A stretch of 64,000 nt of DNA. Origin: Candidatus Magasanikiibacteriota bacterium. Its GTDB lineage: Bacteria; Patescibacteriota; Patescibacteriia; Magasanikbacterales; UBA922. How positions within the stretch are numbered: the stretch's first letter is position 1; the number at the start of each line of letters is the position of its first letter. The stretch is taken from NCBI GenBank assembly GCA_041665025.1, contig JBAYJP010000004.1, positions 26,311 through 90,310 of the forward strand, given 5' to 3'. The position numbers and the translations under genes are program-made. Below are positions 1 to 64,000 of the stretch, in pieces. The notes beneath the pieces were generated by a model. It saw only the letters and a list, made by a program, of their open reading frames with translations. It searched no databases and was not told the origin of the DNA.

Positions 1-25
1 AGAATAATTTAGTCATACATTATAT

Positions 26-694
26 ATGAAACGTATTATTATACTCATGGGTGTCCCTGGCAGTGGAAAGGGAACTCAGGCGCGTAAATTAGCTACACGT
101 TATGGTTACGCACACATATCCACTGGCGATTTGTTGCGCGCACTAGACGCAGACCCTCATGGAGATTCAGAAGAAAAGGAATTGTTGGCTGGCATGAAAT
201 CAGGAAAACTTGTTTCAAATAATCTTATATTTAAACTTGCATTTCGTGAGATTGAAAAAAATCTGAAAGCCGGTAAAGGCGTTATATTAGATGGTGCTAT
301 TCGTAGTGTGGAGCAGGCGCAGGAATATGAGAATTTCTTTGTGAAAAATAATGTACGAGATGAAGTTCTTGTCGTTGAAATTAAATTATCCGATGAATCG
401 AGCTGGAACCGTTTAACTAAACGGAAAGTCTGTCCATCATGCGGATTTATACTTCCATATTCGCCGGAAAATGAATTAAAAAAGGAGTGTCCTGAGTGTG
501 GTGGAGAATTAATTGTGCGCAAGGATGATAATCCAGAAACCATTAAACAGCGCATTGCCGATCAGGGCAATAACGCCATTGGTCCGATTTTACATCATTA
601 CCGCACACAGGGTAGACTCATTACGCTTAATGGAGAAAAAAATATAGACGAAGTTGATCAAGACATGACGCAGATTTTGGAAGAAAAAAACTAA
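26..694 (+). CDS. adk: adenylate kinase (long form with Cys4 zinc LID)
   Basis: P-loop GVPGSGKGTQ, then motif ISTGDLLR, and a LID with CPSCG...CPECG. The 222-aa length fits. Confidence 0.93.
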   Translation: MKRIIILMGVPGSGKGTQARKLATRYGYAHISTGDLLRALDADPHGDSEEKELLAGMKSGKLVSNNLIFKLAFREIEKNLKAGKGVILDGAIRSVEQAQEYENFFVKNNVRDEVLVVEIKLSDESSWNRLTKRKVCPSCGFILPYSPENELKKECPECGGELIVRKDDNPETIKQRIADQGNNAIGPILHHYRTQGRLITLNGEKNIDEVDQDMTQILEEKN

Positions 695-732
695 CTGAGC
701 AAAAAATCTTTTTTTGTGATACACTATAGTGT

Positions 733-2019
733 ATGAAGCATGCACTGAAAAAATATTTTATTCCTCACGAAGGAAATAATTATCATCCTCATATTTTGCA
801 TACCAAACGCGCCTTTTTTTATGGTGGCGTCTTTTTAGTTATGAAGGTGGTAGTTATCGTGTTTACATTGTTCTTACCTTCGTATGTATTTGTCATGCCT
901 GATGTGTTGCAAGAGCAACAGGATAAAATTTTGGAACTGACAAATGGTATACGCGCGCGTGAAGGATTGCCTGCGCTAAAACCCCAGACAAAATTGACCG
1001 CGTCGTCTGAATTGAAAGCTGATGATATGGCACAAAAAAGTTATTTTGAACATGAATCTCCAGATGGAAGACGTCTTGCTGACTGGCTTGATGACGTGGG
1101 GTATATCTACAAAGTCGCAGGAGAAAATTTGGCCATGGGCTTTACTGATGCAGAGGATTTGGTAGATGCCTGGGTTGAAAGTCCTACTCATTATGCAAAC
1201 CTTATTGATAAAGAATATACTGAGTTTGGCATTGGGACTAAGGCAGGCGTTTTTGACAAAACTCCTACGGTGTATGTGGCGCAGCATTTTGGTTTGCCCA
1301 GAGAACCTGAAATTGGTCAGCAGGAAATTCCTGCTGTGCTTTCCTCTTCTATTTTTGGAGAAGATAATACCTCGAGTACTACTGCAGACGAGATTTTACA
1401 TACTATTGAAACGTCAAATTTTGCAGATATTATTTTATCAGCAACAGATACACTTTATACTGGTGCAGGATTTGAAACAACTCAAAAACAAGTATTGCCT
1501 CTCGCGGTATATCAAAAAGAAGCATCTCATGTAACATGGAAAGAATTGGAAGTGAACAAAATTCAACTTACCGTACGCGCATATATTGTGGGTGCTTTTG
1601 AGACCGCAGTTGTATATGTAAAAGGATACCCAATAGAATTATTTAGGAGTGAACAGCCATATATATATCAAGGACAAACAACAATTTTTGAAACCAAAGA
1701 CGAATTGTTCAAAGTAGCGCTCATGCCTACGATTTCTATCAAGACCCAGACAGGCGAAATTATTCAAGATACGATTGAGTGGAATTATGTGCCTGTTATA
1801 AGTGTGACGCCGCTTGAGAGATATACACATTCAAAATCTATGTTGTCTTCATTTATGAGTATTTTTGACGTCTCACGAAATATTTATCTTGGGTTTATTA
1901 TATTTTTTAGTATCGCTCTACTATTAAAGATTTTCATTCAAATAAGAAAACAGCATTATCATGTGATTGGACAGACATTACTCCTGATTGGAATGCTTGT
2001 TGTATTGTTTAAGGTATAG
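733..2019 (+). CDS. membrane-anchored CAP/SCP (PR-1-like, YkwD-type) domain protein
   Basis: An N-terminal TM helix, then a CAP-like core (GIRAREGLPAL...HESPDG...VGENLA...WVESPTHYANL), then a C-terminal hydrophobic tail. Confidence 0.6.
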   Translation: MKHALKKYFIPHEGNNYHPHILHTKRAFFYGGVFLVMKVVVIVFTLFLPSYVFVMPDVLQEQQDKILELTNGIRAREGLPALKPQTKLTASSELKADDMAQKSYFEHESPDGRRLADWLDDVGYIYKVAGENLAMGFTDAEDLVDAWVESPTHYANLIDKEYTEFGIGTKAGVFDKTPTVYVAQHFGLPREPEIGQQEIPAVLSSSIFGEDNTSSTTADEILHTIETSNFADIILSATDTLYTGAGFETTQKQVLPLAVYQKEASHVTWKELEVNKIQLTVRAYIVGAFETAVVYVKGYPIELFRSEQPYIYQGQTTIFETKDELFKVALMPTISIKTQTGEIIQDTIEWNYVPVISVTPLERYTHSKSMLSSFMSIFDVSRNIYLGFIIFFSIALLLKIFIQIRKQHYHVIGQTLLLIGMLVVLFKV

Positions 2020-2020
2020 T

Positions 2021-2593
2021 ATGCCGTTTCGCTATGAAAATTTAGATAATGGTTTATTTCATGTATACAATCGTGGTAACCAAAAAGATATTATATTCCA
2101 TAGTCCGCAAGATTATGGATTTTTTATTCGTCAGATGAACATATATCACATTAAATACAATATTACTATTTATTATTATTGCCTCATGCCAAATCATTTC
2201 CACATAGGGTTATCCATTCTTAGTGGACATGACCTTATTCATTTTATGAAACAAGTACAAATGACATATGCATTATATTTACAACGTTCATATAAATGGG
2301 TGGGGCATGTGTTTCAAGGACGCTACAAGACCCGTCGAGTGAAAGATGTACATCAATTTATATATTTATCTTCGTACATTCATCTTAATCCATTTATGGC
2401 AGATATTGTTCATGGATTTGTTGATTGGAGATGGTCGAGTTATCTTGATTATATTGGGTTGAGAAATGGGACATTGGTGCAAAAAGATATGCTTATGCAA
2501 AATTTTATTTCTCCGAGGCACTACCGTGAATGGGTAGAAACTGTAGGAAAAGAGAAGATGACGGATAAACTGTGCGGGTTGATGATTGAATGA
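2021..2593 (+). CDS. IS200/IS605-family Y1 (HUH) transposase, RAYT-like
   Basis: Motifs HVYNRGN...CLMPNHFHIGL (HUH)...FQGRYKTRRV...YIHLNPFMADIV with the typical ~190-aa length. The ATG at 2021 is in frame with the track ORF at 1988. Confidence 0.7.
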   Translation: MPFRYENLDNGLFHVYNRGNQKDIIFHSPQDYGFFIRQMNIYHIKYNITIYYYCLMPNHFHIGLSILSGHDLIHFMKQVQMTYALYLQRSYKWVGHVFQGRYKTRRVKDVHQFIYLSSYIHLNPFMADIVHGFVDWRWSSYLDYIGLRNGTLVQKDMLMQNFISPRHYREWVETVGKEKMTDKLCGLMIE

Positions 2594-2639
2594 TTTTAGA
2601 TCTGACTCGACTTCCGGTGGTGCGCGAATTTGACTTCGC

Positions 2640-2752
2640 GATGTCGTTTTGTGGCTTCGGGAATCTTTAAACAACAATCAGACATTTTAAAAAGAACAGA
2701 CGATTTTTAGTATTAATAAATTCTAAAAAATTCCCGAAACCACAAACGTCTT
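2640..2752. repeat. imperfect inverted repeat (REP-like long hairpin) just downstream of the Y1 transposase
   Basis: cgttttgtggcttcgggaatc at 2643-2663 matches the reverse complement of aattcccgaaaccacaaacg at 2731-2750, with a ~65-nt AT-rich spacer. Confidence 0.5.
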
Positions 2753-3070
2753 AAAATCGCCAGAAATAAAAAATCCAGCCTCTCGCTGGTTTTTAGTTTG
2801 TTTTTACCATGAACCATTCGGTACACGGTTTTTACACCAAATCCCAATCCGCCGTAGCAGATTTTGAGCTCACATACTGCACAGCAGATTGGGTCTGGTA
2901 ACCCCATCATAGGGGACCTTATAAAAAGAACAAAACCACTCTATAGAGCAGGAGATACCACGTACCCAGCGCGGCGTCTCCTTTTGGGTGAGACAACAGT
3001 ATAACACTATATTTTTATTTTGTTTAGCCAAAAATGTTGATAAGTCTACCATTCTTGTCATTCTTGCTTT

Positions 3071-3919
3071 TTGGTGTTAGAATTTAACCATATGGCGTAT
3101 ATAAAAACACAAGAAGAGATCAACCTTATTATTGAGGGCGGGCATATTTTGGGGGAAATACTTGAAAAACTGGGCGCCATGGTGCGTCCGGGTATTTCTG
3201 CGTTTGAAATAGACGGACAGGCAGAAAAGATGATTCGGGAAGCAGGTGGACGCCCGGCGTTCAAAGGCTATCAGGGACGAAAAAGTGACACACCATTTCC
3301 GAGCACTATTTGTGCATGCGTAAATGAAGAATTGGTACATGGTATTGCAACAAGAGACAAAATTTTGAAAGATGGGGATATTTTTAGTATCGATATTGGC
3401 ATGGAATACCCAACAGGAAATTCAAAATTCAAAATTCAAAATTCAAAATTAAAGAGAGGTTATTTTACTGATACGGCTTTGACTGTTGTAGTGGGTAAGG
3501 TCCCAGAGAAGACCAAGCAGCTTTTGAATGTTACAAAAAAATCTTTAGAAATTGGCATCAAGCAATGCGTCGTGGGGAACACTGTTGCAGACATTGGCCG
3601 TGCCATACAAGATTATGTTGAACCCCAAGGATATGGCATTGTGCGCGATCTTGTTGGACATGGAGTGGGGCACGCAGTACATGAAGAACCGCGTGTGCCA
3701 AATTACTATGATCCAAAACTTGAACAATGGGAATTGCGTGCTGGTGTGGTCATAGCTATTGAACCTATGGTGACGATGGGACATTATGGCGTAGAAACAG
3801 CAGACGATGGGTGGAGCATTGTCACCGCAGACAAGAAATTATGTGCGCATTTTGAACATACTGTTATTATTACTGAAGGTGGCCCTGTCGTAGTCACACG
3901 TAGGCCGAACGAACGTTAG
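3071..3919 (+). CDS. map: methionine aminopeptidase type I
   Basis: ICACVNEELVHG, the metal ligands D..D, HGVGHAVHEEP and HFEHTV motifs. An insert at 3418-3450 carries a 7-nt tandem repeat. Confidence 0.9.
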   Translation: MVLEFNHMAYIKTQEEINLIIEGGHILGEILEKLGAMVRPGISAFEIDGQAEKMIREAGGRPAFKGYQGRKSDTPFPSTICACVNEELVHGIATRDKILKDGDIFSIDIGMEYPTGNSKFKIQNSKLKRGYFTDTALTVVVGKVPEKTKQLLNVTKKSLEIGIKQCVVGNTVADIGRAIQDYVEPQGYGIVRDLVGHGVGHAVHEEPRVPNYYDPKLEQWELRAGVVIAIEPMVTMGHYGVETADDGWSIVTADKKLCAHFEHTVIITEGGPVVVTRRPNER

Positions 3920-4004
3920 GTAAACTATTTGAAATTGGGTATTGGGTTAAGAAACCAGAAAAATTTTCTGGTATCCTAACCTATCGCCTTAATTCATTTA
4001 CATT

Positions 4005-4385
4005 ATGAATATACTATCCATTGACTACGGCACAAAAAACATCGGCCTGGCCTGGTGCGATTCAGCTCTTGGTGTTGTTTTGCCGTATGGTAATGTAGAT
4101 GCAAAAAAATGGAAAATTGAAATAGTGAAATTGATTGAAACTGAAAAAATACACAAGGCTGTTGTTGGTTTGCCTGTTGGGCTTGATGGAAAAGAAAATG
4201 AAAATACAAAACGAGTTAGAAATTTTGCTGATGAATTAAGAAAGCTCGCAGATATTCCTATAGAATTTATCGATGAACGATTTAGTTCACATGCGGCAGA
4301 TAGGATGGGTGAGGGTGGGGCCAGTAGAGATGAAAGGGCGGCGATGATAATATTGCAAACGTATTTAGACAAATTAAAGAAGTGA
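4005..4385 (+). CDS. ruvX: YqgF/RuvX-like putative Holliday junction resolvase / pre-16S rRNA nuclease
   Basis: ILSIDYGTKNIGLA start, 126 aa, RNase H-like fold pattern. Confidence 0.8.
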   Translation: MNILSIDYGTKNIGLAWCDSALGVVLPYGNVDAKKWKIEIVKLIETEKIHKAVVGLPVGLDGKENENTKRVRNFADELRKLADIPIEFIDERFSSHAADRMGEGGASRDERAAMIILQTYLDKLKK

Positions 4386-4458
4386 TTTTATCTCAATGTA
4401 TCTAAACCTATCTCAATATATATAGAGATACATGGAGATAAGTTGAGATAGTAACTGT

Positions 4459-5073
4459 ATGTTATCCATTGTATTAGCCCGCCGTGATTTCCGCGAATAC
4501 GATCAGATCATCTCAGTGTATACGCGTCAAGAAGGTAAACACGAATTACTTGCGCGGGGAGTAAAAAAAATTACATCAAAAAATTCGGCTCACTTAGAGC
4601 CGTTTTCTATCGTAGATATAGAAATTGCACACGGCAAGGAAATTGATCATGTTACCAAAGTCCAGCCAGTTGAATATTTTGCGAATATCAGAAATAATCT
4701 TGAAAAAAGTTTGATGGCGGGGTATGTTGTCTCATTGCTGAACACATTGTTGCGTGAAAAAGAAAAAGATGAACATTTGTTTGATATGACTTTCTCGTTG
4801 TTTGAGTTTATTAATTTTCAATTTTCAATTTTCAATTTTCAAGTCTTACTTGATAGTTTTGTAGTTAAATTTTTGAAATGTTTAGGATTTTCTATGTTTG
4901 AGAGTTCTGGTATTGAAAAGTGGAAAGATATATTACAGATCATGGAAAATGGAGATTTGGAAGAAGTAAACAAACTAGAATACGATGAACATTTGCATAG
5001 AAAAATATATGAGTTTCTAGTATATCAAACAGAGCGGAAAGTGCCAGATTGGGCTAAAACTTGCATATTTTAG
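4459..5073 (+). CDS. recO: DNA repair protein RecO (short form)
   Basis: N-terminal OB-fold pattern ARRDFREYDQIISVYT...GVKK. Contains a 7-nt x4 tandem repeat at 4816-4843. Confidence 0.65.
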   Translation: MLSIVLARRDFREYDQIISVYTRQEGKHELLARGVKKITSKNSAHLEPFSIVDIEIAHGKEIDHVTKVQPVEYFANIRNNLEKSLMAGYVVSLLNTLLREKEKDEHLFDMTFSLFEFINFQFSIFNFQVLLDSFVVKFLKCLGFSMFESSGIEKWKDILQIMENGDLEEVNKLEYDEHLHRKIYEFLVYQTERKVPDWAKTCIF

Positions 5074-5177
5074 AGAAAAACGATAAGATAAAGCACGTAT
5101 CACATAACACATATCACATATCACATATCAAAATTGTTAAGTGTTACGTGATAAGTGTTATGTGATAATAAAATTTT

Positions 5178-6473
5178 ATGCAACAAACATTAATTAAGGA
5201 TTTACATAACCACGTCGGTGAATCCGTCACGCTCAAGGGGTGGCTCTATAACAAACGATCTTCTGGTAAAATCGCATTTTTGGAAGTACGCGACGGAACA
5301 GGGTTTATCCAGGCCGTAGCAGTCAAAGATACGTTGAGTGAACAAATCTGGGCAGATGTTGAAAAAACAACGCAAGAATCTTCCATTATTGTTACTGGTA
5401 GTGTTACTAAGCACCCAAAGAAAGAAGGGGTTTACGAATTACAAATTACGAATTACCAATTAGTCCAACAAGCAGAAGATTATCCTATTGCGCTCAAAGA
5501 TCATGGGCCAGAATTTTTATTGGATAACCGCCACTTGTGGCTACGTAGTAAAAGGCAGTGGGCGATTCAGCGGGTTCGTGACACCGTGATTCAAGCAATT
5601 TATGATTTTTATCATGAGAATGGGTTTATAAAAATTGACACGCCGATAATTACACCCAATGCATGTGAAGGTGCGACTACCTTATTTGGTATAGAATATT
5701 TTGATGAGGGAGAGGTATTTTTGTCTCAGTCCGGACAGTTGTATTTGGAAGCGGCGATTATGTCTGTGGGGCGCGGATTTGATTTTGGTCCGACATTTCG
5801 TGCGGAAAAAAGCAAAACAAAACGGCACCTTACTGAATTTTGGATGATGGATGCCGAAGCAGCGTTTGTGGAGCATGAAGAAAGTATGAACATACAAGAA
5901 CAAATGATTTGTTATATCGTAAGACGTTGTTTGGAAACATGCCAGCAAGAATTTGAAATTCTTGAGCGCAACCTTGAGCCATTGAAAAAAATACGATCTC
6001 CATTTACGCGTCTAACCTACACTGAAGCGATTGAGAAGTTGCATGAACTTGGTTCAGATATTAAATTTGGCGAAGATTTGGGAAATGATGATGAAGGATT
6101 ATTGACAAAAGATTCAGACGTGCCGGTCTTTATCCACAAATGGCCAAAAACAATAAAGCCATTTTATATGAAAGTAGATCCAGAAAATTCCGAATTGGTT
6201 TTGAACGATGATTTGATAGGTATAGAAGGCTCAGGAGAACTGATTGGCGGTTCACAGCGCGAAGATGATTATGAAAAATTGAAGTCTGCGATAGAGCATG
6301 AAGGCTTGCAAGGTCCGGAATATCAGTGGTATTTGGATTTGCGTAAATACGGTTCAGTACCACACTCTGGATTTGGTCTAGGTCTTGAACGCACCGTCGG
6401 GTGGGTATGCGGAGTTGAGCATATTCGTGAAACAATTCCATTTCCCCGGATGATAAACAGGGTGAGACCATAA
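5178..6473 (+). CDS. asnS: asparaginyl-tRNA synthetase (class IIb aaRS)
   Basis: An N-terminal OB anticodon-binding domain, then class II motifs [21 protein letters not shown] and [12 protein letters not shown], then a [10 protein letters not shown] tail. The EFWM and GGSQRE motifs favour Asn over Asp specificity. Confidence 0.75.
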
Positions 6474-6554
6474 TAATATGTACGAAATACGAAAATACGA
6501 AAGTAAATATGTAATTTTTGTAATTTTGTAATTTTCGTATTTCGTACATAAATT

Positions 6555-7643
6555 ATGCCAAAAAAGAAAAATAAAAAATCACAATCTCACGGTTTACCAG
6601 AAGTATTTCTTGAAAGACTAACCCGTATTGTTGGTCTTTCTTATTTTGAACAGATTAAAAGAACCTTTGTTGAGCGTCCGACTACATTTCGCGTGAATAC
6701 GATAAAAGCAAACCGACAAGAAATCTTGGAAATTCTACAACAGCAGGGGTTTAAAGTACGGCAAGTTCAGTGGTATAAGGACGCTTTTATTTTACTCAAT
6801 AAGACGAAACGCGAATTGACGGATTTGGATATGTATGACGAGGGGAAGATATATATTCAAAGTTTGGCAAGCATGATCCCACCATTAGTCTTGGATCCAC
6901 AACCAGGGGATAGGGTGTTAGATTTGACAGCCGCGCCAGGGAGCAAGACTTCACAGATAGCAGCAATGATGCGTAAACAAGGCGAGCTTGTGGCAAATGA
7001 TAAAAATAAAATACGCTTTTTTAAGTTGAAGCATAATGTTGAAGCGCTGGGTGTGGCGGAATTGGCTCTCCCCCTACAAGGGGGAGCAAGAGGGGGTCTG
7101 GATTACAAAAAAACGTCTAGTGATATTATAGACCCCTCCCAACCTCTCCTTGTAGGGGAGGAGTCATGGAAGTTCAATCTTCGCATGGAAGACGGTTATC
7201 ATCTGTGCAAAGAGTACCCCGAATATTTTGATAAAATAATCCTTGATGCACCATGCAGTGCCGAGACGCGTTTTGTCGAGACAAATATAAAGACATATGG
7301 ATATTGGAAAGAGAATAAAATAAAGGAAATGGTCTTTGCCCAACGCGGTTTGTTATTTGCCGCATGGAGTGCGCTCAAGCCTGGGGGGACGCTTGTGTAT
7401 TCTACGTGCACCTTTGCTCCAGAAGAAAACGAATTACAGATAACTAGATTTTTGGAGAAAATTACTAATGTTGAAATATGTAATATCGATGTCATAGATA
7501 TTAAAAAATTATTTATCGTTAAAGAATGGAAAGGGAGGGACATCGATAAAAACGTACAAAAAAAAGCGCTTCGTATTATGCCATCGAACGAGATTGAAGG
7601 GTTTTTTGTGGTTAAATTAAAGAAACTCGTAATTCATAATTAG
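6555..7643 (+). CDS. NOL1/NOP2/Sun-family rRNA m5C methyltransferase (RsmB/RsmF-like)
   Basis: SAM motif DLTAAPGSKTSQ and the catalytic motifs DAPCSAE and STCT. Carries an in-frame GC-rich palindromic insert at 7066-7163. Confidence 0.8.
   Translation: MPKKKNKKSQSHGLPEVFLERLTRIVGLSYFEQIKRTFVERPTTFRVNTIKANRQEILEILQQQGFKVRQVQWYKDAFILLNKTKRELTDLDMYDEGKIYIQSLASMIPPLVLDPQPGDRVLDLTAAPGSKTSQIAAMMRKQGELVANDKNKIRFFKLKHNVEALGVAELALPLQGGARGGLDYKKTSSDIIDPSQPLLVGEESWKFNLRMEDGYHLCKEYPEYFDKIILDAPCSAETRFVETNIKTYGYWKENKIKEMVFAQRGLLFAAWSALKPGGTLVYSTCTFAPEENELQITRFLEKITNVEICNIDVIDIKKLFIVKEWKGRDIDKNVQKKALRIMPSNEIEGFFVVKLKKLVIHN
7066..7163. repeat. GC-rich palindromic element in frame inside the rsmB-like CDS
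   Basis: ctccccctacaagggggag and ccttgtaggggagg inverted pairs plus a gggggtct...agacccc hairpin. Local GC is far above the surrounding CDS. Confidence 0.5.
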
Positions 7644-7716
7644 TAATTAGCAATCTTTTAGCACCTACCTGGTGGCAGGCAGATTATAATCTTTAATCTT
7701 TATTTTTCAATTTTAA

Positions 7717-7750
7717 ATACCACCTTATTTTGGGTGGTATTTTGTTTTTG
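7717..7750 (+). terminator. rho-independent terminator after rsmB-like gene
   Basis: ataccacc/ggtggtat stem followed by tttgtttttg. Confidence 0.6.
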
Positions 7751-7811
7751 TAAATGCGGGGTGCCAGCATATTTGAATAACCAACAAAAAGTGGATAACA
7801 TCATAGTTTGT

Positions 7812-7855
7812 TAAGCGAAAATATGGTATACTTAGACCATCATTTATGGTATACT
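7812..7855 (+). promoter_or_regulatory. putative promoter with duplicated extended -10 (TGGTATACT) upstream of the T4SS-like operon
   Basis: atggtatact occurs twice, at 7815 and 7842. The same TGGTATACT is seen at 61904 upstream of nrdR. Confidence 0.35.
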
Positions 7856-7877
7856 AAGGTACGAATAAAAAAATACC

Positions 7878-10800
7878 ATGCGACCATATTTTTTGAAGAG
7901 CGTTGCTCAGATAAAGGCGCGCTTATCTTCAATACTTCGGGTACAAAGAAACCGCTATTTTGCCGGTATATTTTTTGTATTTTGTATTACCATCGGATTA
8001 TTGTTTGTATCTCCTTCAAAAGCAGTTGAAGGCGTGAGTTGGCTTGTCGAGGGAGCTTCGTGGATGATACTTGGTATTGCACAAATTTGTATTGCATTGA
8101 CCGTATTTTTCTTGCGGTTTTTTATCACGCTTGCCAGTTACAACAATTATATTGACACCGCTGTAGTACAGCTTGGCTGGACTATGGTGCGCGATGTTGC
8201 CAACATGTTTTTCGTAGTGGCGCTTCTTGTTATCGCTTTTGCTACCATTTTGGGACTCGAACAATATGAATGGAAAAAAGGCTTAGCAAAGCTCATCATG
8301 ATGGCGCTTTTTATTAATTTTAGCAATCTTATTGCGCAGCTCATTATTGATGTCGCGCATGTATTTACCATTACCTTTCTCAATGCAGTATCAGCTACAG
8401 CCGGCGGGAACCTGATAAACATGTTTCAATTGCAGAATATTACGAGCATGGTGTTAAGTTCTGATACATCCCAACTACAGTTTGGCACAACCCCCGAAGG
8501 AGCAAGTACTGCAGTATTTATTGGGGTTGTGGTTGCTGCGTTATTTGCGATCATGGCTGCAGTTGCTATGGGTTCGTATGTGGTCGTCATGGCTATACGC
8601 GTGGTCGTATTGTGGGCTTTGATTATTTTGTCTCCTTTGGCGTATTTGCTTGCTGCCATGCCAAAAGGAGAAAAATATGCACAGCAATGGTGGAGCGAAT
8701 TTAGCAAACATGTTCTTGTGGCTCCGGTTATGGTATTTTTTCTGTGGCTTGCATTTGCGACCCTTGGTTCAGGGCAGATTTTACAAGAAATTCAAAATAA
8801 TGATCCAGCAGTGGTGCGCTTGCAGCAGACAAATGAAGCTGCCTCTATCTCAATTACCAAAGTATCGACGTGGGAGAACATGGCAAATTATTTGATTGCC
8901 TTTTTCTTTCTTATGATGGGTATCAAGATGACACAAGAGACAGGGGCCCAAGGAGCTGGGCTTGTGGGCGGAGCAGCAAACTTTGGAAAGAAAGTTGCAA
9001 CTATTGCGACGGGGTATGCGGCGGGTAGGTGGTTGGCCGGGAAGGCTGGGAAAGGTGCCGTGGCAGGGCTTAAAGGTGCCGCATATTATATGCCGGGTGT
9101 TGGTGGAAGGAGAATTGAGACTGCGCTAAAAACAGCTAAAGCAAATATTAAAGCAGGGTGGTATCGTAAAGGTGCAGGTATAACCGGAAAGGGTGTGATG
9201 GCACAGTCAGCACAAGCTAAGAAGGCACAGGAACTTGAAGAAATTGAGACAAAATTAAAAGATGAGAGTCTTGATAAGGGTGAGCGAGCTAAACTTGAGG
9301 AACGTAAAACTCAATTAACCGAAGGACATGCGCTTAGTGATAAAGAGCGACAAGAAGCTGCAAATGAGGCAGAAAAAAAAGGCATAAAACAAGGTAAATC
9401 TGAAAAAGAAATAGCGAGTATGAAACGCGATGCTGTCATGGAAGCAGAATTGGACGCTATGGGTACCAAAGGACTTCACGAAGTGGTTGGACAAGAATCA
9501 AGCGGTAAGAAGCATGGGGTTATCGGGTGGCTCGCACGCCGTGATGTTTCTCGTATGAAACATCTGAAAAAATCAGAAGGCCAGGCAGAAACTTTGGAAA
9601 AGCTTGCGTTCAAACATATGGGTTCAGAAGCCGGGGGTCTCATATTCAACAAAAAAAGCGCACAAATAAATGCACAAGATCGTTGGGAGCGTGGTTTGCT
9701 TAAGGCTGAAGAACGCAGAAGCAAAGCAAAAGACACAGAATTCGAAACAAAAGGAGAAGAAGCAGGTCTACATGAATCAAGGATAAAGTTTATGCCATCA
9801 GGCAGTACAGACTGGAAAAATCAGGAGAAGATGACTATGGCAGACCAGATAGCGTCCCATGATAGGGGTGCAGGAGCAGCGCAAAAACGCATTGAATCAG
9901 TGCTCAAAACTGCTGATATAAAAATAGATGTGAGTGCGAGTATTGCTGCGAAAGGGTTGGATGTGGAACAAAAGGGCGTGAATGGACTGCTATTATCAGA
10001 TGAACAGGTAGCAATGGAGGAAAAAAAAGCAAAGGCTGAAGAGGATGAGAGGATAATTGTAAAAGAAGTAAACGATAAATACGAACCACAAAGAGACGGC
10101 CTGAAGAAAGAAATGAGAGACGCGGTAGATACTGACCCAGCAGTTGAAGCTGCACAAAAGGCGTTAGATGCATATAGAGAGGAGGGAGGAAAAAGAGACA
10201 AATACCTTGAAACTGAGGAGGGAAAGGCAGAACAAAAAGAACGTGAAGATTCGATTGACGCAAAACTAAAAGCAAATAAAGAATTAGCAGAAGCTATTCG
10301 TAAAGATCCTAATACAAATTTTTCTGATCCAGCTCTTGAGGCTTTGGGGCAAAAATTGAAAAATGCACAAGAGGCACGGAAAACAGCTTTGGTAGATGGA
10401 AATACAAAAGAGGCGACAAAACAAACTGATAACATAAATAAAATAGAAGAAGATATAAAAAAAGCAAAAGAAGATCGTGCAACATTTGAAAAAGAAGAAC
10501 AGAAAGAGCAGGACAGATTATCTTCTCGAAGAGCCATGAAAACAGACGAAGAAGAGCAGTTGGTAAAAGATGTCTCTACAAAGAGAAAAGCTGTTATGGA
10601 AGATGAACAAGGGAAATATAAACTCGCAAAAGCTGAACATGATAAGCTCGGAAAAAGCATGGAGGCAGAGATTGACGATAAAGCCAGAGCACCTCGCGAG
10701 GTGATACGTACGGAAAGACAAAAGTTGAGTGACTATTTGAATGGTAGAGACAAGGATAAAGAAAACCCGGACGGAAAGAAGAAAAAATGGGAAGAATCTC

Positions 10801-12914
10801 CTGAATATGTAGCAAGAAGGAAAGAATGGGCAAGAAAAACTGCAGATATTGAAGCGAAAGCCCGTTCGACAAAAGGTCTCGGAGGTACTATTGCGCAGTA
10901 TCAGCTCGATACGGTAACCGCGCGTAAAAAAGCTACACAAGCTCAGCTCCAACAGCATGCGCTCGGTCTGAATAGCGTGAGCGAATTGTTTGAGAGAATG
11001 GAAATAGAAGAGCAATTCGCGGCCGCAGCTGAAAAAATAAAAGAAGGAATAAAAAACAGTCATTTGACTGAAATATTTAAAAAGGGGACTAAAGAATTAG
11101 AAAAAGCTGCTGAAGCAATAGCAAAAGGCGCTGCGTCAGTGAAAGATGCGTACAAAAATATTGGCGCGGGGGCGCAAGCTATAAAAGCAGAAGTCGAATC
11201 AGAGTATCTTACAAGTCTGAGCCAGACACAGCGTCAGCGCACAAAAGATGAAGCAGACGACCAGTATTCTTTGCAAAGATTTGGGTTTGGTACACCGTCG
11301 ACCGCGTTTAAAAATCTTATTAAAAAAAGAATGGATGAGACGTTTACTGGCGTAGAGCGTGAACAGGCGGTTGTTATGGCAATGGGCTCTCTCTCGCATC
11401 TGATGTTGGCACAGGAAGGTGGCGAAGAATTAGACTTGGATCATCAGGCGCAGATGATGGCAAATGTCCAATATTTGGTCAAACAAGCATGGTCAGATGA
11501 TCTATTGGCTCATATTGTCAATAAGGTTAACGACAAGGATAAATTTACTGGAAAAGAAAAGCAAGAAGCCGAAATGTTAGGTAGAGTATTCGTAGATAAA
11601 TTACACTGGGGAACACGGACAGGTGAAGGCGAGAATCAAAAAGTAGTTATAGACAAAAATATTTCTGACAATCGGCGTACCAATGATTTGCACCGTTTGA
11701 CCGCTTATGCTGGAGATACAGATTTATTGCAGTCAGAAAATGCCGTTTTGCATCATAAAAAACAGATGGAAGCAGAGCGAGGTGATAAGGTCGGCTATAT
11801 GGAAGCTGTCAAGGATCTAGCTGAAAAGATTACGGAAGCTCGAAACATTGCTGGGGGTGCAGACGTTGACGTGGAGAAGTTGGGTGAGAGTTTAGGTTTG
11901 AAAGGAATAGCAACTGGCGGAGAAGAACTAAAAGCATTTATGAAGCGATTTGCGAGTGAAGCCAGAGGTGCTGCTGATGCGGTAAGTGAATTTGAAAAGG
12001 ACATTCGTAGTCATTCCGAAGCAAATGAGCTCATGGCTGATTACAAAAATTTGGCACTGCAAGTTGGCCACTTGGATGATGGTGGCCACACGTATTATGA
12101 TATGGGTGACAAGATAGCACGCGGTCATTTGGCTGACGATGCCATGGAGTTCGTTTTGTCTGATTGGCGTAAATTGAACAGTAGAGAGAGAGCACGTCGT
12201 CTCAAATCGCATTCAATTGGTCAAATGGATGAGGATTCAGGGACAATATACAAGGATGAACGCAACATAAAGGCAATACAGGAGACAATGCAAGGTTTAA
12301 CGCGACTTGTATTTTCAGATATTGATGGACGAACTAAAGATCACACGGCCGGAGGAGAAGCGGGAGAAACTTTTGAAACAAATGATGCAACAGGAGCTGC
12401 TATGATCGGAGCACAAAGCGGTACTATGTTTCAAAAAACATTCAAAGACGCGGAAAAAGCCAGAGCAAAACTCAAGATTTTTTTTGAATCACTGACAGAT
12501 GATGCAGAAAAGCTGCTTTTATCTAATTTTGGAATGACCTCAGCACAAATGAAAGCAAAAGCTGAAACAGATGAAATATTTGCTCGTCGTCTCGCGACAT
12601 TGACTCAAGTTGCTGATAATTATGCAGTAGATGCGATCGGCAGTTCTGATTTTTTGGCTGCTAGTATTGGAAGCAAGTCGGGTGTTGAATATGATCTAGC
12701 CGTCCAAGGTAAATTTAATGTTGATCTAGGAGATCAAGATTTGAGAGTTGAAGTAAAAAATGAAGATAAGTTGCTTGATTGGATATCCATGTTGAGAACA
12801 AACAGAACAACAGTTGATTTTGAAAGACAAAGAAAAGCGATTGAGAACAAATTTAAATTAAACAAGAGACCAAAACCAGATTCAAAAAAGGAAGATGACA
12901 ATGAACCACGATAA
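7878..12914 (+). CDS. VirB6/TrbL-like polytopic membrane protein with ~1300-aa charged coiled-coil extension
   Basis: The first ~330 aa have 6 or more hydrophobic helices in a TrbL/VirB6-like arrangement. The remainder is a K/E/A-rich low-complexity coiled coil. The gene heads a cluster with PrgI-like and VirB4 genes. Confidence 0.5.
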   Translation: MRPYFLKSVAQIKARLSSILRVQRNRYFAGIFFVFCITIGLLFVSPSKAVEGVSWLVEGASWMILGIAQICIALTVFFLRFFITLASYNNYIDTAVVQLGWTMVRDVANMFFVVALLVIAFATILGLEQYEWKKGLAKLIMMALFINFSNLIAQLIIDVAHVFTITFLNAVSATAGGNLINMFQLQNITSMVLSSDTSQLQFGTTPEGASTAVFIGVVVAALFAIMAAVAMGSYVVVMAIRVVVLWALIILSPLAYLLAAMPKGEKYAQQWWSEFSKHVLVAPVMVFFLWLAFATLGSGQILQEIQNNDPAVVRLQQTNEAASISITKVSTWENMANYLIAFFFLMMGIKMTQETGAQGAGLVGGAANFGKKVATIATGYAAGRWLAGKAGKGAVAGLKGAAYYMPGVGGRRIETALKTAKANIKAGWYRKGAGITGKGVMAQSAQAKKAQELEEIETKLKDESLDKGERAKLEERKTQLTEGHALSDKERQEAANEAEKKGIKQGKSEKEIASMKRDAVMEAELDAMGTKGLHEVVGQESSGKKHGVIGWLARRDVSRMKHLKKSEGQAETLEKLAFKHMGSEAGGLIFNKKSAQINAQDRWERGLLKAEERRSKAKDTEFETKGEEAGLHESRIKFMPSGSTDWKNQEKMTMADQIASHDRGAGAAQKRIESVLKTADIKIDVSASIAAKGLDVEQKGVNGLLLSDEQVAMEEKKAKAEEDERIIVKEVNDKYEPQRDGLKKEMRDAVDTDPAVEAAQKALDAYREEGGKRDKYLETEEGKAEQKEREDSIDAKLKANKELAEAIRKDPNTNFSDPALEALGQKLKNAQEARKTALVDGNTKEATKQTDNINKIEEDIKKAKEDRATFEKEEQKEQDRLSSRRAMKTDEEEQLVKDVSTKRKAVMEDEQGKYKLAKAEHDKLGKSMEAEIDDKARAPREVIRTERQKLSDYLNGRDKDKENPDGKKKKWEESPEYVARRKEWARKTADIEAKARSTKGLGGTIAQYQLDTVTARKKATQAQLQQHALGLNSVSELFERMEIEEQFAAAAEKIKEGIKNSHLTEIFKKGTKELEKAAEAIAKGAASVKDAYKNIGAGAQAIKAEVESEYLTSLSQTQRQRTKDEADDQYSLQRFGFGTPSTAFKNLIKKRMDETFTGVEREQAVVMAMGSLSHLMLAQEGGEELDLDHQAQMMANVQYLVKQAWSDDLLAHIVNKVNDKDKFTGKEKQEAEMLGRVFVDKLHWGTRTGEGENQKVVIDKNISDNRRTNDLHRLTAYAGDTDLLQSENAVLHHKKQMEAERGDKVGYMEAVKDLAEKITEARNIAGGADVDVEKLGESLGLKGIATGGEELKAFMKRFASEARGAADAVSEFEKDIRSHSEANELMADYKNLALQVGHLDDGGHTYYDMGDKIARGHLADDAMEFVLSDWRKLNSRERARRLKSHSIGQMDEDSGTIYKDERNIKAIQETMQGLTRLVFSDIDGRTKDHTAGGEAGETFETNDATGAAMIGAQSGTMFQKTFKDAEKARAKLKIFFESLTDDAEKLLLSNFGMTSAQMKAKAETDEIFARRLATLTQVADNYAVDAIGSSDFLAASIGSKSGVEYDLAVQGKFNVDLGDQDLRVEVKNEDKLLDWISMLRTNRTTVDFERQRKAIENKFKLNKRPKPDSKKEDDNEPR

Positions 12915-12937
12915 AGTAGTTTCTCTAAATTTTTAGT

Positions 12938-14467
12938 ATGTTTAACCAATATATACAACCCCATTCACCTGATAACAGGAAGAAGATAGAGAAATTGCTT
13001 TCCCAATTATTTGGTTTGGTATCGTCGTGGTCAGACAAACCCTTGTCTGAAAATACTTTATGGGGCGGATTTAATATGTTGAGTGAAAATTTTGCTTCAG
13101 AAGAATTGATGCAAATAGAAGATGAAAAAGATGCTTGTTTTGCCAATAGTCTGTGTGGGTGTATAGATATAGTTGCGTTGGAATCGTTTGTAAAAGAATT
13201 GGAGAATATTGAACATGAAATAACACGCGGTTCTGTCCAAAATGAACATACGCAGATATCTGTCGCCCCGCTTTCACCTGAACTTGCGTCATGTATATCA
13301 GATGTCTCCATGGGTGATTCGTATGTAGCCAAGTTGAGAAATTACTTTTTCTCACTCATGCCATCGCAACAAAAACCATTTGTAGATCGTATAAATCATG
13401 CTCACATGATGTATACAGATGTGAAATTGTGGCTTATTCCCATAGCATCAGCCCTGTTAGCGCTCAATCCGCAAAAGAGGATTTTAAATTATAGTGAATT
13501 TGAAACAGCATTGAGCAATCTCGTACAGCATCCAACCGGAGAACGTGATGATTCGCTTATTGCATTATTTAGATATCTTGGTCAGTCTTTTTATGGCAGA
13601 GACGCGGAAGTCATGGAATGGGCCAGTGATTTTATGATGAATTTTGTTGTTGACGAAGAGGTATATGCGAGGCCGATTGATTATCTTTTGTTTGTAATAA
13701 GCACACATCTTGCATTTTTCAATTTTGCTGATGATCTCCAAGATGTCCAAGATATTTTGGTGCAGAAGAATTTTTTGAGTGCTTTGACTGTTGGCGTGCC
13801 TATAGAGAACATGATAAAAAAAGGCTTGGCCCAAGAATCTTTGTTACCGTATTATTTGACTCGCACATCGGGTCTTGCACAAGCTCTCGCACAGAATACC
13901 CAGACAGTTTTTTTGGATGCCACTCATAATACATTATCTATACAAGTTTTTCTCAGCGAGTATTCTGCTTTTGGCAAAGACAATTATTTGGATGGTTATA
14001 CACAGATGCAGTATGTTACTAATACGCTCAAACAATATGGTATTCCAGAAGCTATGAGGACATATCTTCATACCATATTGAGCATGTATATACATCTCAA
14101 TGAAGGAGATATTGTTGATTACAAAGGATTTTTGAGTGACGAAGGACTGGTAGAACAATATAATTGGAAGTCTGTGCTCGATCATGATATGACAGACGAA
14201 GAAATCAAAAAAGCAAAAGAATACTTAGCTATGGTACAGCGTCCGACTCGTGAAAAAATATATGCAGCAGTAGCGATACAGTCAGTCAATTGGAAAGAAG
14301 AGCCTTATCTTCATCGTGCATTACAAATCAATTCACTTTTTGAAGAAGCAAATGATATACACTGGTCTCCGCTTATATACTTTGATGAAAGAGAAAACGA
14401 TTGGAAATTAGACAAGGAATTGCCCGATATGTGGGGTGGCGGAGAAGATAATTCGAAGAAGGAGTAA
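12938..14467 (+). CDS. hypothetical protein (T4SS-cluster associated, no TM)
   Basis: A long ORF that is co-directional with and tightly spaced to neighbours. No recognisable motif. Confidence 0.5.
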   Translation: MFNQYIQPHSPDNRKKIEKLLSQLFGLVSSWSDKPLSENTLWGGFNMLSENFASEELMQIEDEKDACFANSLCGCIDIVALESFVKELENIEHEITRGSVQNEHTQISVAPLSPELASCISDVSMGDSYVAKLRNYFFSLMPSQQKPFVDRINHAHMMYTDVKLWLIPIASALLALNPQKRILNYSEFETALSNLVQHPTGERDDSLIALFRYLGQSFYGRDAEVMEWASDFMMNFVVDEEVYARPIDYLLFVISTHLAFFNFADDLQDVQDILVQKNFLSALTVGVPIENMIKKGLAQESLLPYYLTRTSGLAQALAQNTQTVFLDATHNTLSIQVFLSEYSAFGKDNYLDGYTQMQYVTNTLKQYGIPEAMRTYLHTILSMYIHLNEGDIVDYKGFLSDEGLVEQYNWKSVLDHDMTDEEIKKAKEYLAMVQRPTREKIYAAVAIQSVNWKEEPYLHRALQINSLFEEANDIHWSPLIYFDERENDWKLDKELPDMWGGGEDNSKKE

Positions 14468-14480
14468 TTTTTGTTTGGTT

Positions 14481-15707
14481 ATGTCAGTGCCAACATTCAT
14501 GGTAAAAAAACAAGATGGCACCCAAGTCAAAATGACATTGGACGAGTTTAAGGTATACCAACAGACACTAAAGCACTTGAGCACTAAAGCACTTGAGCAC
14601 AACGACCAACCTCTCAATCAGCCAGCTAAAGAAGTTGCAAAGAGTGATGACGTGCCAAAAGGAAAAATGGCTATAGTTGAAAAAAAGGAAATAAAACAAA
14701 AAAAAGAAGAATTGCCCATGGTATTGGGGACAGAAGCAGTGACAACGGTGAGTCCGGTGAAAGATGTATTTGTTGACGAAGCTAAATATGTACGAAATTC
14801 GAAAACTGCGAAAAATACGAAAGTAAACGAGAAAAATATTGTTGAAAAAGAGGTTAAAAAGCCTATTTCATTAGCTAAAGATGATTTTGTATCGTTATTA
14901 GAAGAAGATGAGGAAGATGTGCCTAAACCGCAAGGACAAGCAGTAACGATGAGTTCGTATGATGATGTGGTGAAAAAAATTATCACTGAAAGCGGAGTGC
15001 GTGTGCCCGCAGATCTGAAAGAGAGGCTTTCGTCGCTTATTTTGTCCTATATCAAACAAGTTCGTGATGAATACCAATTTATTGACTATGCAGATCGACC
15101 GGCACAAAGGGGAGGTGTGGGTTTGTCAAAAGATGATGCTTCAAAATTATTATCAATGATTAAAAAAACCAATACTCAGCCTGCTAAGCGTAGTTTAGAG
15201 ATTGTTACGGATTCTATTGTTACTAAACCCGCACAGAAAAGTTTGAATGTTATTACGGATTCCACCTCGGTTAGATCTATTGAACGAAGTCAAAAGATTA
15301 TTACGGATTCCGCTATTGATAAACCAATTGATATAGTACAGCCACGCAACGTGGTTCATGATATTGTCTCCATACCGCCTGAACAAAAAACAGTGGGACC
15401 AGAAGGAGAAATGAGTACGTTTGGATTATCAGATTTTCGTAGATTGGCCCGTGATCCTGCAAAAGCCCGCGACATGCTTTTTTCAAAGATTCAGGGGTGG
15501 AAAGCCGAGTCTTTTTTACTCTATATGAAAGCAGCACAGGCCTGGCACAAGAGTCCTCTCTATAGAGAATATCTTGACTTGACGGAGAATTCACTTAAAG
15601 AAAATACGCAAATTTCACAATTGTTGATCGAGCAAACAAAGGCTGGGGGGATGACATTTGGAGAATATAAAGAAATTGTTGAGTTGAATAGACAACTTAG
15701 TAACTAA
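14481..15707 (+). CDS. hypothetical protein with internal ~50-60-bp tandem repeats
   Basis: The ATG at 14481 follows the upstream stop. Three imperfect repeats (..ITDS..) span 15190-15330. Confidence 0.5.
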   Translation: MSVPTFMVKKQDGTQVKMTLDEFKVYQQTLKHLSTKALEHNDQPLNQPAKEVAKSDDVPKGKMAIVEKKEIKQKKEELPMVLGTEAVTTVSPVKDVFVDEAKYVRNSKTAKNTKVNEKNIVEKEVKKPISLAKDDFVSLLEEDEEDVPKPQGQAVTMSSYDDVVKKIITESGVRVPADLKERLSSLILSYIKQVRDEYQFIDYADRPAQRGGVGLSKDDASKLLSMIKKTNTQPAKRSLEIVTDSIVTKPAQKSLNVITDSTSVRSIERSQKIITDSAIDKPIDIVQPRNVVHDIVSIPPEQKTVGPEGEMSTFGLSDFRRLARDPAKARDMLFSKIQGWKAESFLLYMKAAQAWHKSPLYREYLDLTENSLKENTQISQLLIEQTKAGGMTFGEYKEIVELNRQLSN

Positions 15708-15720
15708 AAAATATTAAAAA

Positions 15721-15796
15721 TGTACGAAATTCGGAAACTACGAAATATTCGAAATACATTTTTTTCGTACCTTTCGCAGCTTTCGTATTTCGTACA
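15721..15796. repeat. TACGAAA-heptamer palindromic element (copy A)
   Basis: tgtacgaaat(t/a)cg(g)aaactacgaaatattcgaaatacatttttttcgtacctttcgcagctttcgtatttcgtaca. Near-identical to the copies at 16235 and 17488. Confidence 0.8.
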
Positions 15797-15799
15797 TGA

Positions 15800-16231
15800 A
15801 TGTATATGCAACAGTTCGTCATTCCACAATTTATCGATGTCGAAGACAAGATTTTTGGGCCAATCACCACACGTCAGTTTTTGATTTTGCTTGTGGCCGG
15901 CATTTGTATATTTTTATCCTACCGTTTTGCTGATCTTGCGTTGTTTATTGTCGTACTTGCCGTCATGGGGGGCTTGGCATTAGTGTTCGCATTTGTTAAA
16001 ATTAACGGACAGACGTTTCATTATTTTTTGTTAAATATTATTCAGACCTTGCGCAAGCCATCTTTGAGGATTTGGAGAAAATTTTATCATAAAAAAGAAT
16101 TAGAATTTTTGAGAAAACAAGTAACTGAAGAAAAAATTATTGAAGAAAAGGCAAAGCCCGTGCACAGAGAGAGAATTAGAGATTTGGCTCTGCTTGTTAA
16201 TACTGGTGGTTTTTATAAGCCAGAAGAATAA
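15800..16231 (+). CDS. PrgI-family (VirB3-like) conjugal-transfer membrane protein
   Basis: N-terminus VIPQFIDVEDKIFGPITTRQFLILL followed by two TM helices, typical of PrgI/VirB3-like proteins that sit upstream of VirB4. Confidence 0.55.
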   Translation: MYMQQFVIPQFIDVEDKIFGPITTRQFLILLVAGICIFLSYRFADLALFIVVLAVMGGLALVFAFVKINGQTFHYFLLNIIQTLRKPSLRIWRKFYHKKELEFLRKQVTEEKIIEEKAKPVHRERIRDLALLVNTGGFYKPEE

Positions 16232-16234
16232 TTA

Positions 16235-16310
16235 TGTACGAAATACGAAAACTACGAAATATTCGAAATACATTTTTTTCGTACCTTTCGCAGCTTTCGT
16301 ATTTCGTACA
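16235..16310. repeat. TACGAAA-heptamer palindromic element (copy B)
   Basis: More than 90% identical to copy A. Confidence 0.8.
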
Positions 16311-16322
16311 TAATATTATGTT

Positions 16323-16739
16323 ATGGACCAAGGAGGTAAACAATATACGCTAAGAAGAAATGATTTGATATATCCAGAATTGAGTTTTAAGATTAGTGGT
16401 GTTCTATTTAATGTGTTTAAACAGTTGGGCGGAGGTCATGAAGAAAAATACTACGAGAAAGCAGTGTCTATCGGTTTTACTAAAGGACAGATAAAGTTTA
16501 ACCGCCAATATTATGTTCCTCTAACGTATGAGGGTGAACATATTGGTAAATATTACTTAGATTTTTTAGTAGAGGGTAAGATAATATTGGAATTAAAAAG
16601 AGGAAAATATTTAAATGCACGTCTTATAGATCAGGTAACTAAATATTTGGAAACTTTAAAGTTACAATTGGCAATTATTGCATGTTTTACGAGCAATGGT
16701 GTAATAATAAAACGTATTATAAATCATAACATGCTGTAA
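16323..16739 (+). CDS. GxxExxY-family protein (PD-(D/E)xK-like)
   Basis: GGGHEEKYYEKAV matches the G-x-x-E-x-x-Y signature, and the length is ~140 aa. Flanked on both sides by TACGAAA elements. Confidence 0.6.
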   Translation: MDQGGKQYTLRRNDLIYPELSFKISGVLFNVFKQLGGGHEEKYYEKAVSIGFTKGQIKFNRQYYVPLTYEGEHIGKYYLDFLVEGKIILELKRGKYLNARLIDQVTKYLETLKLQLAIIACFTSNGVIIKRIINHNML

Positions 16740-16744
16740 TACAC

Positions 16745-16777
16745 TTTCGAAATTTCGTAGCTTTCGAATTTCGTACA
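16745..16777. repeat. TACGAAA-family half element (right arm only)
   Basis: tttcgaaatttcgtagctttcgaatttcgtaca. Confidence 0.5.
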
Positions 16778-16782
16778 TATAT

Positions 16783-17469
16783 ATGGATGATAAAGTCAAA
16801 CAAAAAAAGAGTAATTCCAAGCCGAGCACACAGGCCCATCTTCCTATTGCAGAAATACGGGAAGGTGTGGTGGTCTTGAAAGATGGAACATTGCGCGCGG
16901 TTCTCATGACCTCGAGTATTAATTTTGCGTTGAAATCAGAAGATGAACAGAATGCTCTTATTTCTTCGTATGTAGGATTTCTCAATTCTCTCGATTTTCC
17001 TGTGCAAATTGTCATCCAGTCGCGCCGATTGCAGATTAAGCCATATTTGGAGAAGCTTTCCACGCTCGAACGAGAGCAGAAAAACGAATTACTGCGTGTG
17101 CAAATTGCCGATTATCGTGCATTTATTGAGGAGTTGGTAGACATTGGAAAAATTATGACAAAAAAATATCTCGTAGTAGTCCCATATGATCCTATTTCAA
17201 ATAGCAAAAAGAGTTTTTGGTCTCGATTTAAAGAGGTAATAAAACCGGCTATTTCGTTGAGGCTTAAAAATGATCGTTTTCAAAAACGAAGGCAAGATTT
17301 GGATATGAGAGTCCGGCAAGTCGAAGGCGGCCTTTCATCTATGGGACTCCAAGTGGTCCAACTTGATACACAAGCGCTCATTGAATTGTATTACAGCACC
17401 TACAATCCCGATATTTCTTTTGCAGAGACCCTAGGAGATATTGATAAACAACAAGTAGAAACCATTTAA
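16783..17469 (+). CDS. VirB4/TraC-family N-terminal segment (first part of a split VirB4)
   Basis: LPIAEIREGVVVLKDGTLRAVL...FPVQIVIQSRR resembles the start of VirB4-type proteins. It is in the same frame (mod 3) as the next ORF, and the two are separated by a 102-bp element. Confidence 0.5.
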   Translation: MDDKVKQKKSNSKPSTQAHLPIAEIREGVVVLKDGTLRAVLMTSSINFALKSEDEQNALISSYVGFLNSLDFPVQIVIQSRRLQIKPYLEKLSTLEREQKNELLRVQIADYRAFIEELVDIGKIMTKKYLVVVPYDPISNSKKSFWSRFKEVIKPAISLRLKNDRFQKRRQDLDMRVRQVEGGLSSMGLQVVQLDTQALIELYYSTYNPDISFAETLGDIDKQQVETI

Positions 17470-17470
17470 T

Positions 17471-17565
17471 TATGTACGAATTAATTATGTACGAAATACG
17501 AAAACTACGAAATATCCGAAATACATTTTTTTCGTACCTTTCGCAGCTTTCGTATTTCGAACATA
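17471..17565. repeat. TACGAAA-heptamer palindromic element (copy C) separating the two VirB4 ORFs
   Basis: Near-identical to copies A and B, with a short 5' partial duplication atgtacgaattaatt. Confidence 0.8.
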
Positions 17566-17571
17566 TCTATT

Positions 17572-19452
17572 ATGCCGTTCAAACCCGTTAGTTTTGGAAA
17601 AAATCCAAAGTTCGCTCCCATATCTGCTCCAGAAGATGAACAAAAGAAAAAAGTTCAGCAGGAAATGGTGTCGTTGAAAGAAGAGCGTTTGTACCGCGAG
17701 GGCACTGTTGCCATTCGCGATCTTATTGCACCTTCTGCGTTTAGAGTTGAGTCAAGCTTTCTTCAGTTGGGTACGACTATGCTTCGGACTATTTTTATCG
17801 TGAGTTACCCTCGCTATATTTCTGTCGGATGGAGTGCGCCTATACTCAATTTGAATTTGACCATGGATATTAGTATGTTCTTTTATCCGATTAATTCTGC
17901 GATTATTTTGAAACAGCTCAAGAAAAAAGTAGGTGCATTGCAAGCGCAATTATCCGCGGATGCAGAAAAAGGAGCGCCCCGTGATCCAGTACGCGAAACG
18001 GCGTTGCAAGATATTGAACAATTGCGCGATGATTTGACTCAAGGCACTGAACATTTTTTTCAATTTGCGTTTTATATCACATTATATTCCACGAATCTTG
18101 AAGAATTGGAACGTATTACCGATGATATCCATAATATTTTTGGTTCAAAATTGATTCACAGCAAACATGTGTTGTATCAGGCAGAACAGGGATTTAATTC
18201 GACGGTACCGATGAGCGTCGATGAGCTTGTTATTGCGTTTAATATGAATTCATCTCCTATTGCAGCGTCATTTCCTTTTATATCTTCTGAGCTGACTTCC
18301 GACGATGGTATCTTGTATGGTGTGAATCGCCACAATAACAGTCTTATTTTGTTTGACCGTTTTTCTTTGCAAAATGCAAATATGGTCGTATTTGCAACCT
18401 CTGGTGCAGGAAAATCATATGCGGTTAAGTTGGAAATTTTGCGCAGTCTCATGATGGGAGTGGATATCATTGTCATCGACCCTGAAATGGAGTACGTGCA
18501 TCTTTGCGAGGCAGTAGGGGGTACGTATATCAGTATTTCTCTTGCTTCGGAAAGTAAAGTCAATCCGTTTGATTTGCCTCGACCTGTTGGGCAACAAGTT
18601 TCAACTGAAGATATTATCCGGAGTGCAGTTATTACACTCAAAGGGTTGTTGCGTATTATGTTTGGCACTATTACTGCCCAAGAGGATTCTATTTTGGATA
18701 GAGCATTGCTTGAAACATATGCCAAAAAAGATATTACTGCCCAAAGCGATTTGTCTACGGTTGAGCCGCCAATTATGCAAGATTTGCTTGATGTACTTGA
18801 AGGTATGGAAGGCGCAGAAACACTTGTGTTAAAGTTGAAAAAATATACGGAAGGAACATTTGCAGGACTTTTCAATTCACCGACCAATGTAAACATGAGC
18901 AATCAGCTTGTCATATTTAGTGTGCGTGATTTGGAAGATGAATTGCGTCCCATGGCTATTTATACATTGGTCAATTATATTTGGAATATTGTACGTTCGG
19001 AGCGCAAAAAGCGTTTGCTCATGATTGATGAGGCGTGGTGGCTCATGATGCATGAAGATAGCGCAAAATTTATGTACGCGCTTGTGAAACGGTGTCGCAA
19101 ATATTATTTGGGTGTTACGACGATTACCCAAGATGTGAATGATTTCTTGCGTTCTCAATATGGGCAAGCGATTGTAAACAACTCTGCGTTGCAAATGCTC
19201 TTGCGCCAGTCGCCGTCTGCGGTGGACGTGATCCAAAAAACATTCATGCTGACTGAAGGAGAGAAATATTTGCTTTTGGAAAGTCCGGTAGGGCAGGGTA
19301 TATTTTTTGCAGGCAACAAACATGCGGCCATTCAGATTGTTGCTTCATATACCGAAGACCAATTGGTTACATCAAATCCCCAGCAATTGCTTGAAATCGA
19401 GCGTGCTAAAAAAGAATTTGAACAGCAGATGACGGGACGAGACCAAAGTTGA
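17572..19452 (+). CDS. VirB4/TrbE/CagE-family T4SS ATPase (C-terminal major part)
   Basis: CagE_TrbE_VirB-type region (FIVSYPRYISVGW), Walker A FATSGAGKSY, Walker B LLMIDEAWWLM. Confidence 0.85.
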   Translation: MPFKPVSFGKNPKFAPISAPEDEQKKKVQQEMVSLKEERLYREGTVAIRDLIAPSAFRVESSFLQLGTTMLRTIFIVSYPRYISVGWSAPILNLNLTMDISMFFYPINSAIILKQLKKKVGALQAQLSADAEKGAPRDPVRETALQDIEQLRDDLTQGTEHFFQFAFYITLYSTNLEELERITDDIHNIFGSKLIHSKHVLYQAEQGFNSTVPMSVDELVIAFNMNSSPIAASFPFISSELTSDDGILYGVNRHNNSLILFDRFSLQNANMVVFATSGAGKSYAVKLEILRSLMMGVDIIVIDPEMEYVHLCEAVGGTYISISLASESKVNPFDLPRPVGQQVSTEDIIRSAVITLKGLLRIMFGTITAQEDSILDRALLETYAKKDITAQSDLSTVEPPIMQDLLDVLEGMEGAETLVLKLKKYTEGTFAGLFNSPTNVNMSNQLVIFSVRDLEDELRPMAIYTLVNYIWNIVRSERKKRLLMIDEAWWLMMHEDSAKFMYALVKRCRKYYLGVTTITQDVNDFLRSQYGQAIVNNSALQMLLRQSPSAVDVIQKTFMLTEGEKYLLLESPVGQGIFFAGNKHAAIQIVASYTEDQLVTSNPQQLLEIERAKKEFEQQMTGRDQS

Positions 19453-19491
19453 ATAAGTAGCTAAGTTGGCTAAGTTACCTAAGTTGCGGAT
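19453..19491. repeat. left inverted repeat flanking four-helix-bundle gene (ctaagtt x3)
   Basis: taagtagctaagttggctaagttacctaagttg. Its partner lies at 19846-19895. Confidence 0.6.
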
Positions 19492-19845
19492 ATGGGGACG
19501 TATAAAGATTTGGATGTATATAATAGATCATTTAAATGTTCTATTGCGATTTATAAATTAAGTTTAGAATTGCCAAAATATTTGCAGTATGATATTGCAG
19601 ATGATATACGAAGGGCAGCGCGGTCAATTCCATCCAATATTGCTGAAGGATATGGTAGAGATAAATCTAGTGCTGACAAAATAAATTTTCTTAGAACCTC
19701 GCTTGGTTCTAATGATGAGGTATTATTTAATCTTGAGTTTATATTTCAACTAGGTTTAATCAAAAGAGAAAGATATGAAAAAGCAGTCGAGCAGTATACC
19801 ATTATAGGGGCAGAGCTTTTTAAACTCATTCAGACATTAAAATAA
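19492..19845 (+). CDS. four-helix-bundle protein (23S rRNA intervening-sequence protein family)
   Basis: The 117-aa protein has SIPSNIAEGYGR at its core, which is the family hallmark. Confidence 0.8.
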   Translation: MGTYKDLDVYNRSFKCSIAIYKLSLELPKYLQYDIADDIRRAARSIPSNIAEGYGRDKSSADKINFLRTSLGSNDEVLFNLEFIFQLGLIKRERYEKAVEQYTIIGAELFKLIQTLK

Positions 19846-19895
19846 TTTTCAACTTAGATAACTCAGGTACTTAGTTAACTTAGCTACTTACGTAT
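19846..19895. repeat. right inverted repeat flanking four-helix-bundle gene
   Basis: caacttagataactcaggtacttagttaacttagctactta is the reverse complement of the left repeat. Confidence 0.6.
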
Positions 19896-20486
19896 ATGTT
19901 AACCCTTCGTCAACGAATTTTCATTATCTCAGGAATAATCATCGGGGTGATACTCGCGGTTGTTTTATTTATTTTATATGCGCGCGCTCCTAAAGCTCCC
20001 GATGCCGATGTCATAGAGGAACAGGCTGACCAAAATCAAGCGAATGTAAATACACAGCAAACGCAAATACCGCGCGTTATTGTACCTGCTCCAACTTCTA
20101 CAGTTCCACAAACCCCAGAAGAAGTATATATGAAGCAACTTGCCAAAATGTTTGTTGAGCGGTTTTTGAGTTATTCAAATCAATCAGGAGATCAACATCT
20201 CGAAGACGTATTGACATTTGTTACGCCAAAGATGAAAGCATGGGTTCTCAATCAGGCTGTGGAACAAAAACAGGTGTATGAAGGAATGACAACTTCTGTA
20301 TTAAGTACACACGTTTTGGAAAAGACAGGAGACAAGGCAAAAATTGAAATCGGTGCACAACAAATCGTAACCAGAGAAAAAGAAAATGGCGGGATAGAGA
20401 CGCTCACCGAACAAAAAACAGGCAGTGTTGATTTGGTAAAAGTTGGGGGTGAATGGAAAGTGGATGGGGTGTGGTGGGACGAATAA
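19896..20486 (+). CDS. membrane-anchored hypothetical protein (possible VirB8-like NTF2-fold periplasmic protein)
   Basis: A single N-terminal TM helix followed by a ~150-aa soluble domain. Position is right after VirB4. The fold assignment is speculative. Confidence 0.4.
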   Translation: MLTLRQRIFIISGIIIGVILAVVLFILYARAPKAPDADVIEEQADQNQANVNTQQTQIPRVIVPAPTSTVPQTPEEVYMKQLAKMFVERFLSYSNQSGDQHLEDVLTFVTPKMKAWVLNQAVEQKQVYEGMTTSVLSTHVLEKTGDKAKIEIGAQQIVTREKENGGIETLTEQKTGSVDLVKVGGEWKVDGVWWDE

Positions 20487-20559
20487 CGTAGTTATAAAGT
20501 TGAAAGTTATAAAGTTTGTAAAGTTCAAATCAATTTTTCATAATTCATCATTAATCTTA

Positions 20560-21810
20560 ATGTCTATGGAACAAGCCATGACGGCCACTAAGACAGTGAC
20601 CAATACCAAGCTGCTTGTAGCAACAGCCGTAATGCTCGTGGCAGGAGGATTGGCATTTGCCGTGGCGCCATTTAGTTATTCTCGAGAAGGTGCAAATTGT
20701 ATAGACTCAGTCACACTCGAGAAACAGTGTGGCAAAACGGGCTATAACTCCGCGTCGTTCACCTGTAGTGATGGTACTAAAATCGTTCAGTCAGAGAAAA
20801 AATGTCTAACTGCGAAGCAATGGGATTCCTACAGTGCACAATTATGCAAATCGCATTGTAAGGCAACAGGAGTAACTAAAAAAAATCTTGACCCAAGCTC
20901 AGGCCAAGTGAGAGAACTTTGCAGCGACAACCAAGATAATGATGGCGACCAATTGGTTGATTGTGCTGATAATGAATGTAATAGCGATACAAATTGTGCT
21001 GCCGTAAGCAGGACTGGGACGGGAGAGATACCCTCAACTGCAGTTATCTTTGCAGATATTAATTTAGAAAATGCTGTTCGGGAAACAATTAATAAGCCCA
21101 ATGGGTATGTCCTTAAGTCAGACGTCAATTCTATAGCAGAATTACGACTGAATGGGAAAGGGATTTTGAACCTTCAAGGTTTAGAAGAATTTAGGTCCTT
21201 GGTACTCTTAGATTTAAGAGACAACCAGATTAGTGATATTGCTCCGATAACTAGTCTGACAGGATTAATGAATCTTAATATAGATAATAATCGGATCACC
21301 AGTCTAGGTCAGTTTCGTCATCTTATAGCTTTGCAAGAATTATCTTTAAGGCAAAACCAGATAACGAGTATGGATATCCAGGGATCAATTTCTGGATTAA
21401 AAAGATTATATCTTAGCAACAATCAGATAAATGACATGAGTGGACTTATCACTCCACTATCATTATTTGCGTTTCCTATGTTGGAAGAGATCTATTTGGA
21501 TAATAATCAGATAAGTTCTCTGAGTGCTTTTAGCGGGGTGCAGACTATCAAAAAATTGAATCTAGCAAATAATCCAATTAGTGATATTTCTCCTTTGGAT
21601 TCTTCCTTACAGATAACATTTATTGATTTAACTAACAATCCCATACATAGTCTTGAAAGGATGAGATATTGGAATAGCTTACAAAGAGTTTTGGTGGGAG
21701 GAACTGCTTTAGATGGTCCTGAAGATTGCACGATGATTGGTAATCTCAGGGCGAGAGGGGTTACGGTAATAGTAGACAGTAGGATAAGTAATACCCTGTG
21801 TGAAATTTAA
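20560..21810 (+). CDS. surface protein: N-terminal signal-anchor, 6-Cys module, leucine-rich repeats
   Basis: Hydrophobic KLLVATAVMLVAGGLAFAV, then a 6-Cys region, then LRRs (LxxLxLxxNxIsdi, about 10 repeats). Confidence 0.6.
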   Translation: MSMEQAMTATKTVTNTKLLVATAVMLVAGGLAFAVAPFSYSREGANCIDSVTLEKQCGKTGYNSASFTCSDGTKIVQSEKKCLTAKQWDSYSAQLCKSHCKATGVTKKNLDPSSGQVRELCSDNQDNDGDQLVDCADNECNSDTNCAAVSRTGTGEIPSTAVIFADINLENAVRETINKPNGYVLKSDVNSIAELRLNGKGILNLQGLEEFRSLVLLDLRDNQISDIAPITSLTGLMNLNIDNNRITSLGQFRHLIALQELSLRQNQITSMDIQGSISGLKRLYLSNNQINDMSGLITPLSLFAFPMLEEIYLDNNQISSLSAFSGVQTIKKLNLANNPISDISPLDSSLQITFIDLTNNPIHSLERMRYWNSLQRVLVGGTALDGPEDCTMIGNLRARGVTVIVDSRISNTLCEI

Positions 21811-21843
21811 GACTTTAAAAAGCAATTTATTAATTCAATATAT

Positions 21844-23190
21844 ATGGAACAAACTATGACTGTCACTAAGAGTATAACCAATACCAAGCTGCTCGTGGCA
21901 ACAGGCGTAATGCTCGCAGCAGGAGGACTCGCATTTGCGACAGTGCCATTATCATATCAAAATGCACAGGGACAAAAATGCGGGGTAAATAGTTATAGTG
22001 TATCTCAAAATTGTGGGGGTTCTTCGTACAGACAAGCTAAAATCACATGTCACGATGGAAGTTCATATAATTTAGGAGGTCCTACATCATGTAAACCAGC
22101 AAAGACATGGGAGACGTATGCACAAAAACAATGCTATAATAGATGTGCAGTGCCTGTTTCAGCTCCACAGCTCACCATGGCAAGAGCTAGTGACTATGTT
22201 TCTGGAGACATGATTTTGGATAACAGATTTTTAATGGATCGTTTTATTTTGTCGGCTTCGAATCAAGAAGATATCCAGCTCAACCGAATGACATTTGCTA
22301 TCCTAAGAGCAGGAAGTGGTACTTTTTCTGGTAGAAATTGGAAACTTTCTTTTAATGATGGGGCTCAAGAATTTCAAAGCGAAGCTACGTATTCGTCGTC
22401 TCTTTCTGGCAGTGTTACATTTGATACCAATGTTATCATTCCAAAGGGGACGAATGTAAGGGCGACGCTTTATACAGATACGACCGAATCCCAAGGCGAT
22501 GTCTTTGTTTATACTGCACTTCGTGATCCTGGTGTAGTAGCTCGAGGTGTATCGAGTGCACAAAATGCTCAAATTATGGGGTTGCCTATTGTATGTCCAA
22601 CACGTTATGGGGAGTTTCCAACTATGACAACGTCAACAGCTTTCCCGGTAGTAGCGTTGCGTCCGTTAGACAGCACTCGTCTTATGAATGGCACAGGAGA
22701 TTTATTTAAGTTTACTATAACTGCCGCATCAGACGATATTTCTCTTTATGGCGTAACTTTCGATATCCAATCTTACAATGTATCAGTAGATAATTTATAT
22801 CTGTATGACGTGACAAACAGTAGTTTTGAGATACAGTTAAACAGTACAACAGGTACTGCTGGTTTATGGCAAACAGTGGGCAGTGACTGGGCAACAAATT
22901 ATCCAAATAAAGAAATAGCCATATCAGGTGGCACTTCACGTACGTTTGTAGTAAGAGGTAATATAAGAGGAGCTACTATAGGTTCTGCAGTCATGGTGAG
23001 ATTGGCCGGTGATGCCAATTCTATACCTGCAGGTAGCGCTGCACAGATTGACGCGAGTGCTGACGGCGATTTTATCTGGTCTGATAGGAGTAATGCAAGC
23101 CATGGTATAACAACAGATGATTGGTTTAATGGTTATGGTGTTTCAGGGCTTCCTGCAACATTCACTAATTATCAGACGTTAGCCTACTAA
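21844..23190 (+). CDS. paralogous surface protein: same N-terminal anchor and 6-Cys module, divergent beta-rich C-terminus
   Basis: MEQTMTVTKSITNTKLLVATGVML... and the same 6-Cys spacing as the upstream gene. The C-terminal part is unrelated. Confidence 0.55.
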   Translation: MEQTMTVTKSITNTKLLVATGVMLAAGGLAFATVPLSYQNAQGQKCGVNSYSVSQNCGGSSYRQAKITCHDGSSYNLGGPTSCKPAKTWETYAQKQCYNRCAVPVSAPQLTMARASDYVSGDMILDNRFLMDRFILSASNQEDIQLNRMTFAILRAGSGTFSGRNWKLSFNDGAQEFQSEATYSSSLSGSVTFDTNVIIPKGTNVRATLYTDTTESQGDVFVYTALRDPGVVARGVSSAQNAQIMGLPIVCPTRYGEFPTMTTSTAFPVVALRPLDSTRLMNGTGDLFKFTITAASDDISLYGVTFDIQSYNVSVDNLYLYDVTNSSFEIQLNSTTGTAGLWQTVGSDWATNYPNKEIAISGGTSRTFVVRGNIRGATIGSAVMVRLAGDANSIPAGSAAQIDASADGDFIWSDRSNASHGITTDDWFNGYGVSGLPATFTNYQTLAY

Positions 23191-23265
23191 CTAAATTTGA
23201 GTAGTCATCAAAAAAGCTCGCTATATTGGCGGGCTTTTTATATTGCCATGTCTAGTATGTTTTAT

Positions 23266-23982
23266 TTATCCTCGCGCAATGGTAAATCCGATTGTTTGTG
23301 TCGCGTTATTTTCTTTTAGTACCTTGGCACATTCTTGCATCGTACTTCCAGTAGTAAATACGTCATCAACAATGATTATCGTCTTATTTTTTATCATATC
23401 TTTTTGCGTCTCTTCGATTTCAAATGCATTTGCGAGATTTGTCAGTCGACCTCCACGATTTAATTTGGCCTGCTGTTTGGTATGCCGTGATCGTTTTAGT
23501 GGTTTCAATAATGGAATATGCATTATATTAGAAATAATTTGTGCGAGGAGTTCAGCTTGGTTAAATCCGCGTTCAGCGTATCGTCGTTTGTGAAGGGGGA
23601 TGGGTATCAAAAAGTCTGCTTCGAGTTTATAGCGCGAAAGAAAATGTAAAAATATTTTTTCACATGTTCCCAAAATATCTTGCGCATATGAATACTTGAG
23701 CGTATGTATGATGTTGCCCTTGAGGGAATGTTCTTGATACGGTGTTATTGCAATATGAAGGTCCAAAGATGATTGAGGTCTGCATGCCTCACAGCATACC
23801 CCATCTGGTTGTTTTGCATGGCATACAGGACAACAAAAAACACCCGACAAGTCGAGCGTTTTAAAACATTGTTCGCATACAAATGATCCCTCGACATTGC
23901 AACCAAGACAGTACATGGGAAACACGATATCTTTGACTGTCGTTAGATATTTTTGAATCAGTTTGTTTCCCTCCCTAAACAT
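23266..23982 (-). CDS. comF: ComF-family protein (phosphoribosyltransferase-like, Cys4 N-terminus)
   Basis: CLGC..CEQC..CPVCH zinc finger and a PRTase motif IIVDDVFTTGST. Confidence 0.8.
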   Translation of the reverse strand: MFREGNKLIQKYLTTVKDIVFPMYCLGCNVEGSFVCEQCFKTLDLSGVFCCPVCHAKQPDGVCCEACRPQSSLDLHIAITPYQEHSLKGNIIHTLKYSYAQDILGTCEKIFLHFLSRYKLEADFLIPIPLHKRRYAERGFNQAELLAQIISNIMHIPLLKPLKRSRHTKQQAKLNRGGRLTNLANAFEIEETQKDMIKNKTIIIVDDVFTTGSTMQECAKVLKENNATQTIGFTIARG

Positions 23983-24097
23983 ACTTTGTATATCGAAAAA
24001 TATTAAGATATTACGATATTGAAATTGTTACATTACGTTTTCACGTATCACGTAACACATAGCCCAACATGTAAAGTCTGTGTGTTTCATGAGGTGT

Positions 24098-25216
24098 TTA
24101 TGTGGTACTATGACCGCGCGTCCAATCGAGTATCACTTTTTTGACATCATCTGAATCAACAGTGATGACCCCTTTTTTCTGCAATTCATTTTCAAGAGCT
24201 TCTCTTTTTTTGAGAAGTTGTTTTTTTTTGCTCTCTGGTGTCTTTTGTAGGCCAGTATCTATGGCTTGAATTTCTTTCCAAATTTGTGCAACTTCCGGAT
24301 GTGCTTCCACTGCCGCCTGGTAAAGGATAGGGACTATAGATTCATGTACATGAGATACTTTTATCATTGCTGCGGCTTCATCTATCGCGTCTATCGCCTT
24401 GTCGGGCAATGTGCGTGTCTTTATGAGCTTATGTGATAATTCAGCAGCTACAATGAGAGCTGTATCAGTAAATTCAACTTTATGATACGTCCTATATTTA
24501 TCTTTGATGCCTTGTAGTATCTTTAACGTTTCTTTTACATCAGGTTCTTGTATTTCTACTGGTTGGAATCTGCGTTCAAGGCTTGGGTTGGTCAAAATAT
24601 ATTTTGCATACTCGTCTGTCGTCGTGGCGCCGATCATTTGTAATTCTCCTCGAGCCAAAGCAGGCTTGAGGATATCGGCAAAATTGACAGATCCTTCCGT
24701 ACCATGCGACTGTACGATAGAATGAATTTCGTCGATAAACAAGATAATAGAACGGTTTGCCTTTTCTATTTCTTCAAGAATTTTACGAATTCTTTTTTCA
24801 AATTCTCCGCGGTATTTGGTATCAGAGAGAAGCTTGGAAACTTCGAGAGAAATAACACGTTTATTTTTGAGTATGTCTGGGACGTTATTTTCAGCAACTT
24901 GTACTGCAAAACCTTCTACAATTGCAGTTTTTCCTACGCCTGGAGATCCCACAAGAATGGCATTATTTTTATTTCGGCGAATGAGGACTTGGGTTAGCTT
25001 GCGTATCTCATCGTCACGTCCGATTACCGGATCTATTTTTTTTATTCGGGCGAGTGCAGTGAAATCAATAGAAAAAGAATTAAGCATGGGAGTGGAAGAT
25101 GGGGCATACGTTTTTGCCCCCGCGTTATTTTTATTTTTATGTATTGCCAAAAAAAGTACAGTAATGATAATAAGAAGACCGAGTAGAGGAACATTATTCC
25201 AAAAAAGTGATGACAT
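24098..25216 (-). CDS. membrane-anchored Clp/Hsp100-type AAA+ ATPase, D1 domain only (truncated relative to ClpB/ClpC)
   Basis: N-terminal TM, then RDDEIRKLTQVL, Walker A GSPGVGKTAIVEG, Walker B ILFIDEIH, then a GAR-rich region. The protein ends at the motif that normally precedes D2 (VILDWTRG). Confidence 0.65.
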   Translation of the reverse strand: MSSLFWNNVPLLGLLIIITVLFLAIHKNKNNAGAKTYAPSSTPMLNSFSIDFTALARIKKIDPVIGRDDEIRKLTQVLIRRNKNNAILVGSPGVGKTAIVEGFAVQVAENNVPDILKNKRVISLEVSKLLSDTKYRGEFEKRIRKILEEIEKANRSIILFIDEIHSIVQSHGTEGSVNFADILKPALARGELQMIGATTTDEYAKYILTNPSLERRFQPVEIQEPDVKETLKILQGIKDKYRTYHKVEFTDTALIVAAELSHKLIKTRTLPDKAIDAIDEAAAMIKVSHVHESIVPILYQAAVEAHPEVAQIWKEIQAIDTGLQKTPESKKKQLLKKREALENELQKKGVITVDSDDVKKVILDWTRGHSTT

Positions 25217-25287
25217 AGTAAATATTAGTTAATAATTGCATCCAGTATACCACTAAAATAACAAAAAATCACCTGCAGGGTGATTCT

Positions 25288-25375
25288 TGGCGGAGAGGGA
25301 GGGATTCGAACCCTCGAGACCTTGCGGTCTGCAGCTTTAGCAAAGCTGGACGATCGACCACTCTGACACCTCTCC
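25288..25375 (-). tRNA. tRNA-Ser (anticodon GCU), CCA encoded
   Basis: Manual fold gives acceptor GGAGAGG/CCUCUCC, anticodon loop UUGCUAA, a long variable arm, and T-loop UUCGAAU. Confidence 0.8.
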
Positions 25376-25391
25376 CAAATTGTTTTTTAAA

Positions 25392-25481
25392 TGGCGGAGA
25401 GATAGGGATTCGAACCCTAGGTCCACTTTCGCGGACTGCAGTTTAGTAAACTGCTGCTATCGACCACTCAGCCATCTCTCC
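25392..25481 (-). tRNA. tRNA-Ser-like, class II, anticodon loop reads UUACUAA (anticodon ACU, atypical A34)
   Basis: Perfect 7-bp acceptor GGAGAGA/UCUCUCC, T-arm UAGGG-UUCGAAU-CCCUA, long variable arm, CCA encoded. Confidence 0.6.
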
Positions 25482-25555
25482 TCGCAGTTATAAAGTTGAA
25501 AGTTTATAAAGTTATAACGTAACAATATTGGACATTATAACTTTTAACTTCGGCG

Positions 25556-25642
25556 CGGAGAGATAGGGATTCGAACCCTAGGTGGACTTTCATCCACAAC
25601 GGTTTTCAAGACCGCCGCCTTAAACCGCTCAGCCATCTCTCC
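25556..25642 (-). tRNA. tRNA-Ser (anticodon UGA), CCA not encoded
   Basis: Same acceptor and T-arm as the previous gene. Anticodon loop CUUGAAA, long variable arm. Confidence 0.8.
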
Positions 25643-25750
25643 GTATTCTCGTATATAAGTAGCCCTCAGTATACCTCAAAATAGGCTGTTCGTCAACAGT
25701 ACATGGGCATCTCTTTAACTTTTATGCAAATTTGCTATACTTGTTCTCAT

Positions 25751-26209
25751 ATGGAAGATAATACACCTAATGGGTTTGCCATGATTTTGGACAACACAGT
25801 TTCAGAAGATGAAACTGAGGTTGATGCTCACCCGGTCTTTGGAACCGAAGGCGAAATGTGGGAACTTACCAAAGACGAGGGAAAATTGGCAGTTGACGTG
25901 GCGTATAATGATACGTGTGTTTTTGTGACGACTACCATGGCAGGCGCGGTCGCCGACCGGATAGAAGTATTTGTTCACGACGATTTGTTGACGATACGCG
26001 GTATGCGTCGTGACCCGCTTGAAGATGAGAAAGATATCATGCACGTGCACAACGAATGTTTTTGGGGGGTGTTTTCTCGTACCATTGTATTACCCACAGA
26101 AGTAAAAGGAGATTTGTCACAAGCGACATACAAAAGTGGTATTTTATTTATAAAAATTCCAAAACGAAAGGCTGATGCAAAAATACCTATTCGTATTGTG
26201 GAAGAATAA
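25751..26209 (+). CDS. Hsp20/alpha-crystallin family small heat-shock protein
   Basis: Alpha-crystallin domain pattern ...LTIRGMRR...FSRTIVLP...ATYKSGILFIKIPK. Confidence 0.8.
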   Translation: MEDNTPNGFAMILDNTVSEDETEVDAHPVFGTEGEMWELTKDEGKLAVDVAYNDTCVFVTTTMAGAVADRIEVFVHDDLLTIRGMRRDPLEDEKDIMHVHNECFWGVFSRTIVLPTEVKGDLSQATYKSGILFIKIPKRKADAKIPIRIVEE

Positions 26210-26213
26210 CTAT

Positions 26214-26339
26214 GTGCGAACTACGAAATTATACGAAAGTACGAACTACGGAAATTTCGTAATTCGTACTTTCGTAAACTTTTCGCGAAAAGCGACGTGG
26301 TCGCCTCGCGACTTTACGTCGTAATTTCGTATATCACAT
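26214..26339. repeat. TACGAAA-family palindromic element (long variant)
   Basis: tatgtgcgaactacgaaattatacgaaagtacgaactacgg...tttcgtaattcgtactttcgtaa plus a GC palindrome gcgacgtggtcgcctcgc. Confidence 0.6.
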
Positions 26340-28376
26340 ATGGACCTTAAAGGTTTTTTTTCTAATCACATAAAACCAATACTTTTTTCTTGGCGTCGTG
26401 TTGGTGTTTCTGTTCTTGTCGTTGCTGGGCTTGTGGGTATTTTTTTATTGGCGGGTTTTGGGTATGTGAAAGCATATGAAGGAAAAGTGCTACCCGGGAT
26501 TTTTATTGGGGATATATCAATCGGGGGAATGGACAAAGAGGAGCTGGGTAATTTTATCCGCCAGATGAATACTAAACTTTTGGATGAAGGTATTTTTGTT
26601 TCATTCCAGTCTGATGGTCAGAAAAAAGAATTCACTATCAACCCAGTCACCGTGGGGGATCAGACTGCCGAAGAATTGATTACATTAGACGTAGATAAAG
26701 AAATATCATACCTTTTGCAGTATGGACGCGGAGGTGGTTGGTTTGACACAGTCGTAAATACAGTCTTGACGCGCGTGCGTCAACCTCATCTCACATTACA
26801 AACAGTACAAATACAGAAAAATTATATTCTAGATCAGATTCGTGGATCTCTTGAGGGGTACATTGTTGAGCCTGTTGATTCAAATATACGTATAAAGACG
26901 CTCGCACCTCTTACGTATGAAGTGACATCGTCTACTCCGGGAAATACGTTTGATTATGAACAGGTATTAAGTACGGTGAAACGCTCATGGTCAGAATTAA
27001 CTTCTCCACAAGTAGCTATTACTTCATACACAAAAAATCCAACCATTGTTGAATCTGATGTGCAAGGAATGAGTAACCGATTACAAGCGGTTTTTACACC
27101 GGGCCGGCTTGATATACTTTTTACTGATCCATACACTACACGTGAATATACGTGGTTTGTTTCTCCAGAAGAAATGGCTTCGTGGATTGAAGTTGAGCGC
27201 GTATCTGATGGTTCACTCGTGTTTGGCCTCAACTATGAGCGTACCGTAGCTTTTTTGAAAAAAGATATTAGTGACGTCGTGAATGTGGAAGCTGAAGATG
27301 CAAAATTTAACGTGGCTTCAAATGGTAAGGTGGTAGAATTCCAAGGTTCGCGTCCTGGGGTTACGGTTGACCTTGAAAAAACATATGCAGATATCAATCA
27401 AGCATTTATTGGGCGTACATTGCATGACGAAGGGGTAGTGAAGGCAATCACGCTCACTACCATGCAGGTCGAACCAAATATAAAGACAGGCGAGGTGAAT
27501 GACTTGGGAATTTCTGAAGTTCTTGGTTTTGGCCATTCCAAATTTCGTGGCAGTCCAGGGAATCGTATAAAAAATATTCGTCATGCGGCATTTGATAAAT
27601 TGAATGGACTTTTGATCAAACCTGGTCAAGAATTTTCTTTGATACAAGCTTTGCAACCTTTTACGGTAGAAGATGGATATTTGCCTGAGCTGGTCATAAA
27701 AGGGGATAGGATAGTGCCAGAATTGGGTGGGGGTTTGTGCCAAGTGGGTACGACCATGTTTCGTGCTGCTATGAACTCCGGCCTTGTTATCACTGAACGT
27801 AGAAATCATTCGTTGGTTGTCCCTTATTACAATGATTTATCCAATGGAAATCCGGGGACAGATGCGACGATTTACGAACCTCATCCGGACTTTCGATTTT
27901 TAAATGACACAGGTAAACACATCCTCATAACTTCAGAATTCAATACACAAACATCTGACTTGTATTTTTATTTTTGGGGTACAAACGATGGCAGGAAAGG
28001 ATATTATTCTGCTCCGCAAGTTTCAAGGTGGATTCCCGCTGGTGAACCTCGTATGATAGAGACTACAGAACTTCCTGTAGGGAAAAAAGAGTGTCAGGAA
28101 GTACATATGGGGGCAGAGGCTAGTTTTACCTACACACGTGAACTTGCGTCTGGAGAAAAAATACAAAAAGTCTTTGAAAGCTATTATCGTCCGCTTCCTC
28201 AAATTTGTTTGGTAGGCGTAGAAAAAGTGGCTGAGACTACATGTCCAGAAGGACAAGAATGTCCAACAACTGAAATCCCTTCAGACACACCAATTGGCGA
28301 ACAGGGTTTTGATCCAAATGTTGACTTGTGGGGGAGTAATCCTCCAGCTGAAGCTGGTACGAGTACGGTTAATTAG
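26340..28376 (+). CDS. VanW-family protein with N-terminal TM anchor
   Basis: VanW core GGGLCQVGTTMFRAAMNSGL and preceding G5-like beta region. Length 678 aa. Confidence 0.75.
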   Translation: MDLKGFFSNHIKPILFSWRRVGVSVLVVAGLVGIFLLAGFGYVKAYEGKVLPGIFIGDISIGGMDKEELGNFIRQMNTKLLDEGIFVSFQSDGQKKEFTINPVTVGDQTAEELITLDVDKEISYLLQYGRGGGWFDTVVNTVLTRVRQPHLTLQTVQIQKNYILDQIRGSLEGYIVEPVDSNIRIKTLAPLTYEVTSSTPGNTFDYEQVLSTVKRSWSELTSPQVAITSYTKNPTIVESDVQGMSNRLQAVFTPGRLDILFTDPYTTREYTWFVSPEEMASWIEVERVSDGSLVFGLNYERTVAFLKKDISDVVNVEAEDAKFNVASNGKVVEFQGSRPGVTVDLEKTYADINQAFIGRTLHDEGVVKAITLTTMQVEPNIKTGEVNDLGISEVLGFGHSKFRGSPGNRIKNIRHAAFDKLNGLLIKPGQEFSLIQALQPFTVEDGYLPELVIKGDRIVPELGGGLCQVGTTMFRAAMNSGLVITERRNHSLVVPYYNDLSNGNPGTDATIYEPHPDFRFLNDTGKHILITSEFNTQTSDLYFYFWGTNDGRKGYYSAPQVSRWIPAGEPRMIETTELPVGKKECQEVHMGAEASFTYTRELASGEKIQKVFESYYRPLPQICLVGVEKVAETTCPEGQECPTTEIPSDTPIGEQGFDPNVDLWGSNPPAEAGTSTVN

Positions 28377-28430
28377 TTTGTATTTTTTAAGTTGTTTTTT
28401 GTAAGATTTAATCCGTATAGATTATTTTTT

Positions 28431-28521
28431 TCTTCGGCAGCGCAACTCACCCCGTCCCGAATACTCGGGACACCCCTCTCTTACTAAGAGAGGGGTCGGG
28501 GGTGAGTTGTGTGGAAGAAAA
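28431..28521. repeat. GC-rich nested-hairpin element (family with 60175-60290)
   Basis: Outer stem gcaactcacccc/ggggtgagttg encloses hairpins gtcccgaatactcgggac and cccctctcttactaagagagggg. Confidence 0.7.
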
Positions 28522-28902
28522 AATAGACTTGTATTTTTATCGAACAGGAAAATTTCGTAATTGGGACTATTGAACTTGTCGATTATATATTAAAATTGGC
28601 TAATTTAAGCCAATTTTTTGTTTTTCCCACAGGTGGTGTCTTGACAATAATGCTTGGGTATGTTATTATATGCTGTTATTTAACAGTAGACGAAAGTAAA
28701 AGTGATATAGAGGAATATGTGTTTTGTTGTCCTGTACAACGTAAACACATACTCTCCTGTATCGGTTTGTTAGTTTGTTGAATGTGGTTGTACAGTAATA
28801 GTAAAGAACACAATTCAATATACATCTCCCCAAAGAGACGAGGATTCAGAATCGTACATATTTAGAAGAAGTTTTGTGAAATAAATATGTATAATCCTGT
28901 AT

Positions 28903-29040
28903 CCACGACAAGCATGGGGGTGTGTTGTAGGGTAGCACAGGCTACGGCTCGTCTTTTCCTCTAACACACCTTCTTGGGTACGGGTAAGGTTCATCCTTAC
29001 ATGCAAATAGCCCTCCGGATAATCTCCGGAGGGTTTTGTT
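28903..29040 (+). ncRNA. candidate small RNA (extended -10 promoter to intrinsic terminator)
   Basis: TGtATAAT at 28888-28895. The ~135-nt interval has nested helices (ggtgtgtt...aacacacc, gtaagg..ccttac) and ends at the terminator at 29011-29040. No plausible ORF. Confidence 0.3.
29011..29040 (+). terminator. rho-independent terminator
   Basis: ccctccgga-taatc-tccggaggg followed by ttttgtt. Confidence 0.65.
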
Positions 29041-29295
29041 ATTGACAAAATAAGATATATGTGATATAGTGATCCGTTTATTATACACGCAATAGCAACA
29101 TTGTTGTGGTTCGTGTTGTAAACAACGTCCATTACAATTCACCACACTTTTTGTGAATAGAGTATTTGGGATTATTGAAAAATATTTTCAAATACTCTAT
29201 TCACGTGTCGCCCGAAGTTATCGGGTGAGTGATACTCGAGAAGACAGGAGAGTTCCAATACCGAGCAGAAGGGAACGACGAGCAAGCGTCTCGCC

Positions 29296-29664
29296 GTGGT
29301 TGTGCTGATCGGAGTGAACTTATGGCTCGCGGTCGCGTTGTATACGCCGTCGGCCATGGAGTCGATCCAGATCGAGCAGTGCGACATCACGGCAGGGTTC
29401 CTGCCGGGGAAGGAGGTGTACAGCTGCGATCTGTTCGACTACGATGCGAATTTCCTCGAGGCGATTGTGATCGAGGAAGATGAACGTTTCCAATGGCACT
29501 GCACCCTAGGCGTCGAGTATATCAGATGTATCGACGCGACGGGCCATGCGGTCTGGCCCGAGAAGAGCACGGCCATGTGCCCGTTCACGGGCAGCATGCC
29601 GAGCTGTCCCGAGGCCCTCGGGGGTGCTGCCGAGCCGATGGTGGTCGTGCTGCCGAGCCAGTGA
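29296..29664 (+). CDS. small secreted Cys-rich protein encoded in a high-GC island (likely horizontally acquired)
   Basis: Strong G/C third-position bias in this frame only. GTG start, hydrophobic N-terminus VVLIGVNLWLAVALY, 8 Cys, and a hairpin terminator ggtgacg..cgtcacc right after the stop. The overlapping ORFs in other frames are GC-induced artefacts. Confidence 0.5.
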   Translation: MVVLIGVNLWLAVALYTPSAMESIQIEQCDITAGFLPGKEVYSCDLFDYDANFLEAIVIEEDERFQWHCTLGVEYIRCIDATGHAVWPEKSTAMCPFTGSMPSCPEALGGAAEPMVVVLPSQ

Positions 29665-29896
29665 CGAGGAGGGGTGTGGTGATTCGGACCCGACCAAGTC
29701 GGGGCCGTGGACGCCATCGGTGACGCCGTCGTGAGACGATCGTCACCGGCCCTTCTTTTGTGTATCAATGTTGATATATAGAAGAAGAGAAAATATTTTT
29801 ATAAAAAAGACTGGCGTTAGACGTCAGTCTTTTGTTTCTATAAACATGTGGTAGGAAAGATTCCTCCCCGCCTTGGGCGGATCGGAATGAACTTAT

Positions 29897-30505
29897 TTAC
29901 TCAATCATTTTATCCACTATACCATATTCAACCGATTCTTTTGCAGTCAAGAAATAATCTCGATCAGTATCTTTTTCAACTTTTGCTATTTCTTGTCCTG
30001 TATGTTTTGACAGGATATGGTTTAATTGGTCTTTGGTTTTCAAGATGCGTTCTGCATGAATTTTTATATCACTTGCTTGGCCTTGCATGCCACCCATGAC
30101 TTGGTGGATCATGACTTCACTGTTGGGAAGACAAAATCGTTTCCCTTTTTTGCCCGCTGCCAATAGCACTGACGCCATACTGGCTGCAAGCCCGATACAC
30201 ACTGTCGAAACATCGGATTTGATGTATTGCATGGTATCGTACACCGCAAGCCCAGCAGTGACTGAACCACCAGGAGAATTGATGTACAATTTGATATCCT
30301 TATCCGGGTCTTGGTTATCCAAAAAGAGTAATTGCGCAATGACAATATTTGCCACATGATCATCTATTTCTGTACCAAGGAAAATAATACGGTCCTTGAG
30401 CAGGCGTGAATAAATGTCATAGGCTCGTTCGCCGTACGATGTCTTTTCAATAACTGTTGGAACGAGGATTTGGTTATGGAGTGGGGATAATGTGTCGATA
30501 GACAT
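29897..30505 (-). CDS. clpP: ATP-dependent Clp protease proteolytic subunit
   Basis: Catalytic Ser in GLAASMAS, plus His (MIHQ) and Asp. Length 202 aa. Confidence 0.92.
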
Positions 30506-30514
30506 ATTTTATTG

Positions 30515-30548
30515 TTAATAGTAAGATCAGAAGATCGAAAGATCATTT
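30515..30548. repeat. inverted repeat flanking four-helix-bundle gene (aagatc x3)
   Basis: taagatcagaagatcgaaagatcat. Its partner lies at 30899-30942 (atgatcttttgatcttacgatctta). Confidence 0.6.
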
Positions 30549-30899
30549 TTTGAGTGAATTAATATACAAATTAAGATCTTTTGTAAGTTGTTTATACAGA
30601 TTATTTATATGAATAAATTCTTCTTTTGTTAAATAATTTTTGCCGAATGCTACAGACAAGTGACTTCTTGCTTCGGCTATTTCACCGCGTGATATATACA
30701 GAATTCTTTTTTTGTCTGCATAATAAAATCTTCCATGAGATTCAGCTATATTCGCAATGATACTATTTGCAGATCGTACTGTCTGTGACACGAGAGCATA
30801 TTTTTCCCATTCAGGATATTTTTCCGTAATGGTATATACATACATAAGAGCATTATAGCCATTTTTCCATATACCAAGCTCATAAAACTCTTTGTACAT
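30543..30899 (-). CDS. four-helix-bundle protein (23S rRNA intervening-sequence protein family), second copy
   Basis: 118 aa with ANIAESHGRFYYADK... pattern, homologous to the protein at 19492-19845. Confidence 0.8.
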   Translation of the reverse strand: MYKEFYELGIWKNGYNALMYVYTITEKYPEWEKYALVSQTVRSANSIIANIAESHGRFYYADKKRILYISRGEIAEARSHLSVAFGKNYLTKEEFIHINNLYKQLTKDLNLYINSLKK

Positions 30900-30942
30900 A
30901 TATGATCTTTTGATCTTACGATCTTATAATCATATAGTACTT
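30899..30942. repeat. inverted repeat partner (aagatc-type)
   Basis: Reverse complement of 30515-30548 with 2-3 mismatches. Confidence 0.6.
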
Positions 30943-30945
30943 TAT

Positions 30946-31920
30946 TTATGCCATTTTTTCAATTGTAGATAAGACTTCCCGCAAAGCACTATCCATTGTC
31001 CCCGACACACTAAATCCCGCCGCCTTCTTGTGTCCACCGCCACCAAACGCATGTGCAATATGTGAAACATCAATATCATCGCGCGTAGTACGCATGCTTA
31101 TTTTAATAGTATTGTCATTTCTTTCTCTAAATACAAGCGTGGCTCTCCCTTCTGACAAATTATTCATAAGATTGGCAATGCCCTCGAGTTCTGGTTCGGT
31201 AATATGATATATATTCATGTCTTCTTGCGTTACATAGGTATACACCATATCTGTCTTTTCATCATGCATAAGCCGGTTTAATATAATGCCCCAGATCTTG
31301 AGCGTTTCAAATCTTTTATCATGTAGTAAATTTTTTCTGATAAGCGAGATATGAGCTCCTTTTTTTACGAGGCTGCTTGCAATAGACAGTGCTTTGCGCG
31401 AAGTCCCTGAATTGGAAAAGTTTGTCGTATCAGTAAATAATCCGGTGAGAAGCGCAGTTGCTATGTCAGGAGTAATTCTAATTCCATTTTGCACCATGTA
31501 ATAGTATATGACTTCTGTGGTTGAGGAAGCTTGTTCAATAATAAGCTTGTAATCCCCATAACCAGCATTGGTGCGATGATGATCTATGTTTATAAGAGGA
31601 TATATTTTTTCTTTTGGCAGGAATGGCTCGATTCCTGCGTACTTCAGATCTCCCGAATCACATACAATTATCGCACCCCAGTTTTGTTTGAATAATTCTG
31701 TGTCTTGCGATGTTTCTAAAATATAGGGTATATAGTGGAATTGTGCAGGAATAGGGGAGACGCAAAATAATTGGAATTTTTTACCGAGTGATTGGAGCAT
31801 GCCAGCCATGGCAGAAAGAGAACCAACCGCGTCACCGTCTGGATTTTGATGTGCCACAACCAAAAAGTTGTCATGTTCAGTGATGATATTGTGAATGAGT
31901 TTTGTTGTTCTTTCCAACAT
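30946..31920 (-). CDS. nrnA: DHH/DHHA1 phosphoesterase (NrnA-like oligoribonuclease/pAp phosphatase)
   Basis: Motifs HQNPDGDAVGS, DHH and GGGGH..AAG. Confidence 0.75.
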   Translation of the reverse strand: MLERTTKLIHNIITEHDNFLVVAHQNPDGDAVGSLSAMAGMLQSLGKKFQLFCVSPIPAQFHYIPYILETSQDTELFKQNWGAIIVCDSGDLKYAGIEPFLPKEKIYPLINIDHHRTNAGYGDYKLIIEQASSTTEVIYYYMVQNGIRITPDIATALLTGLFTDTTNFSNSGTSRKALSIASSLVKKGAHISLIRKNLLHDKRFETLKIWGIILNRLMHDEKTDMVYTYVTQEDMNIYHITEPELEGIANLMNNLSEGRATLVFRERNDNTIKISMRTTRDDIDVSHIAHAFGGGGHKKAAGFSVSGTMDSALREVLSTIEKMA

Positions 31921-32174
31921 ATGCGGTAAACAACTTGTATTAGTCCAGGTAGAACACAGATTTAACAGATGAAACAGATTTTAACAGATCCGTTTGTATC
32001 AGTTTGATCCGTTAAATCCGTGTTCTATTAAGTAGTCTTAGTAAGACCCATATCTCTTACGAGAGCTAGACAGTATATAAGAGTTTTATATTGTTGTCAA
32101 GCTCTCATAGAGGGTGTATACTATCTCTGTTTTTATTTGAATTTTGACATTTGAGTTTTGAGTTTGTCATAAAT

Positions 32175-35100
32175 ATGTACGTTAAACGTATAGAAATAAA
32201 TGGCTTCAAATCGTTTGCATCACATGCAGTGCTTGAGTTTGTTGCACCCCATATTGGCAGGCATAGTATTACGGCAATTGTAGGTCCAAATGGGGCCGGA
32301 AAGAGCAATATTGTGGATGCGATTCGCTGGGTATTGGGCGAACAAAGTATGAAAAATCTTCGCGGTAAAAAAAGCGAAGATATTATTTTTGCTGGTTCTG
32401 TGGGCAAAGGCAGAATGAGTTTGGCAAGCGTTACCATGGTCCTCGATAATGTGGATCACCGCGCGCCTATTGAATACGAAGAATTGATAATTTCTCGCCG
32501 GTTCTATCGCACGGGTGAGAGTGAATATATACTCAATGAAAATCCTGTTCGCTTATTGGATTTGCAAATTTTATTAGCCCAAGCCCAATTTGGGCAAGGA
32601 TCGTATTCACTCATTGGACAAGGAACGATTGACCGACTGTTACTTCAAACTCCTGCAGAACGAAAAGGATTTTTTGACGAAGCGGTAGGTATAAAAGAAT
32701 TTCAAATCAAACGGCATCATGCCATGCTCAAACTAACGCATACCAAAGAAAATGTTACTAAAGCACAAGCTCTATTACAAGAAATTGAACCGCGCCTCAA
32801 ATCGCTTAAGCGCCAAGTGAACAAACTTGAAAAAAGACAAGAAGTAGAAATTTCTCTGCGCGATTGGCAGGAACAATATTATTATACGCAACATAAGAAA
32901 CTGGCTTCGACAATCGCAGATATTCAATCGCAGTACGACGAATTGAATAGCGTATACACCGAATTATCAAAACAATTGTCATCTATCCAGCATGAACTTG
33001 CACGTTTGGCACAAGAAAAATCCCGCGGAGAAATGTTTGTGGAGTTACAGCGTGAGTATCAAGAACTTGTGCAAAAGAAAAATGATTTTGAGCGTGAATA
33101 TGCACAGCTTTCGGGAAAACTCCAAACTGAATATACAAAAGCGGGACAGCAAAATATTAGTTGGCTTGAACAAAAAGTTGATGAATTAAGCATACAAGAA
33201 AAAGATTTAAAACAAGAACTTCAGCGCATGCGCAACGAGCGCGCTGGATTTCAAAGCAACATCCTCACTATTCAGCAGACACTCGATGAAATTCAGCAAA
33301 AACGCGTGTTACTCCATAATGAACGGCTGCGTTTGGAACAGCAAGCTCGCGATATTGAACAAGGCAAGGATTTGTCGCAAATAGAAGGTCTGCGCGCAGT
33401 GAGCGCTATACTTCGCGAGCGAGATATTGTAGCGCAGGGTGCTATTCATGGCATGGTGGCGGAACTTGCAACAGTCGATGATACATATCGTTTGGCTCTA
33501 GAAGTCGCGGCACAAAGTCATCTTACCTCGATTGTCGTAGAAAATGATCGCGTGGCTCAAACATGTATTGAATATTTGAAGAAAAAAGAATTGGGCGTGG
33601 GAACCTTTTTACCACTCAATACGATCAAAGGACGTCTTATTCCCAATGATGTCAGAGACCTGGAGCATCACGACGGCGTGTGTGGACTTGCGACTAATTT
33701 GGTAAATTATAATGCAAAATTTGAAAATATTTTTTCATACGTGTTTGGTTCCACACTTGTCATTGATTCGATTGAGACTGCGCGTATGATTGGTATTGGG
33801 CGTGTGCGTATGGTAACGCTCGAAGGTGATGTGTTTGAAGTCAGCGGTTCTATGAAAGGCGGGTATCGTCGCAAAATGCGTGGTGCAGTATCATTTGGAC
33901 ATGGTGGACGCGATGCCCAACATAATTCTCTTGAGCATATACGTGAACGCGTGCAAAAAATAGAACAAGAAATGATGCAGTTTGAACGGGATTATGAGAA
34001 CAAACGCGAACAGCTGATACAAGCCAAGACATCGGATAGTATTGCGGAAGAAAAATTATCACTTCTCGAGACACGCATGCGCGAGATAACGCAAGAATTG
34101 TCTGGTTTGCAGCAAGAGCTTTCCTTGTTTACCTTGAATCCAGAAGAATACAAAACTCTGAAACATTCATTATCAACAGATCGTGATACCATTCGTGTGA
34201 ATATTGACGAACTTGAAAAAAAGATTACTGGTATTAATCAAAAGATGAATCGTCTGAATGCCGAGGAAGACGAAAAAAGAGCACGCATCTTTTCTTTGCA
34301 AGATGAAATGCAACACAAACAGCAAGAAGTAAATACGCATGGAGACAGGCGCCATTCATTGCAATTGGAAATTGCTAAATTGCAAACACATCAGGAAGAT
34401 TTGGAACAAGAAATATTCAATGAACTAAAAATGGGCGTTGTTGCTTTGTATGACAAAAAAGTTAAGATACTAGACGAACAAGAAACAGAACGCGCAAAAG
34501 TGGAAATTGAAAAATTAAAATATACCTTGAGTCTTATTGGAGGCATTGACGTGGAAGTCGTGGGTGAATTTGAAGAAACCAAACAGCGCTATGAAACATT
34601 ATCAAGTGAACTTGAAGATTTAAGTAAAGCATCAGAAGATTTGGAAGAAATGATCGTTGAACTTGATGAACTGATGAAAAAGAAACATGCCCAGGCTTTT
34701 AAGAAAATTAAAAAAGAATTTTCACGCTATTTTTCATTATTATTTGAAGGCGGTGAAGCAGAACTTGCGGAACTCTATGGCGAAGAAAAGAAAGAAGACG
34801 ATGAAACCGCACTTACGGCAGATTCACAGCCTGTGCTTGGTAGTGAAGAAGCAGGGGAGACTGAAACTTTGCACGTAGGTAAAAAGAAGCAGCAAATATT
34901 GCAGGGCGTTGAAGTGTTTGCATGTCCTCCAGGAAAGAAGATCAAAAATATTGCTGCACTTTCTGGTGGTGAACGCACACTCACATCGATCGCCCTACTT
35001 TGTGCCATTCTCAAAACCAATCCATCACCATTTGTCATTTTGGATGAGGTCGAAGCTGCACTCGATGAAGCAAACACTCTGCGCTTTACCAAAATTCTTC

Positions 35101-35249
35101 ACGAACTTGCAGAACAGTCACAGTTTATTGTCATCACGCATAACCGCGTTACTATGCACGCGGCAGACACACTCTATGGCGTGACCATGGGGAACGATGG
35201 GATGAGTAAGTTGGTGAGTGTGAAGCTTGATACGGTGAATGCAAAATGA
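32175..35249 (+). CDS. smc: chromosome segregation protein SMC
   Basis: N-terminal Walker A GPNGAGKSN, long coiled coils, a hinge, C-terminal signature LSGGER and Walker B ILDEVEAALD. The ATG at 32175 is preferred over the TTG at 32151. Confidence 0.9.
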   Translation: MYVKRIEINGFKSFASHAVLEFVAPHIGRHSITAIVGPNGAGKSNIVDAIRWVLGEQSMKNLRGKKSEDIIFAGSVGKGRMSLASVTMVLDNVDHRAPIEYEELIISRRFYRTGESEYILNENPVRLLDLQILLAQAQFGQGSYSLIGQGTIDRLLLQTPAERKGFFDEAVGIKEFQIKRHHAMLKLTHTKENVTKAQALLQEIEPRLKSLKRQVNKLEKRQEVEISLRDWQEQYYYTQHKKLASTIADIQSQYDELNSVYTELSKQLSSIQHELARLAQEKSRGEMFVELQREYQELVQKKNDFEREYAQLSGKLQTEYTKAGQQNISWLEQKVDELSIQEKDLKQELQRMRNERAGFQSNILTIQQTLDEIQQKRVLLHNERLRLEQQARDIEQGKDLSQIEGLRAVSAILRERDIVAQGAIHGMVAELATVDDTYRLALEVAAQSHLTSIVVENDRVAQTCIEYLKKKELGVGTFLPLNTIKGRLIPNDVRDLEHHDGVCGLATNLVNYNAKFENIFSYVFGSTLVIDSIETARMIGIGRVRMVTLEGDVFEVSGSMKGGYRRKMRGAVSFGHGGRDAQHNSLEHIRERVQKIEQEMMQFERDYENKREQLIQAKTSDSIAEEKLSLLETRMREITQELSGLQQELSLFTLNPEEYKTLKHSLSTDRDTIRVNIDELEKKITGINQKMNRLNAEEDEKRARIFSLQDEMQHKQQEVNTHGDRRHSLQLEIAKLQTHQEDLEQEIFNELKMGVVALYDKKVKILDEQETERAKVEIEKLKYTLSLIGGIDVEVVGEFEETKQRYETLSSELEDLSKASEDLEEMIVELDELMKKKHAQAFKKIKKEFSRYFSLLFEGGEAELAELYGEEKKEDDETALTADSQPVLGSEEAGETETLHVGKKKQQILQGVEVFACPPGKKIKNIAALSGGERTLTSIALLCAILKTNPSPFVILDEVEAALDEANTLRFTKILHELAEQSQFIVITHNRVTMHAADTLYGVTMGNDGMSKLVSVKLDTVNAK

Positions 35250-35383
35250 TGAATTGTGAGACCAAATAAAAAAACCACTAGTGAGAATTGGTGGTTTTTA
35301 AGTTAATGAGATTGCGAGTCATTGTTATCGGATGAAGTAGTAATAAATCGGTCTCTCATCAATTCTATAAATTTTGTAAATTA

Positions 35384-35683
35384 TTATTTAAGTTTTTTTA
35401 ATCCTCTTGTTAATAAATCGACAGGTAATTCAGTATTTGGTGCTGATCTGTAGGATACTGGTTTGTGAGATTCTCTAGGTAGAATGGGTTTTTTTTCACC
35501 TATCTCTTCTCTTAGGGCATCAAGCGTAACCCCGACAAATATACATATTTCCTCTCGTGTTTTAATGTCTTTAATTCCTCGTTCATTCAATAAATGAAAG
35601 ACACGTGAGCGATCACCATGAGGACCAATAGCGTTAGCGATTTCTTTAGAGATATCTCTAATATTAATTTTTTCTTTTGACAT
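35384..35683 (-). CDS. hypothetical small protein
   Basis: A 99-aa ORF on the opposite strand between smc and rpsP with no recognisable motif. Confidence 0.3.
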   Translation of the reverse strand: MSKEKINIRDISKEIANAIGPHGDRSRVFHLLNERGIKDIKTREEICIFVGVTLDALREEIGEKKPILPRESHKPVSYRSAPNTELPVDLLTRGLKKLK

Positions 35684-35973
35684 ATAATAATTGAATTAAA
35701 TAAGAGACCTTAGACTAATACACAATGATTATTATACCTTTGGTTTATACACCCTAATTTTATTATATCAAATATGCATTTTTTGCCAACTGTTTAGTAT
35801 TATTAATAGTTTTTGGTATTTAGTATCTTTTTTTCTCTCGTTCAAGCCAAGAACTTGACATGATTAGGGTCCTGTGGTATCCTTTGGAGCGTATAAACCG
35901 TCGCCCGTCCTTCTTAAAAAGCGGGCAAACATCGCTCTCACGATATCGGTTTTAATAAATAATAAGAATAATT

Positions 35974-36309
35974 ATGTTAATGATTCGATTACAGCGGGTA
36001 GGCAAGAAGAAACAACCAAGCTATCGTTTTATTGTTTCTGACAAATTGCACGATACCCAATCAAAGAACGTAGAAGTCTTGGGGATTTACAATCCAATGG
36101 TCAAACCAAAGGTTATTGAACTCAAGAAAGAACGAGTTGAATATTGGCTCAAGGTTGGTGCACAAATGTCGAGCACGGTTAATAATTTGTTTATTACGCA
36201 AGGCATTATCAAAGACGGAAAAAAGAAAAAATCAGTTTTTTTGAGCACACGTAGAAAAGTAAAAATTGCGGCAAAGAAGGAAAAACCAGCTGAAGCGCCA
36301 GCGGCTTAA
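35974..36309 (+). CDS. rpsP: 30S ribosomal protein S16
   Basis: IRLQRVGKKKQPSYRFIV... fits the bS16 N-terminus. Lys-rich C-terminal tail. Confidence 0.9.
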   Translation: MLMIRLQRVGKKKQPSYRFIVSDKLHDTQSKNVEVLGIYNPMVKPKVIELKKERVEYWLKVGAQMSSTVNNLFITQGIIKDGKKKKSVFLSTRRKVKIAAKKEKPAEAPAA

Positions 36310-36362
36310 ATTTAGATACGAACTACGAAAGCATACGAAATTACGAACTACGGATAGAATAG
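36310..36362. repeat. TACGAAA-family element (divergent, partial)
   Basis: atacgaactacgaaagcatacgaaattacgaactacgg. Confidence 0.5.
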
Positions 36363-36506
36363 GACGACCTTTACAAATAGTTTGATAGAGAGAAAAGAAA
36401 TGCTTGACGCAGTAACAAGATTTTGATACTATAATTTCATTGGATTGGTACTGTAGTCGAACATACCATTCAAGATATTTATTCAACTGTAACTTTAAGA
36501 AACGAT

Positions 36507-36839
36507 ATGGCATCATATCAAGATCAAGAATTCCTTGAAGTAATTATCAAGGCAATCGTGAATAACCCAGACAAGGTAAAGAGCACTCGCACCGTTGATG
36601 AACGTGGCGTACTTATCACCTTGGATGTAGAGCCAACAGACATTGGATATGTTATCGGCCGCCGTGGCAACACTGTCCGCGCTATCCGAACCTTACTCAA
36701 GGTTGTCGGCGCAAAGAACAATGCACTCGTAAATTTGAAAATCAATGAACCAGAAGGTGGACGTCGCAGTACTCGTCCAATGGGTACTATGGGCAATGAC
36801 GAAGTCGACACAAGCGCAATTGATAATCTTAGCATCTAA
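36507..36839 (+). CDS. khpA: KH-domain RNA-binding protein (KhpA/YlqC-like, UPF0109)
   Basis: GYVIGRRGNTVRAIRTLL has the KH GxxG loop. Conserved position after rpsP. Confidence 0.8.
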   Translation: MASYQDQEFLEVIIKAIVNNPDKVKSTRTVDERGVLITLDVEPTDIGYVIGRRGNTVRAIRTLLKVVGAKNNALVNLKINEPEGGRRSTRPMGTMGNDEVDTSAIDNLSI

Positions 36840-36856
36840 GATACATCATATTCAAA

Positions 36857-36890
36857 ACCTCCCGTGGAAACATGGGAGGTTTTATTTTTT
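36857..36890 (+). terminator. rho-independent terminator
   Basis: cctcccgtg-gaaa-catgggagg followed by ttttattttttt. Confidence 0.7.
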
Positions 36891-36943
36891 TAGCATTGAT
36901 GACACTTAAATAAAAAACCTCTATATGGAAATAGAAGTTTTTG

Positions 36944-37017
36944 TGGGCGTGCCTGGAATCGAACCGGGGACCTCGTCATTATCAGTGACGCGCTCTAACC
37001 AACTGAGCTACACGCCC
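36944..37017 (-). tRNA. tRNA-Ile (anticodon GAU)
   Basis: Acceptor GGGCGUG/CACGCCC, anticodon loop CUGAUAA, T-loop UUCGAUU with one C.A mismatch in the T stem. CCA not encoded. Confidence 0.8.
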
Positions 37018-37068
37018 TTTTTATGGGCTTTATAATACTAAATATATATAAAAAGATCAAGTTCTCGT

Positions 37069-37141
37069 GGACCCAAGTGGAGTTGAACCACTGACCTTCG
37101 CAATGTCAATGCGACGCTCTAACCAACTGAGCTATGAGTCC
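37069..37141 (-). tRNA. tRNA-Val (anticodon GAC)
   Basis: Acceptor GGACUCA/UGGGUCC, anticodon loop UUGACAU, T-arm AGUGG-UUCAACU-CCACU. Confidence 0.8.
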
Positions 37142-37266
37142 TTCTGGTGTGTGTGAAAGACTAGCATATTATACTTAAAAAAAAATAAAAGTCAACAGTA
37201 TTGATTTTATTCAAAAAGTAAGATATACTGCCTATATTCTCATGATTATATTTATGATCATTTTTT

Positions 37267-37911
37267 ATGGTAAAACAAGACTCTTCAGAGATCGAAAAAA
37301 TTCAAAATGAAGAAGGGGTAGAGCAAATCAATAACCTTGATGAAATTCATGAAAAAGGCTTTCTCAATAAGGCCGGTTTGTTTTTTTTGGAAGTAATCAA
37401 AATTGTCGTACTCGCAGGCATTACTATTGGCTTAGTCAGGTATTTTCTCTTTAAGCCTTTTTATGTAAAAGGCCAGTCCATGGAGCCGACATTTTATGAA
37501 CGAGATTATCTTATTATCGATGAAATTACCTATAGATTTCGTTTGCCAGAACGGGGTGAAGTAGTTGTTCTAGATTCACCAGTCAATAGTGACCATTATT
37601 TAAAAAGAATTGTCGGAGTTCCTGGTGATCGTGTAAAAGTAGAGGAAGGAAAAGTTATTATATATAATGACACATACCCTCGCGGTTGGGTACTTGAGGA
37701 AGAATATGTGACAGAAAATACTCCGGGGTCTTTGAGTATCACGCTTGGAGATAATCAATATTTTGTTTTGGGGGATAATCGTGATGCAAGTTATGATTCC
37801 CGTCGTTTTGGTGCTATCAACCGTAGTGAGATTATCGGACGCGTATGGCTACGCGGATGGCCATTTAGCCGTGTGTCTACGTTTACCGTGCCAGAATATA
37901 CACAGAGTTAA
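37267..37911 (+). CDS. lepB: signal peptidase I
   Basis: Catalytic Ser box GQSMEPTF, RIVGVPGD, and VLGDNRDASYDSR (Lys box region). Confidence 0.85.
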   Translation: MVKQDSSEIEKIQNEEGVEQINNLDEIHEKGFLNKAGLFFLEVIKIVVLAGITIGLVRYFLFKPFYVKGQSMEPTFYERDYLIIDEITYRFRLPERGEVVVLDSPVNSDHYLKRIVGVPGDRVKVEEGKVIIYNDTYPRGWVLEEEYVTENTPGSLSITLGDNQYFVLGDNRDASYDSRRFGAINRSEIIGRVWLRGWPFSRVSTFTVPEYTQS

Positions 37912-37997
37912 AAGTTGTAAAGTTTTGTATATAACTTACAACATTATAACTTTATAACTTGGAACATTATAACTTTACGACTTTAATTATTTTTAGT

Positions 37998-39437
37998 ATG
38001 CCAAAGAAAATTGCAAAAAAAAATAGTGTCCGTCCAGTGAAGTCTGCTATGAAGCGAGAACATACCAAGAAAAAAGACCATGAACAATCACCAAAGGCTG
38101 ATAAGCAGAAAAAAGAAGAGCACGTACACAAAGGTGAAAGGGGATATGCGCCTTTGCGTGGTATGAAAGATATCCTGCCAAAAGATGGAAATGATTGGCT
38201 TGACATATGTCACGTGTCAGAAAAAGTAGCCTCTGCGTATGGTTTTTCGTATATGGAAACGCCTATTGTGGAACAGGCTTCTTTGTTTATACGTTCTATT
38301 GGAAAGGGAACAGATGTGGTGGATAAGGAAATGTATATATTTGATGATAAAGACGGAGGGAAAATTTGTTTGCGTCCCGAGATGACCGCGTCTATTGTTC
38401 GCGCGTATATTAATCACGGCATGCAAACATTTCCTCAACCAGTAAAAGTTTGGTACATGGGCCCTATGTTTCGGCATGATCGTCCACAAGCAGGGAGATA
38501 TCGTGAATTTCACCAGTTTGGTTGTGAAACTATTGGAGAGCACAGTCCGGTTGTAGATGCCGAACTTATTTCTGTTGCATACAATACGTTACGTGATTTG
38601 GGTTTGGAAACTTCTGTGCATATAAATAGCATTGGAACGCTCGAAGATCGATCCCGCTATATTGTTGAGTTGGTAGGGTATTTGAGAACCAAGCGAAGTT
38701 ATTTGAGCGAAGATTCAAAATATAGATTAACAAAAAATCCTTTGCGTATTTTAGATTCAAAAGACGAGCATGACCGCGCAGTATTGGAAGAGGCTCCTCA
38801 AATTATTGATTGGCTCTCTGATGATTCAAAAAAGTTTTTTACGAGTGTGCTTGAGTATCTTGATGAAGCAGAAATTCCGTATGTCTTGACCCCGACATTA
38901 GTACGAGGACTTGATTATTACACCGATACGGTGTTTGAATTTTATACCGAGGGGACTGAAGATGGGTCTCAAAGTGCACTGGGTGGTGGAGGAAGATACA
39001 ATGGACTTTCTGAACTGCTGGGTGGGCAGGCAACTCCGGGTTCAGGATTCTCTTTGGGTATGGAACGTATTGCTCATGCGGTGCGCGCTATGAGAAATGG
39101 AAATAACACAATACCAGACGGAGAAGCACCTATTGAACAAAAAAAGAAAAGCGGGATTTTCTTTGCCCATTTAGGGGAGCAAGCCCGAAAACGCACATTA
39201 TACCTCATTGAAGAATTGCGTCGTAATAACTTGACCGTACATCATAATCTGGCAAAGACTTCGCTCAAGACTCAGTTGGAATTGGCCAATAAATTTGGGG
39301 TGGAACATACGCTTATCTTGGGACAGAAAGAAGTACAAGATGGCACGGTGCTTATGCGCAATATGGATTCAGGCATCCAAGAAATTATTGACCAGAAGAA
39401 AATTGCCCAACATGTGCGAAAAATGCTTGGTTTATAA
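37998..39437 (+). CDS. hisS: histidyl-tRNA synthetase with ~50-aa Lys-rich N-terminal extension
   Basis: RGMKDILP, motif 2 region FRHDRPQAGRYREFHQ, GGGGRYNGL, and a C-terminal anticodon-binding domain. The ATG at 37998 follows a stop. Confidence 0.85.
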   Translation: MPKKIAKKNSVRPVKSAMKREHTKKKDHEQSPKADKQKKEEHVHKGERGYAPLRGMKDILPKDGNDWLDICHVSEKVASAYGFSYMETPIVEQASLFIRSIGKGTDVVDKEMYIFDDKDGGKICLRPEMTASIVRAYINHGMQTFPQPVKVWYMGPMFRHDRPQAGRYREFHQFGCETIGEHSPVVDAELISVAYNTLRDLGLETSVHINSIGTLEDRSRYIVELVGYLRTKRSYLSEDSKYRLTKNPLRILDSKDEHDRAVLEEAPQIIDWLSDDSKKFFTSVLEYLDEAEIPYVLTPTLVRGLDYYTDTVFEFYTEGTEDGSQSALGGGGRYNGLSELLGGQATPGSGFSLGMERIAHAVRAMRNGNNTIPDGEAPIEQKKKSGIFFAHLGEQARKRTLYLIEELRRNNLTVHHNLAKTSLKTQLELANKFGVEHTLILGQKEVQDGTVLMRNMDSGIQEIIDQKKIAQHVRKMLGL

Positions 39438-39585
39438 TTTGACTTTTTAGTTTTTTTGTTATATCATTATAACACTTATTTACCACGTAAATAAAGGCAC
39501 TACGTAGAATTTTTAAATAGGTTGTGCCCTCTAAAAAAAGTAGGCAGAGGCACCCGTTCTACGTGGTTAATTAACACCTGAGGAG

Positions 39586-39831
39586 GTGAAACGTATTGTG
39601 TCGTCAGAAATAAAACGCAAAAAGAATGAATCATTCGAGGCGTTTATGCGTCGTGTAAAGCAACAGTGGCAGAGATCTGGCACCGTGTTGCAGGCACGCA
39701 AGGTTCAGTATTTCGAACCTCATAAAAGTAAGAATGTAAAACGAAAACAAACTGTAACGCGCGTCAGGCTCACGAGTAAGATGAATTATCTGCGCAAAAT
39801 TGGCAAGCTGCCAAGCGAGGATAAAAAATAA
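39586..39831 (+). CDS. rpsU: 30S ribosomal protein S21
   Basis: ESFEAFMRRVKQQWQRSGTVLQARKVQYFEPHKSK resembles the bS21 consensus. GTG start with a GAGGAGGTG RBS. Confidence 0.7.
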   Translation: MKRIVSSEIKRKKNESFEAFMRRVKQQWQRSGTVLQARKVQYFEPHKSKNVKRKQTVTRVRLTSKMNYLRKIGKLPSEDKK

Positions 39832-39843
39832 TTTTTTCAAGGT

Positions 39844-40287
39844 ATGTCATTATATGACACGCTGTTACAATCTCAGCAAGAGGCACGAAAAAATCATGAG
39901 CAAGAGCGGCTTTCAATATTGCAAGTCGCTCTTGCTGCAATTAAAAATGAAAAGATAAACAAACAAAAAGATTTATCCGATGCAGATGTTGTGTCTGTTA
40001 TTGGTAAACAGATAAAACAACTCCGTGATGCGCTTGTCGATTTTGAAAAAGCGCAACGCAGTGATCTCGTCGACAAAACAAAAAAGGAAATCGAATTATT
40101 GTCAGTGTACGTTCCGCGTCAATTGTCCGAAGATGAGATACGCCCTATTGCCAAAGAAGTTATTTCTGCATTGCCACCCGGAAGCACTCCTAATTTTGGT
40201 AGTGTGATGGGTATGGTGATGCAAAAAGTTAAGGGTCAGGCAGACGGCGCGACCGTACAAAAAATTGTTAAAGAGTTACTCGTATAA
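39844..40287 (+). CDS. yqeY: GatB/YqeY-domain protein
   Basis: About 147 aa with LQVALAAIKN...MGMVMQKVKGQADG pattern. Usual neighbour of rpsU. Confidence 0.8.
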   Translation: MSLYDTLLQSQQEARKNHEQERLSILQVALAAIKNEKINKQKDLSDADVVSVIGKQIKQLRDALVDFEKAQRSDLVDKTKKEIELLSVYVPRQLSEDEIRPIAKEVISALPPGSTPNFGSVMGMVMQKVKGQADGATVQKIVKELLV

Positions 40288-40289
40288 TA

Positions 40290-40357
40290 TGTACGAAATT
40301 CGAAAGCTACGAAACATACGAAATTTCGGACCTTTCGCAACTTTCGAATTTCGTACA
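40290..40357. repeat. TACGAAA-family palindromic element (divergent copy)
   Basis: tgtacgaaattcgaaagctacgaaacatacgaaatttcggacctttcgcaactttcgaatttcgtaca. Confidence 0.7.
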
Positions 40358-40387
40358 TAATTTAATTCAGAGTCTAAGGTTTTTCCC

Positions 40388-42622
40388 ATGCTCCCTTGGA
40401 TTCGTTCATCTATACATATATATAAGAAGGCTGTCTTGTCAGTCTGTTTTTTCGTACTAATTTTTGTTGGAATTGGTTTTAATTTCACATCTCATGTTGC
40501 GTATGCACAAGAAGATACGCTTGGTATTGATGTAGTAGAAGACCAAGATCAGGGTAATATTGCGTTGGGGAATGCCGATATTAGAATAGTTGTGGTAAAG
40601 ATTATTCGCGTAGCTTTGGGGTTGCTTGGTATTGTGACCGTGGGTCTTATTGTGTATGCCGGATTTGTTATCATGCTGTCTGGGGGCAATGAAGAGCGCA
40701 TCGCCTATGGTAAAAAGATAATGATCAATGCAGTTATTGGGTTGGTTATTATTTTTTCAGCATTTGCGATTGTTCAGTTTGTTCTCAATGCATTGGGGGG
40801 GCGTACTCAGCAAGGTCCGCCCGGAGGCAGGCGTCCGCCAGGATTGCAGACGTTTTCAGGGAGTGGGGCACTGGGCAGGGTGGTGAAAGATCATTATCCA
40901 TTTCGCGATCAAAATGGGGTTGCGCGCAATACAAGTATTGTTGTTACCTTTGCATTGCCGGTAGATACATCTTCTTTTATTGAAAACAGCAATAACACCT
41001 GTTGGAGCGGGATCAATACCTCGGTGCCATGTGATGCCACTAATAATAGGCCTTATTTTGGAGATTGTTTTGACGCAAATAATGATGGAATGACAAGCTG
41101 GCAGACAGAGTGCGACCGTTTGAACACGTCGACAATTAAAATAGACACTCATGACAAAGTCGACGAGCGTACAGATAGACAATCAGATAGCGCGGGCATT
41201 GGAGCTGCCGCCCTTGCCTCGTATGATGTGGAGGGGAATGCCTATACCTTTGTATTTAAGCCATATGAATATTTGGGAAGTGCTGAGAGAGAAGTTGCAT
41301 ACACAGTTGATTTGGGCGAAGAAATAAAAAAGCAAGGCAAAGACGAGAGCATATTTTCGAGTTTATTTAATAAATTTTATACATGGGATTTTTCAACTGA
41401 CACACGCATAGACCTCGATCCTCCTCATGTAATAGATGTGTACCCCGCGTCTGGGACGACAGAGAAAAAAAATAATATTATACAAATTACCTTTGACGAA
41501 GCAATAGATCCTACGACCGTCCAAGGATATTATACGCCAAATCCAGCTAATGGCTTTGATAATATTTTGGTAAATACTGAAATTGGCGGAGCAGTGGCTA
41601 GTGTAACTGGCACATGGAGCATAACAAATGGCTATCGTACCATTGAATTTATAACAGACAATCCATGCGGGCAAAATAGTTGTGGAGATATGATGTACTG
41701 CCTTGAAGTTGACTGTACCGGACTGGCAGAAAATTGTACAAAACCATATCAGGCGCTTATTCGTACTGCGCAATCAACTCAAAATGCTGATGCGCCATTT
41801 GAGGCAATACCTTTTTCCGGTGTATATGATCTTGCGTTCAATGGTTTGGATAATATAACAAACGAACACATAGCTCCTGATGATCCGCAAAGACTTAATA
41901 AACAGCCAAAAGTTGTTACTCCCTCAAAAAAGGTTGTATATGATTCAGAAAAAAGAGTAGATAACTATTGGTGGGGTTTTAATATTATTAATGAAATTGA
42001 CCGGTCTGCTCCTTATGTTGAAGAGGTTGTCCCTGGAGTTGACGGTCAAGATGTTGCAGAGCGCGATCCGCTCTATATATCATTTTCAAAGCGCATGAAA
42101 TTGTCGACAATGGATAATGTAGAACTTAGAGAACACCCTGAGCGTGTGTGCTTTGACGCCGCATTTGATACATCGACACCAAAAGTCTGTCTTCAGGATG
42201 AACGTATGGACGACATTTGGTTTAAGGTCTTTTCAAATATCATAAATGACAAAACAAAGTCCGAAGTTCGACACCGAGATTTTGGGCCAAACAGCTTGGA
42301 TCTGTATTATTTTCCATCAGTACCAAGTTCAGTAAAGAGCGTAACTCAAAATTGTATTTACCCGGGTTATGGTCCATGGCAACAAAACAGATTGCCAAAT
42401 GGTACGACGCCATCGCCATGCTTAGTTAGCTATGATTCAAATGGAAATGTGACGAGTGCTTCTGGGTGTGTAAATGTATCTGCATCAGTAAGCACCACAG
42501 ATACCGGCTGTGCATATACGTATTTAGACATGACAAGTTCAAGTGATTTACGGCTTTTGAAGCCAGATGTTGCACAATGTCTTGGATATTTAACAACTCA
42601 GAGTGAGAGCCAATATCAATAG
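40388..42622 (+). CDS. VirB2/TrbC-like T4SS-pilin N-terminal module fused to ~600-aa extracellular Ig-like/beta-rich region
   Basis: Signal-like N-terminus, then the pilin-like core VALGLLGIVTVGLIVYAGFVIMLSGGNEERIAYGKKIMINAVIGLVIIFSAFAIVQFVLNALGG, which is paralogous to the N-terminus of the next gene. Confidence 0.6.
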   Translation: MLPWIRSSIHIYKKAVLSVCFFVLIFVGIGFNFTSHVAYAQEDTLGIDVVEDQDQGNIALGNADIRIVVVKIIRVALGLLGIVTVGLIVYAGFVIMLSGGNEERIAYGKKIMINAVIGLVIIFSAFAIVQFVLNALGGRTQQGPPGGRRPPGLQTFSGSGALGRVVKDHYPFRDQNGVARNTSIVVTFALPVDTSSFIENSNNTCWSGINTSVPCDATNNRPYFGDCFDANNDGMTSWQTECDRLNTSTIKIDTHDKVDERTDRQSDSAGIGAAALASYDVEGNAYTFVFKPYEYLGSAEREVAYTVDLGEEIKKQGKDESIFSSLFNKFYTWDFSTDTRIDLDPPHVIDVYPASGTTEKKNNIIQITFDEAIDPTTVQGYYTPNPANGFDNILVNTEIGGAVASVTGTWSITNGYRTIEFITDNPCGQNSCGDMMYCLEVDCTGLAENCTKPYQALIRTAQSTQNADAPFEAIPFSGVYDLAFNGLDNITNEHIAPDDPQRLNKQPKVVTPSKKVVYDSEKRVDNYWWGFNIINEIDRSAPYVEEVVPGVDGQDVAERDPLYISFSKRMKLSTMDNVELREHPERVCFDAAFDTSTPKVCLQDERMDDIWFKVFSNIINDKTKSEVRHRDFGPNSLDLYYFPSVPSSVKSVTQNCIYPGYGPWQQNRLPNGTTPSPCLVSYDSNGNVTSASGCVNVSASVSTTDTGCAYTYLDMTSSSDLRLLKPDVAQCLGYLTTQSESQYQ

Positions 42623-42628
42623 TAGCCT

Positions 42629-45600
42629 ATGAAACAACGCGCACGAACATGGTTTTTTGCTGGGTTATTGACCGCAGTATTTGTTGTTGGTTTTTTCGTG
42701 TTTTTTAATCCCGTGTTTGGCCAGGATACGCTTGGGTTGGATGTTGTGGAAAATGAAGGAGATATCGCGCTTGGTTCAGGAGATTTGCGAGTTACCATAG
42801 TTAGAATCATAAATATTGCGTTGGGTTTACTAGGTATTGTAGCGCTTGGCATTGTCCTGTATGGAGGATTTGTTTGGATGACTGCGGGAGGCAATGAAGA
42901 AAAGGTTGCGACTGCGCGTAAAATTTTAGTAAATGGCACCATTGGGCTTGTCATTATTTTATCTGCATGGACTATTACGTGGTTTGTGTTGAGTAAATTA
43001 ATTGAAGCCACTGGTGGCGGGGGAGGCACAACAGGAGGAGATCGTTGTACGTGTGCAGAACCTCCTGAGAGTGAATGTAGGAAAACAATTGAATGTCGAA
43101 ATTTTTGTACCAGATTTCCTTCGCAGTGCTGTAGCACAGATCATTTTATTGTAAAGAGCATCACACCAAGTACTCCGCAAACAGATCAAGAAATATTCAT
43201 GAATAATCCGGTCATTCGCGTGGTATTTAGTAGAGAAGTGGCAGGCAGTCCAAGCGATGCATTTAAAATTTACAAAAAAGAGGATGGTGGTGTAAACAGA
43301 GATGTCACACAAGATTTTAGTTTTAATTTTGATGGGAATGACACAATTGCTGAAGCCGAGTATGTACAAGGAACAGTGTGTGGCCAACACCAGGGGCATG
43401 ATGTCCATTGTTTGCTCGCAGGCGAATACGAAGTAAAAGTAGGTGATGTGCGTGACAAAGATGGCAACAAGCTTGAAGTCGATACTACATGTGGCAATTT
43501 TCCCAAAGATGCATTATTTAGGACAGGAGATGAAGCAGAACTTGCTATTGATACTCAAGCGCCAAATTTGTCTCAAGTTACCATAGATGGCGGAATTATA
43601 CCAAACGTGCGTTTGGTACAGGGCAGGACATATCCGATAGCGACCACTCTTTCAGATAATCGCGGAAATGCTTATGTACATTTGAATATATATAAAGAAG
43701 GAGACTCTGGAAATAAAATAAGGCAACATATCAATGGTCCTGCAGTATCTATTGGTTCTAGTCCCGCGTTTCCGTTCTTGTATGGTTTCAAAGTTCCTTA
43801 TACTTTAGAGGTTGGACAAACATATGTGGCTGAAGCAGTTGGTAATGACATAGACAATAACACGGTAACGAGCCAGCTCACCTTTAGAGTCATTCCTGTG
43901 AGCTGTGATAATGGCGAACTCGATCCTGGTGAAACGAGTCCTGATGTAGGCGGACCATGCGGAGGGGGAGATGGCGATGCGTGCCGTGTAGACACGGATT
44001 GTTCAAGTTGGCTTAAATGCTTAAATCCGAGTAATCAATTTTGTAGTGCTACAGATACAACATGCGTTTGCAGACCATGGCCATATATTACTGACGTAGA
44101 GTACATGAATGGAGCACAGGGTAATTGGATTACCATATTTGGGCGTAATTTTGGTTATGATCCAGGATTAGTAACATTTGACTATCCTGGTGGACAAAGA
44201 CAAACTGCACCGTTGGCGGAATGTCGGGCGAATGATGTGTGGGAAGACTCGTGGATTATTGCAGAAGTTCCAGAACAGATAACGCCTCAAGCGGCAAAAG
44301 ATCCAGCCCTTGAACTCAATGGAACGGACGCTTACGTGAGCGCACCTTTCAATATTTTTGATTGGGGATTTGAAGACGGTTATTTTTCCCTTGAGTTTTG
44401 GGTCAAACCACCCGCAAATGGAATAATACCTCATACATTACTCGCAGGTACGCAAGAGGGGGGTCAATTTGGAATATTTACTTCTTCAGATGATCTAGGA
44501 AGCGTAGAGGCATGGGTTAGAGATGCTGGGGGTGAATATAATATTGTAGTGGGAGATCCGGGACAACTACTGGGTAATGAGTGGAATCACGTCGTAATGA
44601 CTACTCAAGGTGTTGAAGGCGGAAGTGAAGTAAGATTATATATTAATCATAATTCTTTGGATAAAGAACCATTTACAAGCCAAGGTGCTGGTTTTGAATA
44701 TGTGGAAGCTGAGGAGTTTATTATTGGTTTTTTGGGAGATGATGACTATATGCGGGGCGCTATTGATGAAGTTGCCGTATATGCGGGCGTTTTGACCGAG
44801 GCACAAATAGTAGAACATTATAATGCAAAAAATATAGGAACCATTGAGTCTTATCGAACATTAGTAAACGCTATAGCTCCGCGCGCGTATTGGACATTTT
44901 CTAATTTCCAATCCGGGGATACACAGGTAACTGATATTTCTGGAAATGGATTTCATGGGACATATCATGGGGGTATAGAGGCAGTAAGCGGACCTTTTAT
45001 TTCCAATACGGCAACCGTTGACAAGCCTAGTATTTCTGTGACTACGGCTGGAACAGGATTTACGGATAACACGGACGATGATTTTGGTACTAGACTACCT
45101 TTATTTGAATATAATAGTATTCAGCGTCCGGGGTTATGTAGTGTCACGGTTCCGCGCGATATTGTTCATACATTAGCAGACGGCACTACAGTCACGACTA
45201 CTGCAGGATCGACCAAAGCTCCTCCTGATACGCCCATAGAAGCTGTGGGTAAAGGTTTTGGAAACGCGCGAGGATCTCTTAGTTTTGAAAGTACCAATGC
45301 CGCAGTTGATAGTTGGAGTGAAAATTTAATTTTGTCAGCTGTCCCTATCATGCAAGAGCAGAGGAAGGCAGTTGTGAGAGTTACTGCACCGTCTGGTCAA
45401 GTAAGTAATGGCATTCCTTTTTGGGTAAGTTCTCTTGCAGACATGTATCCTCCTATTATTGAAAGTATTAGCCCATCTTCAACTACAAAAGGAAGCTATA
45501 TTACTATAAAAGGTAAAAATTTTGGAAATAGCGGAATTGTTTATTTTAATACGGACGAAGATATTGGCTGTCCAGGCCAAGGTTGTTTTGCGAGTGCATC

Positions 45601-48600
45601 GTTGCCCGATTATTGCGAAGACACATGGAATGATAATCAAATAATTGCGAAAGTCCCGACAGATGGTTCGTTTATTTTCGGTAACTATCATGTTGTCGTA
45701 GTAAGAGATGACAACCTAAAAGGGGTAAGTAAAGTTGTCGAGAAAGTAACAGATGGAGATCCGCGGCCGAGTATCTGTTACCTTCAGCCGAGTTCTGGGC
45801 CAGCTCCATTGCCAGTGGGACAGTACTTGACCATAAAAGGAGAAAATTTAGATAAAAATGCTAGTGGCAGTGAAATATATTTTTGGAGTCCTCTCTCTAT
45901 TGCAGGAGACATAGCTACCTGGCTGCATACTACCACAAATGATCCAGGATCTTCACGAGTTGTCGAAGGAAAAGAGATCAGGGCATTTATACCTGTTGAT
46001 ACTACTGCGGGATTTACTATGATAACAGGTCCTATTGTGGTCAAGCCTATTGCAAGTAATGTTGTGAGTAATGAGATGATATACAATGTACGGGATTGCC
46101 GCGAATTTGGCACCGGGTCTCTGGTAGGATTTCAGTGTTGTCAGGAAGGTCGTGAAGCGGGCCGATGGAAAAGCAATGCGTTTGTGTGCGAGGGAGGCAG
46201 GCGTGAAGCTGGTTATGCGTGGAGATTTACATCTGGCAAAATTCCTGACAGATTTTTTGTACTGGAACAATGTCAGGACGGCACCATAGTTCCTTCACCC
46301 AGCCCTTGGGCAAACCGACCACAGGGGAATTCGGCATGTTTGAATGCTGAAATTGACTTGGTATTTAGTTTGCCTGTAAAAAAGAGTTCTATAGGAACGG
46401 GCACAGATTTTGAAGAAGGGCTCGACGGAAGCAATATAAAAGTTGAAACATGCGGAAGCGGACAACAAATAGATTGCAGCGCTTCTGCTGATGTTACCTC
46501 AGAATTCAGGCCTGCTTTTACAGAAACATCTGTTGCGATAGCGAGATATCGTGATCAAGATGGAGGTAATATTGATACGCTTACCCCCAATACCTGGCAC
46601 CGTGTTTCTTTGAAAGAAACGGTGACATCGGCCCATTCTGAAAATATACTTGGCGTCCAAGAAGAAAGAAATGAAAATTTGGTTGCGACCCGTCCGTGCG
46701 AAAGTAATGATGGTTCTTCCTTCGCCTTTTGTTTTGAGTTCAAGACTGGTGCTCCGGGTACTATATGTACATTGAAAGATGCTTTGATTGACCCGCCACG
46801 GAAGACGACCAATCTCTTGGGTGTCGTCCAAGATGATGCTTTTCCCCGTATGTATGATATTACACGGATATTTAACCCGGGAACTCCTGGATTGAATCCC
46901 TTGTATTATATGGTGAGAGGAGTAGCCAATCAGGAATGTACGACAATAAATGTAGATAGCAAGCCTTGGATCTGGGGCCCAACTGATCCTCCGGTAACAG
47001 GCTCTGTTCCTGCGACAAGTGAAAAGAGAGCCCGAGGAAGATATGTAAATAGCCGTGGTATTGCAAAAGCATGGGAAGACTGGCCGCAAGGGTATAATAT
47101 ATTTGCGACTACTCCTGAAAATGTGAGCAGTACCATTGTCGTGAGTAGGGAGAGCGACACTATTGAGAGGCTTACCAAGCTTCCTGATCCTACTATAATA
47201 CCCGCTGGTTTTGGACGTTCAGTTGAATTTTCTCCAGATGGCAATTATCTCGCCGTAGGTCATGATGTGGCACCTTTCATTTCTATGTACAGACGAAACG
47301 GTGACACATTTACCAAACTCGATATCCCATCAGGACCAACTCAGTGGATAGTAAGCATGGATTTTTCTTCGGATGGTGTGTATTTGGCAGTATTGCAGCA
47401 AATTCCCCCTTTTGTGACCATGTATAAACGAAATGGTGATACGTTTACCAAACTAGCCACTCCCAGCCCAAGTAATTGGTCTGGAAGTAGCAGAGGATGG
47501 ACTATTGATTTTTCTCCAGATACAAATTATTTAGCTATTGCTCAGGAAACCAGTCCATATATCACTATATATCATAGAAGCGGAGATACGTTTAGCCGAG
47601 CAAATGATCCAGACATTTTGCCCACAGGAAGTGGTAAGGGTGTGACTTTTTCTCCGGATGGAAATTATATGGCAACGTCTTTTGCCGTATCACCTTATTT
47701 AACTGTCTATAAGAGAAATGGTGATGCTTTTGTAAAGCTCGAAAATCCTTCACCTTTGCCGACAGATGGTGCTCGAGGTGGAATTGCATTTTCACCAGAT
47801 AGCAATTATCTAGTCTTGACAACCCACGGGTCGACAAACATTATGTTTTATAAGAGAAATGGTGACGCATTTACGAGGATAGCCGATAATGTGGATCAAC
47901 TTCCTCTCCTTGGCTTTCGCGTTGACTTTTCTCCGGATGGTTCATATGTGGTAGTTTCACATGGCTCTTTTTCTTCCACACCTTTTTTTAGCTTCTACAG
48001 GCGAGACAATGATGCCATTACCAAGATAAATACCTTTGTCCCATCAACACCGGTAAATGGCGCATCGGATGTGGCATTTTCTCCCAATTCACAATATGTA
48101 GCAGTGGCTCATACTATAACGCCGTTTTTAAGTATTTATAAAATAGCATATAGAATGGGTGCGTCAACGGTAGAAACTTTCGATACCACAGTGATTACCG
48201 CCACAAGTACGTTGCATATAGATCTTACCCATCCCCAAGTCGTAAGCAAATGGCCATCATGTATTGAGGCATGCGTAAATGCAGAAATAGGGGCTCAATT
48301 CAATCAGATAATGGATAAGACAACGTTTACTACTGATAATGTTCATCTATATAGGTGTAGTGATGAGACATGCACCGTCACGTCAACGGCGTCAATTAGC
48401 CCTGGCAGTCATGACGACAACATTCTTCGTTTTTATCCCCAAGGACTTCTCACATCAAGCACCTGGTATCTAGTTGAGCTAACTTCTGGAATCAAGGGTG
48501 TGAGCGGAGTAGATCCAAGCGGCAGGGCGTTACAAGATAATAGAGGAAAATCTATTGAAAGGACGACTTGGAAATTCCGTACCAAGCCATCATCTGAACC

Positions 48601-51600
48601 ATGTGTTGTTGACACTGTTGACGTGCGTCCTGATCCATTTACGGCAACATTTATTGGCCAGCGCCAGCGATATAGCGCGGTTCCGAAAGGTGCTCCAGAT
48701 AGCTGTAATCCACGGGGACAATTTTTAAATCCATGGGATTATGGATGGAATTGGTATGTGCGCGATTCAGCTGTAGCAAGTTCAAATTCAACTATTGCGA
48801 CCACAACTAATTTTGGATTTTCTGGAAATATAAACAGGGCGTGTGGCCTCAATTGTATTCCAACAGGAAGTGACGTTCCACAGGGGACATATACAGGCGT
48901 CTATCCTGTTTGTGGGAATGGTAGAGTAGAACTTGGAGAAGATTGCGATATAGCAAGCACAACGCCGAGTGGTGCAAATGAAAATCACGGCATTAGCTGC
49001 GCCTATAATTGTTTGAGGTTGGGAAACTCAAACAAAGGTAATGGGGCAAACCAGTGCGGAAACGGAGTTGTGGAAGAAATAAGAGGAGAAGAATGCGATC
49101 CCAATAATTTGGATTCAAATTTTGTTCCGTATAAACTATTTTGTACTGATACATGTGTATGGACGGGGTCTTCGGTAGAAGCTACGGGGAATCCCACAAC
49201 GCCTATATGTGGCAGTGGGAGTGTGACACCAGGCGAGGATTGTGATGGGACACTAGGTTGTTCTACACGCTGTCTCAATACAGGTACGCCACTTTCTCAA
49301 GCATGGTGCGATACTCATAAAAATGATAATGACAAAACATACGAACTATGTCCGTATGCGACAAGCGTCTGCGGAAATGATATTGTTGAAAATGGCGAAG
49401 AATGCGACCCTATAGGTAATCAGAGTGTTGCCTATTGTACAGATAGATGCCTGCTCGTCAATGTATGCAATGAGCCAACAAAAAAACAATGTGATCCTGA
49501 AGATGATGAAGGTTGTTCACCAGATTGTACGTGGGCAGGTTCATCTATTGAATATTCAACTCCATCGTTATGCGGCGATGGCCAAGTCGGTATTGGCGAG
49601 TATGCGGGTTGTGAAATAACTCCAGATGAAGCACGAAGCCAATTGGGAGGAAATCCAGTTCAGCTGGTAACAGCAATTGGTGAACCGCCTGCAGGTGCAT
49701 CCTCTGTTGTACCACTTGATTCTCTGGAAACATTTGTGTTTGCTGATCCTGAAAGAATTAGATTCTCTCCTGCATCCATTGGCAATGTGACAAGTACGAT
49801 AAGAGGACAGGGGGATTATGAATTACAATGTGGATACACGGAAAATATTTCCTCAGGCCAAGATATCGGGAGCACGACAGTAGTTTTTGAGGAATTTGCA
49901 TCAAACCATGACATGTTTGTATTGGATAAAGCAGACGACGGAATATATGTATTGGATGTACTTTTAAATGATTTTGGCCAGCAGCTAGACATTTTGAGCG
50001 TAGCAGCAAGTGACGAGCTCGTAAAAGTATCCGTTATCACCGAAGATGAGATCGAGAAGCTTCATGTTGAAGTTCCTGCAGAAATTACACAAGTAAACCT
50101 TGAATACGAAGTAAAAGATATTGCAACGGGGGAGCAGGAAAGCGCACAGGTTGCTTTACATATACATAATGATGTTGCTAATGTTTTTCGTTCCATTGTC
50201 TTTGATAATTTTGATTTGGATGATTTCAAAGAGGGTGATGTTGTTGCAATTCATGTTGATAAACTTGACACATTCCGTGTCCCTCCCGGAATTGACCCTT
50301 ACACAATCACAGAAGTCTCTGATGTTTCTTCAATTGTCGGTAGTCTATTACCCAATGTTCAACTTGATATAAGTCTGCTACCAGGACATGAAGTTTTTGA
50401 TATTACAGAAAGTTCAGGAACAGCGGGAATATTATCTTTTGATTTTAGTGCTAAACGGGGTGATGATACGTTTACGGGGAAAATTTTTATAAATATCAAA
50501 AGAAAACGTGTGGTTGCGTCAGAGACAATAGAACAAACGCAATCTGTATATAATGATTGTTCGCCTAACCCTGGAAATATATATGGCGTGGCAAAAAATT
50601 CATGCTGTGTGCTCCGCCCAGAGCGCGTAGACCAGTATCCGGCAGCAAACGCGGGCATAGATGGCAGTGAACCAGTATGCCGCAATACCTATTTAGAGGT
50701 ATCATTTGATAAATTCATGGACAGCACTTCTTTCGATAGAGGCAGTTACAAAGTAAATGATCTGGTGAGGTTTTTTGATAATGCGTATGTGGTCGAGGGA
50801 TATGAAGTCGCAGCATACCCGAATTTCAATTGTGAAAGCCAGGGTATGGTGGACGTGTCCGAGGACATGAGTCGTCTGACCGGTTCAATAGCGCCTACCG
50901 GGCATGTCAGTTTTTTGAAAAAGATATGGAATTCTATAAAATTATTTTTTGTCCGATTATTTACGGGCGATGTATTTGCGGTTGATGAAAACAACCAGCT
51001 TACGGGCAGGACCATTAGGTGGTGTTATAGCAACAATACATTGGATCCTCGTGTCAGGTATGAACTCAATGAAACGGGAGTGGTGAGCACAAGTACCGCG
51101 GCATTATATCTTGATAATGCACTGCCCCCCAATGTGTATGTGGCGGTTATGTTGCGCGGTGGACAAGATGGAGTGCGCGATATAAATGGGGTAGGTATCA
51201 AAAATCCGCACAGCACGAGTCGTACTGATTTTTGGATGTTCAAGACGGGCAGTGAGATTTGTAAAATTGATAGTGTGAGTGTCGATCCTGCAACGCAGAT
51301 GTATCAAGAACCTGGAGATGAACATACATTTCATGCTCAGGTACTAAGCAAACGAGCGCAACAAATAGTGTCCACGCCGGCTTATGTATGGGAGTATATC
51401 TGGCATCCACAAAATCCAGTGTTTGATATTCCAAAAGTGACCACCCCTCCCACTAGTCCAAATACTCCAGATATCACTATCCAAAATAAAGGTGTTGAAG
51501 GACTTATAAATGCCATAGCCGAAGTAAAAGTAACGTATGATGCAGATAGCGAAGACAATCACACAGGTAAAAAATTTAATGGGCTATTTGAATTAAACGC

Positions 51601-54600
51601 ATTTTTCTGTGCGAACCCGTGGCCTTCTACAGGTGAATATTTTCAGGATGATTATTATAATTTCCGTACCCGCTATTGTGCTGACGCAGAAAATCCTTTG
51701 TATGATTTTGATGACTTGCCTCTTCTCCAGACAGGCATTAATCCATCTGAGGCCATTACCGCGTCAGGTACGCTTGAAAAGGTGTTATTTTTCAATCCAA
51801 AAAATGATGATGTTATTGGCATACAAATATTTTTAAATCCACCCGATGAATTGACGGGTTTGCGCCGTACGCTGGGTGATTGGTATTCAGATAGATTTGA
51901 AGATCTGGGTAATATGAGGAGAGTGAGTGTAGACGGAAATGAAGCTTTGACAGATGGAAGAAATTATTATGTAAACGCATACAATGTCACGTCTACGGGG
52001 ATGTACAACAATGTCTATTTGTTTAGTATCAATGAGGGCGCACAGCCAGAAACGCAAAAAGTATTTGATCAAATTATTGCATCGCTCCAGTTCAATACAA
52101 ATTTACGCGATATTAACAAATGTCTTGATGCTGATGGCGACTTGAGAGGGAGTAGCAGTGAGAGGATTTCAATTGCAAACCCGGAAATTGATTGTACGAC
52201 AGACATTGATTGTATCAATGACAATGGACAAGCAAAATTGAATGTACATCCAAGTGGCATATGTGCCAATGAAAAGACCAAATTTTTTAGGGACATCAAA
52301 CGCCTTGAAGATTTGAAAATCACGCAGTCCAAGCTTGATGGATATTTTGCAGGCAATGTATTTGGCGCTGACTTCAAAGCAGATTTGCAAGGCGGATCAT
52401 ATATTCCTGGCTATACTAATTCACGGTGGCTCTCATGGGGTACGCTGGCAGGTTTGGTAAATGGACTGACTGTTGACCCTATCAATGATTGGCGCGGGTG
52501 TTCCCCCAATGATTCACTTACATGCTGGAACGCGGCAAGTTCGACATTCAGGTGTCCTCAGTTTGCGCAAGTGTATGAATATGCATTTGTAAGTACGACA
52601 TTAGGGTATAATATTTATGCTCCGTTTGAATACATGGACGCTAGTGATGACATTGTCGAACAATTTGTAGATACTTCCCGCATTAGACTGGGGCAAAGAT
52701 GGTGTACGCCAGCCACCGTATATACACCATTCCAAGGTACATGCGGAGATGGCATTCTCAACCCTTCAAGCGAGCAGTGCGAACCCCCAGGAAGAGAGAG
52801 AGTTACGTATCAAGTTGTTGATGGTGGCAGAACGAGTTCATGTCCAGCGGGTCAATTTGCGACCTCTACATGCAGTCAGACATGTCAGTGGACATACAGC
52901 GCTTGCCATGTTGCAGCTCAAAATTGTGGCGATGGAGAAATACAAGGTAGTGAGGCATGTGATGATGGAAATAAAAATGGGACATATGGGTATTGCAATA
53001 GTACGTGTTTGGATCTACATCCTGAGTATTGTGGAGATAATGTATATCAGAGCGGAAAAGAATTTTGTGAGAGAGTCGCAGAAGTTTCAGTTGCGTTTCC
53101 AATTGCTGGAAAGAAAGTGAGACTTAATTTGGGCGAGTCTATGGCGAATCTTGAATCCATGAATGCTACAGATTTTCTAAATACATACTGTAGTCATTAT
53201 GAGACGGATTTTGAAAGAGGTATTTGTAATGTTCTTTTTGTACTAGTTTATACGTATGTGGATCGTTTTGTAAATGATATAGACAATTTTAATTATCGTT
53301 GCAGCGGTGATTCTACACTTATCTGTAATCCGGATGAAGGTTTGGGTCCGAGCAATCCAAATGCAGGATGTCGTGCTCCTAGTGCGACTGCCATGGCTTA
53401 TCTGGATAATTTAGACATAAATGATGTAGTAACAAACGTGGCAACCACAACATTAAATGATTATGGATATTGTAGAGAATATGCGCTTGGCAATTTTGGT
53501 ACTCCTTATAATCACGAAAGGGATTTGACGTGTTCGTGGAACTGCCAGTCATATGGCGCGTACTGTGGTGATGGCGTCAGACAGCCACAATATGAACAGT
53601 GTGATGATGGTAATACCAATGATCGCGATGCGTGTACCAACGATTGCATGGTCCATGTCAATCCAGACTTATGCGGGAATGGAAGTGTTGACGTGGGAGA
53701 ACAATGTGATGATGGAAATACAATAAATAGTGACAGTTGTTTAAATTCGTGCGTAATAAGAACGGATGAACCTCGTTGCGGAGATGGTGAACGTCAGCCG
53801 GAAATAGGTGAGGAGTGTGATTTGGCAAATCAAAATGGAGTTGCCTGCAGTGCAAATGGCTATAATGAAAAATGCGTGTATTGTTCGCTTGATTGCAAGA
53901 GTATTACTGTTGAGTCTGCAAAAAAATGCGGAAATGGAAGAATTGATTATGACGCACAAAATAGACCTTACGAAAAGTGTGATTTTGTTCAGTCTGGTGG
54001 CCGACAAACAAGGATATTTACCACATCAACTCCTCCTAACAGCCGTGAAACTACATGTGTTGACCAGTTGGGCCCTGTCGAATATCCGGATTTCAATGAA
54101 GTACGCGGTTCTTTGAAATGCAGTCCAGATTGCCTGACACTTGATACTTCTGATTGTGTTGAATGTGGAGTGAGAAAATTTGTAAATGGAGCACAGACAC
54201 CTTACATTTCAGTCATCAACGTGCTGACGGGTAAGGATACGCGTAATGGGGTATGGGGTAGCGAAACGCATTTAGGCTTATACTCCAACCGGACGAGTGG
54301 AAGACAATATGTTGCCTCTCGAAATTTAGGTGCTACTCCGTACAATCCACAGCGTATCGCTTATGGGAATGGTCTTTCGGATATGAGTGATGATGAAGAT
54401 GATCCTGTAGCTGGGATCGATACAAACGTCAAATGTAATAAGTATACAGACGTACAATCAAACACTTTTGAACATTATTACCAGTTATATTTTAATAGTG
54501 GCCGTACAGGAACAGATCGAGTACGTGGCGGAACTTACTTTGATTATATAGTTAATAATGAGACAACAAATATAGAACGTGAATTGTTTGTTTCTCCTGC

Positions 54601-55234
54601 CCTGCCGACATCTATGTTGAGGATTGCTGTGCGTGCTTCAAGAGAGAATCAACCATCTGATGCTCGATTTGTGGGTGGTTTTTATGCTGATGGAATAGGG
54701 CAGGTTTTATATCCCGTGGGCAGTGCCGGCGTTGGAGTACGATGTAGAATGATAGAACAGGGTGCACAAGAATATTGGCTTCCATCTGCTGGTTGCAATA
54801 CTGTTTTAAATAACATTTGGATTCACGACCTCGTTAACACTGACTCAAATAGGGTTCAATCATTTACTTTTTCGGACGGTATTTTCGAACTGCTACAACC
54901 AGACAAACCAGTAGCATTTTATGTCCAAGCTCTGGAAGGTCCTATTTATCAATTTAAGAACTATGATGTGTGGGTTGAAATATATGAATATCATGAAGGA
55001 CAAAATCCCGCGTATTCTATATATGCACCGACTCGTACATTTTATCTCAACCGAACTGGATCGAGCAGTACCAATCAATCGGCGCGATATTGGCATGTAT
55101 TCACTTTAAGAAAACAAGGCACGCAGTATGTTGTCGAAACTCCAGGTGGAGAAAATGGTTCTATAGAGACCGACATGTGCCGCATCAGGGCCAATATGCC
55201 AAATACTACCCAATGTACAACAGGAAGGACTTAA
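42629..55234 (+). CDS. giant (4201 aa) surface protein: VirB2-like pilin module + Cys-rich linker + IPT-like + LamG + 8-blade beta-propeller + Myxococcus-type Cys-rich repeats
   Basis: The ORF is uninterrupted for 12.6 kb. The N-terminal ~130 aa are paralogous to the upstream gene. The LamG-like block is EFWVKPP...YINHNSL...DEVAVYAGVLT. There are eight FSPDGNYLA...Y(K/R)RNGD.FTKL repeats and more than 12 CG(D/N)G....C(D/E) repeats. Confidence 0.65.
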   Translation: MKQRARTWFFAGLLTAVFVVGFFVFFNPVFGQDTLGLDVVENEGDIALGSGDLRVTIVRIINIALGLLGIVALGIVLYGGFVWMTAGGNEEKVATARKILVNGTIGLVIILSAWTITWFVLSKLIEATGGGGGTTGGDRCTCAEPPESECRKTIECRNFCTRFPSQCCSTDHFIVKSITPSTPQTDQEIFMNNPVIRVVFSREVAGSPSDAFKIYKKEDGGVNRDVTQDFSFNFDGNDTIAEAEYVQGTVCGQHQGHDVHCLLAGEYEVKVGDVRDKDGNKLEVDTTCGNFPKDALFRTGDEAELAIDTQAPNLSQVTIDGGIIPNVRLVQGRTYPIATTLSDNRGNAYVHLNIYKEGDSGNKIRQHINGPAVSIGSSPAFPFLYGFKVPYTLEVGQTYVAEAVGNDIDNNTVTSQLTFRVIPVSCDNGELDPGETSPDVGGPCGGGDGDACRVDTDCSSWLKCLNPSNQFCSATDTTCVCRPWPYITDVEYMNGAQGNWITIFGRNFGYDPGLVTFDYPGGQRQTAPLAECRANDVWEDSWIIAEVPEQITPQAAKDPALELNGTDAYVSAPFNIFDWGFEDGYFSLEFWVKPPANGIIPHTLLAGTQEGGQFGIFTSSDDLGSVEAWVRDAGGEYNIVVGDPGQLLGNEWNHVVMTTQGVEGGSEVRLYINHNSLDKEPFTSQGAGFEYVEAEEFIIGFLGDDDYMRGAIDEVAVYAGVLTEAQIVEHYNAKNIGTIESYRTLVNAIAPRAYWTFSNFQSGDTQVTDISGNGFHGTYHGGIEAVSGPFISNTATVDKPSISVTTAGTGFTDNTDDDFGTRLPLFEYNSIQRPGLCSVTVPRDIVHTLADGTTVTTTAGSTKAPPDTPIEAVGKGFGNARGSLSFESTNAAVDSWSENLILSAVPIMQEQRKAVVRVTAPSGQVSNGIPFWVSSLADMYPPIIESISPSSTTKGSYITIKGKNFGNSGIVYFNTDEDIGCPGQGCFASASLPDYCEDTWNDNQIIAKVPTDGSFIFGNYHVVVVRDDNLKGVSKVVEKVTDGDPRPSICYLQPSSGPAPLPVGQYLTIKGENLDKNASGSEIYFWSPLSIAGDIATWLHTTTNDPGSSRVVEGKEIRAFIPVDTTAGFTMITGPIVVKPIASNVVSNEMIYNVRDCREFGTGSLVGFQCCQEGREAGRWKSNAFVCEGGRREAGYAWRFTSGKIPDRFFVLEQCQDGTIVPSPSPWANRPQGNSACLNAEIDLVFSLPVKKSSIGTGTDFEEGLDGSNIKVETCGSGQQIDCSASADVTSEFRPAFTETSVAIARYRDQDGGNIDTLTPNTWHRVSLKETVTSAHSENILGVQEERNENLVATRPCESNDGSSFAFCFEFKTGAPGTICTLKDALIDPPRKTTNLLGVVQDDAFPRMYDITRIFNPGTPGLNPLYYMVRGVANQECTTINVDSKPWIWGPTDPPVTGSVPATSEKRARGRYVNSRGIAKAWEDWPQGYNIFATTPENVSSTIVVSRESDTIERLTKLPDPTIIPAGFGRSVEFSPDGNYLAVGHDVAPFISMYRRNGDTFTKLDIPSGPTQWIVSMDFSSDGVYLAVLQQIPPFVTMYKRNGDTFTKLATPSPSNWSGSSRGWTIDFSPDTNYLAIAQETSPYITIYHRSGDTFSRANDPDILPTGSGKGVTFSPDGNYMATSFAVSPYLTVYKRNGDAFVKLENPSPLPTDGARGGIAFSPDSNYLVLTTHGSTNIMFYKRNGDAFTRIADNVDQLPLLGFRVDFSPDGSYVVVSHGSFSSTPFFSFYRRDNDAITKINTFVPSTPVNGASDVAFSPNSQYVAVAHTITPFLSIYKIAYRMGASTVETFDTTVITATSTLHIDLTHPQVVSKWPSCIEACVNAEIGAQFNQIMDKTTFTTDNVHLYRCSDETCTVTSTASISPGSHDDNILRFYPQGLLTSSTWYLVELTSGIKGVSGVDPSGRALQDNRGKSIERTTWKFRTKPSSEPCVVDTVDVRPDPFTATFIGQRQRYSAVPKGAPDSCNPRGQFLNPWDYGWNWYVRDSAVASSNSTIATTTNFGFSGNINRACGLNCIPTGSDVPQGTYTGVYPVCGNGRVELGEDCDIASTTPSGANENHGISCAYNCLRLGNSNKGNGANQCGNGVVEEIRGEECDPNNLDSNFVPYKLFCTDTCVWTGSSVEATGNPTTPICGSGSVTPGEDCDGTLGCSTRCLNTGTPLSQAWCDTHKNDNDKTYELCPYATSVCGNDIVENGEECDPIGNQSVAYCTDRCLLVNVCNEPTKKQCDPEDDEGCSPDCTWAGSSIEYSTPSLCGDGQVGIGEYAGCEITPDEARSQLGGNPVQLVTAIGEPPAGASSVVPLDSLETFVFADPERIRFSPASIGNVTSTIRGQGDYELQCGYTENISSGQDIGSTTVVFEEFASNHDMFVLDKADDGIYVLDVLLNDFGQQLDILSVAASDELVKVSVITEDEIEKLHVEVPAEITQVNLEYEVKDIATGEQESAQVALHIHNDVANVFRSIVFDNFDLDDFKEGDVVAIHVDKLDTFRVPPGIDPYTITEVSDVSSIVGSLLPNVQLDISLLPGHEVFDITESSGTAGILSFDFSAKRGDDTFTGKIFINIKRKRVVASETIEQTQSVYNDCSPNPGNIYGVAKNSCCVLRPERVDQYPAANAGIDGSEPVCRNTYLEVSFDKFMDSTSFDRGSYKVNDLVRFFDNAYVVEGYEVAAYPNFNCESQGMVDVSEDMSRLTGSIAPTGHVSFLKKIWNSIKLFFVRLFTGDVFAVDENNQLTGRTIRWCYSNNTLDPRVRYELNETGVVSTSTAALYLDNALPPNVYVAVMLRGGQDGVRDINGVGIKNPHSTSRTDFWMFKTGSEICKIDSVSVDPATQMYQEPGDEHTFHAQVLSKRAQQIVSTPAYVWEYIWHPQNPVFDIPKVTTPPTSPNTPDITIQNKGVEGLINAIAEVKVTYDADSEDNHTGKKFNGLFELNAFFCANPWPSTGEYFQDDYYNFRTRYCADAENPLYDFDDLPLLQTGINPSEAITASGTLEKVLFFNPKNDDVIGIQIFLNPPDELTGLRRTLGDWYSDRFEDLGNMRRVSVDGNEALTDGRNYYVNAYNVTSTGMYNNVYLFSINEGAQPETQKVFDQIIASLQFNTNLRDINKCLDADGDLRGSSSERISIANPEIDCTTDIDCINDNGQAKLNVHPSGICANEKTKFFRDIKRLEDLKITQSKLDGYFAGNVFGADFKADLQGGSYIPGYTNSRWLSWGTLAGLVNGLTVDPINDWRGCSPNDSLTCWNAASSTFRCPQFAQVYEYAFVSTTLGYNIYAPFEYMDASDDIVEQFVDTSRIRLGQRWCTPATVYTPFQGTCGDGILNPSSEQCEPPGRERVTYQVVDGGRTSSCPAGQFATSTCSQTCQWTYSACHVAAQNCGDGEIQGSEACDDGNKNGTYGYCNSTCLDLHPEYCGDNVYQSGKEFCERVAEVSVAFPIAGKKVRLNLGESMANLESMNATDFLNTYCSHYETDFERGICNVLFVLVYTYVDRFVNDIDNFNYRCSGDSTLICNPDEGLGPSNPNAGCRAPSATAMAYLDNLDINDVVTNVATTTLNDYGYCREYALGNFGTPYNHERDLTCSWNCQSYGAYCGDGVRQPQYEQCDDGNTNDRDACTNDCMVHVNPDLCGNGSVDVGEQCDDGNTINSDSCLNSCVIRTDEPRCGDGERQPEIGEECDLANQNGVACSANGYNEKCVYCSLDCKSITVESAKKCGNGRIDYDAQNRPYEKCDFVQSGGRQTRIFTTSTPPNSRETTCVDQLGPVEYPDFNEVRGSLKCSPDCLTLDTSDCVECGVRKFVNGAQTPYISVINVLTGKDTRNGVWGSETHLGLYSNRTSGRQYVASRNLGATPYNPQRIAYGNGLSDMSDDEDDPVAGIDTNVKCNKYTDVQSNTFEHYYQLYFNSGRTGTDRVRGGTYFDYIVNNETTNIERELFVSPALPTSMLRIAVRASRENQPSDARFVGGFYADGIGQVLYPVGSAGVGVRCRMIEQGAQEYWLPSAGCNTVLNNIWIHDLVNTDSNRVQSFTFSDGIFELLQPDKPVAFYVQALEGPIYQFKNYDVWVEIYEYHEGQNPAYSIYAPTRTFYLNRTGSSSTNQSARYWHVFTLRKQGTQYVVETPGGENGSIETDMCRIRANMPNTTQCTTGRT

Positions 55235-55243
55235 AATTATTCT

Positions 55244-55657
55244 ATGAATTTAAAAAAAACTGTTATACTATTTAGTGTGGGTGTTCTCCTTGTGCTGTTG
55301 GGGACAGGTCTATGGTTTTTTGTATCTCGTGGAAAGAAAATTGTTACTGATAAACAAGATAAGGACGGAACAGCTTCGTCCACATCGCAAGGAACTATTA
55401 CAACTACAGACATACCTGAATGGTATGCAACTGACAAAGACGCGGATGGTATAGAAGATACAAAAGAAGATGAATTGGGATTAGATAAATGGGCAGCTGA
55501 TACTGATGGAGATGGGATTTCTGACTTTGTAGAAATCAATGAATTCAAGACAGACCCAAGAAATCCTGATACGGACGGTGATGGTTTTTGGGATGGAGTT
55601 GAACTTGAAAGTGGATATAATCCACTAGGAGAAGGGAAACTTATAACTTCAAGTTGA
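55244..55657 (+). CDS. TM-anchored protein with thrombospondin-type-3-like DxDxDG calcium-binding repeats
   Basis: N-terminal TM, then DKDADGIEDTKEDE, DTDGDGISD and DTDGDGFWDGVE repeats. C-terminal GYNPLGEGKL. Confidence 0.6.
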   Translation: MNLKKTVILFSVGVLLVLLGTGLWFFVSRGKKIVTDKQDKDGTASSTSQGTITTTDIPEWYATDKDADGIEDTKEDELGLDKWAADTDGDGISDFVEINEFKTDPRNPDTDGDGFWDGVELESGYNPLGEGKLITSS

Positions 55658-55758
55658 AGTTATAAAGTTCCAAGTTATAAAGTTGTAAAGTTCATAAAAT
55701 ATTTGTTACTTTCAACTTTATAACTTTATAACTTTATAACTCTATAACTCTATAACAT

Positions 55759-56661
55759 ATGTTCGACGACGTTCAACCAAAAAAATCAGGACAAGTTCCA
55801 GGGAATTTACCCATTACAGAACCAGAAGATATTTTTTCTGGAGCAGACGTGCAGCTTGATGATATATCAGCACCTCAACCTGCTGCCCCTACGTCTGCAC
55901 TGGATGCAGGAGTCCTCAAACCGCGTCAACCAATTTCAAATATGTCAGAAATGGCGCCAGTGGCTATGCCTCCTGTTGCACCGCCACGCGTAAATACATT
56001 TCAAGAACAAATTCCGCCAGTTGGGCCTGCGCCTGAGGTACAAAATTCTCCATATCAACCGCCTGTGAATAATGACCCACGTTTTGTCGTACCTCCTCAA
56101 CAAATGGGTGGGGATCCTTCAGCCTACACGGTAAAAGAGCCTCTGGGAAGTAAAAAAGCAATTTTATGGATTATTATCGGAGTTATCGTGATTGTGCTTG
56201 GAGCTGGCAGTGCGTGGATGTACTTTACATTTATCCAAAATGGTGGAAATACAGATTTAGATAATGGAGATATAACAAATGAAAATATTACTCCTGATGA
56301 AAATACAAATGTTGTTCCCATAAACACGACACAACCAGATAATGCAGATCAAGGAGATACCGCGAACACACAGGTAGATATTGACCAAAGTATTTTGTTT
56401 GGCCAGCCAATTGATACTGATGGCGATGGTCTTGATGATGTACGTGAAGCAGATTTGAACACCGACCCCTTGAATTGGGATAGTGATGGCGATGAGTTGT
56501 CTGATGGGGACGAAGTGACGATATGGAAAACAGATCCGCTTGATAGTGATAGTGATAACGACGGATATGGAGATGGTGCTGAAATAAAGAATGGGTATAG
56601 TCCGACTGGCTCGGGCAAATTATTTGAAGTGCCAACAACCACAGAATCGGCTGTGCAATAA
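55759..56661 (+). CDS. paralogous TM protein with Pro-rich region and DxDxDG repeats
   Basis: Central TM, then DTDGDGLDDV, DSDGDELSDGDE and DSDSDNDGYGDG repeats. C-terminal GYSPTGSGKL is parallel to the upstream gene. Confidence 0.6.
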   Translation: MFDDVQPKKSGQVPGNLPITEPEDIFSGADVQLDDISAPQPAAPTSALDAGVLKPRQPISNMSEMAPVAMPPVAPPRVNTFQEQIPPVGPAPEVQNSPYQPPVNNDPRFVVPPQQMGGDPSAYTVKEPLGSKKAILWIIIGVIVIVLGAGSAWMYFTFIQNGGNTDLDNGDITNENITPDENTNVVPINTTQPDNADQGDTANTQVDIDQSILFGQPIDTDGDGLDDVREADLNTDPLNWDSDGDELSDGDEVTIWKTDPLDSDSDNDGYGDGAEIKNGYSPTGSGKLFEVPTTTESAVQ

Positions 56662-56665
56662 AATT

Positions 56666-56715
56666 ATGTACGAAATACGAAAACTGCGAAAGGTACGAAA
56701 AAATATATTTCGTGT
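56666..56715. repeat. TACGAAA-family element (partial)
   Basis: tgtacgaaatacgaaaactgcgaaaggtacgaaaaaatatatttcgtg. Confidence 0.5.
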
Positions 56716-56728
56716 ATATAATTAATGT

Positions 56729-57910
56729 ATGTTTTTCAAAAAAAAGACGCCAAAAAATCTATTACCCAAACCAGAACCAGACGTTCATGTCATTAGTATT
56801 CCTGATGTTTTTTATGGTGGAAAAGATCCTGAGATATATCATGCGCCATCGGGTGATGTGGGTTCTAAAAAAGATGCCAAGCAGATGCAAACAAGAAATT
56901 TTCAAAGTGGTGCCGGACAAAAAAGTTTTCTATCCAAAAAGAGTACGTGGATAATTGGGGGCACAGTGTTTGTCGTCGTCATTTCCGGAATTTCTTGGTA
57001 TTATGTGCGCGGTTATATGAATGCTCGTCTAGTTACCAATACCGAAGAAAACACACAAACAAATGGGGCACCTCCTACGAGTATTCCCTCTATAGTTGTA
57101 CCCACATCCACTGCTGAAATAGTAGAAAACCAGACGCCCACAAGTACACAGCCAGTTGAGATACCTACGACCACTCTCGATGCGGCTAATATACAATTTC
57201 CTGTAGTAACACTTATTGATAGTGCTGATGTTGACTCAGATGAACTAACCGACGCAGAAGAAGAATTTTTTGGTACTGATAGCGGCACGTGGGACACTGA
57301 CAAGGATAGTTTCTATGATGGTCAGGAGGTCTTCAATTTATATAATCCCAGAGGTTTTGCACCAATAAAAATCATTGACTCAGGTGTAATTCAGGAGTAT
57401 GCGAATCCTTTTGTAGGTTACCGTGTGTACTATCCAAAAGGTTGGCAAAAGGGTGCCGTAGACGTGAAAGAATCCCAGGTATTATTTAGCGCTTTGCTGG
57501 GTGATTATATTGAAATTAGGGTGTTTGAAAAAGATCCGGTCATTGATTTTACCACATGGTTTGGGAGAAATGCGGAAGGTCAACAATTCACTGATCTTGT
57601 GAAAATAACAAATCGTTTTAAGGAGGAGGGATGGAAAAGAAAGGATAATTTGGTCGCATATTTTATTTCTCCTACGCGCGTGTATGTGTTTGTATACCAT
57701 TCGTCGGAACGAGGACCTATCGAGTATCGCCATATTATACAGATGATGTATCAGAGTTTTCGTATGCAAAAGTCTGACATCGATATTCCAGACCAAATAT
57801 TGCCTCCGGGTATGACAACAAGTACAACTACATCCACAGTCAACACAGATATCCTGGTTACTTCAACACCAAATAATACCGTGACGAGTTCCACGTCAGT
57901 TAATTTGTAG
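56729..57910 (+). CDS. third paralogous TM protein with acidic DxD repeats and C-terminal beta domain
   Basis: TM at about aa 70, then DSADVDSDELTDAEEEFFGTDSGTWDTDKDSFYDGQE, then an unrelated C-terminus. Confidence 0.5.
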   Translation: MFFKKKTPKNLLPKPEPDVHVISIPDVFYGGKDPEIYHAPSGDVGSKKDAKQMQTRNFQSGAGQKSFLSKKSTWIIGGTVFVVVISGISWYYVRGYMNARLVTNTEENTQTNGAPPTSIPSIVVPTSTAEIVENQTPTSTQPVEIPTTTLDAANIQFPVVTLIDSADVDSDELTDAEEEFFGTDSGTWDTDKDSFYDGQEVFNLYNPRGFAPIKIIDSGVIQEYANPFVGYRVYYPKGWQKGAVDVKESQVLFSALLGDYIEIRVFEKDPVIDFTTWFGRNAEGQQFTDLVKITNRFKEEGWKRKDNLVAYFISPTRVYVFVYHSSERGPIEYRHIIQMMYQSFRMQKSDIDIPDQILPPGMTTSTTTSTVNTDILVTSTPNNTVTSSTSVNL

Positions 57911-57913
57911 CAT

Positions 57914-58351
57914 ATGGCGTGTACGGTATATACAAAGGTCCACACGTCGCCTGTTTCAGAAGTTGTCATTAAGAAAAGTGTTGACTGTATCCTTGACAAA
58001 GAAAAACATTCTGACTGTAGTGTTAACATTCATATTGTGGGGGATGCCATGATGAAACATATTAATGGCACATATAGAAATATTCACAGGACGACCGATG
58101 TTCTCTCATTTGCCATACATGATGGCGCCAGCTTCCCCGGCATAGCTCATGCAGATGAACTTGGTGATATTTTTATAAGTGCGCGGCAAATTAAGCGTCA
58201 GGCATTGGCTCACCATGTTTCTGCTAAGGAAGAATTTATGCGGATGCTGGTACATGGTGTTTTACATCTCCTTGGGTATGATCATACAGAGGAACGGGTT
58301 GCCACGCGTATGTTTGCGCGTCAGGAGAAATTAGTTAAATTATTATTATGA
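57914..58351 (+). CDS. ybeY: rRNA maturation RNase YbeY
   Basis: HGVLHLLGYDH zinc motif. Length 145 aa. Confidence 0.85.
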   Translation: MACTVYTKVHTSPVSEVVIKKSVDCILDKEKHSDCSVNIHIVGDAMMKHINGTYRNIHRTTDVLSFAIHDGASFPGIAHADELGDIFISARQIKRQALAHHVSAKEEFMRMLVHGVLHLLGYDHTEERVATRMFARQEKLVKLLL

Positions 58352-58713
58352 AGTTACAGCGCCTAGCGCAGAGTTTCAAAGATGCATGGAAAGGAGTTTC
58401 GTATACATATCAATACGAACAGAATTTTCGAATACAAGTATTTGTTTCAATTATTGTTCTTCTTGCTGCTGAATTGTTTAATCTTGCGGTTTCTGAAAAA
58501 ATAGTTGTGCTCATGCTTGTGCTTTTGGTAATCATTCTTGAACTCATTAATACCGCAGTTGAAAAATTTTTAGATTTAATTAAGCCACGTTTTGATATGC
58601 AAGTTGAAGTAGTGAAAAATATTATGGCGGCCGCAGTTTTTGTAGCGTCTTTTGTTGCAGTAGTTGTGGGTCTCGTTGTTTTTACTCCCCATATTGTTGA
58701 GTTGGTTGTATAA
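58348..58713 (+). CDS. dgkA: diacylglycerol kinase family membrane protein
   Basis: Three TM helices, the ELINTAVE motif, 121 aa. Conserved ybeY-dgkA adjacency. Confidence 0.75.
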   Translation: MKLQRLAQSFKDAWKGVSYTYQYEQNFRIQVFVSIIVLLAAELFNLAVSEKIVVLMLVLLVIILELINTAVEKFLDLIKPRFDMQVEVVKNIMAAAVFVASFVAVVVGLVVFTPHIVELVV

Positions 58714-58864
58714 AAATGTTATACTAAGCTAACGGTGAAAATATTTTATTTACGACGCAGGTGAGAGAAAAGTAAATTCGCATTTACTTTTCCGAGCCGA
58801 GGAGTAACTACAGGATAATATACCTCGCGAGCTTGATCCGAGGATCCTTTATTAATGTGCGTGT

Positions 58865-60124
58865 ATGGTCCGAAATAGAGTACACACAGAACTCATTGCA
58901 GGGCTTGATATTGGTTCAAGCGTTGTTCGGCTTGCAGTCGGACAACTTTCTTCTTCCAAAGACAGCACACCTCGCTTACAGATTATTGGTGCGGTAGAAG
59001 TTGCTTCTGAGGGTATACAGAAGGGGCAGATTATAAGTATTGAGGATACGGTATCTGCAGTCTCGCATGCTCTTGAACAAACAGAAAAGCTTGTTGGCGT
59101 CCCCATCTCAGATGTATGGGTTGGGGTTTCAGGTACGCAAATTATTTCTCAAGAGAGCAAAGGTGTTGTAGCTGTTTCACGTACAGATGGCGAAATAGCA
59201 GATGAGGATATTGAGCGAGCAGTGGAAGCTGCCAAAGCTGTCGCCGCGCCATTGAATTATGAGATATTGCATGTGTTGCCGCGTACGTTTGCTGTAGACG
59301 GTCAAACCGGTATAAAGGATCCTGTTGGCATGACAGGCATTCGGCTTGAAGTTGATACAAAGATTATCCATTGTGTTAGTTCTCATATAAAAAATTTGAG
59401 TAAAGTAGTGTACCGAGCAGGTGTTGATATTGATGATTGTGTACTTCTTATTTTGGCTGCGGGAGAAGTTGTCGCAGGTAGCAGACAGAGGGAGTTAGGG
59501 TGCGTAGTTATCAATATAGGGGGTCCCACTACGAGTATGGTGGTATATGAAGATGGAGATGTCTTACATACCGCAGTTATTCCTATTGGATCTTCTCATA
59601 TTACCAATGACTTAGCATTAGGGCTTCGAACATCAATTGATATAGCAGAGCGAGTAAAAGTTGAACATGGTGAATGCGTAAGCAAAGGCATCTCAAAAAA
59701 AGATGTCATAGATTTACAGGATTTTGGTGCAGACAAATCAGAGATTGTTTCACGTTATTATATCGCCCAAATTATTGAAGCGCGTGTCAGTGAAATACTT
59801 GAAAAAGTTGATCTTGAGTTATCGCGTATTGACCGTAGTGGTATGCTTCCTGCCGGCGCTATTTGCATTGGCGGGGGATCAAAAATACGAGGAATGGTGG
59901 ATTGCACCAAAGAGGTTTTGTCTCTGCCTGCGCAATTGGGCTATTCAATGGGTATGGATAGTATTTCAGATAAAATTAATGATATTGCATTTTCTCCAGC
60001 TATTGGTTTGGTGAAATGGGGGAGCACACTTTCGCACGTTGGGAAAAGGAAATTTGTAAGAAGCAATGTAGTTGGAAAAGTTGCTGAAAAAGTTAAAGGA
60101 ATTTTTAAGAGTTTGATTCCGTAG
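58865..60124 (+). CDS. ftsA: cell division protein FtsA
   Basis: Actin-like ATPase pattern IAGLDIGSS...GGGT..IGS, 419 aa, directly upstream of ftsZ. Confidence 0.9.
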   Translation: MVRNRVHTELIAGLDIGSSVVRLAVGQLSSSKDSTPRLQIIGAVEVASEGIQKGQIISIEDTVSAVSHALEQTEKLVGVPISDVWVGVSGTQIISQESKGVVAVSRTDGEIADEDIERAVEAAKAVAAPLNYEILHVLPRTFAVDGQTGIKDPVGMTGIRLEVDTKIIHCVSSHIKNLSKVVYRAGVDIDDCVLLILAAGEVVAGSRQRELGCVVINIGGPTTSMVVYEDGDVLHTAVIPIGSSHITNDLALGLRTSIDIAERVKVEHGECVSKGISKKDVIDLQDFGADKSEIVSRYYIAQIIEARVSEILEKVDLELSRIDRSGMLPAGAICIGGGSKIRGMVDCTKEVLSLPAQLGYSMGMDSISDKINDIAFSPAIGLVKWGSTLSHVGKRKFVRSNVVGKVAEKVKGIFKSLIP

Positions 60125-60174
60125 TAAAAATTGAAAGTTGAGACATCATCCGAGAGGGTGGTGTTTTTTATTTT

Positions 60175-60290
60175 CCTTCGGCGATGCAACTCATCCCCTT
60201 ACCCCTTCTCTTAAAAAGAGAAGGGAATATATTTTCGTCGCCCCTCTCTTCGTAAGAGAGGGGGGGTGAGTTGCGTGGCCGAAAGGAGGG
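60175..60290. repeat. GC-rich nested-hairpin element (family with 28431-28521)
   Basis: Outer ttcggc/gccgaa and gcaactcatcccc/gggggtgagttgc stems enclose cttctcttaaaaagagaag and cccctctcttcgtaagagagggg hairpins. Confidence 0.7.
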
Positions 60291-60509
60291 AGTTAGAGGG
60301 TGGTTTGCGTTGCAGAGTAAAAGAAAAAGAACTTCATAGTATACAAATTGTATTCAATTCCTTGACACATGTTTTTATAATCGTTACACTAATACCATCA
60401 AAAAGTTTTTGAATAGTTTATTTGTATAATGAACAAAAATAGTGTTCAAATAAATTTTTTTCTCTAAACTTTATAACATTATAACTTTAAAATTTTTAAC
60501 TATCACTTT

Positions 60510-61799
60510 ATGCCTCAAGTAAAACCTGAAGTCGAAACATTTGCTAAAATAAAAGTCGTAGGAGTTGGAGGGTCCGGAGGGGCGGCTATCAACCGAATGG
60601 TTGAGAGTAAAATTCGTGGCGTAGAATTTATTGTACTTAATACTGATGTACAGGCTTTGCATCATAATAATGCACCAAAAAAATTACACATTGGTAAAAC
60701 CATTACACGCGGTCTTGGTGCAGGAATGGATCCTGAAAGAGGCAAAAAAAGTGCTGAAGAATCACAAAATGAAATTCGTGAAATTTTGAAAGACACGGAC
60801 ATGATTTTTATCACGTGCGGTTTGGGCGGCGGTACAGGGTCAGGAGCAGCTCCAATCGTCGCACAAATAGCCAAAGACATGGGAGTTCTAACCGTGGGCG
60901 TTGTTACTAAACCTTTTACTTTCGAAGGACCTCAGCGTAAGCTTATTGCTGACAGAGCACACGAAGAACTCGCGCGTCACGTGGATACGATTATTACCAT
61001 ACCAAATGATCGCATTTTGCAGATTATCGATAAAAAGACTTCTCTACTTGAAGCATTCAAAATCGTTGATGATGTATTACGCCAGGGGGTCCAAGGTATT
61101 TCTGAACTTATCACGGTTCCAGGTCTTATCAATGTCGATTTTGCCGATGTCCGAACTATTATGAGCGATACGGGTTCTGCCCTTATGGGCATTGGTGTGG
61201 GTAAAGGAGATAATCGTGCGATAGACGCAGCAAAGGCTGCGATATCTAGTCCGTTGCTTGATTTATCTATTGATGGGGCGCGTGGAATTTTGTTTACGAT
61301 TACTGGTGGAAACAATTTGGGAATGCAAGAGGTTGCCGAAGCTGCCAAAGTTATTACCAGTTCGGCTGATGATAATGTGAAAGTTATTTTTGGTACGGTT
61401 ATCGACGAACAAATGGGTGATGATGTTAGAGTTACTGTTGTGGCGACAGGGTTTGAAGAACGTGACCATATGCCGAAATTATCAAATGATTCTCAAAATC
61501 CTGGATTGGATGCATTTACGATTAGACGGCCATTATTTTCATCTTCCCAATTATTTACCAAGCGTTCGGATAATGACGCAAAAGAAAAAGAACGTACAGA
61601 GCCAAATGATGACAATGACATGGAAGATATCCCGATAATTCCTCGAACTCCATTTGTGAAAAAAACAGTGGAGAGTATGTTGAATCCATCATCAAACCTT
61701 GCTTCTCAATCGAGCAAATCGGCCTCTGATGCCAGTAAAGACGGCGATAGTGAAGATCTTGAAATTCCTGCATTCATACGAAAGAAAATGGGGATGTAG
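60510..61799 (+). CDS. ftsZ: cell division protein FtsZ
   Basis: GVGGSGGAAINRM, the tubulin signature GLGGGTGSGAAPI, and the T7 loop region. Confidence 0.95.
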   Translation: MPQVKPEVETFAKIKVVGVGGSGGAAINRMVESKIRGVEFIVLNTDVQALHHNNAPKKLHIGKTITRGLGAGMDPERGKKSAEESQNEIREILKDTDMIFITCGLGGGTGSGAAPIVAQIAKDMGVLTVGVVTKPFTFEGPQRKLIADRAHEELARHVDTIITIPNDRILQIIDKKTSLLEAFKIVDDVLRQGVQGISELITVPGLINVDFADVRTIMSDTGSALMGIGVGKGDNRAIDAAKAAISSPLLDLSIDGARGILFTITGGNNLGMQEVAEAAKVITSSADDNVKVIFGTVIDEQMGDDVRVTVVATGFEERDHMPKLSNDSQNPGLDAFTIRRPLFSSSQLFTKRSDNDAKEKERTEPNDDNDMEDIPIIPRTPFVKKTVESMLNPSSNLASQSSKSASDASKDGDSEDLEIPAFIRKKMGM

Positions 61800-61840
61800 A
61801 CGAAGTTGAAAGTTGTAAAGTTAAAAGTTATAAAGTTGAC

Positions 61841-61868
61841 AAAAGCCATCATTCTGTATGGCTTTTGT
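61841..61868 (+). terminator. rho-independent terminator after ftsZ
   Basis: aaagccat-cattctgt-atggcttt followed by tgtgt. AT-rich stem, moderate strength. Confidence 0.5.
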
Positions 61869-61999
61869 GTATTTTACACATTTTGTGTTTAAGAAAGATA
61901 ATGTGGTATACTAACAAAGTTAAATGTCATAATGTTCCAAGTTATAACGTACGAATTGGTAACTTTATAACTTTTTACTTTCAACTTTATAACTTTCGT

Positions 62000-62464
62000 A
62001 TGCATTGTCCCGTCTGTAGTTCAAAAGAGACAAAAGTTGTTGATTCCCGTCTTACACATGGGGCATATGCCATCCGGCGTCGTCGTGAATGCGAAAAATG
62101 CGAGTATCGATTTTCCACAGTTGAAGAAATGGAGTTGCTTGATATTGTAGTGGTAAAAAATGATGGGCATCGTGAGTCCTATTCTCGGAAAAAATTAGAG
62201 ACCGGTATTTTGCATTCGCTCTCCAAGCGTCCGTATACACAAGATAATTTTGATCGCATGGTTCACGGTATTGAACGCGATATTCAGAAAAAACATAAAG
62301 AAGAAATAACAAGCAAAGAAGTTGGGGATTTGGTGATGAAACATCTTAAACGATTTGATAAAGTTGCCTATATACGTTTTGCATCGATTTATCGGGCTTT
62401 TGAAGACGTGAACAAATTTCAGTCAGAAGTCCGTTCATTGCAAAAAAAAGATAATAATAATTGA
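62000..62464 (+). CDS. nrdR: transcriptional repressor NrdR
   Basis: MHCPVCSS...CEKC zinc ribbon and an ATP-cone. The ATG at 62000 is chosen over the long upstream extension, which runs through repeat DNA. Confidence 0.9.
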   Translation: MHCPVCSSKETKVVDSRLTHGAYAIRRRRECEKCEYRFSTVEEMELLDIVVVKNDGHRESYSRKKLETGILHSLSKRPYTQDNFDRMVHGIERDIQKKHKEEITSKEVGDLVMKHLKRFDKVAYIRFASIYRAFEDVNKFQSEVRSLQKKDNNN

Positions 62465-62482
62465 ATTTAACCTTAGTACTCT

Positions 62483-62941
62483 ATGTCTCATAATATGTCT
62501 CACATTGGGAAAGAAGAAAAAGTCGAAGAACTCAAAAAGAAAGGTGTTGTGGAAGATGCAGACGAAGAAAAAGAAACGGTCGTGTTACATGAAAAAAAGC
62601 AAAACGTATCTCAAGAATCAACTGAAGGTTTGAAAGAACTGATAGAAAAGAATATTAAATGGTCTCAGGTTATATATAATCAAAACAAAAAAATAAAACA
62701 TCGGTTGACTCTTTTGGTGTTGGGAAATTATTTTAGGTTATTGCTCATTCTCGTTCCTTTAATTTTGGCTATTGTGTATTTGCCTCCGTATATTGAAGAT
62801 CTGTGGAAACAATACGAACCTTTGATCAATACATACATCAATTCTCAGGACACCATGTCTTCGTTACTAAATACGGTTAATAATTCAGGATTAGATAGAC
62901 AGCAGTTGCAAAATATATTAAACCAGATGGGACAACAATAG
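62483..62941 (+). CDS. hypothetical membrane protein
   Basis: Acidic N-terminus and a single TM helix (LTLLVLGNYFRLLLILVPLILAIVYL). Confidence 0.4.
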   Translation: MSHNMSHIGKEEKVEELKKKGVVEDADEEKETVVLHEKKQNVSQESTEGLKELIEKNIKWSQVIYNQNKKIKHRLTLLVLGNYFRLLLILVPLILAIVYLPPYIEDLWKQYEPLINTYINSQDTMSSLLNTVNNSGLDRQQLQNILNQMGQQ

Positions 62942-62946
62942 GATGT

Positions 62947-63261
62947 ATGTTGAAATTTAGCGATAGAGTTTATCGTATTATAAAGAGGGTTCCCAAAGGC
63001 AAAGTTACTACCTATATGGCTATTGCCCGATCCTTAGGTAATCCAAAGTCTTCGCGAGCAGTGGGCAATGCACTTCATACAAATCCGAATCTGGTGCATA
63101 TCCCGTGTCATCGAGTTGTACGTAGCAATGGGGAAATAGGAGGGTATGCGGGTGGACAAAAGAAGAAAATAGTTTTGCTTCGGAGAGAAGGAGTCGAAGT
63201 CAAAAATAATAAGGTTGATTTGCATAAATATTTTCTTGATTTGACTAGAAAAAAATGGTAG
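62947..63261 (+). CDS. methylated-DNA-[protein]-cysteine S-methyltransferase DNA-binding domain protein (Ogt/MGMT-like, short)
   Basis: Active site PCHRVV and a preceding helix-turn-helix. Only ~104 aa, with no N-terminal domain. Confidence 0.75.
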   Translation: MLKFSDRVYRIIKRVPKGKVTTYMAIARSLGNPKSSRAVGNALHTNPNLVHIPCHRVVRSNGEIGGYAGGQKKKIVLLRREGVEVKNNKVDLHKYFLDLTRKKW

Positions 63262-63340
63262 CGTACCTATGTCTTAGGTAAAAAGCATAGATCATACATC
63301 GGGCACGTATGATGTATGATTTTTAAATGTATATTTTAGT

Positions 63341-64000
63341 ATGGAACATACACATCAATACAAAACATTTTCATTGAAGGTTGTCCTTATCTCAGCCCTT
63401 GCTGGGTTATTTGGAGGCCTTATTTCTCCTTATTTCTATTCGTTTATTGAAAGTAAAATAATAAGGAATAATGGTGGCGAAGGAGGTAATGTCTTTTTGA
63501 CACAAAAAGTACTTAATGAAGAGCCCGTCGTCATAGACGTAGTGGAAAAGACAAACAAAGCCGTTGTGAGCATTGTAATCAAGAAAGATATTAGTCAACT
63601 CAATAACCAAAATATTTCTCCATTTTATGATTTTTTTGGTTTTGGTTTTCCATTTAGTGAGTTAGAGGGACCAAGACCTGAGCAGGAAGAAGACGAAATA
63701 CAAAATTCTCAATTGCAGCGTATAGGCGGGGGGAGCGGATTTATTGTTCAAGCAGATGGTTTGATTGTGACAAATAAACATGTGGTAGCCGATGAGGCGG
63801 CGGTATACACTGTCGTGTTATCTGATGGAGCTGAATATAATGCCGAAGTATTGGCACGCGATCCAGTGCTTGATGTCGCACTTATAAAGATTGATGCACA
63901 GAATTTGCCAACGCTTACGTTGGGCAACTCAGACAATTTAAAAATCGGGCAAAGTGTTGTTGCTATTGGCTATGCACTCGCTGAATATGGCAACACGGTC
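63341..64000 (+). CDS. HtrA/DegP-family trypsin-like serine protease (5' partial, runs off window)
   Basis: N-terminal TM, then GSGFIV...VTNKHVV (His box) and DVALIKI (Asp box). The ORF is open to the window end. Confidence 0.75.
   Translation, partial: MEHTHQYKTFSLKVVLISALAGLFGGLISPYFYSFIESKIIRNNGGEGGNVFLTQKVLNEEPVVIDVVEKTNKAVVSIVIKKDISQLNNQNISPFYDFFGFGFPFSELEGPRPEQEEDEIQNSQLQRIGGGSGFIVQADGLIVTNKHVVADEAAVYTVVLSDGAEYNAEVLARDPVLDVALIKIDAQNLPTLTLGNSDNLKIGQSVVAIGYALAEYGNTV

Follow-up and report, generated by a model that had tools for sequence, protein, structure and literature searches.

The window analysed here is a 64-kb stretch (64,000 nucleotides) of one contig from a Candidatus Magasanikiibacteriota bacterium, with an overall GC content of 40%. 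It contains two intergenic, GC-rich nested palindromes (copies 1 and 2) and an in-frame palindromic segment within an rsmB/rsmF-like methyltransferase gene (Table 1). Copy 1 lies 55 nt past the stop codon (28376) of a VanW-domain gene (26340–28376), and copy 2 lies 51 nt past the stop codon (60124) of ftsA (58865–60124), with ftsZ (60510–61799) on its other side; the preliminary description had rightly placed both of them behind stop codons. Nine GC-rich hairpins of at least 7 bp occur in the 64 kb, five of which belong to copies 1 and 2 or to the rsmB segment.

Table 1. Coordinates of the palindromic elements and adjoining features in the window
Feature	Position	Strand	Remark
rsmB/rsmF-like methyltransferase CDS	6555–7643	+	insertion host; Pfam match split in two stretches
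In-frame palindromic rsmB insertion	7064–7165	+	approximately residues 170–204; sister family
Copy 1, whole nested palindrome	28426–28523	.	with T-run/A-run extension of the outer stem; three-way junction fold (predicted)
Copy 1 left arm, GCAACTCACCCC	28442–28453	+	pattern scan
Copy 1 inner hairpin, GTCCCGA-ATAC-TCGGGAC	28454–28471	.	lineage-variable module, not pyrimidine/purine
Copy 1 second inner hairpin, ACCCCTCTCT-TACTA-AGAGAGGGGT	28472–28496		
Copy 1 BoxC/PIT-type triple block	28472–28510	+	Y=CCCCTCTCTT, R=AAGAGAGGGG, R'=GGGGGTGAGTTG (= right arm); 10/11 triads fit the G.G / A.(A or T) code
Copy 1 right arm, GGGGTGAGTTGT	28499–28510		
Terminator-like hairpin and T-run of ftsA	60140–60174 (hairpin 60140–60167)	+	directly upstream of copy 2, outside the element
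Copy 2, whole nested palindrome	60175–60286	.	outermost stem CCTTCGGC / GCCGAAAGG
Copy 2 arms	60186–60197 and 60263–60274		same as the copy 1 arms except T at 60193
Copy 2 left half	60186–60225	-	minus-strand triple block CCCTTCTCTT / AAGAGAAGGG / GGGGATGAGTTG; 10/10 triads fit the code
Copy 2 hairpin, CCCTTCTCTT-AAA-AAGAGAAGGG	60203–60225		
Copy 2 spacer between hairpins	60226–60240	.	15 nt, AT-rich; position of the DUF559 ORF in the nested cassettes L144 and L145
Copy 2 hairpin, CCCCTCTCTT-CGT-AAGAGAGGGG	60241–60263		
Copy 2 right half, triple block	60241–60274	+	CCCCTCTCTT / AAGAGAGGGG / GGGGTGAGTTGC; 9/9 triads fit the code

Copies 1 and 2 have in common the arms GCAACTCAYCCC/GGGGTGAGTTG and an inner hairpin, CCCCTCTCTT-N3-AAGAGAGGGG. 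Both inner hairpins of copy 2 are of the pyrimidine/purine type, and the T at 60193 in its left arm matches the extra A:T pair of the adjoining hairpin. A three-way junction is the predicted fold of the two copies. As RNA, copy 1 folds at −64.9 kcal/mol (z −11.6) and copy 2 at −70.6 kcal/mol (z −8.9), values equalled by none of 200 shuffles in either case; as DNA, copy 1 folds at −39.5 kcal/mol (z −11.4), and the z-score of copy 2 is −8.0. Within the 64-kb window the paired-arm pattern occurs at these two sites only, against a shuffle expectation of 0.00. The two nested-hairpin copies with common outer arms and inner hairpins that had been described from the sequence are thus real: their folds beat shuffles, and their pattern is unique in the window. 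At copy 2, an independent assembly has the identical spacer (L002; L numbers denote the loci compared).

The segment in rsmB is a different case. It had been regarded as a third element of similar style inserted in frame, and an alignment of orthologs had been proposed as the check. Among 45 aligned RsmB homologues, the stretch between the anchors LKHNMEVLGV and LRMEHG is 21 aa at its shortest, 59 aa in the window protein and up to 95 aa at its longest, i.e., 0–75 extra residues whose sequences differ greatly among homologues, and the site is empty in L141; the catalytic-region motifs are invariant. The segment is therefore not universal, and, judged from this alignment, it is a true in-frame insertion of approximately 38 aa at an insertion hot-spot. 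In the AlphaFold model of the window RsmB (mean pLDDT 86.7), residues 174–197 fall below 50, and the insert is thus predicted to be a disordered loop that joins a helix and a strand within the methyltransferase fold. Seen as DNA, three inserts (those of the window, of L137 and of L139) form nested palindromes rich in GC, with energies of −60 to −68 kcal/mol. That of the window consists of the hairpins CTCCCCCT-ACA-AGGGGGAG and CCTCTCC-TTGTA-GGGGAGG and a stem GAGGGGGTCT...AGACCCCTC; that of L137 has the shape of a T made up of two Y/R hairpins and an outer stem. These two inserts have the hairpin CCTCCCCCT-ACG-AGGGGGAGG in common, and hairpins of this type are dispersed in the intergenic DNA of the L137 genome. 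The window insert shares its style and some hairpin modules with copies 1 and 2, but it folds far more weakly than they do (RNA z −3.4, DNA z −1.7) and contains no CAACTCAYCCC arms. Since it lacks the shared arms, it belongs to a sister family; the in-frame insertion has held up, and its membership in the same family has not.

Each half of the intergenic elements has three parts: a pyrimidine arm, the purine arm complementary to it, and another purine block in mirror image of that purine arm (GGGGTGAG(TT) vs. AAGAGAGGGG). Specifically, the hairpin purine arm AAGAGAGGGG is mirrored by the terminal arm GGGGTGAGTT, with G opposite G and either A or T opposite A. The triads of the window half-units that fit this purine-motif code are counted in Table 1. 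Across the family, the code is kept at every triad in 44 of 69 half-units, and mean compliance is 95.5%, vs. 71.5% in shuffled controls, only 1.6% of which are perfect. The variable base of the arm tracks the adjoining hairpin and not the opposite arm: GGGATGAG goes with ...GAAGGG in 8/11 cases and GGGGTGAG with ...GAGGG in 53/58. When this base is swapped, 3/69 half-units are still perfect. This covariation of the arm base with the adjoining hairpin accounts for the T.G "mismatch" in the copy 2 outer stem. As the window elements obey the triple-block rule, each consists of two inverted BoxC-type units or, for copy 1, of one unit plus a complementary arm. The outer stem of the preliminary description has the shape reported there, but under the triad rule it is more aptly seen as formed by the third blocks of two inverted units of the BoxC/PIT type.

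BoxC, PIT and TM_ECO elements (Bergler 1992; Hoyne & Maher 2000; Holder et al. 2015, PMC4666352) are G/C-rich Y-R-R' blocks that can fold into an intrastrand triplex of class II (purine motif). Strong conservation across more than 260 genomes has been reported for them, together with an exclusively intergenic location in E. coli and a lack of strand bias (PMC4666352), and PIT elements showed neither promoter nor terminator activity in earlier work quoted there. The triplex was formed in vitro and TM loci were rearranged more, while in vivo footprinting did not support a stable triplex, and no mobility genes or activity were found near the E. coli motifs (Holder et al. 2015, PMC4666352). The present family resembles them in its consecutive Y-R-R' blocks, with R' mirroring R under the purine-motif code, in its G/C-rich, intergenic and multi-copy nature, in the absence of strand bias and of any link to gene function, in variable loops with conserved stems, and in a very wide distribution. 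Indeed, the third-block core GGGTGAG is common to both (GGGTGAGGG in E. coli, GGGGTGAGTTG in the window). However, the blocks of the window type end in TT/AA/TT instead of CC/GG/GG, and the units are arranged either in inverted pairs or singly, with a complementary arm. The window type also differs in its long outer stem, its T-shaped or cloverleaf fold, its frequent lineage-specific extra hairpins and flanks, and the presence of the window copies in Patescibacteria. The TM_ECO consensus CCCTCNCCC-N3-6-GGGNGAGGG-N3-GGGNGAGGG had no match in the window, while the positive control beside E. coli ycjD was matched. Owing to the different block ends and the unmatched consensus, the window elements are a sequence variant; on block structure, copies 1 and 2 can be classed as a new variant, in a CPR genome, of the already known BoxC/PIT/TM element type.

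The family is not confined to this genome. When species-representative genomes were scanned for exact matches to CAACTCAYCCC-N(21-81)-GGGTGAGTTG, at least 117 stretches, belonging to more than 10 phyla, were returned, where approximately 30 were expected by chance (our own estimate, assuming a uniform base model). Of 127 sites, 75 (strict) to 81 (looser; including the window and one viral contig) hold an inner hairpin that had not been part of the search, of the type CCCCTCTCT-loop-AGAGAGGGG (CCYCTCTCT/AGAGAGRGG). As the search pattern fixed the arms, their invariance across phyla is partly by design. The copies come from Magasanikbacteria, other Patescibacteria, many Bacteroidota, Bacillota MAGs, Calditrichota, Aminicenantes, Ignavibacteria, Cloacimonadota, Marinimicrobia, Latescibacteria, Acidobacteria, Spirochaetales and Saganbacteria, and several MAGs have at least 7–10 copies each. 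Of the 81 copies, 78 are intergenic and 44 lie between co-directional genes, often tens of bases from both neighbours; in L026, two copies in opposite orientation lie inside one ribosomal-protein operon. One canonical two-hairpin copy of the Magasanikbacteria MAG JACPGR01 (L017, 6458–6553) is located in a 559-codon stop-free frame, a putative 556-aa multi-pass membrane protein. Flanks are lineage-specific and often lengthen the stem, as with GTGAACG/CGTTCAC around the JACPGR01 copies; a unit of approximately 185 bp with AAGTAAT...ATTACTT ends is common to several Bacteroidota MAGs, and Marinoscillum has units of approximately 170 bp in tandem. The spacer between ftsA and ftsZ differs among relatives: it is 289 nt long, has 22% GC and lacks the element in L147 (FtsA 74% identical), contains a different nested palindrome in L148 (FtsA 77% identical), and is 232 nt long in a third relative. 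A scan of JGI metagenomes with the window-specific left end CTTCGGCNNNGCAACTCAYCCC gave only chance matches in coding DNA, so this extension is not family-wide. BLAST of copy 2 against cultured-organism plasmid and phage collections found no match, and one real copy among seven matches in a viral scan speaks against a viral reservoir. With the same arms and hairpin at many intergenic sites in many phyla, the idea of a dispersed mobile palindromic family, put forward in the preliminary description, was largely right.

As GC-rich hairpins sitting past stop codons, the copies might be elaborate intrinsic terminators. Yet neither is directly followed by a T-run (an A-run follows copy 1 and a purine-rich stretch copy 2), ordinary terminator-like hairpins with T-runs adjoin both (at 28592–28617, past copy 1, and in Table 1 for copy 2), and the L026 copies lie between genes of one operon. 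The terminator reading is effectively refuted by this anatomy, and the earlier remark that the elements are too elaborate for simple terminators was justified. Very little probability is also left for a cis-acting RNA of 3' UTRs and operon spacers, e.g., an mRNA stabiliser or RNase III site, orientation-free since near-palindromic. This reading would agree with the greater stability of both window copies on the sense strand (by 4.5 and 7.5 kcal/mol), with their position within or after transcription units, and with the L026 copies between ribosomal-protein genes. However, among 37 copies between co-directional genes, the better fold is on the sense strand in 19 and on the antisense strand in 18, so selection for a G.U-tolerant RNA is not visible. 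Rfam 15 yielded no family at gathering or permissive thresholds, only generic miRNA-type hairpin matches far below threshold. The unpaired nucleotides are not conserved, with loops free to vary and stems kept; in-frame copies are known; and the lack of promoter and terminator activity of PIT elements points the same way. The 150 ORFs neighbouring family copies represent 179 Pfam families and are functionally unrelated. Together with the strand split and the Rfam result, these neighbours make the strand-specific structured RNA motif suggested initially unlikely. RNAalifold, run on a MAFFT alignment of 21 copies, was led to a different pairing by the likeness of the two hairpins; covariation was therefore measured by direct counts of triads and of arm–hairpin combinations. 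Readings prompted by the shape alone (attC, AAV-ITR-like, hammerhead, tRNA-like) were set aside, as conserved unpaired bases, R'/R'' cores and cassette context are absent. The repeat family behaves as a DNA-level one.

What is new here is the bracketing of DUF559 nuclease genes by the repeats. When the 150 ORFs closest to family copies were assigned to Pfam, DUF559 (PF04480, a Vsr-like PD-(D/E)XK domain) ranked first, with five members. ORFs of approximately 118 aa are directly bracketed in Saprospiraceae (L019), Marinoscillum (L087), Ignavibacteria (L069), L063 and Cyclobacteriaceae (L093); L069 is a tandem array, element-ORF-element-ORF-element, with two DUF559 ORFs. The stop or the C-terminal codons of bracketed ORFs lie within the arm (TAACTCA..., or ...KLTLTLS before the stop). 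A protein search with the Ignavibacteria DUF559 as query gave 535 matches at E ≤ 1e-10; among the matches listed, those from Cloacimonadota, Chlamydiota, Margulisbacteria, Saganbacteria, Zixibacteria and Marinimicrobia are mostly 55–75% identical to the query. In a reciprocal test on four loci picked by protein similarity alone (Cloacimonadota L142, Simkaniaceae L144, Margulisbacteria L145 and Zixibacteria L146), arms and hairpins flank DUF559 on both sides in 4/4. The ORF is nested in one element, in the order armL-hairpinA-ORF-hairpinB-armR, in L145 (2950–3398) and L144 (2948–3428). This layout matches that of copy 2, with the 15-nt spacer instead of the ORF; in copy 1, the corresponding position is taken by the short unrelated hairpin.

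The association extends to more distant DUF559 genes. Many homologues have C- or N-terminal tails that are translated repeat, e.g., ELTLNSFPKREG, QLTTHPQ..., LTPNPSLKK... and MTHPNPLLGREG, and such signatures occur in 21 of 51 DUF559 tails in a library-wide sample. In Synechocystis B12, the arm CCTCACCCC and a hairpin lie upstream of the gene, and a hairpin and arm lie in the 3' end of the ORF. Direct multi-hairpin repeats are present on both sides of the DUF559 gene on pAQ6 of Picosynechococcus PCC 7002, and near-identical inverted copies on both sides of that of Deinococcus proteolyticus; repeats also flank both sides of the genes of Sphingomonas and N. gonorrhoeae, the latter encoding the structural-genomics protein 3HRL, which is the nearest solved structure. 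In E. coli, an exact TM_ECO lies past ycjD and shortly before fabI. BoxC is said to have been first described by Bergler et al. in the envM (fabI) gene sequence, and ycjD presumably adjoins that original BoxC. In a Magasanikbacteria relative (L139), a DUF559 gene is located directly upstream of rsmB, between direct copies (approximately 70 bp) of another GC-rich palindrome. GC-rich pyrimidine/purine palindromes were seen at one or both ends in 15/15 small DUF559 loci inspected. Seven aligned DUF559 ORFs keep the D...E.D residues of the PD-(D/E)XK type (ADF...E[IVL]DG), and PADLOC and PHROGs returned weak nuclease-domain similarities only. Nine loci of the copy-rich JACPGR01 contain no DUF559 gene. 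A link between DUF559 and the repeats was found neither in Holder et al. 2015 (PMC4666352) nor in the DUF559 literature searched.

Several known systems resemble this arrangement in part. As in REP/REPIN-RAYT systems, short GC-rich intergenic palindromes far outnumber the one small enzyme gene that they flank, and inverted doublets make larger hairpins. In contrast, the partner here is a Vsr-like PD-(D/E)XK nuclease and not an HUH Y1 transposase, and repeats and protein are conserved across phyla, whereas REPIN-RAYT systems are described as passing mostly by vertical inheritance within lineages. The GTAG or CGTC tag at one end of the 20–40-bp imperfect REP palindromes is missing from copies 1 and 2, whose arms start with CAACTCA; the GTAG/CTAC of the rsmB element are in loops. 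MITEs likewise are small, have terminal inverted repeats and no ORF, and possess a longer ORF-carrying relative with the same ends, but the relative here encodes a nuclease and not a transposase. No clear target-site duplication was found at the element flanks, only a T-rich or AT-rich context, and the element loci yielded no convincing candidate for an autonomous, IS-like element whose paired arms lie far apart. Vsr-like homing endonucleases of the I-Bth0305I family (Dassa et al. 2009, PMC2677866), grouped with DUF559 in PMC3424549, belong to the same fold clade (VSR/DUF559/DUF2726) and are small, free-standing selfish nuclease genes. Unlike the minimal domain of approximately 118 aa bracketed by repeats, they reside between split inteins or within group I introns and possess additional DNA-binding regions. 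The present elements are also set apart, by description, from the Rickettsia palindromic elements, as they are mostly intergenic and the in-frame rsmB element belongs to a sister family. Rickettsia palindromic elements are 100–150 bp long and restricted to a genus.

Copies 1 and 2 are best supported as selfish or semi-selfish DNA repeats of the BoxC/PIT class. Since the same repeats bracket DUF559 elsewhere, the window copies look like gene-less forms of that cassette. Our main reading, to which we assign a probability of roughly 0.55, is that they are its miniature, REP/MITE-like form, the nuclease acting on the repeats and repair or recombination spreading them. The DUF559 nuclease would recognise the conserved blocks and cut or nick them; repair or recombination, of the homing or gene-conversion type, could then copy or reshuffle the repeats. 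Surviving copies would mark harmless sites, which are AT-rich spacers shortly after terminators (regardless of orientation) and, at times, permissive protein loops. If a conserved nuclease reads the blocks, their conservation across phyla would be expected. Several points weigh against the cassette reading. A PD-(D/E)XK nuclease alone cannot integrate DNA at new sites, and no target-site duplication could be made out; mobility genes were not found near the motifs in E. coli (PMC4666352); the invariance of the arms is partly a product of the search; the association may be reversed, a nuclease gene having homed into repeats that were already there; and neither the window nor approximately 16 kb more of the same 321,597-bp contig (approximately 80 kb of this genome in all) contains a DUF559 gene, nor do the nine JACPGR01 loci, and only two copies are present in the approximately 80 kb.

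The main rival takes up the reversed association: the repeats would spread or persist otherwise, by a RAYT-like transposase, by slippage or template switching at non-B DNA, or through vertical decay, while DUF559 would be a homing parasite of the repeats and solo copies its uninvaded targets. We consider it unlikely, though clearly ahead of the other alternatives. The nested order in L144 and L145 resembles a homing gene inside its own recognition site, and the ORF there interrupts a sequence that is intact elsewhere, in solo copies, as a homing gene does. Moreover, solo copies far outnumber DUF559 genes, with approximately 8 of the 81 sites adjoining one. A RAYT-like Y1 transposase with HUH and Tyr motifs is encoded in the window at 2021–2593. 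However, no element flanks this gene, the neighbouring inverted pair (2645–2748) is unrelated and unique in the window, and no RAYT homologue was found in approximately 145 element-bearing loci; RAYT was accordingly rejected as the mobiliser. In Marinoscillum (L087/L089), the repeats flanking DUF559 are of the same subtype as the solo copies, which fits either direction of dependence. Improbable, and below the homing parasite in our estimate, is a host-maintained non-B DNA structure (intrastrand triplex or cruciform) that would modulate replication, recombination and local plasticity, with DUF559 adjacency being incidental or due to repair. The triad code, kept with covariation, indicates selection on a three-block geometry, and the triplex formed in vitro and the rearranged TM loci (PMC4666352) fit this reading, as does the retention of at least 80% of the ycjD-BoxC-fabI stretch in only 3346 of 5426 E. 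coli genomes. Yet footprinting in vivo gave no support for a stable triplex (PMC4666352), and a protein reading mirror-symmetric purine tracts would give the same covariation. In-frame copies (rsmB-type; L017) and presence or absence at orthologous sites point to tolerated insertion and not to a placed function. The host-function and RNA readings are thus less well supported than the nuclease-cassette reading.

BoxC/PIT/TM motifs have been on record for approximately 30 years, in hundreds of genomes, with no assigned function, origin or route of spread. Nuclease bracketing from E. coli to CPR bacteria makes this old question testable, and it offers a proposed function for the DUF559 family, which comprises at least 16,500 protein clusters without one. 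For annotation, odd peptide tails and low-complexity inserts (...LTPxPSL..KRG.., PLQGG.., PHPNPPLKGEG) in CPR and other proteins are translated repeats, and the RsmB loop is flagged as an insertion hot-spot. More tentatively than for the window copies themselves, and at somewhat less than even odds, DUF559 proteins, including YcjD and the 3HRL protein, may be the missing partner of BoxC/PIT/TM elements in a pan-bacterial nuclease–repeat system. If so, this would be a RAYT-REPIN-like system built on a Vsr-like nuclease that reads a triplex-capable, mirror-symmetric motif, and the nuclease would drive repeat spread and genome instability, reaching even the approximately 1-Mb genomes of CPR bacteria, including their essential operons and protein loops.

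A gene for a 138-aa GxxExxY/PDDEXK_3 nuclease (PF13366, 1.2e-24; TIGR04256) is hosted by the type IV secretion-like operon of the window, and AT-rich palindromes lie on both sides of it. The DUF559 cassettes of other genomes, which carry a Vsr-like endonuclease gene, share this design, i.e., a small nuclease gene flanked by palindromic repeats. A further copy of the AT-rich palindrome sits exactly between the two TraC/VirB4-like ORFs of the operon; it may split a VirB4/TraC-like gene or else be read through.

Coordinates of the features in the window and in related loci
Feature	Locus	Position
RAYT-like gene	Window	2021-2593
Inverted pair 3' of RAYT-like gene	Window	2645-2748
GC-richer region	Window	2780-2990
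PrgI-like gene, type IV secretion-like operon	Window	15800-16231
Nuclease gene with both flanking palindromes	Window	16231-16786
AT-rich palindrome, full copy, one side of nuclease ORF	Window	16231-16314
Nuclease ORF	Window	16323-16739
AT-rich palindrome, half copy, other side of nuclease ORF	Window	16744-16786
TraC/VirB4-like ORFs, same operon	Window	16783-17469, 17572-19452
AT-rich palindrome between these ORFs	Window	17477-17572
Further AT-rich palindromes	Window	6470-6557, 14780-14822, 15710-15805, 40281-40366, 56657-56710
Promoter	Window	28641-28669
Terminator-like hairpin	Window	29011-29033
Promoter-to-terminator interval	Window	28641-29040
GC island	Window	29230-29760
Cys-rich ORF	Window	29296-29664
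Giant ORF	Window	42629-55234
In-frame two-hairpin copy	L017	6458-6553
Region with inserted DUF559 gene	L139	1665-2260
Nested palindrome	L148	11369-11470
ycjD-fabI region, E. coli	L157	312-1060

The RAYT-like Y1 transposase matches Pfam Y1_Tnp (1.6e-7) and, below that family's cutoff, NCBIfam REP_Tyr_transpos (3.4e-12); its HUH motif reads HFH, and its tyrosine lies within SSYIHLNP. Directly 3' of the gene is a unique inverted pair of 20 nt, CGTTTTGTGGCTTCGGGAAT / ATTCCCGAAACCACAAACG. The GC-richer, seemingly non-coding region separating the RAYT-like gene from the methionine aminopeptidase gene gave no Rfam match reaching the gathering level; either strand may specify a structured RNA.

A promoter close to consensus (TTGACA-17-TATTAT with TG) precedes, by some 340 nt, a terminator-like hairpin, CCCTCCGGA-TAATC-TCCGGAGGG, and a T-run. 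The interval, with no convincing ORF and no Rfam match, could be an unannotated RNA of approximately 360 nt. The GC island, which separates the VanW-domain gene from clpP, reaches up to 83% GC per 30-nt window, compared with 40% for the genome, and may be foreign DNA. It contains a Cys-rich ORF of 122 aa with a hydrophobic N-terminal segment and no Pfam match.

The window also encodes an ORF of 4201 aa with a T4SS_pilin domain and numerous beta-propeller/Ig-like matches, as is typical for giant surface proteins of CPR bacteria; its synteny is conserved in two relatives (L147 and L148).

In E. coli, a duplicated remnant of the 3' end of ycjD, the DUF559 gene, separates ycjD from an exact BoxC/triplex-motif consensus (TM_ECO). 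Of 5426 complete E. coli genomes, only 3346 retain 80% or more of this 801-bp stretch, and the ycjD-fabI locus is thus structurally polymorphic. In another Magasanikbacterium (L139), a DUF559 gene is inserted between a class II tRNA-synthetase gene (PF00152) and rsmB, flanked by direct repeats (about 70 bp) of a third GC-rich palindrome (CTCCTCCCTACCTGCCGGCAGGCAGGCTTACTAAGGAGGAG...); the equivalent spot in a further rsmB locus (L141) holds a 23S-rRNA-IVS-type four-helix-bundle gene. The copy-rich Magasanikbacteria genome JACPGR01 carries a canonical two-hairpin copy in frame within a 556-aa multi-pass membrane protein ORF, translated as ...NSPLAPLLPKRGETHGSVSPFSSVREGRGMS....

Finally, L148, whose FtsA is 77% identical, has a nested palindrome, ACCCCAACACCAAA...CTCCCGGTGTACATCGGGAG...TTTGGTGTGGGGT, different from the ftsA-ftsZ element of the window and located at the equivalent spacer position, immediately past the ftsA terminator. 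This spacer position appears to be a landing place used repeatedly.

Follow-up and report, generated by a model that had tools for sequence, protein, structure and literature searches.

Does a short GC-rich segment in an otherwise AT-rich bacterial genome record a recent acquisition, or can such a composition belong to a resident gene? Atypical GC content and codon usage serve as the standard quick test for recent transfer, and the locus examined here looks like a textbook case. It lies within a 64-kb stretch of DNA, hereafter the window, whose source organism is assigned to the CPR bacteria because the product of the gene under study is filed in NCBI under Candidatus Magasanikbacteria. An initial annotation, made from the DNA letters alone, interpreted the segment as a recent horizontal acquisition, possibly from a high-GC host, that encodes a small secreted Cys-rich protein. 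We instead consider it reasonably probable that a resident gene, standing alone, makes up the island and that it belongs to an uncharacterized family, so far found only in Candidatus Magasanikbacteria-type (CPR) genomes. Because the GC excess recurs at unrelated loci in several genomes, the GC-rich, GC3-rich composition looks like a property of the family rather than a mark of recent import.

A GC-rich island between vanW and clpP

The compositional island spans 29206-29750 (61.3% GC, no strand assigned) and occupies part of a 1.5-kb gap between vanW (26340-28376, +) and clpP (29897-30505, -). Its flanks have 37% GC on the left and 39% on the right, with a window mean of 40.1%, and the most GC-rich 480-bp stretch of the 64 kb starts at 29271 (0.627 GC), the runner-up elsewhere reaching 0.485. 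Both edges are abrupt: GC rises from 0.22 (29151-29200) to 0.54 (29201-29250) on the left and falls from 0.72 (29701-29750) to 0.24 (29751-29800) on the right. The shift is completed within about 50 bp at either edge, and the edges roughly coincide with the transcript body. The jump described initially, from a background of about 36% to about 65%, is borne out by sliding-window GC, although the values need correction to 61-63% in the island (62.6% for 29270-29750) and 40% in the background.

The strong third-position bias that had been reported for the ORF at 29296-29664 (+) is equally clear. Its GC1/GC2/GC3 values are 0.585/0.431/0.813, and GC3 > GC1 > GC2 is the ranking that genes of GC-rich genomes would be expected to show. 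In all 45 other window ORFs of at least 100 codons, GC3 is at most 0.423, which places this ORF 10.5 standard deviations higher, and resampling its codons from the codon usage of its neighbors predicts a GC3 of 0.38 ± 0.04 (z = 10.8 for the observed value). The ORF thus has the atypical composition and codon usage that are looked for in a transferred island (GC3 of 0.81 vs. at most 0.42), and the sliding-window and codon-usage analyses proposed with the initial annotation both single it out as an extreme outlier with sharp edges. The island is confirmed as a genuine feature of the composition of this DNA.

A segment of this kind could in principle be an artifact in which a high-GC fragment was joined, through chimeric assembly or contamination, into a low-GC contig, and the exact gene is indeed on record in one contig only. 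Against an artifact, both flanks belong to a single syntenic block (vanW ... clpP-DHH-SMC) that is also present at a second locus, L003, and the insert is a complete family gene, correctly placed behind a promoter of the family type. Relatives, moreover, show equivalent AT-rich/GC-rich junctions that were assembled repeatedly: for two family members each, contigs from three separate assembly sources carry the same junctions. A chimeric assembly is unlikely, and to a contaminant join at this site we assign almost no weight.

We also rejected the possibility that the island is the target of a diversity-generating retroelement: it has no template repeat in the 64-kb window, no reverse transcriptase occurs among the ORFs scanned between 26.5 and 32.5 kb, and the coding strand shows no depletion of adenine (A 68, T 76).

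Transcription signals and reading frame

A sigma-70-type promoter is found at 29042-29070 (+; TTGACA-17-TATAGT with TG before the -10 element, 11/12 matches in a consensus scan). It is embedded in AT-rich DNA, in agreement with the AT-rich promoter region described earlier, and would place the transcript start near 29077. Extended -10 promoters of equal quality occur in AT-rich DNA upstream of most family copies. The leader of about 220 nt (29076-29295, +) is predicted to form three hairpins (MFE of -73.2 kcal/mol, z = -5.2) and matches no Rfam family. RNA folding places the first hairpin at 29076-29123, a long AT-rich second hairpin of 19 bp at 29153-29204, and a GC hairpin that marks the left island edge at 29208-29228 (all +). 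The second of these is the inverted repeat that had been noted in the promoter region: its arms (29153-29168 and 29189-29204) form a perfect 16-nt repeat that is unique within the 64-kb window, but they are located in the transcribed leader, 3′ of the promoter.

The CDS at 29296-29664 (+) encodes 122 aa and matches the family HMM with E = 3.5e-39, while the NCBI annotation starts it at GTG 29302 to give 120 aa. Directly 5′ of the called start, an open in-frame stretch (29233-29295, +) shows GC3 bias in 15 of 21 codons. It encodes a peptide ending in TEQKGTTSKRLA, which, judging from its residues, appears to be the missing positively charged (Lys/Arg) part of the signal peptide, and it probably represents a remnant of the gene's former 5′ end. 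Within this stretch, a Shine-Dalgarno sequence (AGGAG, 29246-29250) is followed 6 nt on by an in-frame AAT at 29257 in the place expected of a start codon. In relatives, GGAGG precedes an ATG by 5-7 nt, whereas no Shine-Dalgarno sequence is found ahead of GTG 29296, which suggests that the start codon originally used, with its Shine-Dalgarno spacing, has been lost from the window copy. Weak translation from the internal GTG is one possibility; the other is that the gene is beginning to decay.

Downstream of the CDS, the 3′ untranslated region (29665-29763, +) is GC-rich (folding z = -3.4) and contains hairpins at 29685-29707 and 29718-29748, followed by the T-rich tail CCCTTCTTTTGTG. The initial annotation had placed a hairpin terminator right after the stop codon; the GC hairpin at 29718-29748 with CCCTTCTTTT instead begins 54 nt past it and is absent from the calls of a consensus terminator scan. 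Together with the T-rich tail, it is a probable intrinsic terminator and forms the right edge of the island (about 29750). The same scan calls a palindromic terminator, AAAAGACTGGCGTTAGACGTCAGTCTTTT, at 29805-29833 (no strand assigned), between the small-protein gene and the convergent clpP, which may stop transcription from both directions. The signals seen suggest that the gene is transcribed from its own near-consensus promoter, via a hairpin-rich leader, to a GC-rich terminator.

In AT-rich genomes, rRNA, tRNA, RNase P and tmRNA genes stand out by composition, and the segment could likewise be mainly a structured non-coding RNA in which the ORF is incidental. The stretch from 29200 to 29770 does fold better than shuffled controls (z = -4.65 on the + strand and -5.04 on the - strand), as does the coding part alone (z = -3.9). 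The two strands score alike, however, as expected from local palindromes, and a search with Rfam covariance models gives no match at the gathering score and none even at E = 10. The period-3 GC pattern and the homology at the protein level, with conserved Cys, Pro and Gly columns, are instead the signature of coding constraint. Other strongly GC-rich family genes have z scores near 0, and of the remaining copies only the mildly enriched one at L006 reaches -2.3. With the strong score of the coding part confined to the window copy, we rejected shared excess RNA structure as the cause of the high GC, and we regard the non-coding RNA reading as very unlikely.

Just upstream of the small-protein gene, we observe a second transcription unit (28641-29040, +) with a promoter, TTGACA-17-TATTAT, at 28641-28669 and a terminator at 29009-29035, in which there is no convincing ORF and no Rfam match. 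The 3′ core of this unit (window positions 28892-28992) contains CACGACAAGCAYGGGGG, and this block is nearly identical at the related loci L001 (8250-8620) and L003 (6510-6700), where VanW shares only 33-56% identity with its counterpart in the window. The core has a shared fold with compensatory changes in 10/32 pairs, and CCTGTATCC-type modules recur upstream of it. The unit is probably an undescribed small RNA tied to the vanW neighborhood. Directly 3′ of vanW, at about 28435-28513, lies a GC-rich nested palindrome, CAACTCACCCCGTCCCGAATACTCGGGACACCCCTCTCTTACTAAGAGAGGGGTCGGGGGTGAGTTG, that is missing at the corresponding place in L001. On the other side of clpP, between it and the DHH gene, a 118-aa four-helix-bundle protein is encoded at 30543-30899 (-); it belongs to PF05635 (23S rRNA intervening-sequence protein), shows a weak bAvd (Avd-like) match and has no adjoining reverse transcriptase gene.

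Further repeats are scattered over the window. A dispersed palindromic repeat of about 40-90 nt (ATGTACGAAATACGAAAACTGCGAAA... and its complement) is present in at least 7 copies, at 14785, 15715, 16229, 17482, 26209, 40286, 56661 and nearby, and resembles a REP- or MITE-like element. Short repeats of the AAGTTATAAAGTT type are clustered intergenically at 20487, 25483-25550, 37896-37988, 55655-55755, 60449-60503 and 61794-61996, with some of the clusters adjoining tRNA genes. One of three tandem tRNA-Ser genes (25392-25481, -) has the anticodon ACT according to ARAGORN, with GCT and TGA in its neighbors; bacterial tRNA-Ser does not usually have A at position 34.

Protein family and predicted product

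A word-index protein search with the single sequence returns only the gene's own product (99% identical; NCBI, Candidatus Magasanikbacteria, hypothetical protein). With the family profile as query, the matches listed by the same search are four proteins already in the family. When 1.84 billion representative proteins are scanned exhaustively with HMMER, by comparison, 32 matches emerge, among them about 25 small homologues. These relatives are 90-215 aa long, with one of 314 aa, and share 30-39% identity over the domain, the closest relative of the window copy being 39% identical over this region. They define an uncharacterized family, described here by alignment A2, with the motif GF.PG..C.LFD…VRC.D..G…P….CPF.G..P.CP. 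The broader form that we use for membership, GF.PG..C.L[FY]D ... [FY][VI][RK]C.D..G...P....C.F.G..P.C (alignment A2), is present in the window ORF, which reads GFLPG..C.LFD...IRC.D..G...WP....CPF.G..P.CP. All three named family members are Candidatus Magasanikbacteria. A degenerate DNA pattern for CPF.G..P.CP finds one real member, L104, among the matches listed from metagenome contigs and only chance matches in viral contigs, and blastn searches of plasmid and phage collections give no match.

The product consists of a hydrophobic N-terminal segment followed by a beta-rich domain of about 75 aa. Of its initial description, the length of 122 aa and the hydrophobic N-terminus hold, while the count of 8 cysteines is reduced to 6. 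In the family alignment, C44 and C78 are invariant and P88, C95, F97, G99, P102 and C104 are near-invariant, and the window ORF keeps every one of these residues. AlphaFold2, run with the family alignment, gives a mean pLDDT of 82 with block means of 91-97 over residues 31-100, such that the core of the product is confidently predicted as a small beta-rich fold. The order GC3 > GC1 > GC2, the retention of the invariant residues and the confident model of the core lead us to conclude that the ORF encodes a real, constrained protein.

The earlier view of a small secreted Cys-containing protein is supported by the hydrophobic N-terminus, the 6 cysteines and the exported type of the relatives, all of which are read from sequence. 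A signal peptide of the lipoprotein kind is found in the family and not in the window copy: by a simple pattern rather than a trained predictor, most relatives have a lipobox-like motif that ends the signal peptide, while the window product has no lipobox, there being no Cys before residue 29. Most relatives in this respect resemble small disulfide-containing bacterial lipoproteins or exported beta-sandwich domains, with a lipobox signal peptide and a beta-rich Cys domain.

Database searches give little further indication of function. Across 24 family members, there is no match in Pfam, NCBIfam, PHROGs or PADLOC; a RiPP model weakly matches 1/24 members (E = 7e-4); and sequence-profile searches of the PDB give no match for the family. 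A literature search found nothing on it, and the genomic contexts of the relatives are unrelated to each other. The suggestion of a secreted effector, a bacteriocin-like peptide or an immunity-related product does not find the corresponding context here, as the neighbors are vanW, clpP, the 23S-IVP-like gene and the DHH gene and no modification, export or immunity genes are adjacent. From the features of the sequences, we infer an exported, probably disulfide-bonded, fast-evolving surface protein. An N-terminal hydrophobic segment would export or anchor the small beta-rich domain, whose four near-invariant cysteines (six cysteines in the window copy) are probably disulfide-bonded. Because most relatives are lipoproteins, the protein would most likely reside at the outside of the cell membrane. 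Its gene evolves far faster than the neighboring genes, which would fit a surface protein facing a host cell or phage.

Composition of the family and the question of transfer

To place the composition of the window copy within the family, we read the DNA around 11 other members; roughly half of the family clusters, found on contigs of about 1 kb, were left out. At 9/11 of the loci read, all with low-GC flanks, the gene of the family is enriched in GC, the exceptions being L003 and L145. In the enriched copies, GC3 is 0.52-0.78 vs. 0.22-0.51 in their neighbors. By locus, it is 0.78 at L146 (neighbors 0.31-0.49), 0.74 at L014 (0.22-0.51), 0.73 at L005 (0.25-0.41), 0.71 at L011 (0.22-0.39), 0.62 at L143 (0.32-0.43) and 0.59 at L144 (0.23-0.26, with 0.49 in a 74-aa downstream gene). 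At L008 and L006, GC3 is 0.66 and 0.52 where 0.47 and 0.37, respectively, are expected from the codon usage of the neighbors, and at L104 the family gene has about 0.64 GC between flanks of about 0.30 GC. Of the two exceptions, the L003 copy has a GC3 of 0.32 among neighbors at 0.23-0.36, and the L145 copy has 0.44 next to one neighbor at 0.38 and a second, GC-rich neighbor at 0.74. Resampling from neighbor codon usage gives GC3 z scores of 11.9 for L014, 11.2 for L011, 9.2 for L005, 4.7 for L008, 3.2 for L006 and 0.7 for L003. Since GC1 and GC2 are raised along with GC3 in the window ORF and in its GC-rich relatives, the pressure acts on all codon positions. Ordinary translational selection was rejected as its source, given that the enrichment extends to codons ending in G as well as in C and that GC3 is low in the L005 and L011 genes for ribosomal proteins.

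Beside family members, we also observe hypothetical genes with no Pfam match that are GC3 outliers in their own right, at L145 1123-1686 (0.74), L008 7902-8660 (-) (0.79), L006 4233-4643 (0.61) and L144 2750-2974 (0.49). GC-rich orphan genes may thus be a wider feature of these genomes, beyond the family.

The age of the GC-rich state can be judged from the loci L005, L011 and L104, which are orthologous (CDP-alcohol phosphatidyltransferase, hypothetical gene, family gene, mutS). Between L005 and L011, amino acid identity is 80% for MutS and 92% for ribosomal protein S9 vs. 48% for the family protein, and the flanking DNA is 83-88% identical while the family gene does not align reliably. At conserved residues of the family gene, the fraction of identical codons is 0.35, with 0.40 expected by chance; in MutS, where some signal is retained, it is 0.56 vs. 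0.46 by chance. Identical codons at the chance level imply that the synonymous sites of the family gene have fully turned over between these two loci, that is, that they are saturated. Both genes nonetheless have a GC3 of about 0.72 among neighbors at 0.22-0.41, whereas a gene left over from an earlier transfer would by now have moved toward the GC3 of the genome, 0.3-0.4. The amelioration expected of a transferred island is therefore not observed at L005 and L011, a result that applies to the family and not to the window lineage itself. Saturated sites combined with a maintained GC3 mean either that some force holds the GC content in place or that alleles are repeatedly swapped in from a GC-rich pool that has these flanks in common and would be found within Magasanikbacteria. 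The contigs of L011-L013 and of L008-L010 are near-identical, too similar to reveal polymorphism.

The same comparisons bear on the proposal of a recent horizontal transfer, which our analysis does not support. No relative from a recognizable high-GC genome occurs among the 1.84 billion representative proteins, so that the donor homologues in high-GC taxa that a BLAST-type search was expected to reveal are not found, and all loci read have low-GC flanks. We observe no integrase near the gene, its neighbors being vanW and clpP, and no tRNA target, the nearest tRNA genes lying at least 3.5 kb away. The island sequence is not repeated anywhere in the 64-kb window and has no flanking direct repeats. 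A mobile cassette common to the family was rejected, as no boundary motif or attachment site is shared among the 12 loci. Given that neither relatives in a high-GC context nor marks of mobility are found, the data do not support a high-GC host as the source of a recent transfer, and the other observations, an endemic family, a member in the same slot at another locus and a composition that persists in orthologues, point in the same direction.

A narrower form of import has to be weighed separately, in which the window lineage recently acquired a GC-rich allele that took the place of, or pushed aside, a native low-GC copy between clpP and vanW. The most direct comparison is with the L003 member (P0004), which lies in the same gap, SMC and DHH being close by at both loci. 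It is 33-34% identical to the window product, has a native low GC of 0.36 and is encoded on the opposite strand, as would fit a native allele that was exchanged in the window for a GC-rich import, and in a further relative, L001, no family copy follows vanW, although synteny is broken there. The extreme composition with its sharp edges and the raised GC1 and GC2 are what one expects of DNA that evolved in another compositional setting, and the damaged translation start resembles that of an imperfectly integrated or decaying gene. An as yet unsampled high-GC organism could have served as donor, but a different Magasanikbacterium with a GC-rich allele is the more plausible source. On the other side, the protein and plasmid/phage searches yield no homologue from a recognizable high-GC genome and no match on a plasmid or phage, the integrase, tRNA target, flanking repeats and shared boundary motif that might accompany an import are lacking, the promoter is of the same native type as those of relatives, and the GC-rich state of the family is long-lived in other lineages. 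We consider recent import of the window copy rather unlikely, if a serious contender, and continue with the reading of a resident gene whose composition is a family trait.

For such a resident gene, a locus-specific force would keep the family genes at a GC-rich equilibrium. Candidates for this force are selection on the transcript and biased gene conversion tied to frequent allele exchange, a further candidate being the exchange of alleles from a GC-rich pool in circulation among Magasanikbacteria. Put in general terms, we tentatively propose that targeted or recombination-linked biased conversion, or transcript selection, maintains a lineage-specific exported-protein family of an AT-rich CPR lineage at a GC-rich equilibrium of its own, where GC3 exceeds that of the genome by 30-45 points. 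Its islands would mimic transfer and would represent a class of fast-evolving surface genes that island detectors misclassify; we hold this proposal as a possibility that is less than even.

Comparison with known systems shows where this locus departs from them. Compositional genomic islands from recent horizontal transfer are reportedly treated by Lawrence and Ochman within a framework of amelioration. Like the island described here, transferred islands are short segments with sharp edges whose GC content and codon usage are far from those of the genome. Unlike them, this island has no donor clade, mobility genes or insertion scars that we could find, and its family is endemic to the recipient; transferred islands also ameliorate, whereas the orthologues of this family with saturated synonymous sites have not. 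In Enterobacteriaceae, the O-antigen and capsule gene clusters are low-GC, hypervariable and persistently atypical loci between conserved genes. They share with this locus a fast-diverging, surface-related character, a position between conserved genes and a persistent difference in composition, but they are low-GC, multi-gene clusters for glycan synthesis, while here a single gene of about 400 bp has high GC and encodes a small protein. Allele exchange is, for this locus, hypothetical. Finally, bacterial ORFans are said by Daubin and Ochman to be typically short and AT-rich relative to the genome. The family gene is similarly short, fast-evolving and narrow in taxonomic range, with no known domain, but ORFans deviate toward AT, whereas this gene deviates toward GC and has a confidently predicted fold and conserved cysteines.

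What sets this case apart is that a transfer signal of textbook appearance turns out to be common to the homologues of the gene and to survive synonymous turnover. Should the proposed explanation not be upheld, the gene would be one more hypothetical gene. If it is true, compositional screens in CPR genomes over-call transfer, and some process keeps specific genes GC-rich inside an AT-rich genome. To our knowledge, very few candidates for molecules that mediate host contact have been identified in CPR bacteria. The family described here is a candidate cell-surface factor in bacteria that are thought to live attached to a host.

What the first reader, a model, noticed from the sequence alone, without database searches (positions are those of the whole stretch)
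42629..55234. A single 12.6-kb ORF with a modular lectin, propeller and Cys-repeat architecture
The reading frame is uninterrupted for 4201 codons. Recognisable blocks are as follows. (i) A Gly-rich hinge with a CxC..C..C..CC knot at about 43000-43150. (ii) IPT-like strands at about 44060-44290, 45440-45700 and 45760-45990. (iii) A LamG/concanavalin-like block at about 44330-44840. (iv) Eight consecutive ~40-aa repeats, FSPDxNYLA...Y(K/R)RNGDxFTKL, at about 47190-48140, consistent with a beta-propeller. (v) Two arrays of CG(N/D)G-x6-9-C(D/E) repeats at about 48900-49640 and 52740-54200. (vi) About 3 kb of unassigned sequence at 49640-52700. This size and composition is typical of cell-surface recognition proteins and is a strong candidate for the molecule that mediates cell-cell contact.
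Basis: seen in the sequence. Interest (0 to 1): 0.8.

Follow-up and report, generated by a model that had tools for sequence, protein, structure and literature searches.

The report
Giant pilin-anchored surface protein, swappable modules
This 4201-residue gene of an ultra-small Magasanikbacteria (Patescibacteria) cell is real. It fuses a secretion-system (VirB2-type) pilin module to a huge, conserved extracellular scaffold with three slots for interchangeable binding domains, which makes it a good but untested candidate for the molecule that recognises a partner cell.

Summary
The 12.6-kb ORF (42629-55234, +) is real. The identical protein occurs in several public assemblies, its DNA repeats are diverged, and collinear homologues run to the last domain. 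Half of the "unassigned" 3 kb is the most conserved part of the family.

It holds a signal peptide and a VirB2/T4SS_pilin hairpin that is 45-66% identical to free-standing 110-140-aa pilins of Patescibacteria.

The protein belongs to an unnamed family of about 1000 clusters, mostly 3000-5000 aa. The family sits in a conserved operon, after a 744-aa pilin-anchored paralogue and before Ca-binding TSP3 membrane proteins, between hisS-yqeY and ybeY-ftsAZ.

A roughly 3300-aa scaffold is conserved. The lectin, the propeller and an acidic block are lineage-specific inserts at three hot spots. The propeller is 40% identical to one in Paenibacillus proteins annotated "tail fiber protein".

Best reading: a membrane-anchored modular recognition or adhesion protein. 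Whether it mediates cell-cell contact, or is loaded onto a T4SS pilus, is untested.

The parts
42629..55234 (+). Giant ORF, 4201 aa (NCBI MFA6427633.1, Candidatus Magasanikbacteria MAG)
42629..42721 (+). Signal peptide (aa 1-31, hydrophobic core, ...NPVFG|QDTLG)
   Evidence: Sequence and hydropathy. The cleavage site is inferred.
42722..43003 (+). VirB2-like T4SS_pilin module: two hydrophobic helices joined by the short charged loop GGNEEKVATARK (aa 32-125)
   Evidence: PF18895 scores 35.8 bits against a cut-off of 26.6. NF045849 pilin-like is below its cut-off. The module is 45-66% identical to free-standing 110-140-aa pilins and 57% identical to the upstream gene's module.
43004..43138 (+). 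Gly-rich linker and 7-Cys knot (aa 126-170)
43139..44287 (+). Conserved N-module (aa 171-553), ending in a TIG-like domain at aa 485-553
   Evidence: Conserved in 105 of 149 homologues. TIG-family HMM i-E 2e-11.
44318..44809 (+). Cassette 1: Laminin_G_3 / ConA-like lectin (aa 564-727; the whole insert spans aa ~556-800)
   Evidence: Pfam E 3.5e-17. Present in only 13 of 149 homologues. Junction median is 39 aa, against 275 aa here.
45026..46978 (+). Conserved block 2 (aa 800-1450), with TIG at aa 942-1025 and a Big_5-like domain at aa 1229-1337
47165..48208 (+). Cassette 2: seven-bladed beta-propeller (aa ~1513-1860)
   Evidence: Seven repeats. Propeller Pfam hits. 35-47% identity, E down to 5e-135, to stand-alone propeller proteins including Paenibacillus 'tail fiber protein'. 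PHROG 19311. Present in only 1-2 of 149 homologues.
48221..49600 (+). Conserved block 3: Big_5 Ig-like domain (aa 1865-1963), a linker, and Cys-rich acidic repeat array 1 (aa 2069-2324, 5 units)
49826..50548 (+). Cassette 3: acidic ~240-aa block of unknown fold (aa 2400-2640)
   Evidence: No Pfam hit. Covered in 7 of 149 homologues. Junction median is 35 aa, against 260 aa here.
50561..52738 (+). Conserved block 4 (aa 2645-3370): Ig-like beta-sandwiches, a PsbP/Mog1/LpqN-like alpha/beta domain, and a helix-plus-sheet domain
52739..53947 (+). Cys-rich acidic repeat array 2 (aa 3371-3482 and 3645-3773), interrupted by a variable segment
   Evidence: TIGR02232
54578..55210 (+). Conserved C-terminal beta-sandwich, TerD-like by fold only (aa ~3984-4194)
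40388..42622 (+). Upstream paralogue: 744 aa, same pilin module plus Big_5. Its stop is 6 nt before the giant's ATG.
   Evidence: An orthologue lies immediately 5' of the giant in 57 of 70 loci.
55244..57910 (+). Three downstream single-pass membrane proteins (137, 300 and 393 aa). The 137-aa and 300-aa proteins carry Ca-binding TSP3 repeats (Pfam); the 393-aa protein has only a similar D-rich motif by eye and a weak sub-threshold PsbP hit. The first starts 9 nt after the giant's stop.
   Evidence: Conserved downstream in 15-25 loci.

Best explanation
The gene encodes a cell-surface protein of a Candidatus Magasanikbacteria (Patescibacteria/CPR) cell.

Proposed mechanism:
1. After Sec export and signal-peptide cleavage, the N-terminal VirB2-like hairpin sits in the membrane. 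Its loop faces the cytoplasm and its C-terminus faces outward.
2. The following ~4070 residues therefore project from the cell as a long, disulfide-stabilised string. It is built of Ig-like, TIG and Big_5 sandwiches and 4-Cys acidic repeats.
3. This ~3300-aa scaffold is shared by a large, vertically inherited family.
4. Three fixed junctions in the scaffold act as slots into which different binding modules have been inserted in different lineages. Here they hold a ConA-like lectin, a tail-fibre-type seven-bladed propeller and an acidic domain.
5. These modules most likely bind surface glycans or proteins of a partner or host cell, or of another substrate.
6. The protein probably works together with the co-operonic 744-aa pilin-anchored paralogue and the TSP3 Ca-binding membrane proteins.

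Shown: the ORF, the domains, the family, the synteny, the insert pattern and the homologies.

Inferred: topology, surface display, binding function and partnership.
For: - The ORF is intact, and the identical protein is carried by contigs from several public sources (NCBI, JGI, ENA, Logan).
- PF18895 is above its cut-off. The hydropathy pattern is signal peptide, helix, charged loop, helix.
- The N-terminal 135 aa are 45-66% identical to hundreds of free-standing pilins.
- Extracellular-type content: Laminin_G_3, TIG, Big_5, TIGR02232 Cys repeats and 132 Cys.
- Models of the two largest unknown blocks give only Ig-like/S-layer-like, PsbP/Mog1-like and TerD-like folds. No catalytic fold was found.
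- Family size: 1166 cluster representatives at E<1e-3, nearly all 3000-5000 aa. Named hits are Patescibacteria of the Magasanik-, Falkow-, Uhr-, Buchanan- and Komeilibacteria lineages.
- Conserved blocks contrast with variable slots. Junction medians are 39, 71 and 35 aa, against 275, 420 and 260 aa here.
- Other members carry unrelated inserts, several of them Laminin_G_3, at the same three junctions.
- The propeller is 40% identical over 315 aa to the C-terminal part of Paenibacillus proteins annotated 'tail fiber protein', and matches a PHROG.
- The operon and its chromosomal position are conserved across roughly 50-60 species.
Against: - There are no expression, localisation or ligand data.
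- The strict conservation of the scaffold, and its position among housekeeping and division genes, fits a constitutive envelope role as well as it fits host recognition.
- Lectin and propeller folds do not prove binding, and no binding-site residues were checked.
- The acidic cassette, the N-module and much of block 2 have no assigned fold.
- About 10 related loci have the protein split into two ORFs. The distal part need not be covalently anchored there.
- 'Tail fiber protein' is a database name, not an experiment.
Confidence: 0.6

Rival explanations
1. Pilus-borne tip adhesin. The VirB2-like module is not just an anchor. The Patescibacterial T4SS extracts it from the membrane and co-polymerises it with free-standing VirB2-like pilins. 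The giant ectodomain then caps or decorates a T4SS pilus, the T4SS counterpart of modular type IV pilins, VirB5 or PilY1.
For: - The module is 45-66% identical to free-standing pilins. In a related genome these sit in an 11-gene tandem array.
- The window itself encodes a T4SS cluster: PrgI/VirB3-like at 15800-16231 and a VirB4-like ATPase at 16783-19452.
- VirB2-like pilins are widespread in Patescibacteria and essential in Southlakia, and no PrgB-type adhesin was found in the phylum (PMC12102498, PMC10633639, PMC12857230).
- Modular type IV pilins set a precedent for grafting binding modules onto a pilin (PMC8179133).
Against: - The gene lies 23 kb from VirB4, in a housekeeping neighbourhood and not in the T4SS cluster.
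- No T4SS pilus has been demonstrated in any Patescibacterium.
- A 4070-aa C-terminal load could fit only at a tip.
- No free-standing pilin of this type is present in the 64-kb window.
Confidence: 0.15
2. Constitutive envelope scaffold or S-layer-like component. The family builds or spaces the cell envelope (for example a canopy or division-associated surface structure), and the inserted modules bind the cell's own wall polymers.
For: - The scaffold and the operon position next to ybeY-dagK-ftsA-ftsZ are conserved across about 50-60 species.
- The best structural matches of block 4 are S-layer proteins Sap, SbsC, SbsB and EA1.
- Ca-binding TSP3 membrane proteins are co-encoded.
Against: - The S-layer matches are generic tandem Ig-like sandwiches, with TM-scores of only 0.12-0.16 over the query.
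- No SLH or other S-layer anchoring domain was found.
- Rapid swapping of lectin and propeller cassettes, and a propeller shared with proteins annotated as phage tail fibres, point to a changing external ligand.
- The size (455 kDa, my estimate from length) and the membrane hairpin are atypical for lattice-forming S-layer subunits.
Confidence: 0.2
3. Secreted or contact-delivered toxin or lytic enzyme, in the style of polymorphic toxins or the giant predatory proteins of Omnitrophota.
For: Giant size and N-terminal export signals. Giant genes in other ultra-small bacteria have been linked to cell-wall degradation (10.1101/2023.11.21.568195).
Against: - No catalytic or toxin domain appeared in Pfam, NCBIfam, the PDB profile searches or the two structure models.
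- The C-terminus is conserved rather than polymorphic.
- No immunity-like gene follows the ORF.
Confidence: 0.03
4. Assembly or annotation artefact: collapsed repeats or fused neighbouring genes.
For: The sequence comes from a metagenome-assembled genome, is repeat-containing and is very long.
Against: - The identical protein is recorded from NCBI, JGI, ENA and Logan sources, in four contig-length blocks.
- DNA repeats are only 60-74% identical, and no long tandem repeats were found.
- Homologues in dozens of species are collinear from the pilin module to the C-terminal domain.
Confidence: 0.02

Closest known systems
VirB2-like / T4SS_pilin (PF18895) pilins of Patescibacteria (Quinonero-Coronel et al. 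2025, PMC12102498; Wang et al. 2023, PMC10633639)
   Same: The N-terminal 125 aa form the same module: a signal peptide and a two-helix hairpin. They score above the Pfam cut-off and are 45-66% identical to free-standing members.
   Different: Known members are ~110-240 aa, often in arrays near virB4. This one carries a further ~4070 aa and sits in a housekeeping neighbourhood 23 kb from virB4. The T4SS survey of Patescibacteria reported no adhesins such as PrgB, and I found no mention of such fusions in it or in the other papers read.
Modular type IV pilins (S. sanguinis PilB/PilC; Raynaud et al. 2021, PMC8179133)
   Same: Same design logic: a small pilin 'carrier' module with binding modules grafted C-terminally, including ConA-like lectins (PF13385).
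   Different: The pilin class is different (VirB2-type hairpin), with no class III signal peptide or N-methyl motif. The scale differs too: the largest modular type IV pilin cited is 860 aa, against 4201 aa here.
Giant surface adhesins of other bacteria and very large surface proteins of other CPR lineages (e.g. Absconditicoccaceae, PMC13059738; Vampirococcus, PMC8080830)
   Same: Very large, exported, and built from Ig-like repeats, with lectin or ConA-type modules. Those of CPR lineages were also proposed to mediate host recognition.
   Different: No RTX/T1SS signal, no LPXTG and no autotransporter domain. Anchoring is by a VirB2-like hairpin. This is a distinct conserved scaffold with three defined insertion slots.
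Phage tail-fibre receptor-binding propellers (Paenibacillus proteins annotated 'tail fiber protein', PF03406 plus propeller)
   Same: Cassette 2 is 40% identical over 315 aa to their C-terminal seven-bladed propeller, and has the same FSPDGxYLA...Y(K/R)RNGDTFTKL blades.
   Different: Here the propeller is an internal insert in a cellular protein, not the distal end of a fibre. The function of the phage-associated propeller is itself only annotated.

Membership tests
T4SS_pilin / VirB2-TrbC pilins (PF18895, PF04956) | Profile match above the curated cut-off | tested here: met
   PF18895 scores 35.8 bits against 26.6, at aa 55-117. The closest relatives carry PF18895, and some also carry PF04956.
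T4SS_pilin / VirB2-TrbC pilins (PF18895, PF04956) | Signal peptide followed by two hydrophobic helices joined by a short charged loop | tested here: met
   Hydropathy segments at aa 5-32, 53-88 and 93-125, with the loop GGNEEKVATARK.
T4SS_pilin / VirB2-TrbC pilins (PF18895, PF04956) | Small protein consisting essentially of the pilin module | tested here: not met
   4201 aa. About 4070 aa follow the module.
T4SS_pilin / VirB2-TrbC pilins (PF18895, PF04956) | Encoded in or next to the T4SS (virB4) cluster | tested here: not met
   The VirB4-like ATPase is at 17572-19452, 23 kb upstream. The immediate neighbours are hisS, yqeY, ybeY and ftsAZ.
T4SS_pilin / VirB2-TrbC pilins (PF18895, PF04956) | Polymerises into a T4SS pilus | not testable with these tools
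   Needs cryo-ET or biochemistry.
Modular type IV pilins | Class III signal peptide / N-methylation motif (IPR012902, G|FTLxE) | tested here: not met
   No N_methyl hit in Pfam. The N-terminus MKQRARTWFF...NPVFGQDTLG lacks the motif.
Laminin_G_3 / ConA-like lectin superfamily | Profile match above the cut-off | tested here: met
   63.4 bits against 27.6, full-length match to profile positions 1-150 of 151.
Laminin_G_3 / ConA-like lectin superfamily | Carbohydrate or Ca-binding site residues | not tested
   No structure model or site comparison was made for this block.
Seven-bladed beta-propeller (WD40-like / lactonase type) | Seven repeats of one four-stranded blade unit | tested here: met
   Seven units at 45-50-aa spacing. 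Full-length homology, E 5e-135, to 400-600-aa propeller proteins. Most Pfam propeller models score below their whole-protein cut-offs; the Lactonase model scores 27.3 against 21.7.
Cys-rich acidic repeat (TIGR02232 / DUF4215) | Profile match above the cut-off, in tandem copies | tested here: met
   TIGR02232 scores 62 bits against 20.8, in 3 stretches. About 10 units by family HMM. DUF4215 is below its cut-off.
RTX / T1SS giant adhesins; LPXTG sortase-anchored adhesins | C-terminal T1SS signal with RTX repeats, or a C-terminal LPXTG motif | tested here: not met
   No such Pfam or NCBIfam hits. The C-terminus ...NMPNTTQCTTGRT has no LPXTG.
S-layer proteins | SLH or another wall-anchoring domain, and lattice formation | tested here: inconclusive
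   No SLH hit. There is only generic Ig-array fold similarity to Sap and SbsC. Lattice formation is not testable here.
DGR (diversity-generating retroelement) target proteins | A template/variable repeat pair and a nearby reverse transcriptase | tested here: not met
   No TR/VR-like repeat involves the ORF, and no RT was found among the ORFs scanned in the 64-kb window.

The most novel reading that the evidence does not exclude
The family may be the missing adhesin of the essential Patescibacterial type IV secretion system. In this reading it is a 'modular VirB2 pilin' that the T4SS loads onto the tip of its pilus. The three swappable cassettes (lectin, tail-fibre-type propeller and others) would set which host cell the epibiont can dock to. 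That would make host range readable from the genome.
Probability: 0.15. Interest if true: 0.85.

Novelty: new variant of a known kind. Interest (0 to 1): 0.62.

Why it matters
How ultra-small Patescibacteria find and hold on to their partners is largely unknown outside a few cultured Saccharibacteria. Nothing is known for the Magasanik-, Falkow- and Uhrbacteria-type lineages that dominate groundwater.

This gene family gives a concrete, phylum-scale candidate with a clear structure:
- a conserved scaffold;
- a pilin-type anchor that links it, at least evolutionarily, to the essential T4SS pilins;
- three slots where binding modules are exchanged between lineages.

Two ideas become testable: that cassette type correlates with host or habitat, and that VirB2-like pilins can carry cargo.

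The work also shows that the domains a reader recognises first (the lectin and the propeller) are the least conserved parts of the protein.

Tried and rejected
- A whole-protein word-indexed homology search timed out.
- The same tool with the 1031-aa 'unassigned' stretch returned nothing. This was a candidate-cap limit of the tool, not an absence: exhaustive HMMER then found 1166 relatives.
It was redone with subsequences of proteins from the HMMER search.
- PDB sequence and profile searches of block 4, its C-terminal part and the C-terminal domain gave no meaningful hit.
- DGR targeting was rejected for this window: no TR/VR pair and no RT.
- The promoter and terminator scan was no better than shuffles.
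- A Pfam rescan of sub-regions added only a weak second TIG at aa ~865-932.
- By eye, the acidic cassette has a 'VLDVLLNDFG' motif reminiscent of bacterial cadherin-like domains. No profile supported this, so it is not claimed.
Full report
**The object.**
Window positions 42629-55234 (+) hold one uninterrupted ATG-to-stop frame of 4201 codons. The exact protein is in public collections as NCBI MFA6427633.1, named 'LamG-like jellyroll fold domain-containing protein [Candidatus Magasanikbacteria]'. Its recorded sources are NCBI, JGI, ENA and Logan, and the index lists contigs carrying it in four length blocks, the longest being 321.6 kb. Inside the gene the only DNA repeats are diverged. The propeller blades are 60-74% identical at 135-150-nt spacing, and there are no long tandem arrays. 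Homologues in dozens of species are collinear from the first to the last domain. A frameshift, fusion or collapse artefact is therefore very unlikely.

All six listed blocks are there.
- (i) The Gly-rich stretch and 7-Cys knot lie at aa 126-170.
- (ii) TIG at aa 942-1025 is above the Pfam cut-off. A family HMM of that domain also finds aa 485-553 (2e-11). It finds aa 1047-1084 only marginally.
- (iii) Laminin_G_3 lies at aa 564-727 (3.5e-17).
- (iv) The propeller is real.
- (v) The CG(N/D)G...E.CD repeats match TIGR02232 (62 bits), in two arrays.
- (vi) The 'unassigned' region exists, but it is heterogeneous.

Two corrections are needed. First, the propeller has seven blades of 45-50 aa plus a leading half-unit, not eight of ~40 aa. 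Second, the 'unassigned 3 kb' is two things: a non-conserved acidic block (aa 2400-2640), and the most conserved block of the family (aa 2645-3370).

The first 125 residues are a signal peptide followed by a T4SS_pilin (PF18895) module: two hydrophobic helices joined by the short charged loop GGNEEKVATARK. This module is 45-66% identical to hundreds of free-standing 110-140-aa PF18895 proteins of Magasanik-, Falkow- and Buchananbacteria. Some of these also match TrbC/VirB2, PF04956. In a related genome such pilins sit in a tandem array of eleven genes.

From what is established for VirB2/TraA propilins, both ends of the hairpin face outward and the loop faces the cytoplasm. The ~4070 residues that follow should therefore be extracellular. 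Their 132 cysteines and their Ig-like, lectin and Cys-repeat content fit that placement.

**The family.**
An exhaustive HMMER search with aa 2330-3375 found 1166 cluster representatives at E<1e-3, and 985 at E<1e-10. Nearly all are 3000-5000 aa, and they align only to aa ~2635-3375. A scan of one genome per species with the N-terminal 557 aa gave 176 stretches. All informatively named records are Patescibacteria of the Falkow-, Uhr-, Magasanik-, Komeili-, Buchanan- and Kerfeldbacteria lineages; a few records carry other, apparently mistaken, phylum labels (Gammaproteobacteria, Chlamydiae, Kapaibacterium). Source names for homologues are 'hypothetical protein' or 'IPT/TIG domain-containing protein', so the family appears to be unnamed.

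**Scaffold and slots.**
I aligned the protein with 149 representatives. The number of representatives covering each block was:

| Block | Residues | Covered in (of 149) |
|---|---|---|
| Pilin module | 1-130 | 114 |
| N-module | 131-555 | 105 |
| Block 2 | 800-1450 | 121 |
| Block 3 | 1850-2400 | 133 |
| Block 4 | 2640-3370 | 143 |
| Second Cys array | 3370-3860 | 106 |
| C-terminal domain | 3870-4201 | 98 |
| Lectin | 565-730 | 13 |
| Propeller | 1525-1840 | 1-2 |
| Acidic block | 2400-2635 | 7 |

At the three junctions the family medians are 39, 71 and 35 aa, against 275, 420 and 260 aa here. Other members carry inserts at the same junctions. These inserts fall into several mutually unrelated sequence families, and some are Laminin_G_3 domains at the second and third junctions. 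Even the nearest relative (P0002, 50% identical in block 4) has a different set. So the domains that are easiest to recognise are interchangeable cargo in a conserved carrier.

**What the cargo resembles.**
The propeller is 35-47% identical over more than 90% of its length (E down to 5e-135) to the propeller of stand-alone 400-610-aa proteins from many bacteria. Among them are Paenibacillus proteins annotated 'tail fiber protein' that combine the phage tail-fibre repeat PF03406 with this propeller (40% identity over 315 aa). It also matches PHROG 19311 at 2.5e-25. These are database names, not experiments. They do place the cassette among modules used at the receptor-binding end of phage fibres.

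**What the carrier resembles.**
- No catalytic fold or toxin domain was found anywhere.

**Context.**
The gene is the second in a tight array. A 744-aa gene with the same pilin module (57% identical, otherwise unrelated, with a Big_5 domain) ends 6 nt before it. A 137-aa TSP3-repeat membrane protein starts 9 nt after it, followed by two further single-pass membrane proteins. The 300-aa one also has TSP3 repeats; the 393-aa one has only a similar D-rich motif by eye.

The order lepB-hisS-yqeY-[pilin-744]-[giant]-[TSP3 genes]-ybeY-dagK-ftsA-ftsZ recurs in other species. HisRS was found in 55 loci, LepB in 48 and YqeY in 43. The 744-aa type gene lies immediately 5' of the giant in 57 of 70 loci. 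This is a vertically inherited core locus, not a mobile element.

The window also holds a Patescibacteria-type T4SS cluster (PrgI/VirB3-like at 15800-16231; a VirB4-like ATPase at 16783-19452), 23 kb upstream. Within the window, only the two adjacent genes carry this pilin module.

**Interpretation.**
The best-supported reading is a membrane-anchored, very long modular surface protein whose interchangeable cassettes bind external ligands. In an organism of this lifestyle, that ligand is probably the surface of a partner cell (confidence 0.6).

The conserved scaffold and housekeeping neighbourhood keep a constitutive envelope role alive (0.2).

The most interesting variant is that the pilin module is a true assembly signal and the protein rides on a T4SS pilus tip (0.15).
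- For it: the close similarity to free-standing pilins, the reported essentiality of T4SS pilins in Southlakia, the reported absence of PrgB-type adhesins in the phylum, and the precedent of modular type IV pilins (PMC10633639, PMC12102498, PMC12857230, PMC8179133).
- Against it: the distance from virB4 and the lack of any demonstrated pilus.

**Novelty.**
Giant surface proteins with adhesion-type domains are routinely noted in CPR genomes (e.g. PMC13059738), and VirB2-like pilins of Patescibacteria are known. In the searchable literature (five searches) I found no description of three things:
- the fusion of the two;
- the size and conservation of this family;
- its three-slot architecture.

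I therefore rate it a new variant of known kinds. The caveat is that the library is incomplete.

Noticed in passing
window 14785-14822, 15715-15798, 16229-16312, 16744-16786, 17482-17565, 26209-26252, 36319-36354, 6505-6578, 40283-40366, 56657-56744: A palindromic intergenic repeat of ~84 nt (ATGTACGAAATACGAAAACTACGAAA...TTTCGTACCTTTCGCAGCTTTCGTATTTCGTACAT), with copies up to 98% identical. It separates the T4SS-cluster genes. It also lies immediately upstream of the 744-aa pilin gene and between the second and third downstream membrane-protein genes. It may be a REP-like element, a terminator or a shared regulatory site.
   Followed up: partly
window 20487-20524, 25483-25550, 37929-37987, 55655-55754, 60453-60494, 61808-62007: A second family of short intergenic repeats built on AAGTTATAAAGTT / TTATAACTTTATAACTT. 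One cluster lies between the first two TSP3 genes.
   Followed up: no
window 12938-19452: A Patescibacteria-type T4SS cluster. It comprises a PrgI/VirB3-like gene (15800-16231), a PD-(D/E)XK nuclease gene (16323-16739), and a VirB4 apparently split into a 228-aa N-terminal ORF (16783-17469, weak TraC hit) and a 626-aa ATPase ORF (17572-19452). The palindromic repeat lies between the two VirB4 parts.
   Followed up: partly
window 7878-12914: A 1678-aa ORF with no Pfam hit, directly upstream of the T4SS cluster. Its composition is unusual: AT skew 0.34 and GC 0.42-0.44 at 8-12 kb. No relative was found in the 79 related loci.
   Followed up: no
window 25288-25642: Three tandem tRNA-Ser genes on the minus strand. 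ARAGORN calls one with the unusual anticodon ACT (25392-25481), and the GCT copy scores low in Rfam at 41 bits.
   Followed up: no
L020, L030, L041, L057, L061, L067, L073, L078 (e.g. L030:2975-9076 and 9090-11918): In about ten related species the giant is encoded as two adjacent ORFs. An N-part contains block 2 and a ~600-1200-aa C-part starts before block 4, with 10-30 nt between them. This is recurrent, so it is probably a genuine two-gene version rather than a sequencing error.
   Followed up: partly
L081:1838-2206 and 3134-11353: In Magasanikbacteria GW2011 an 11-gene tandem array of PF18895 pilin genes (121-377 aa) lies about 1 kb downstream of a bAvd-like gene (DGR accessory protein family). 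No reverse transcriptase was seen in the stretch shown.
   Followed up: no
window 733-2593: A CAP/SCP-domain secreted protein (733-2019) is followed by an IS200-like Y1 transposase ORF (1988-2593). This is the only mobile-element signature seen in the window.
   Followed up: no
window 20443-21810 and 21844-23190: A leucine-rich-repeat protein of 455 aa sits next to a 448-aa protein with a 114-nt repeat shared between the two genes (20559-20672 and 21837-21950, 81% identical). These are further candidate surface proteins, just downstream of the T4SS cluster.
   Followed up: no
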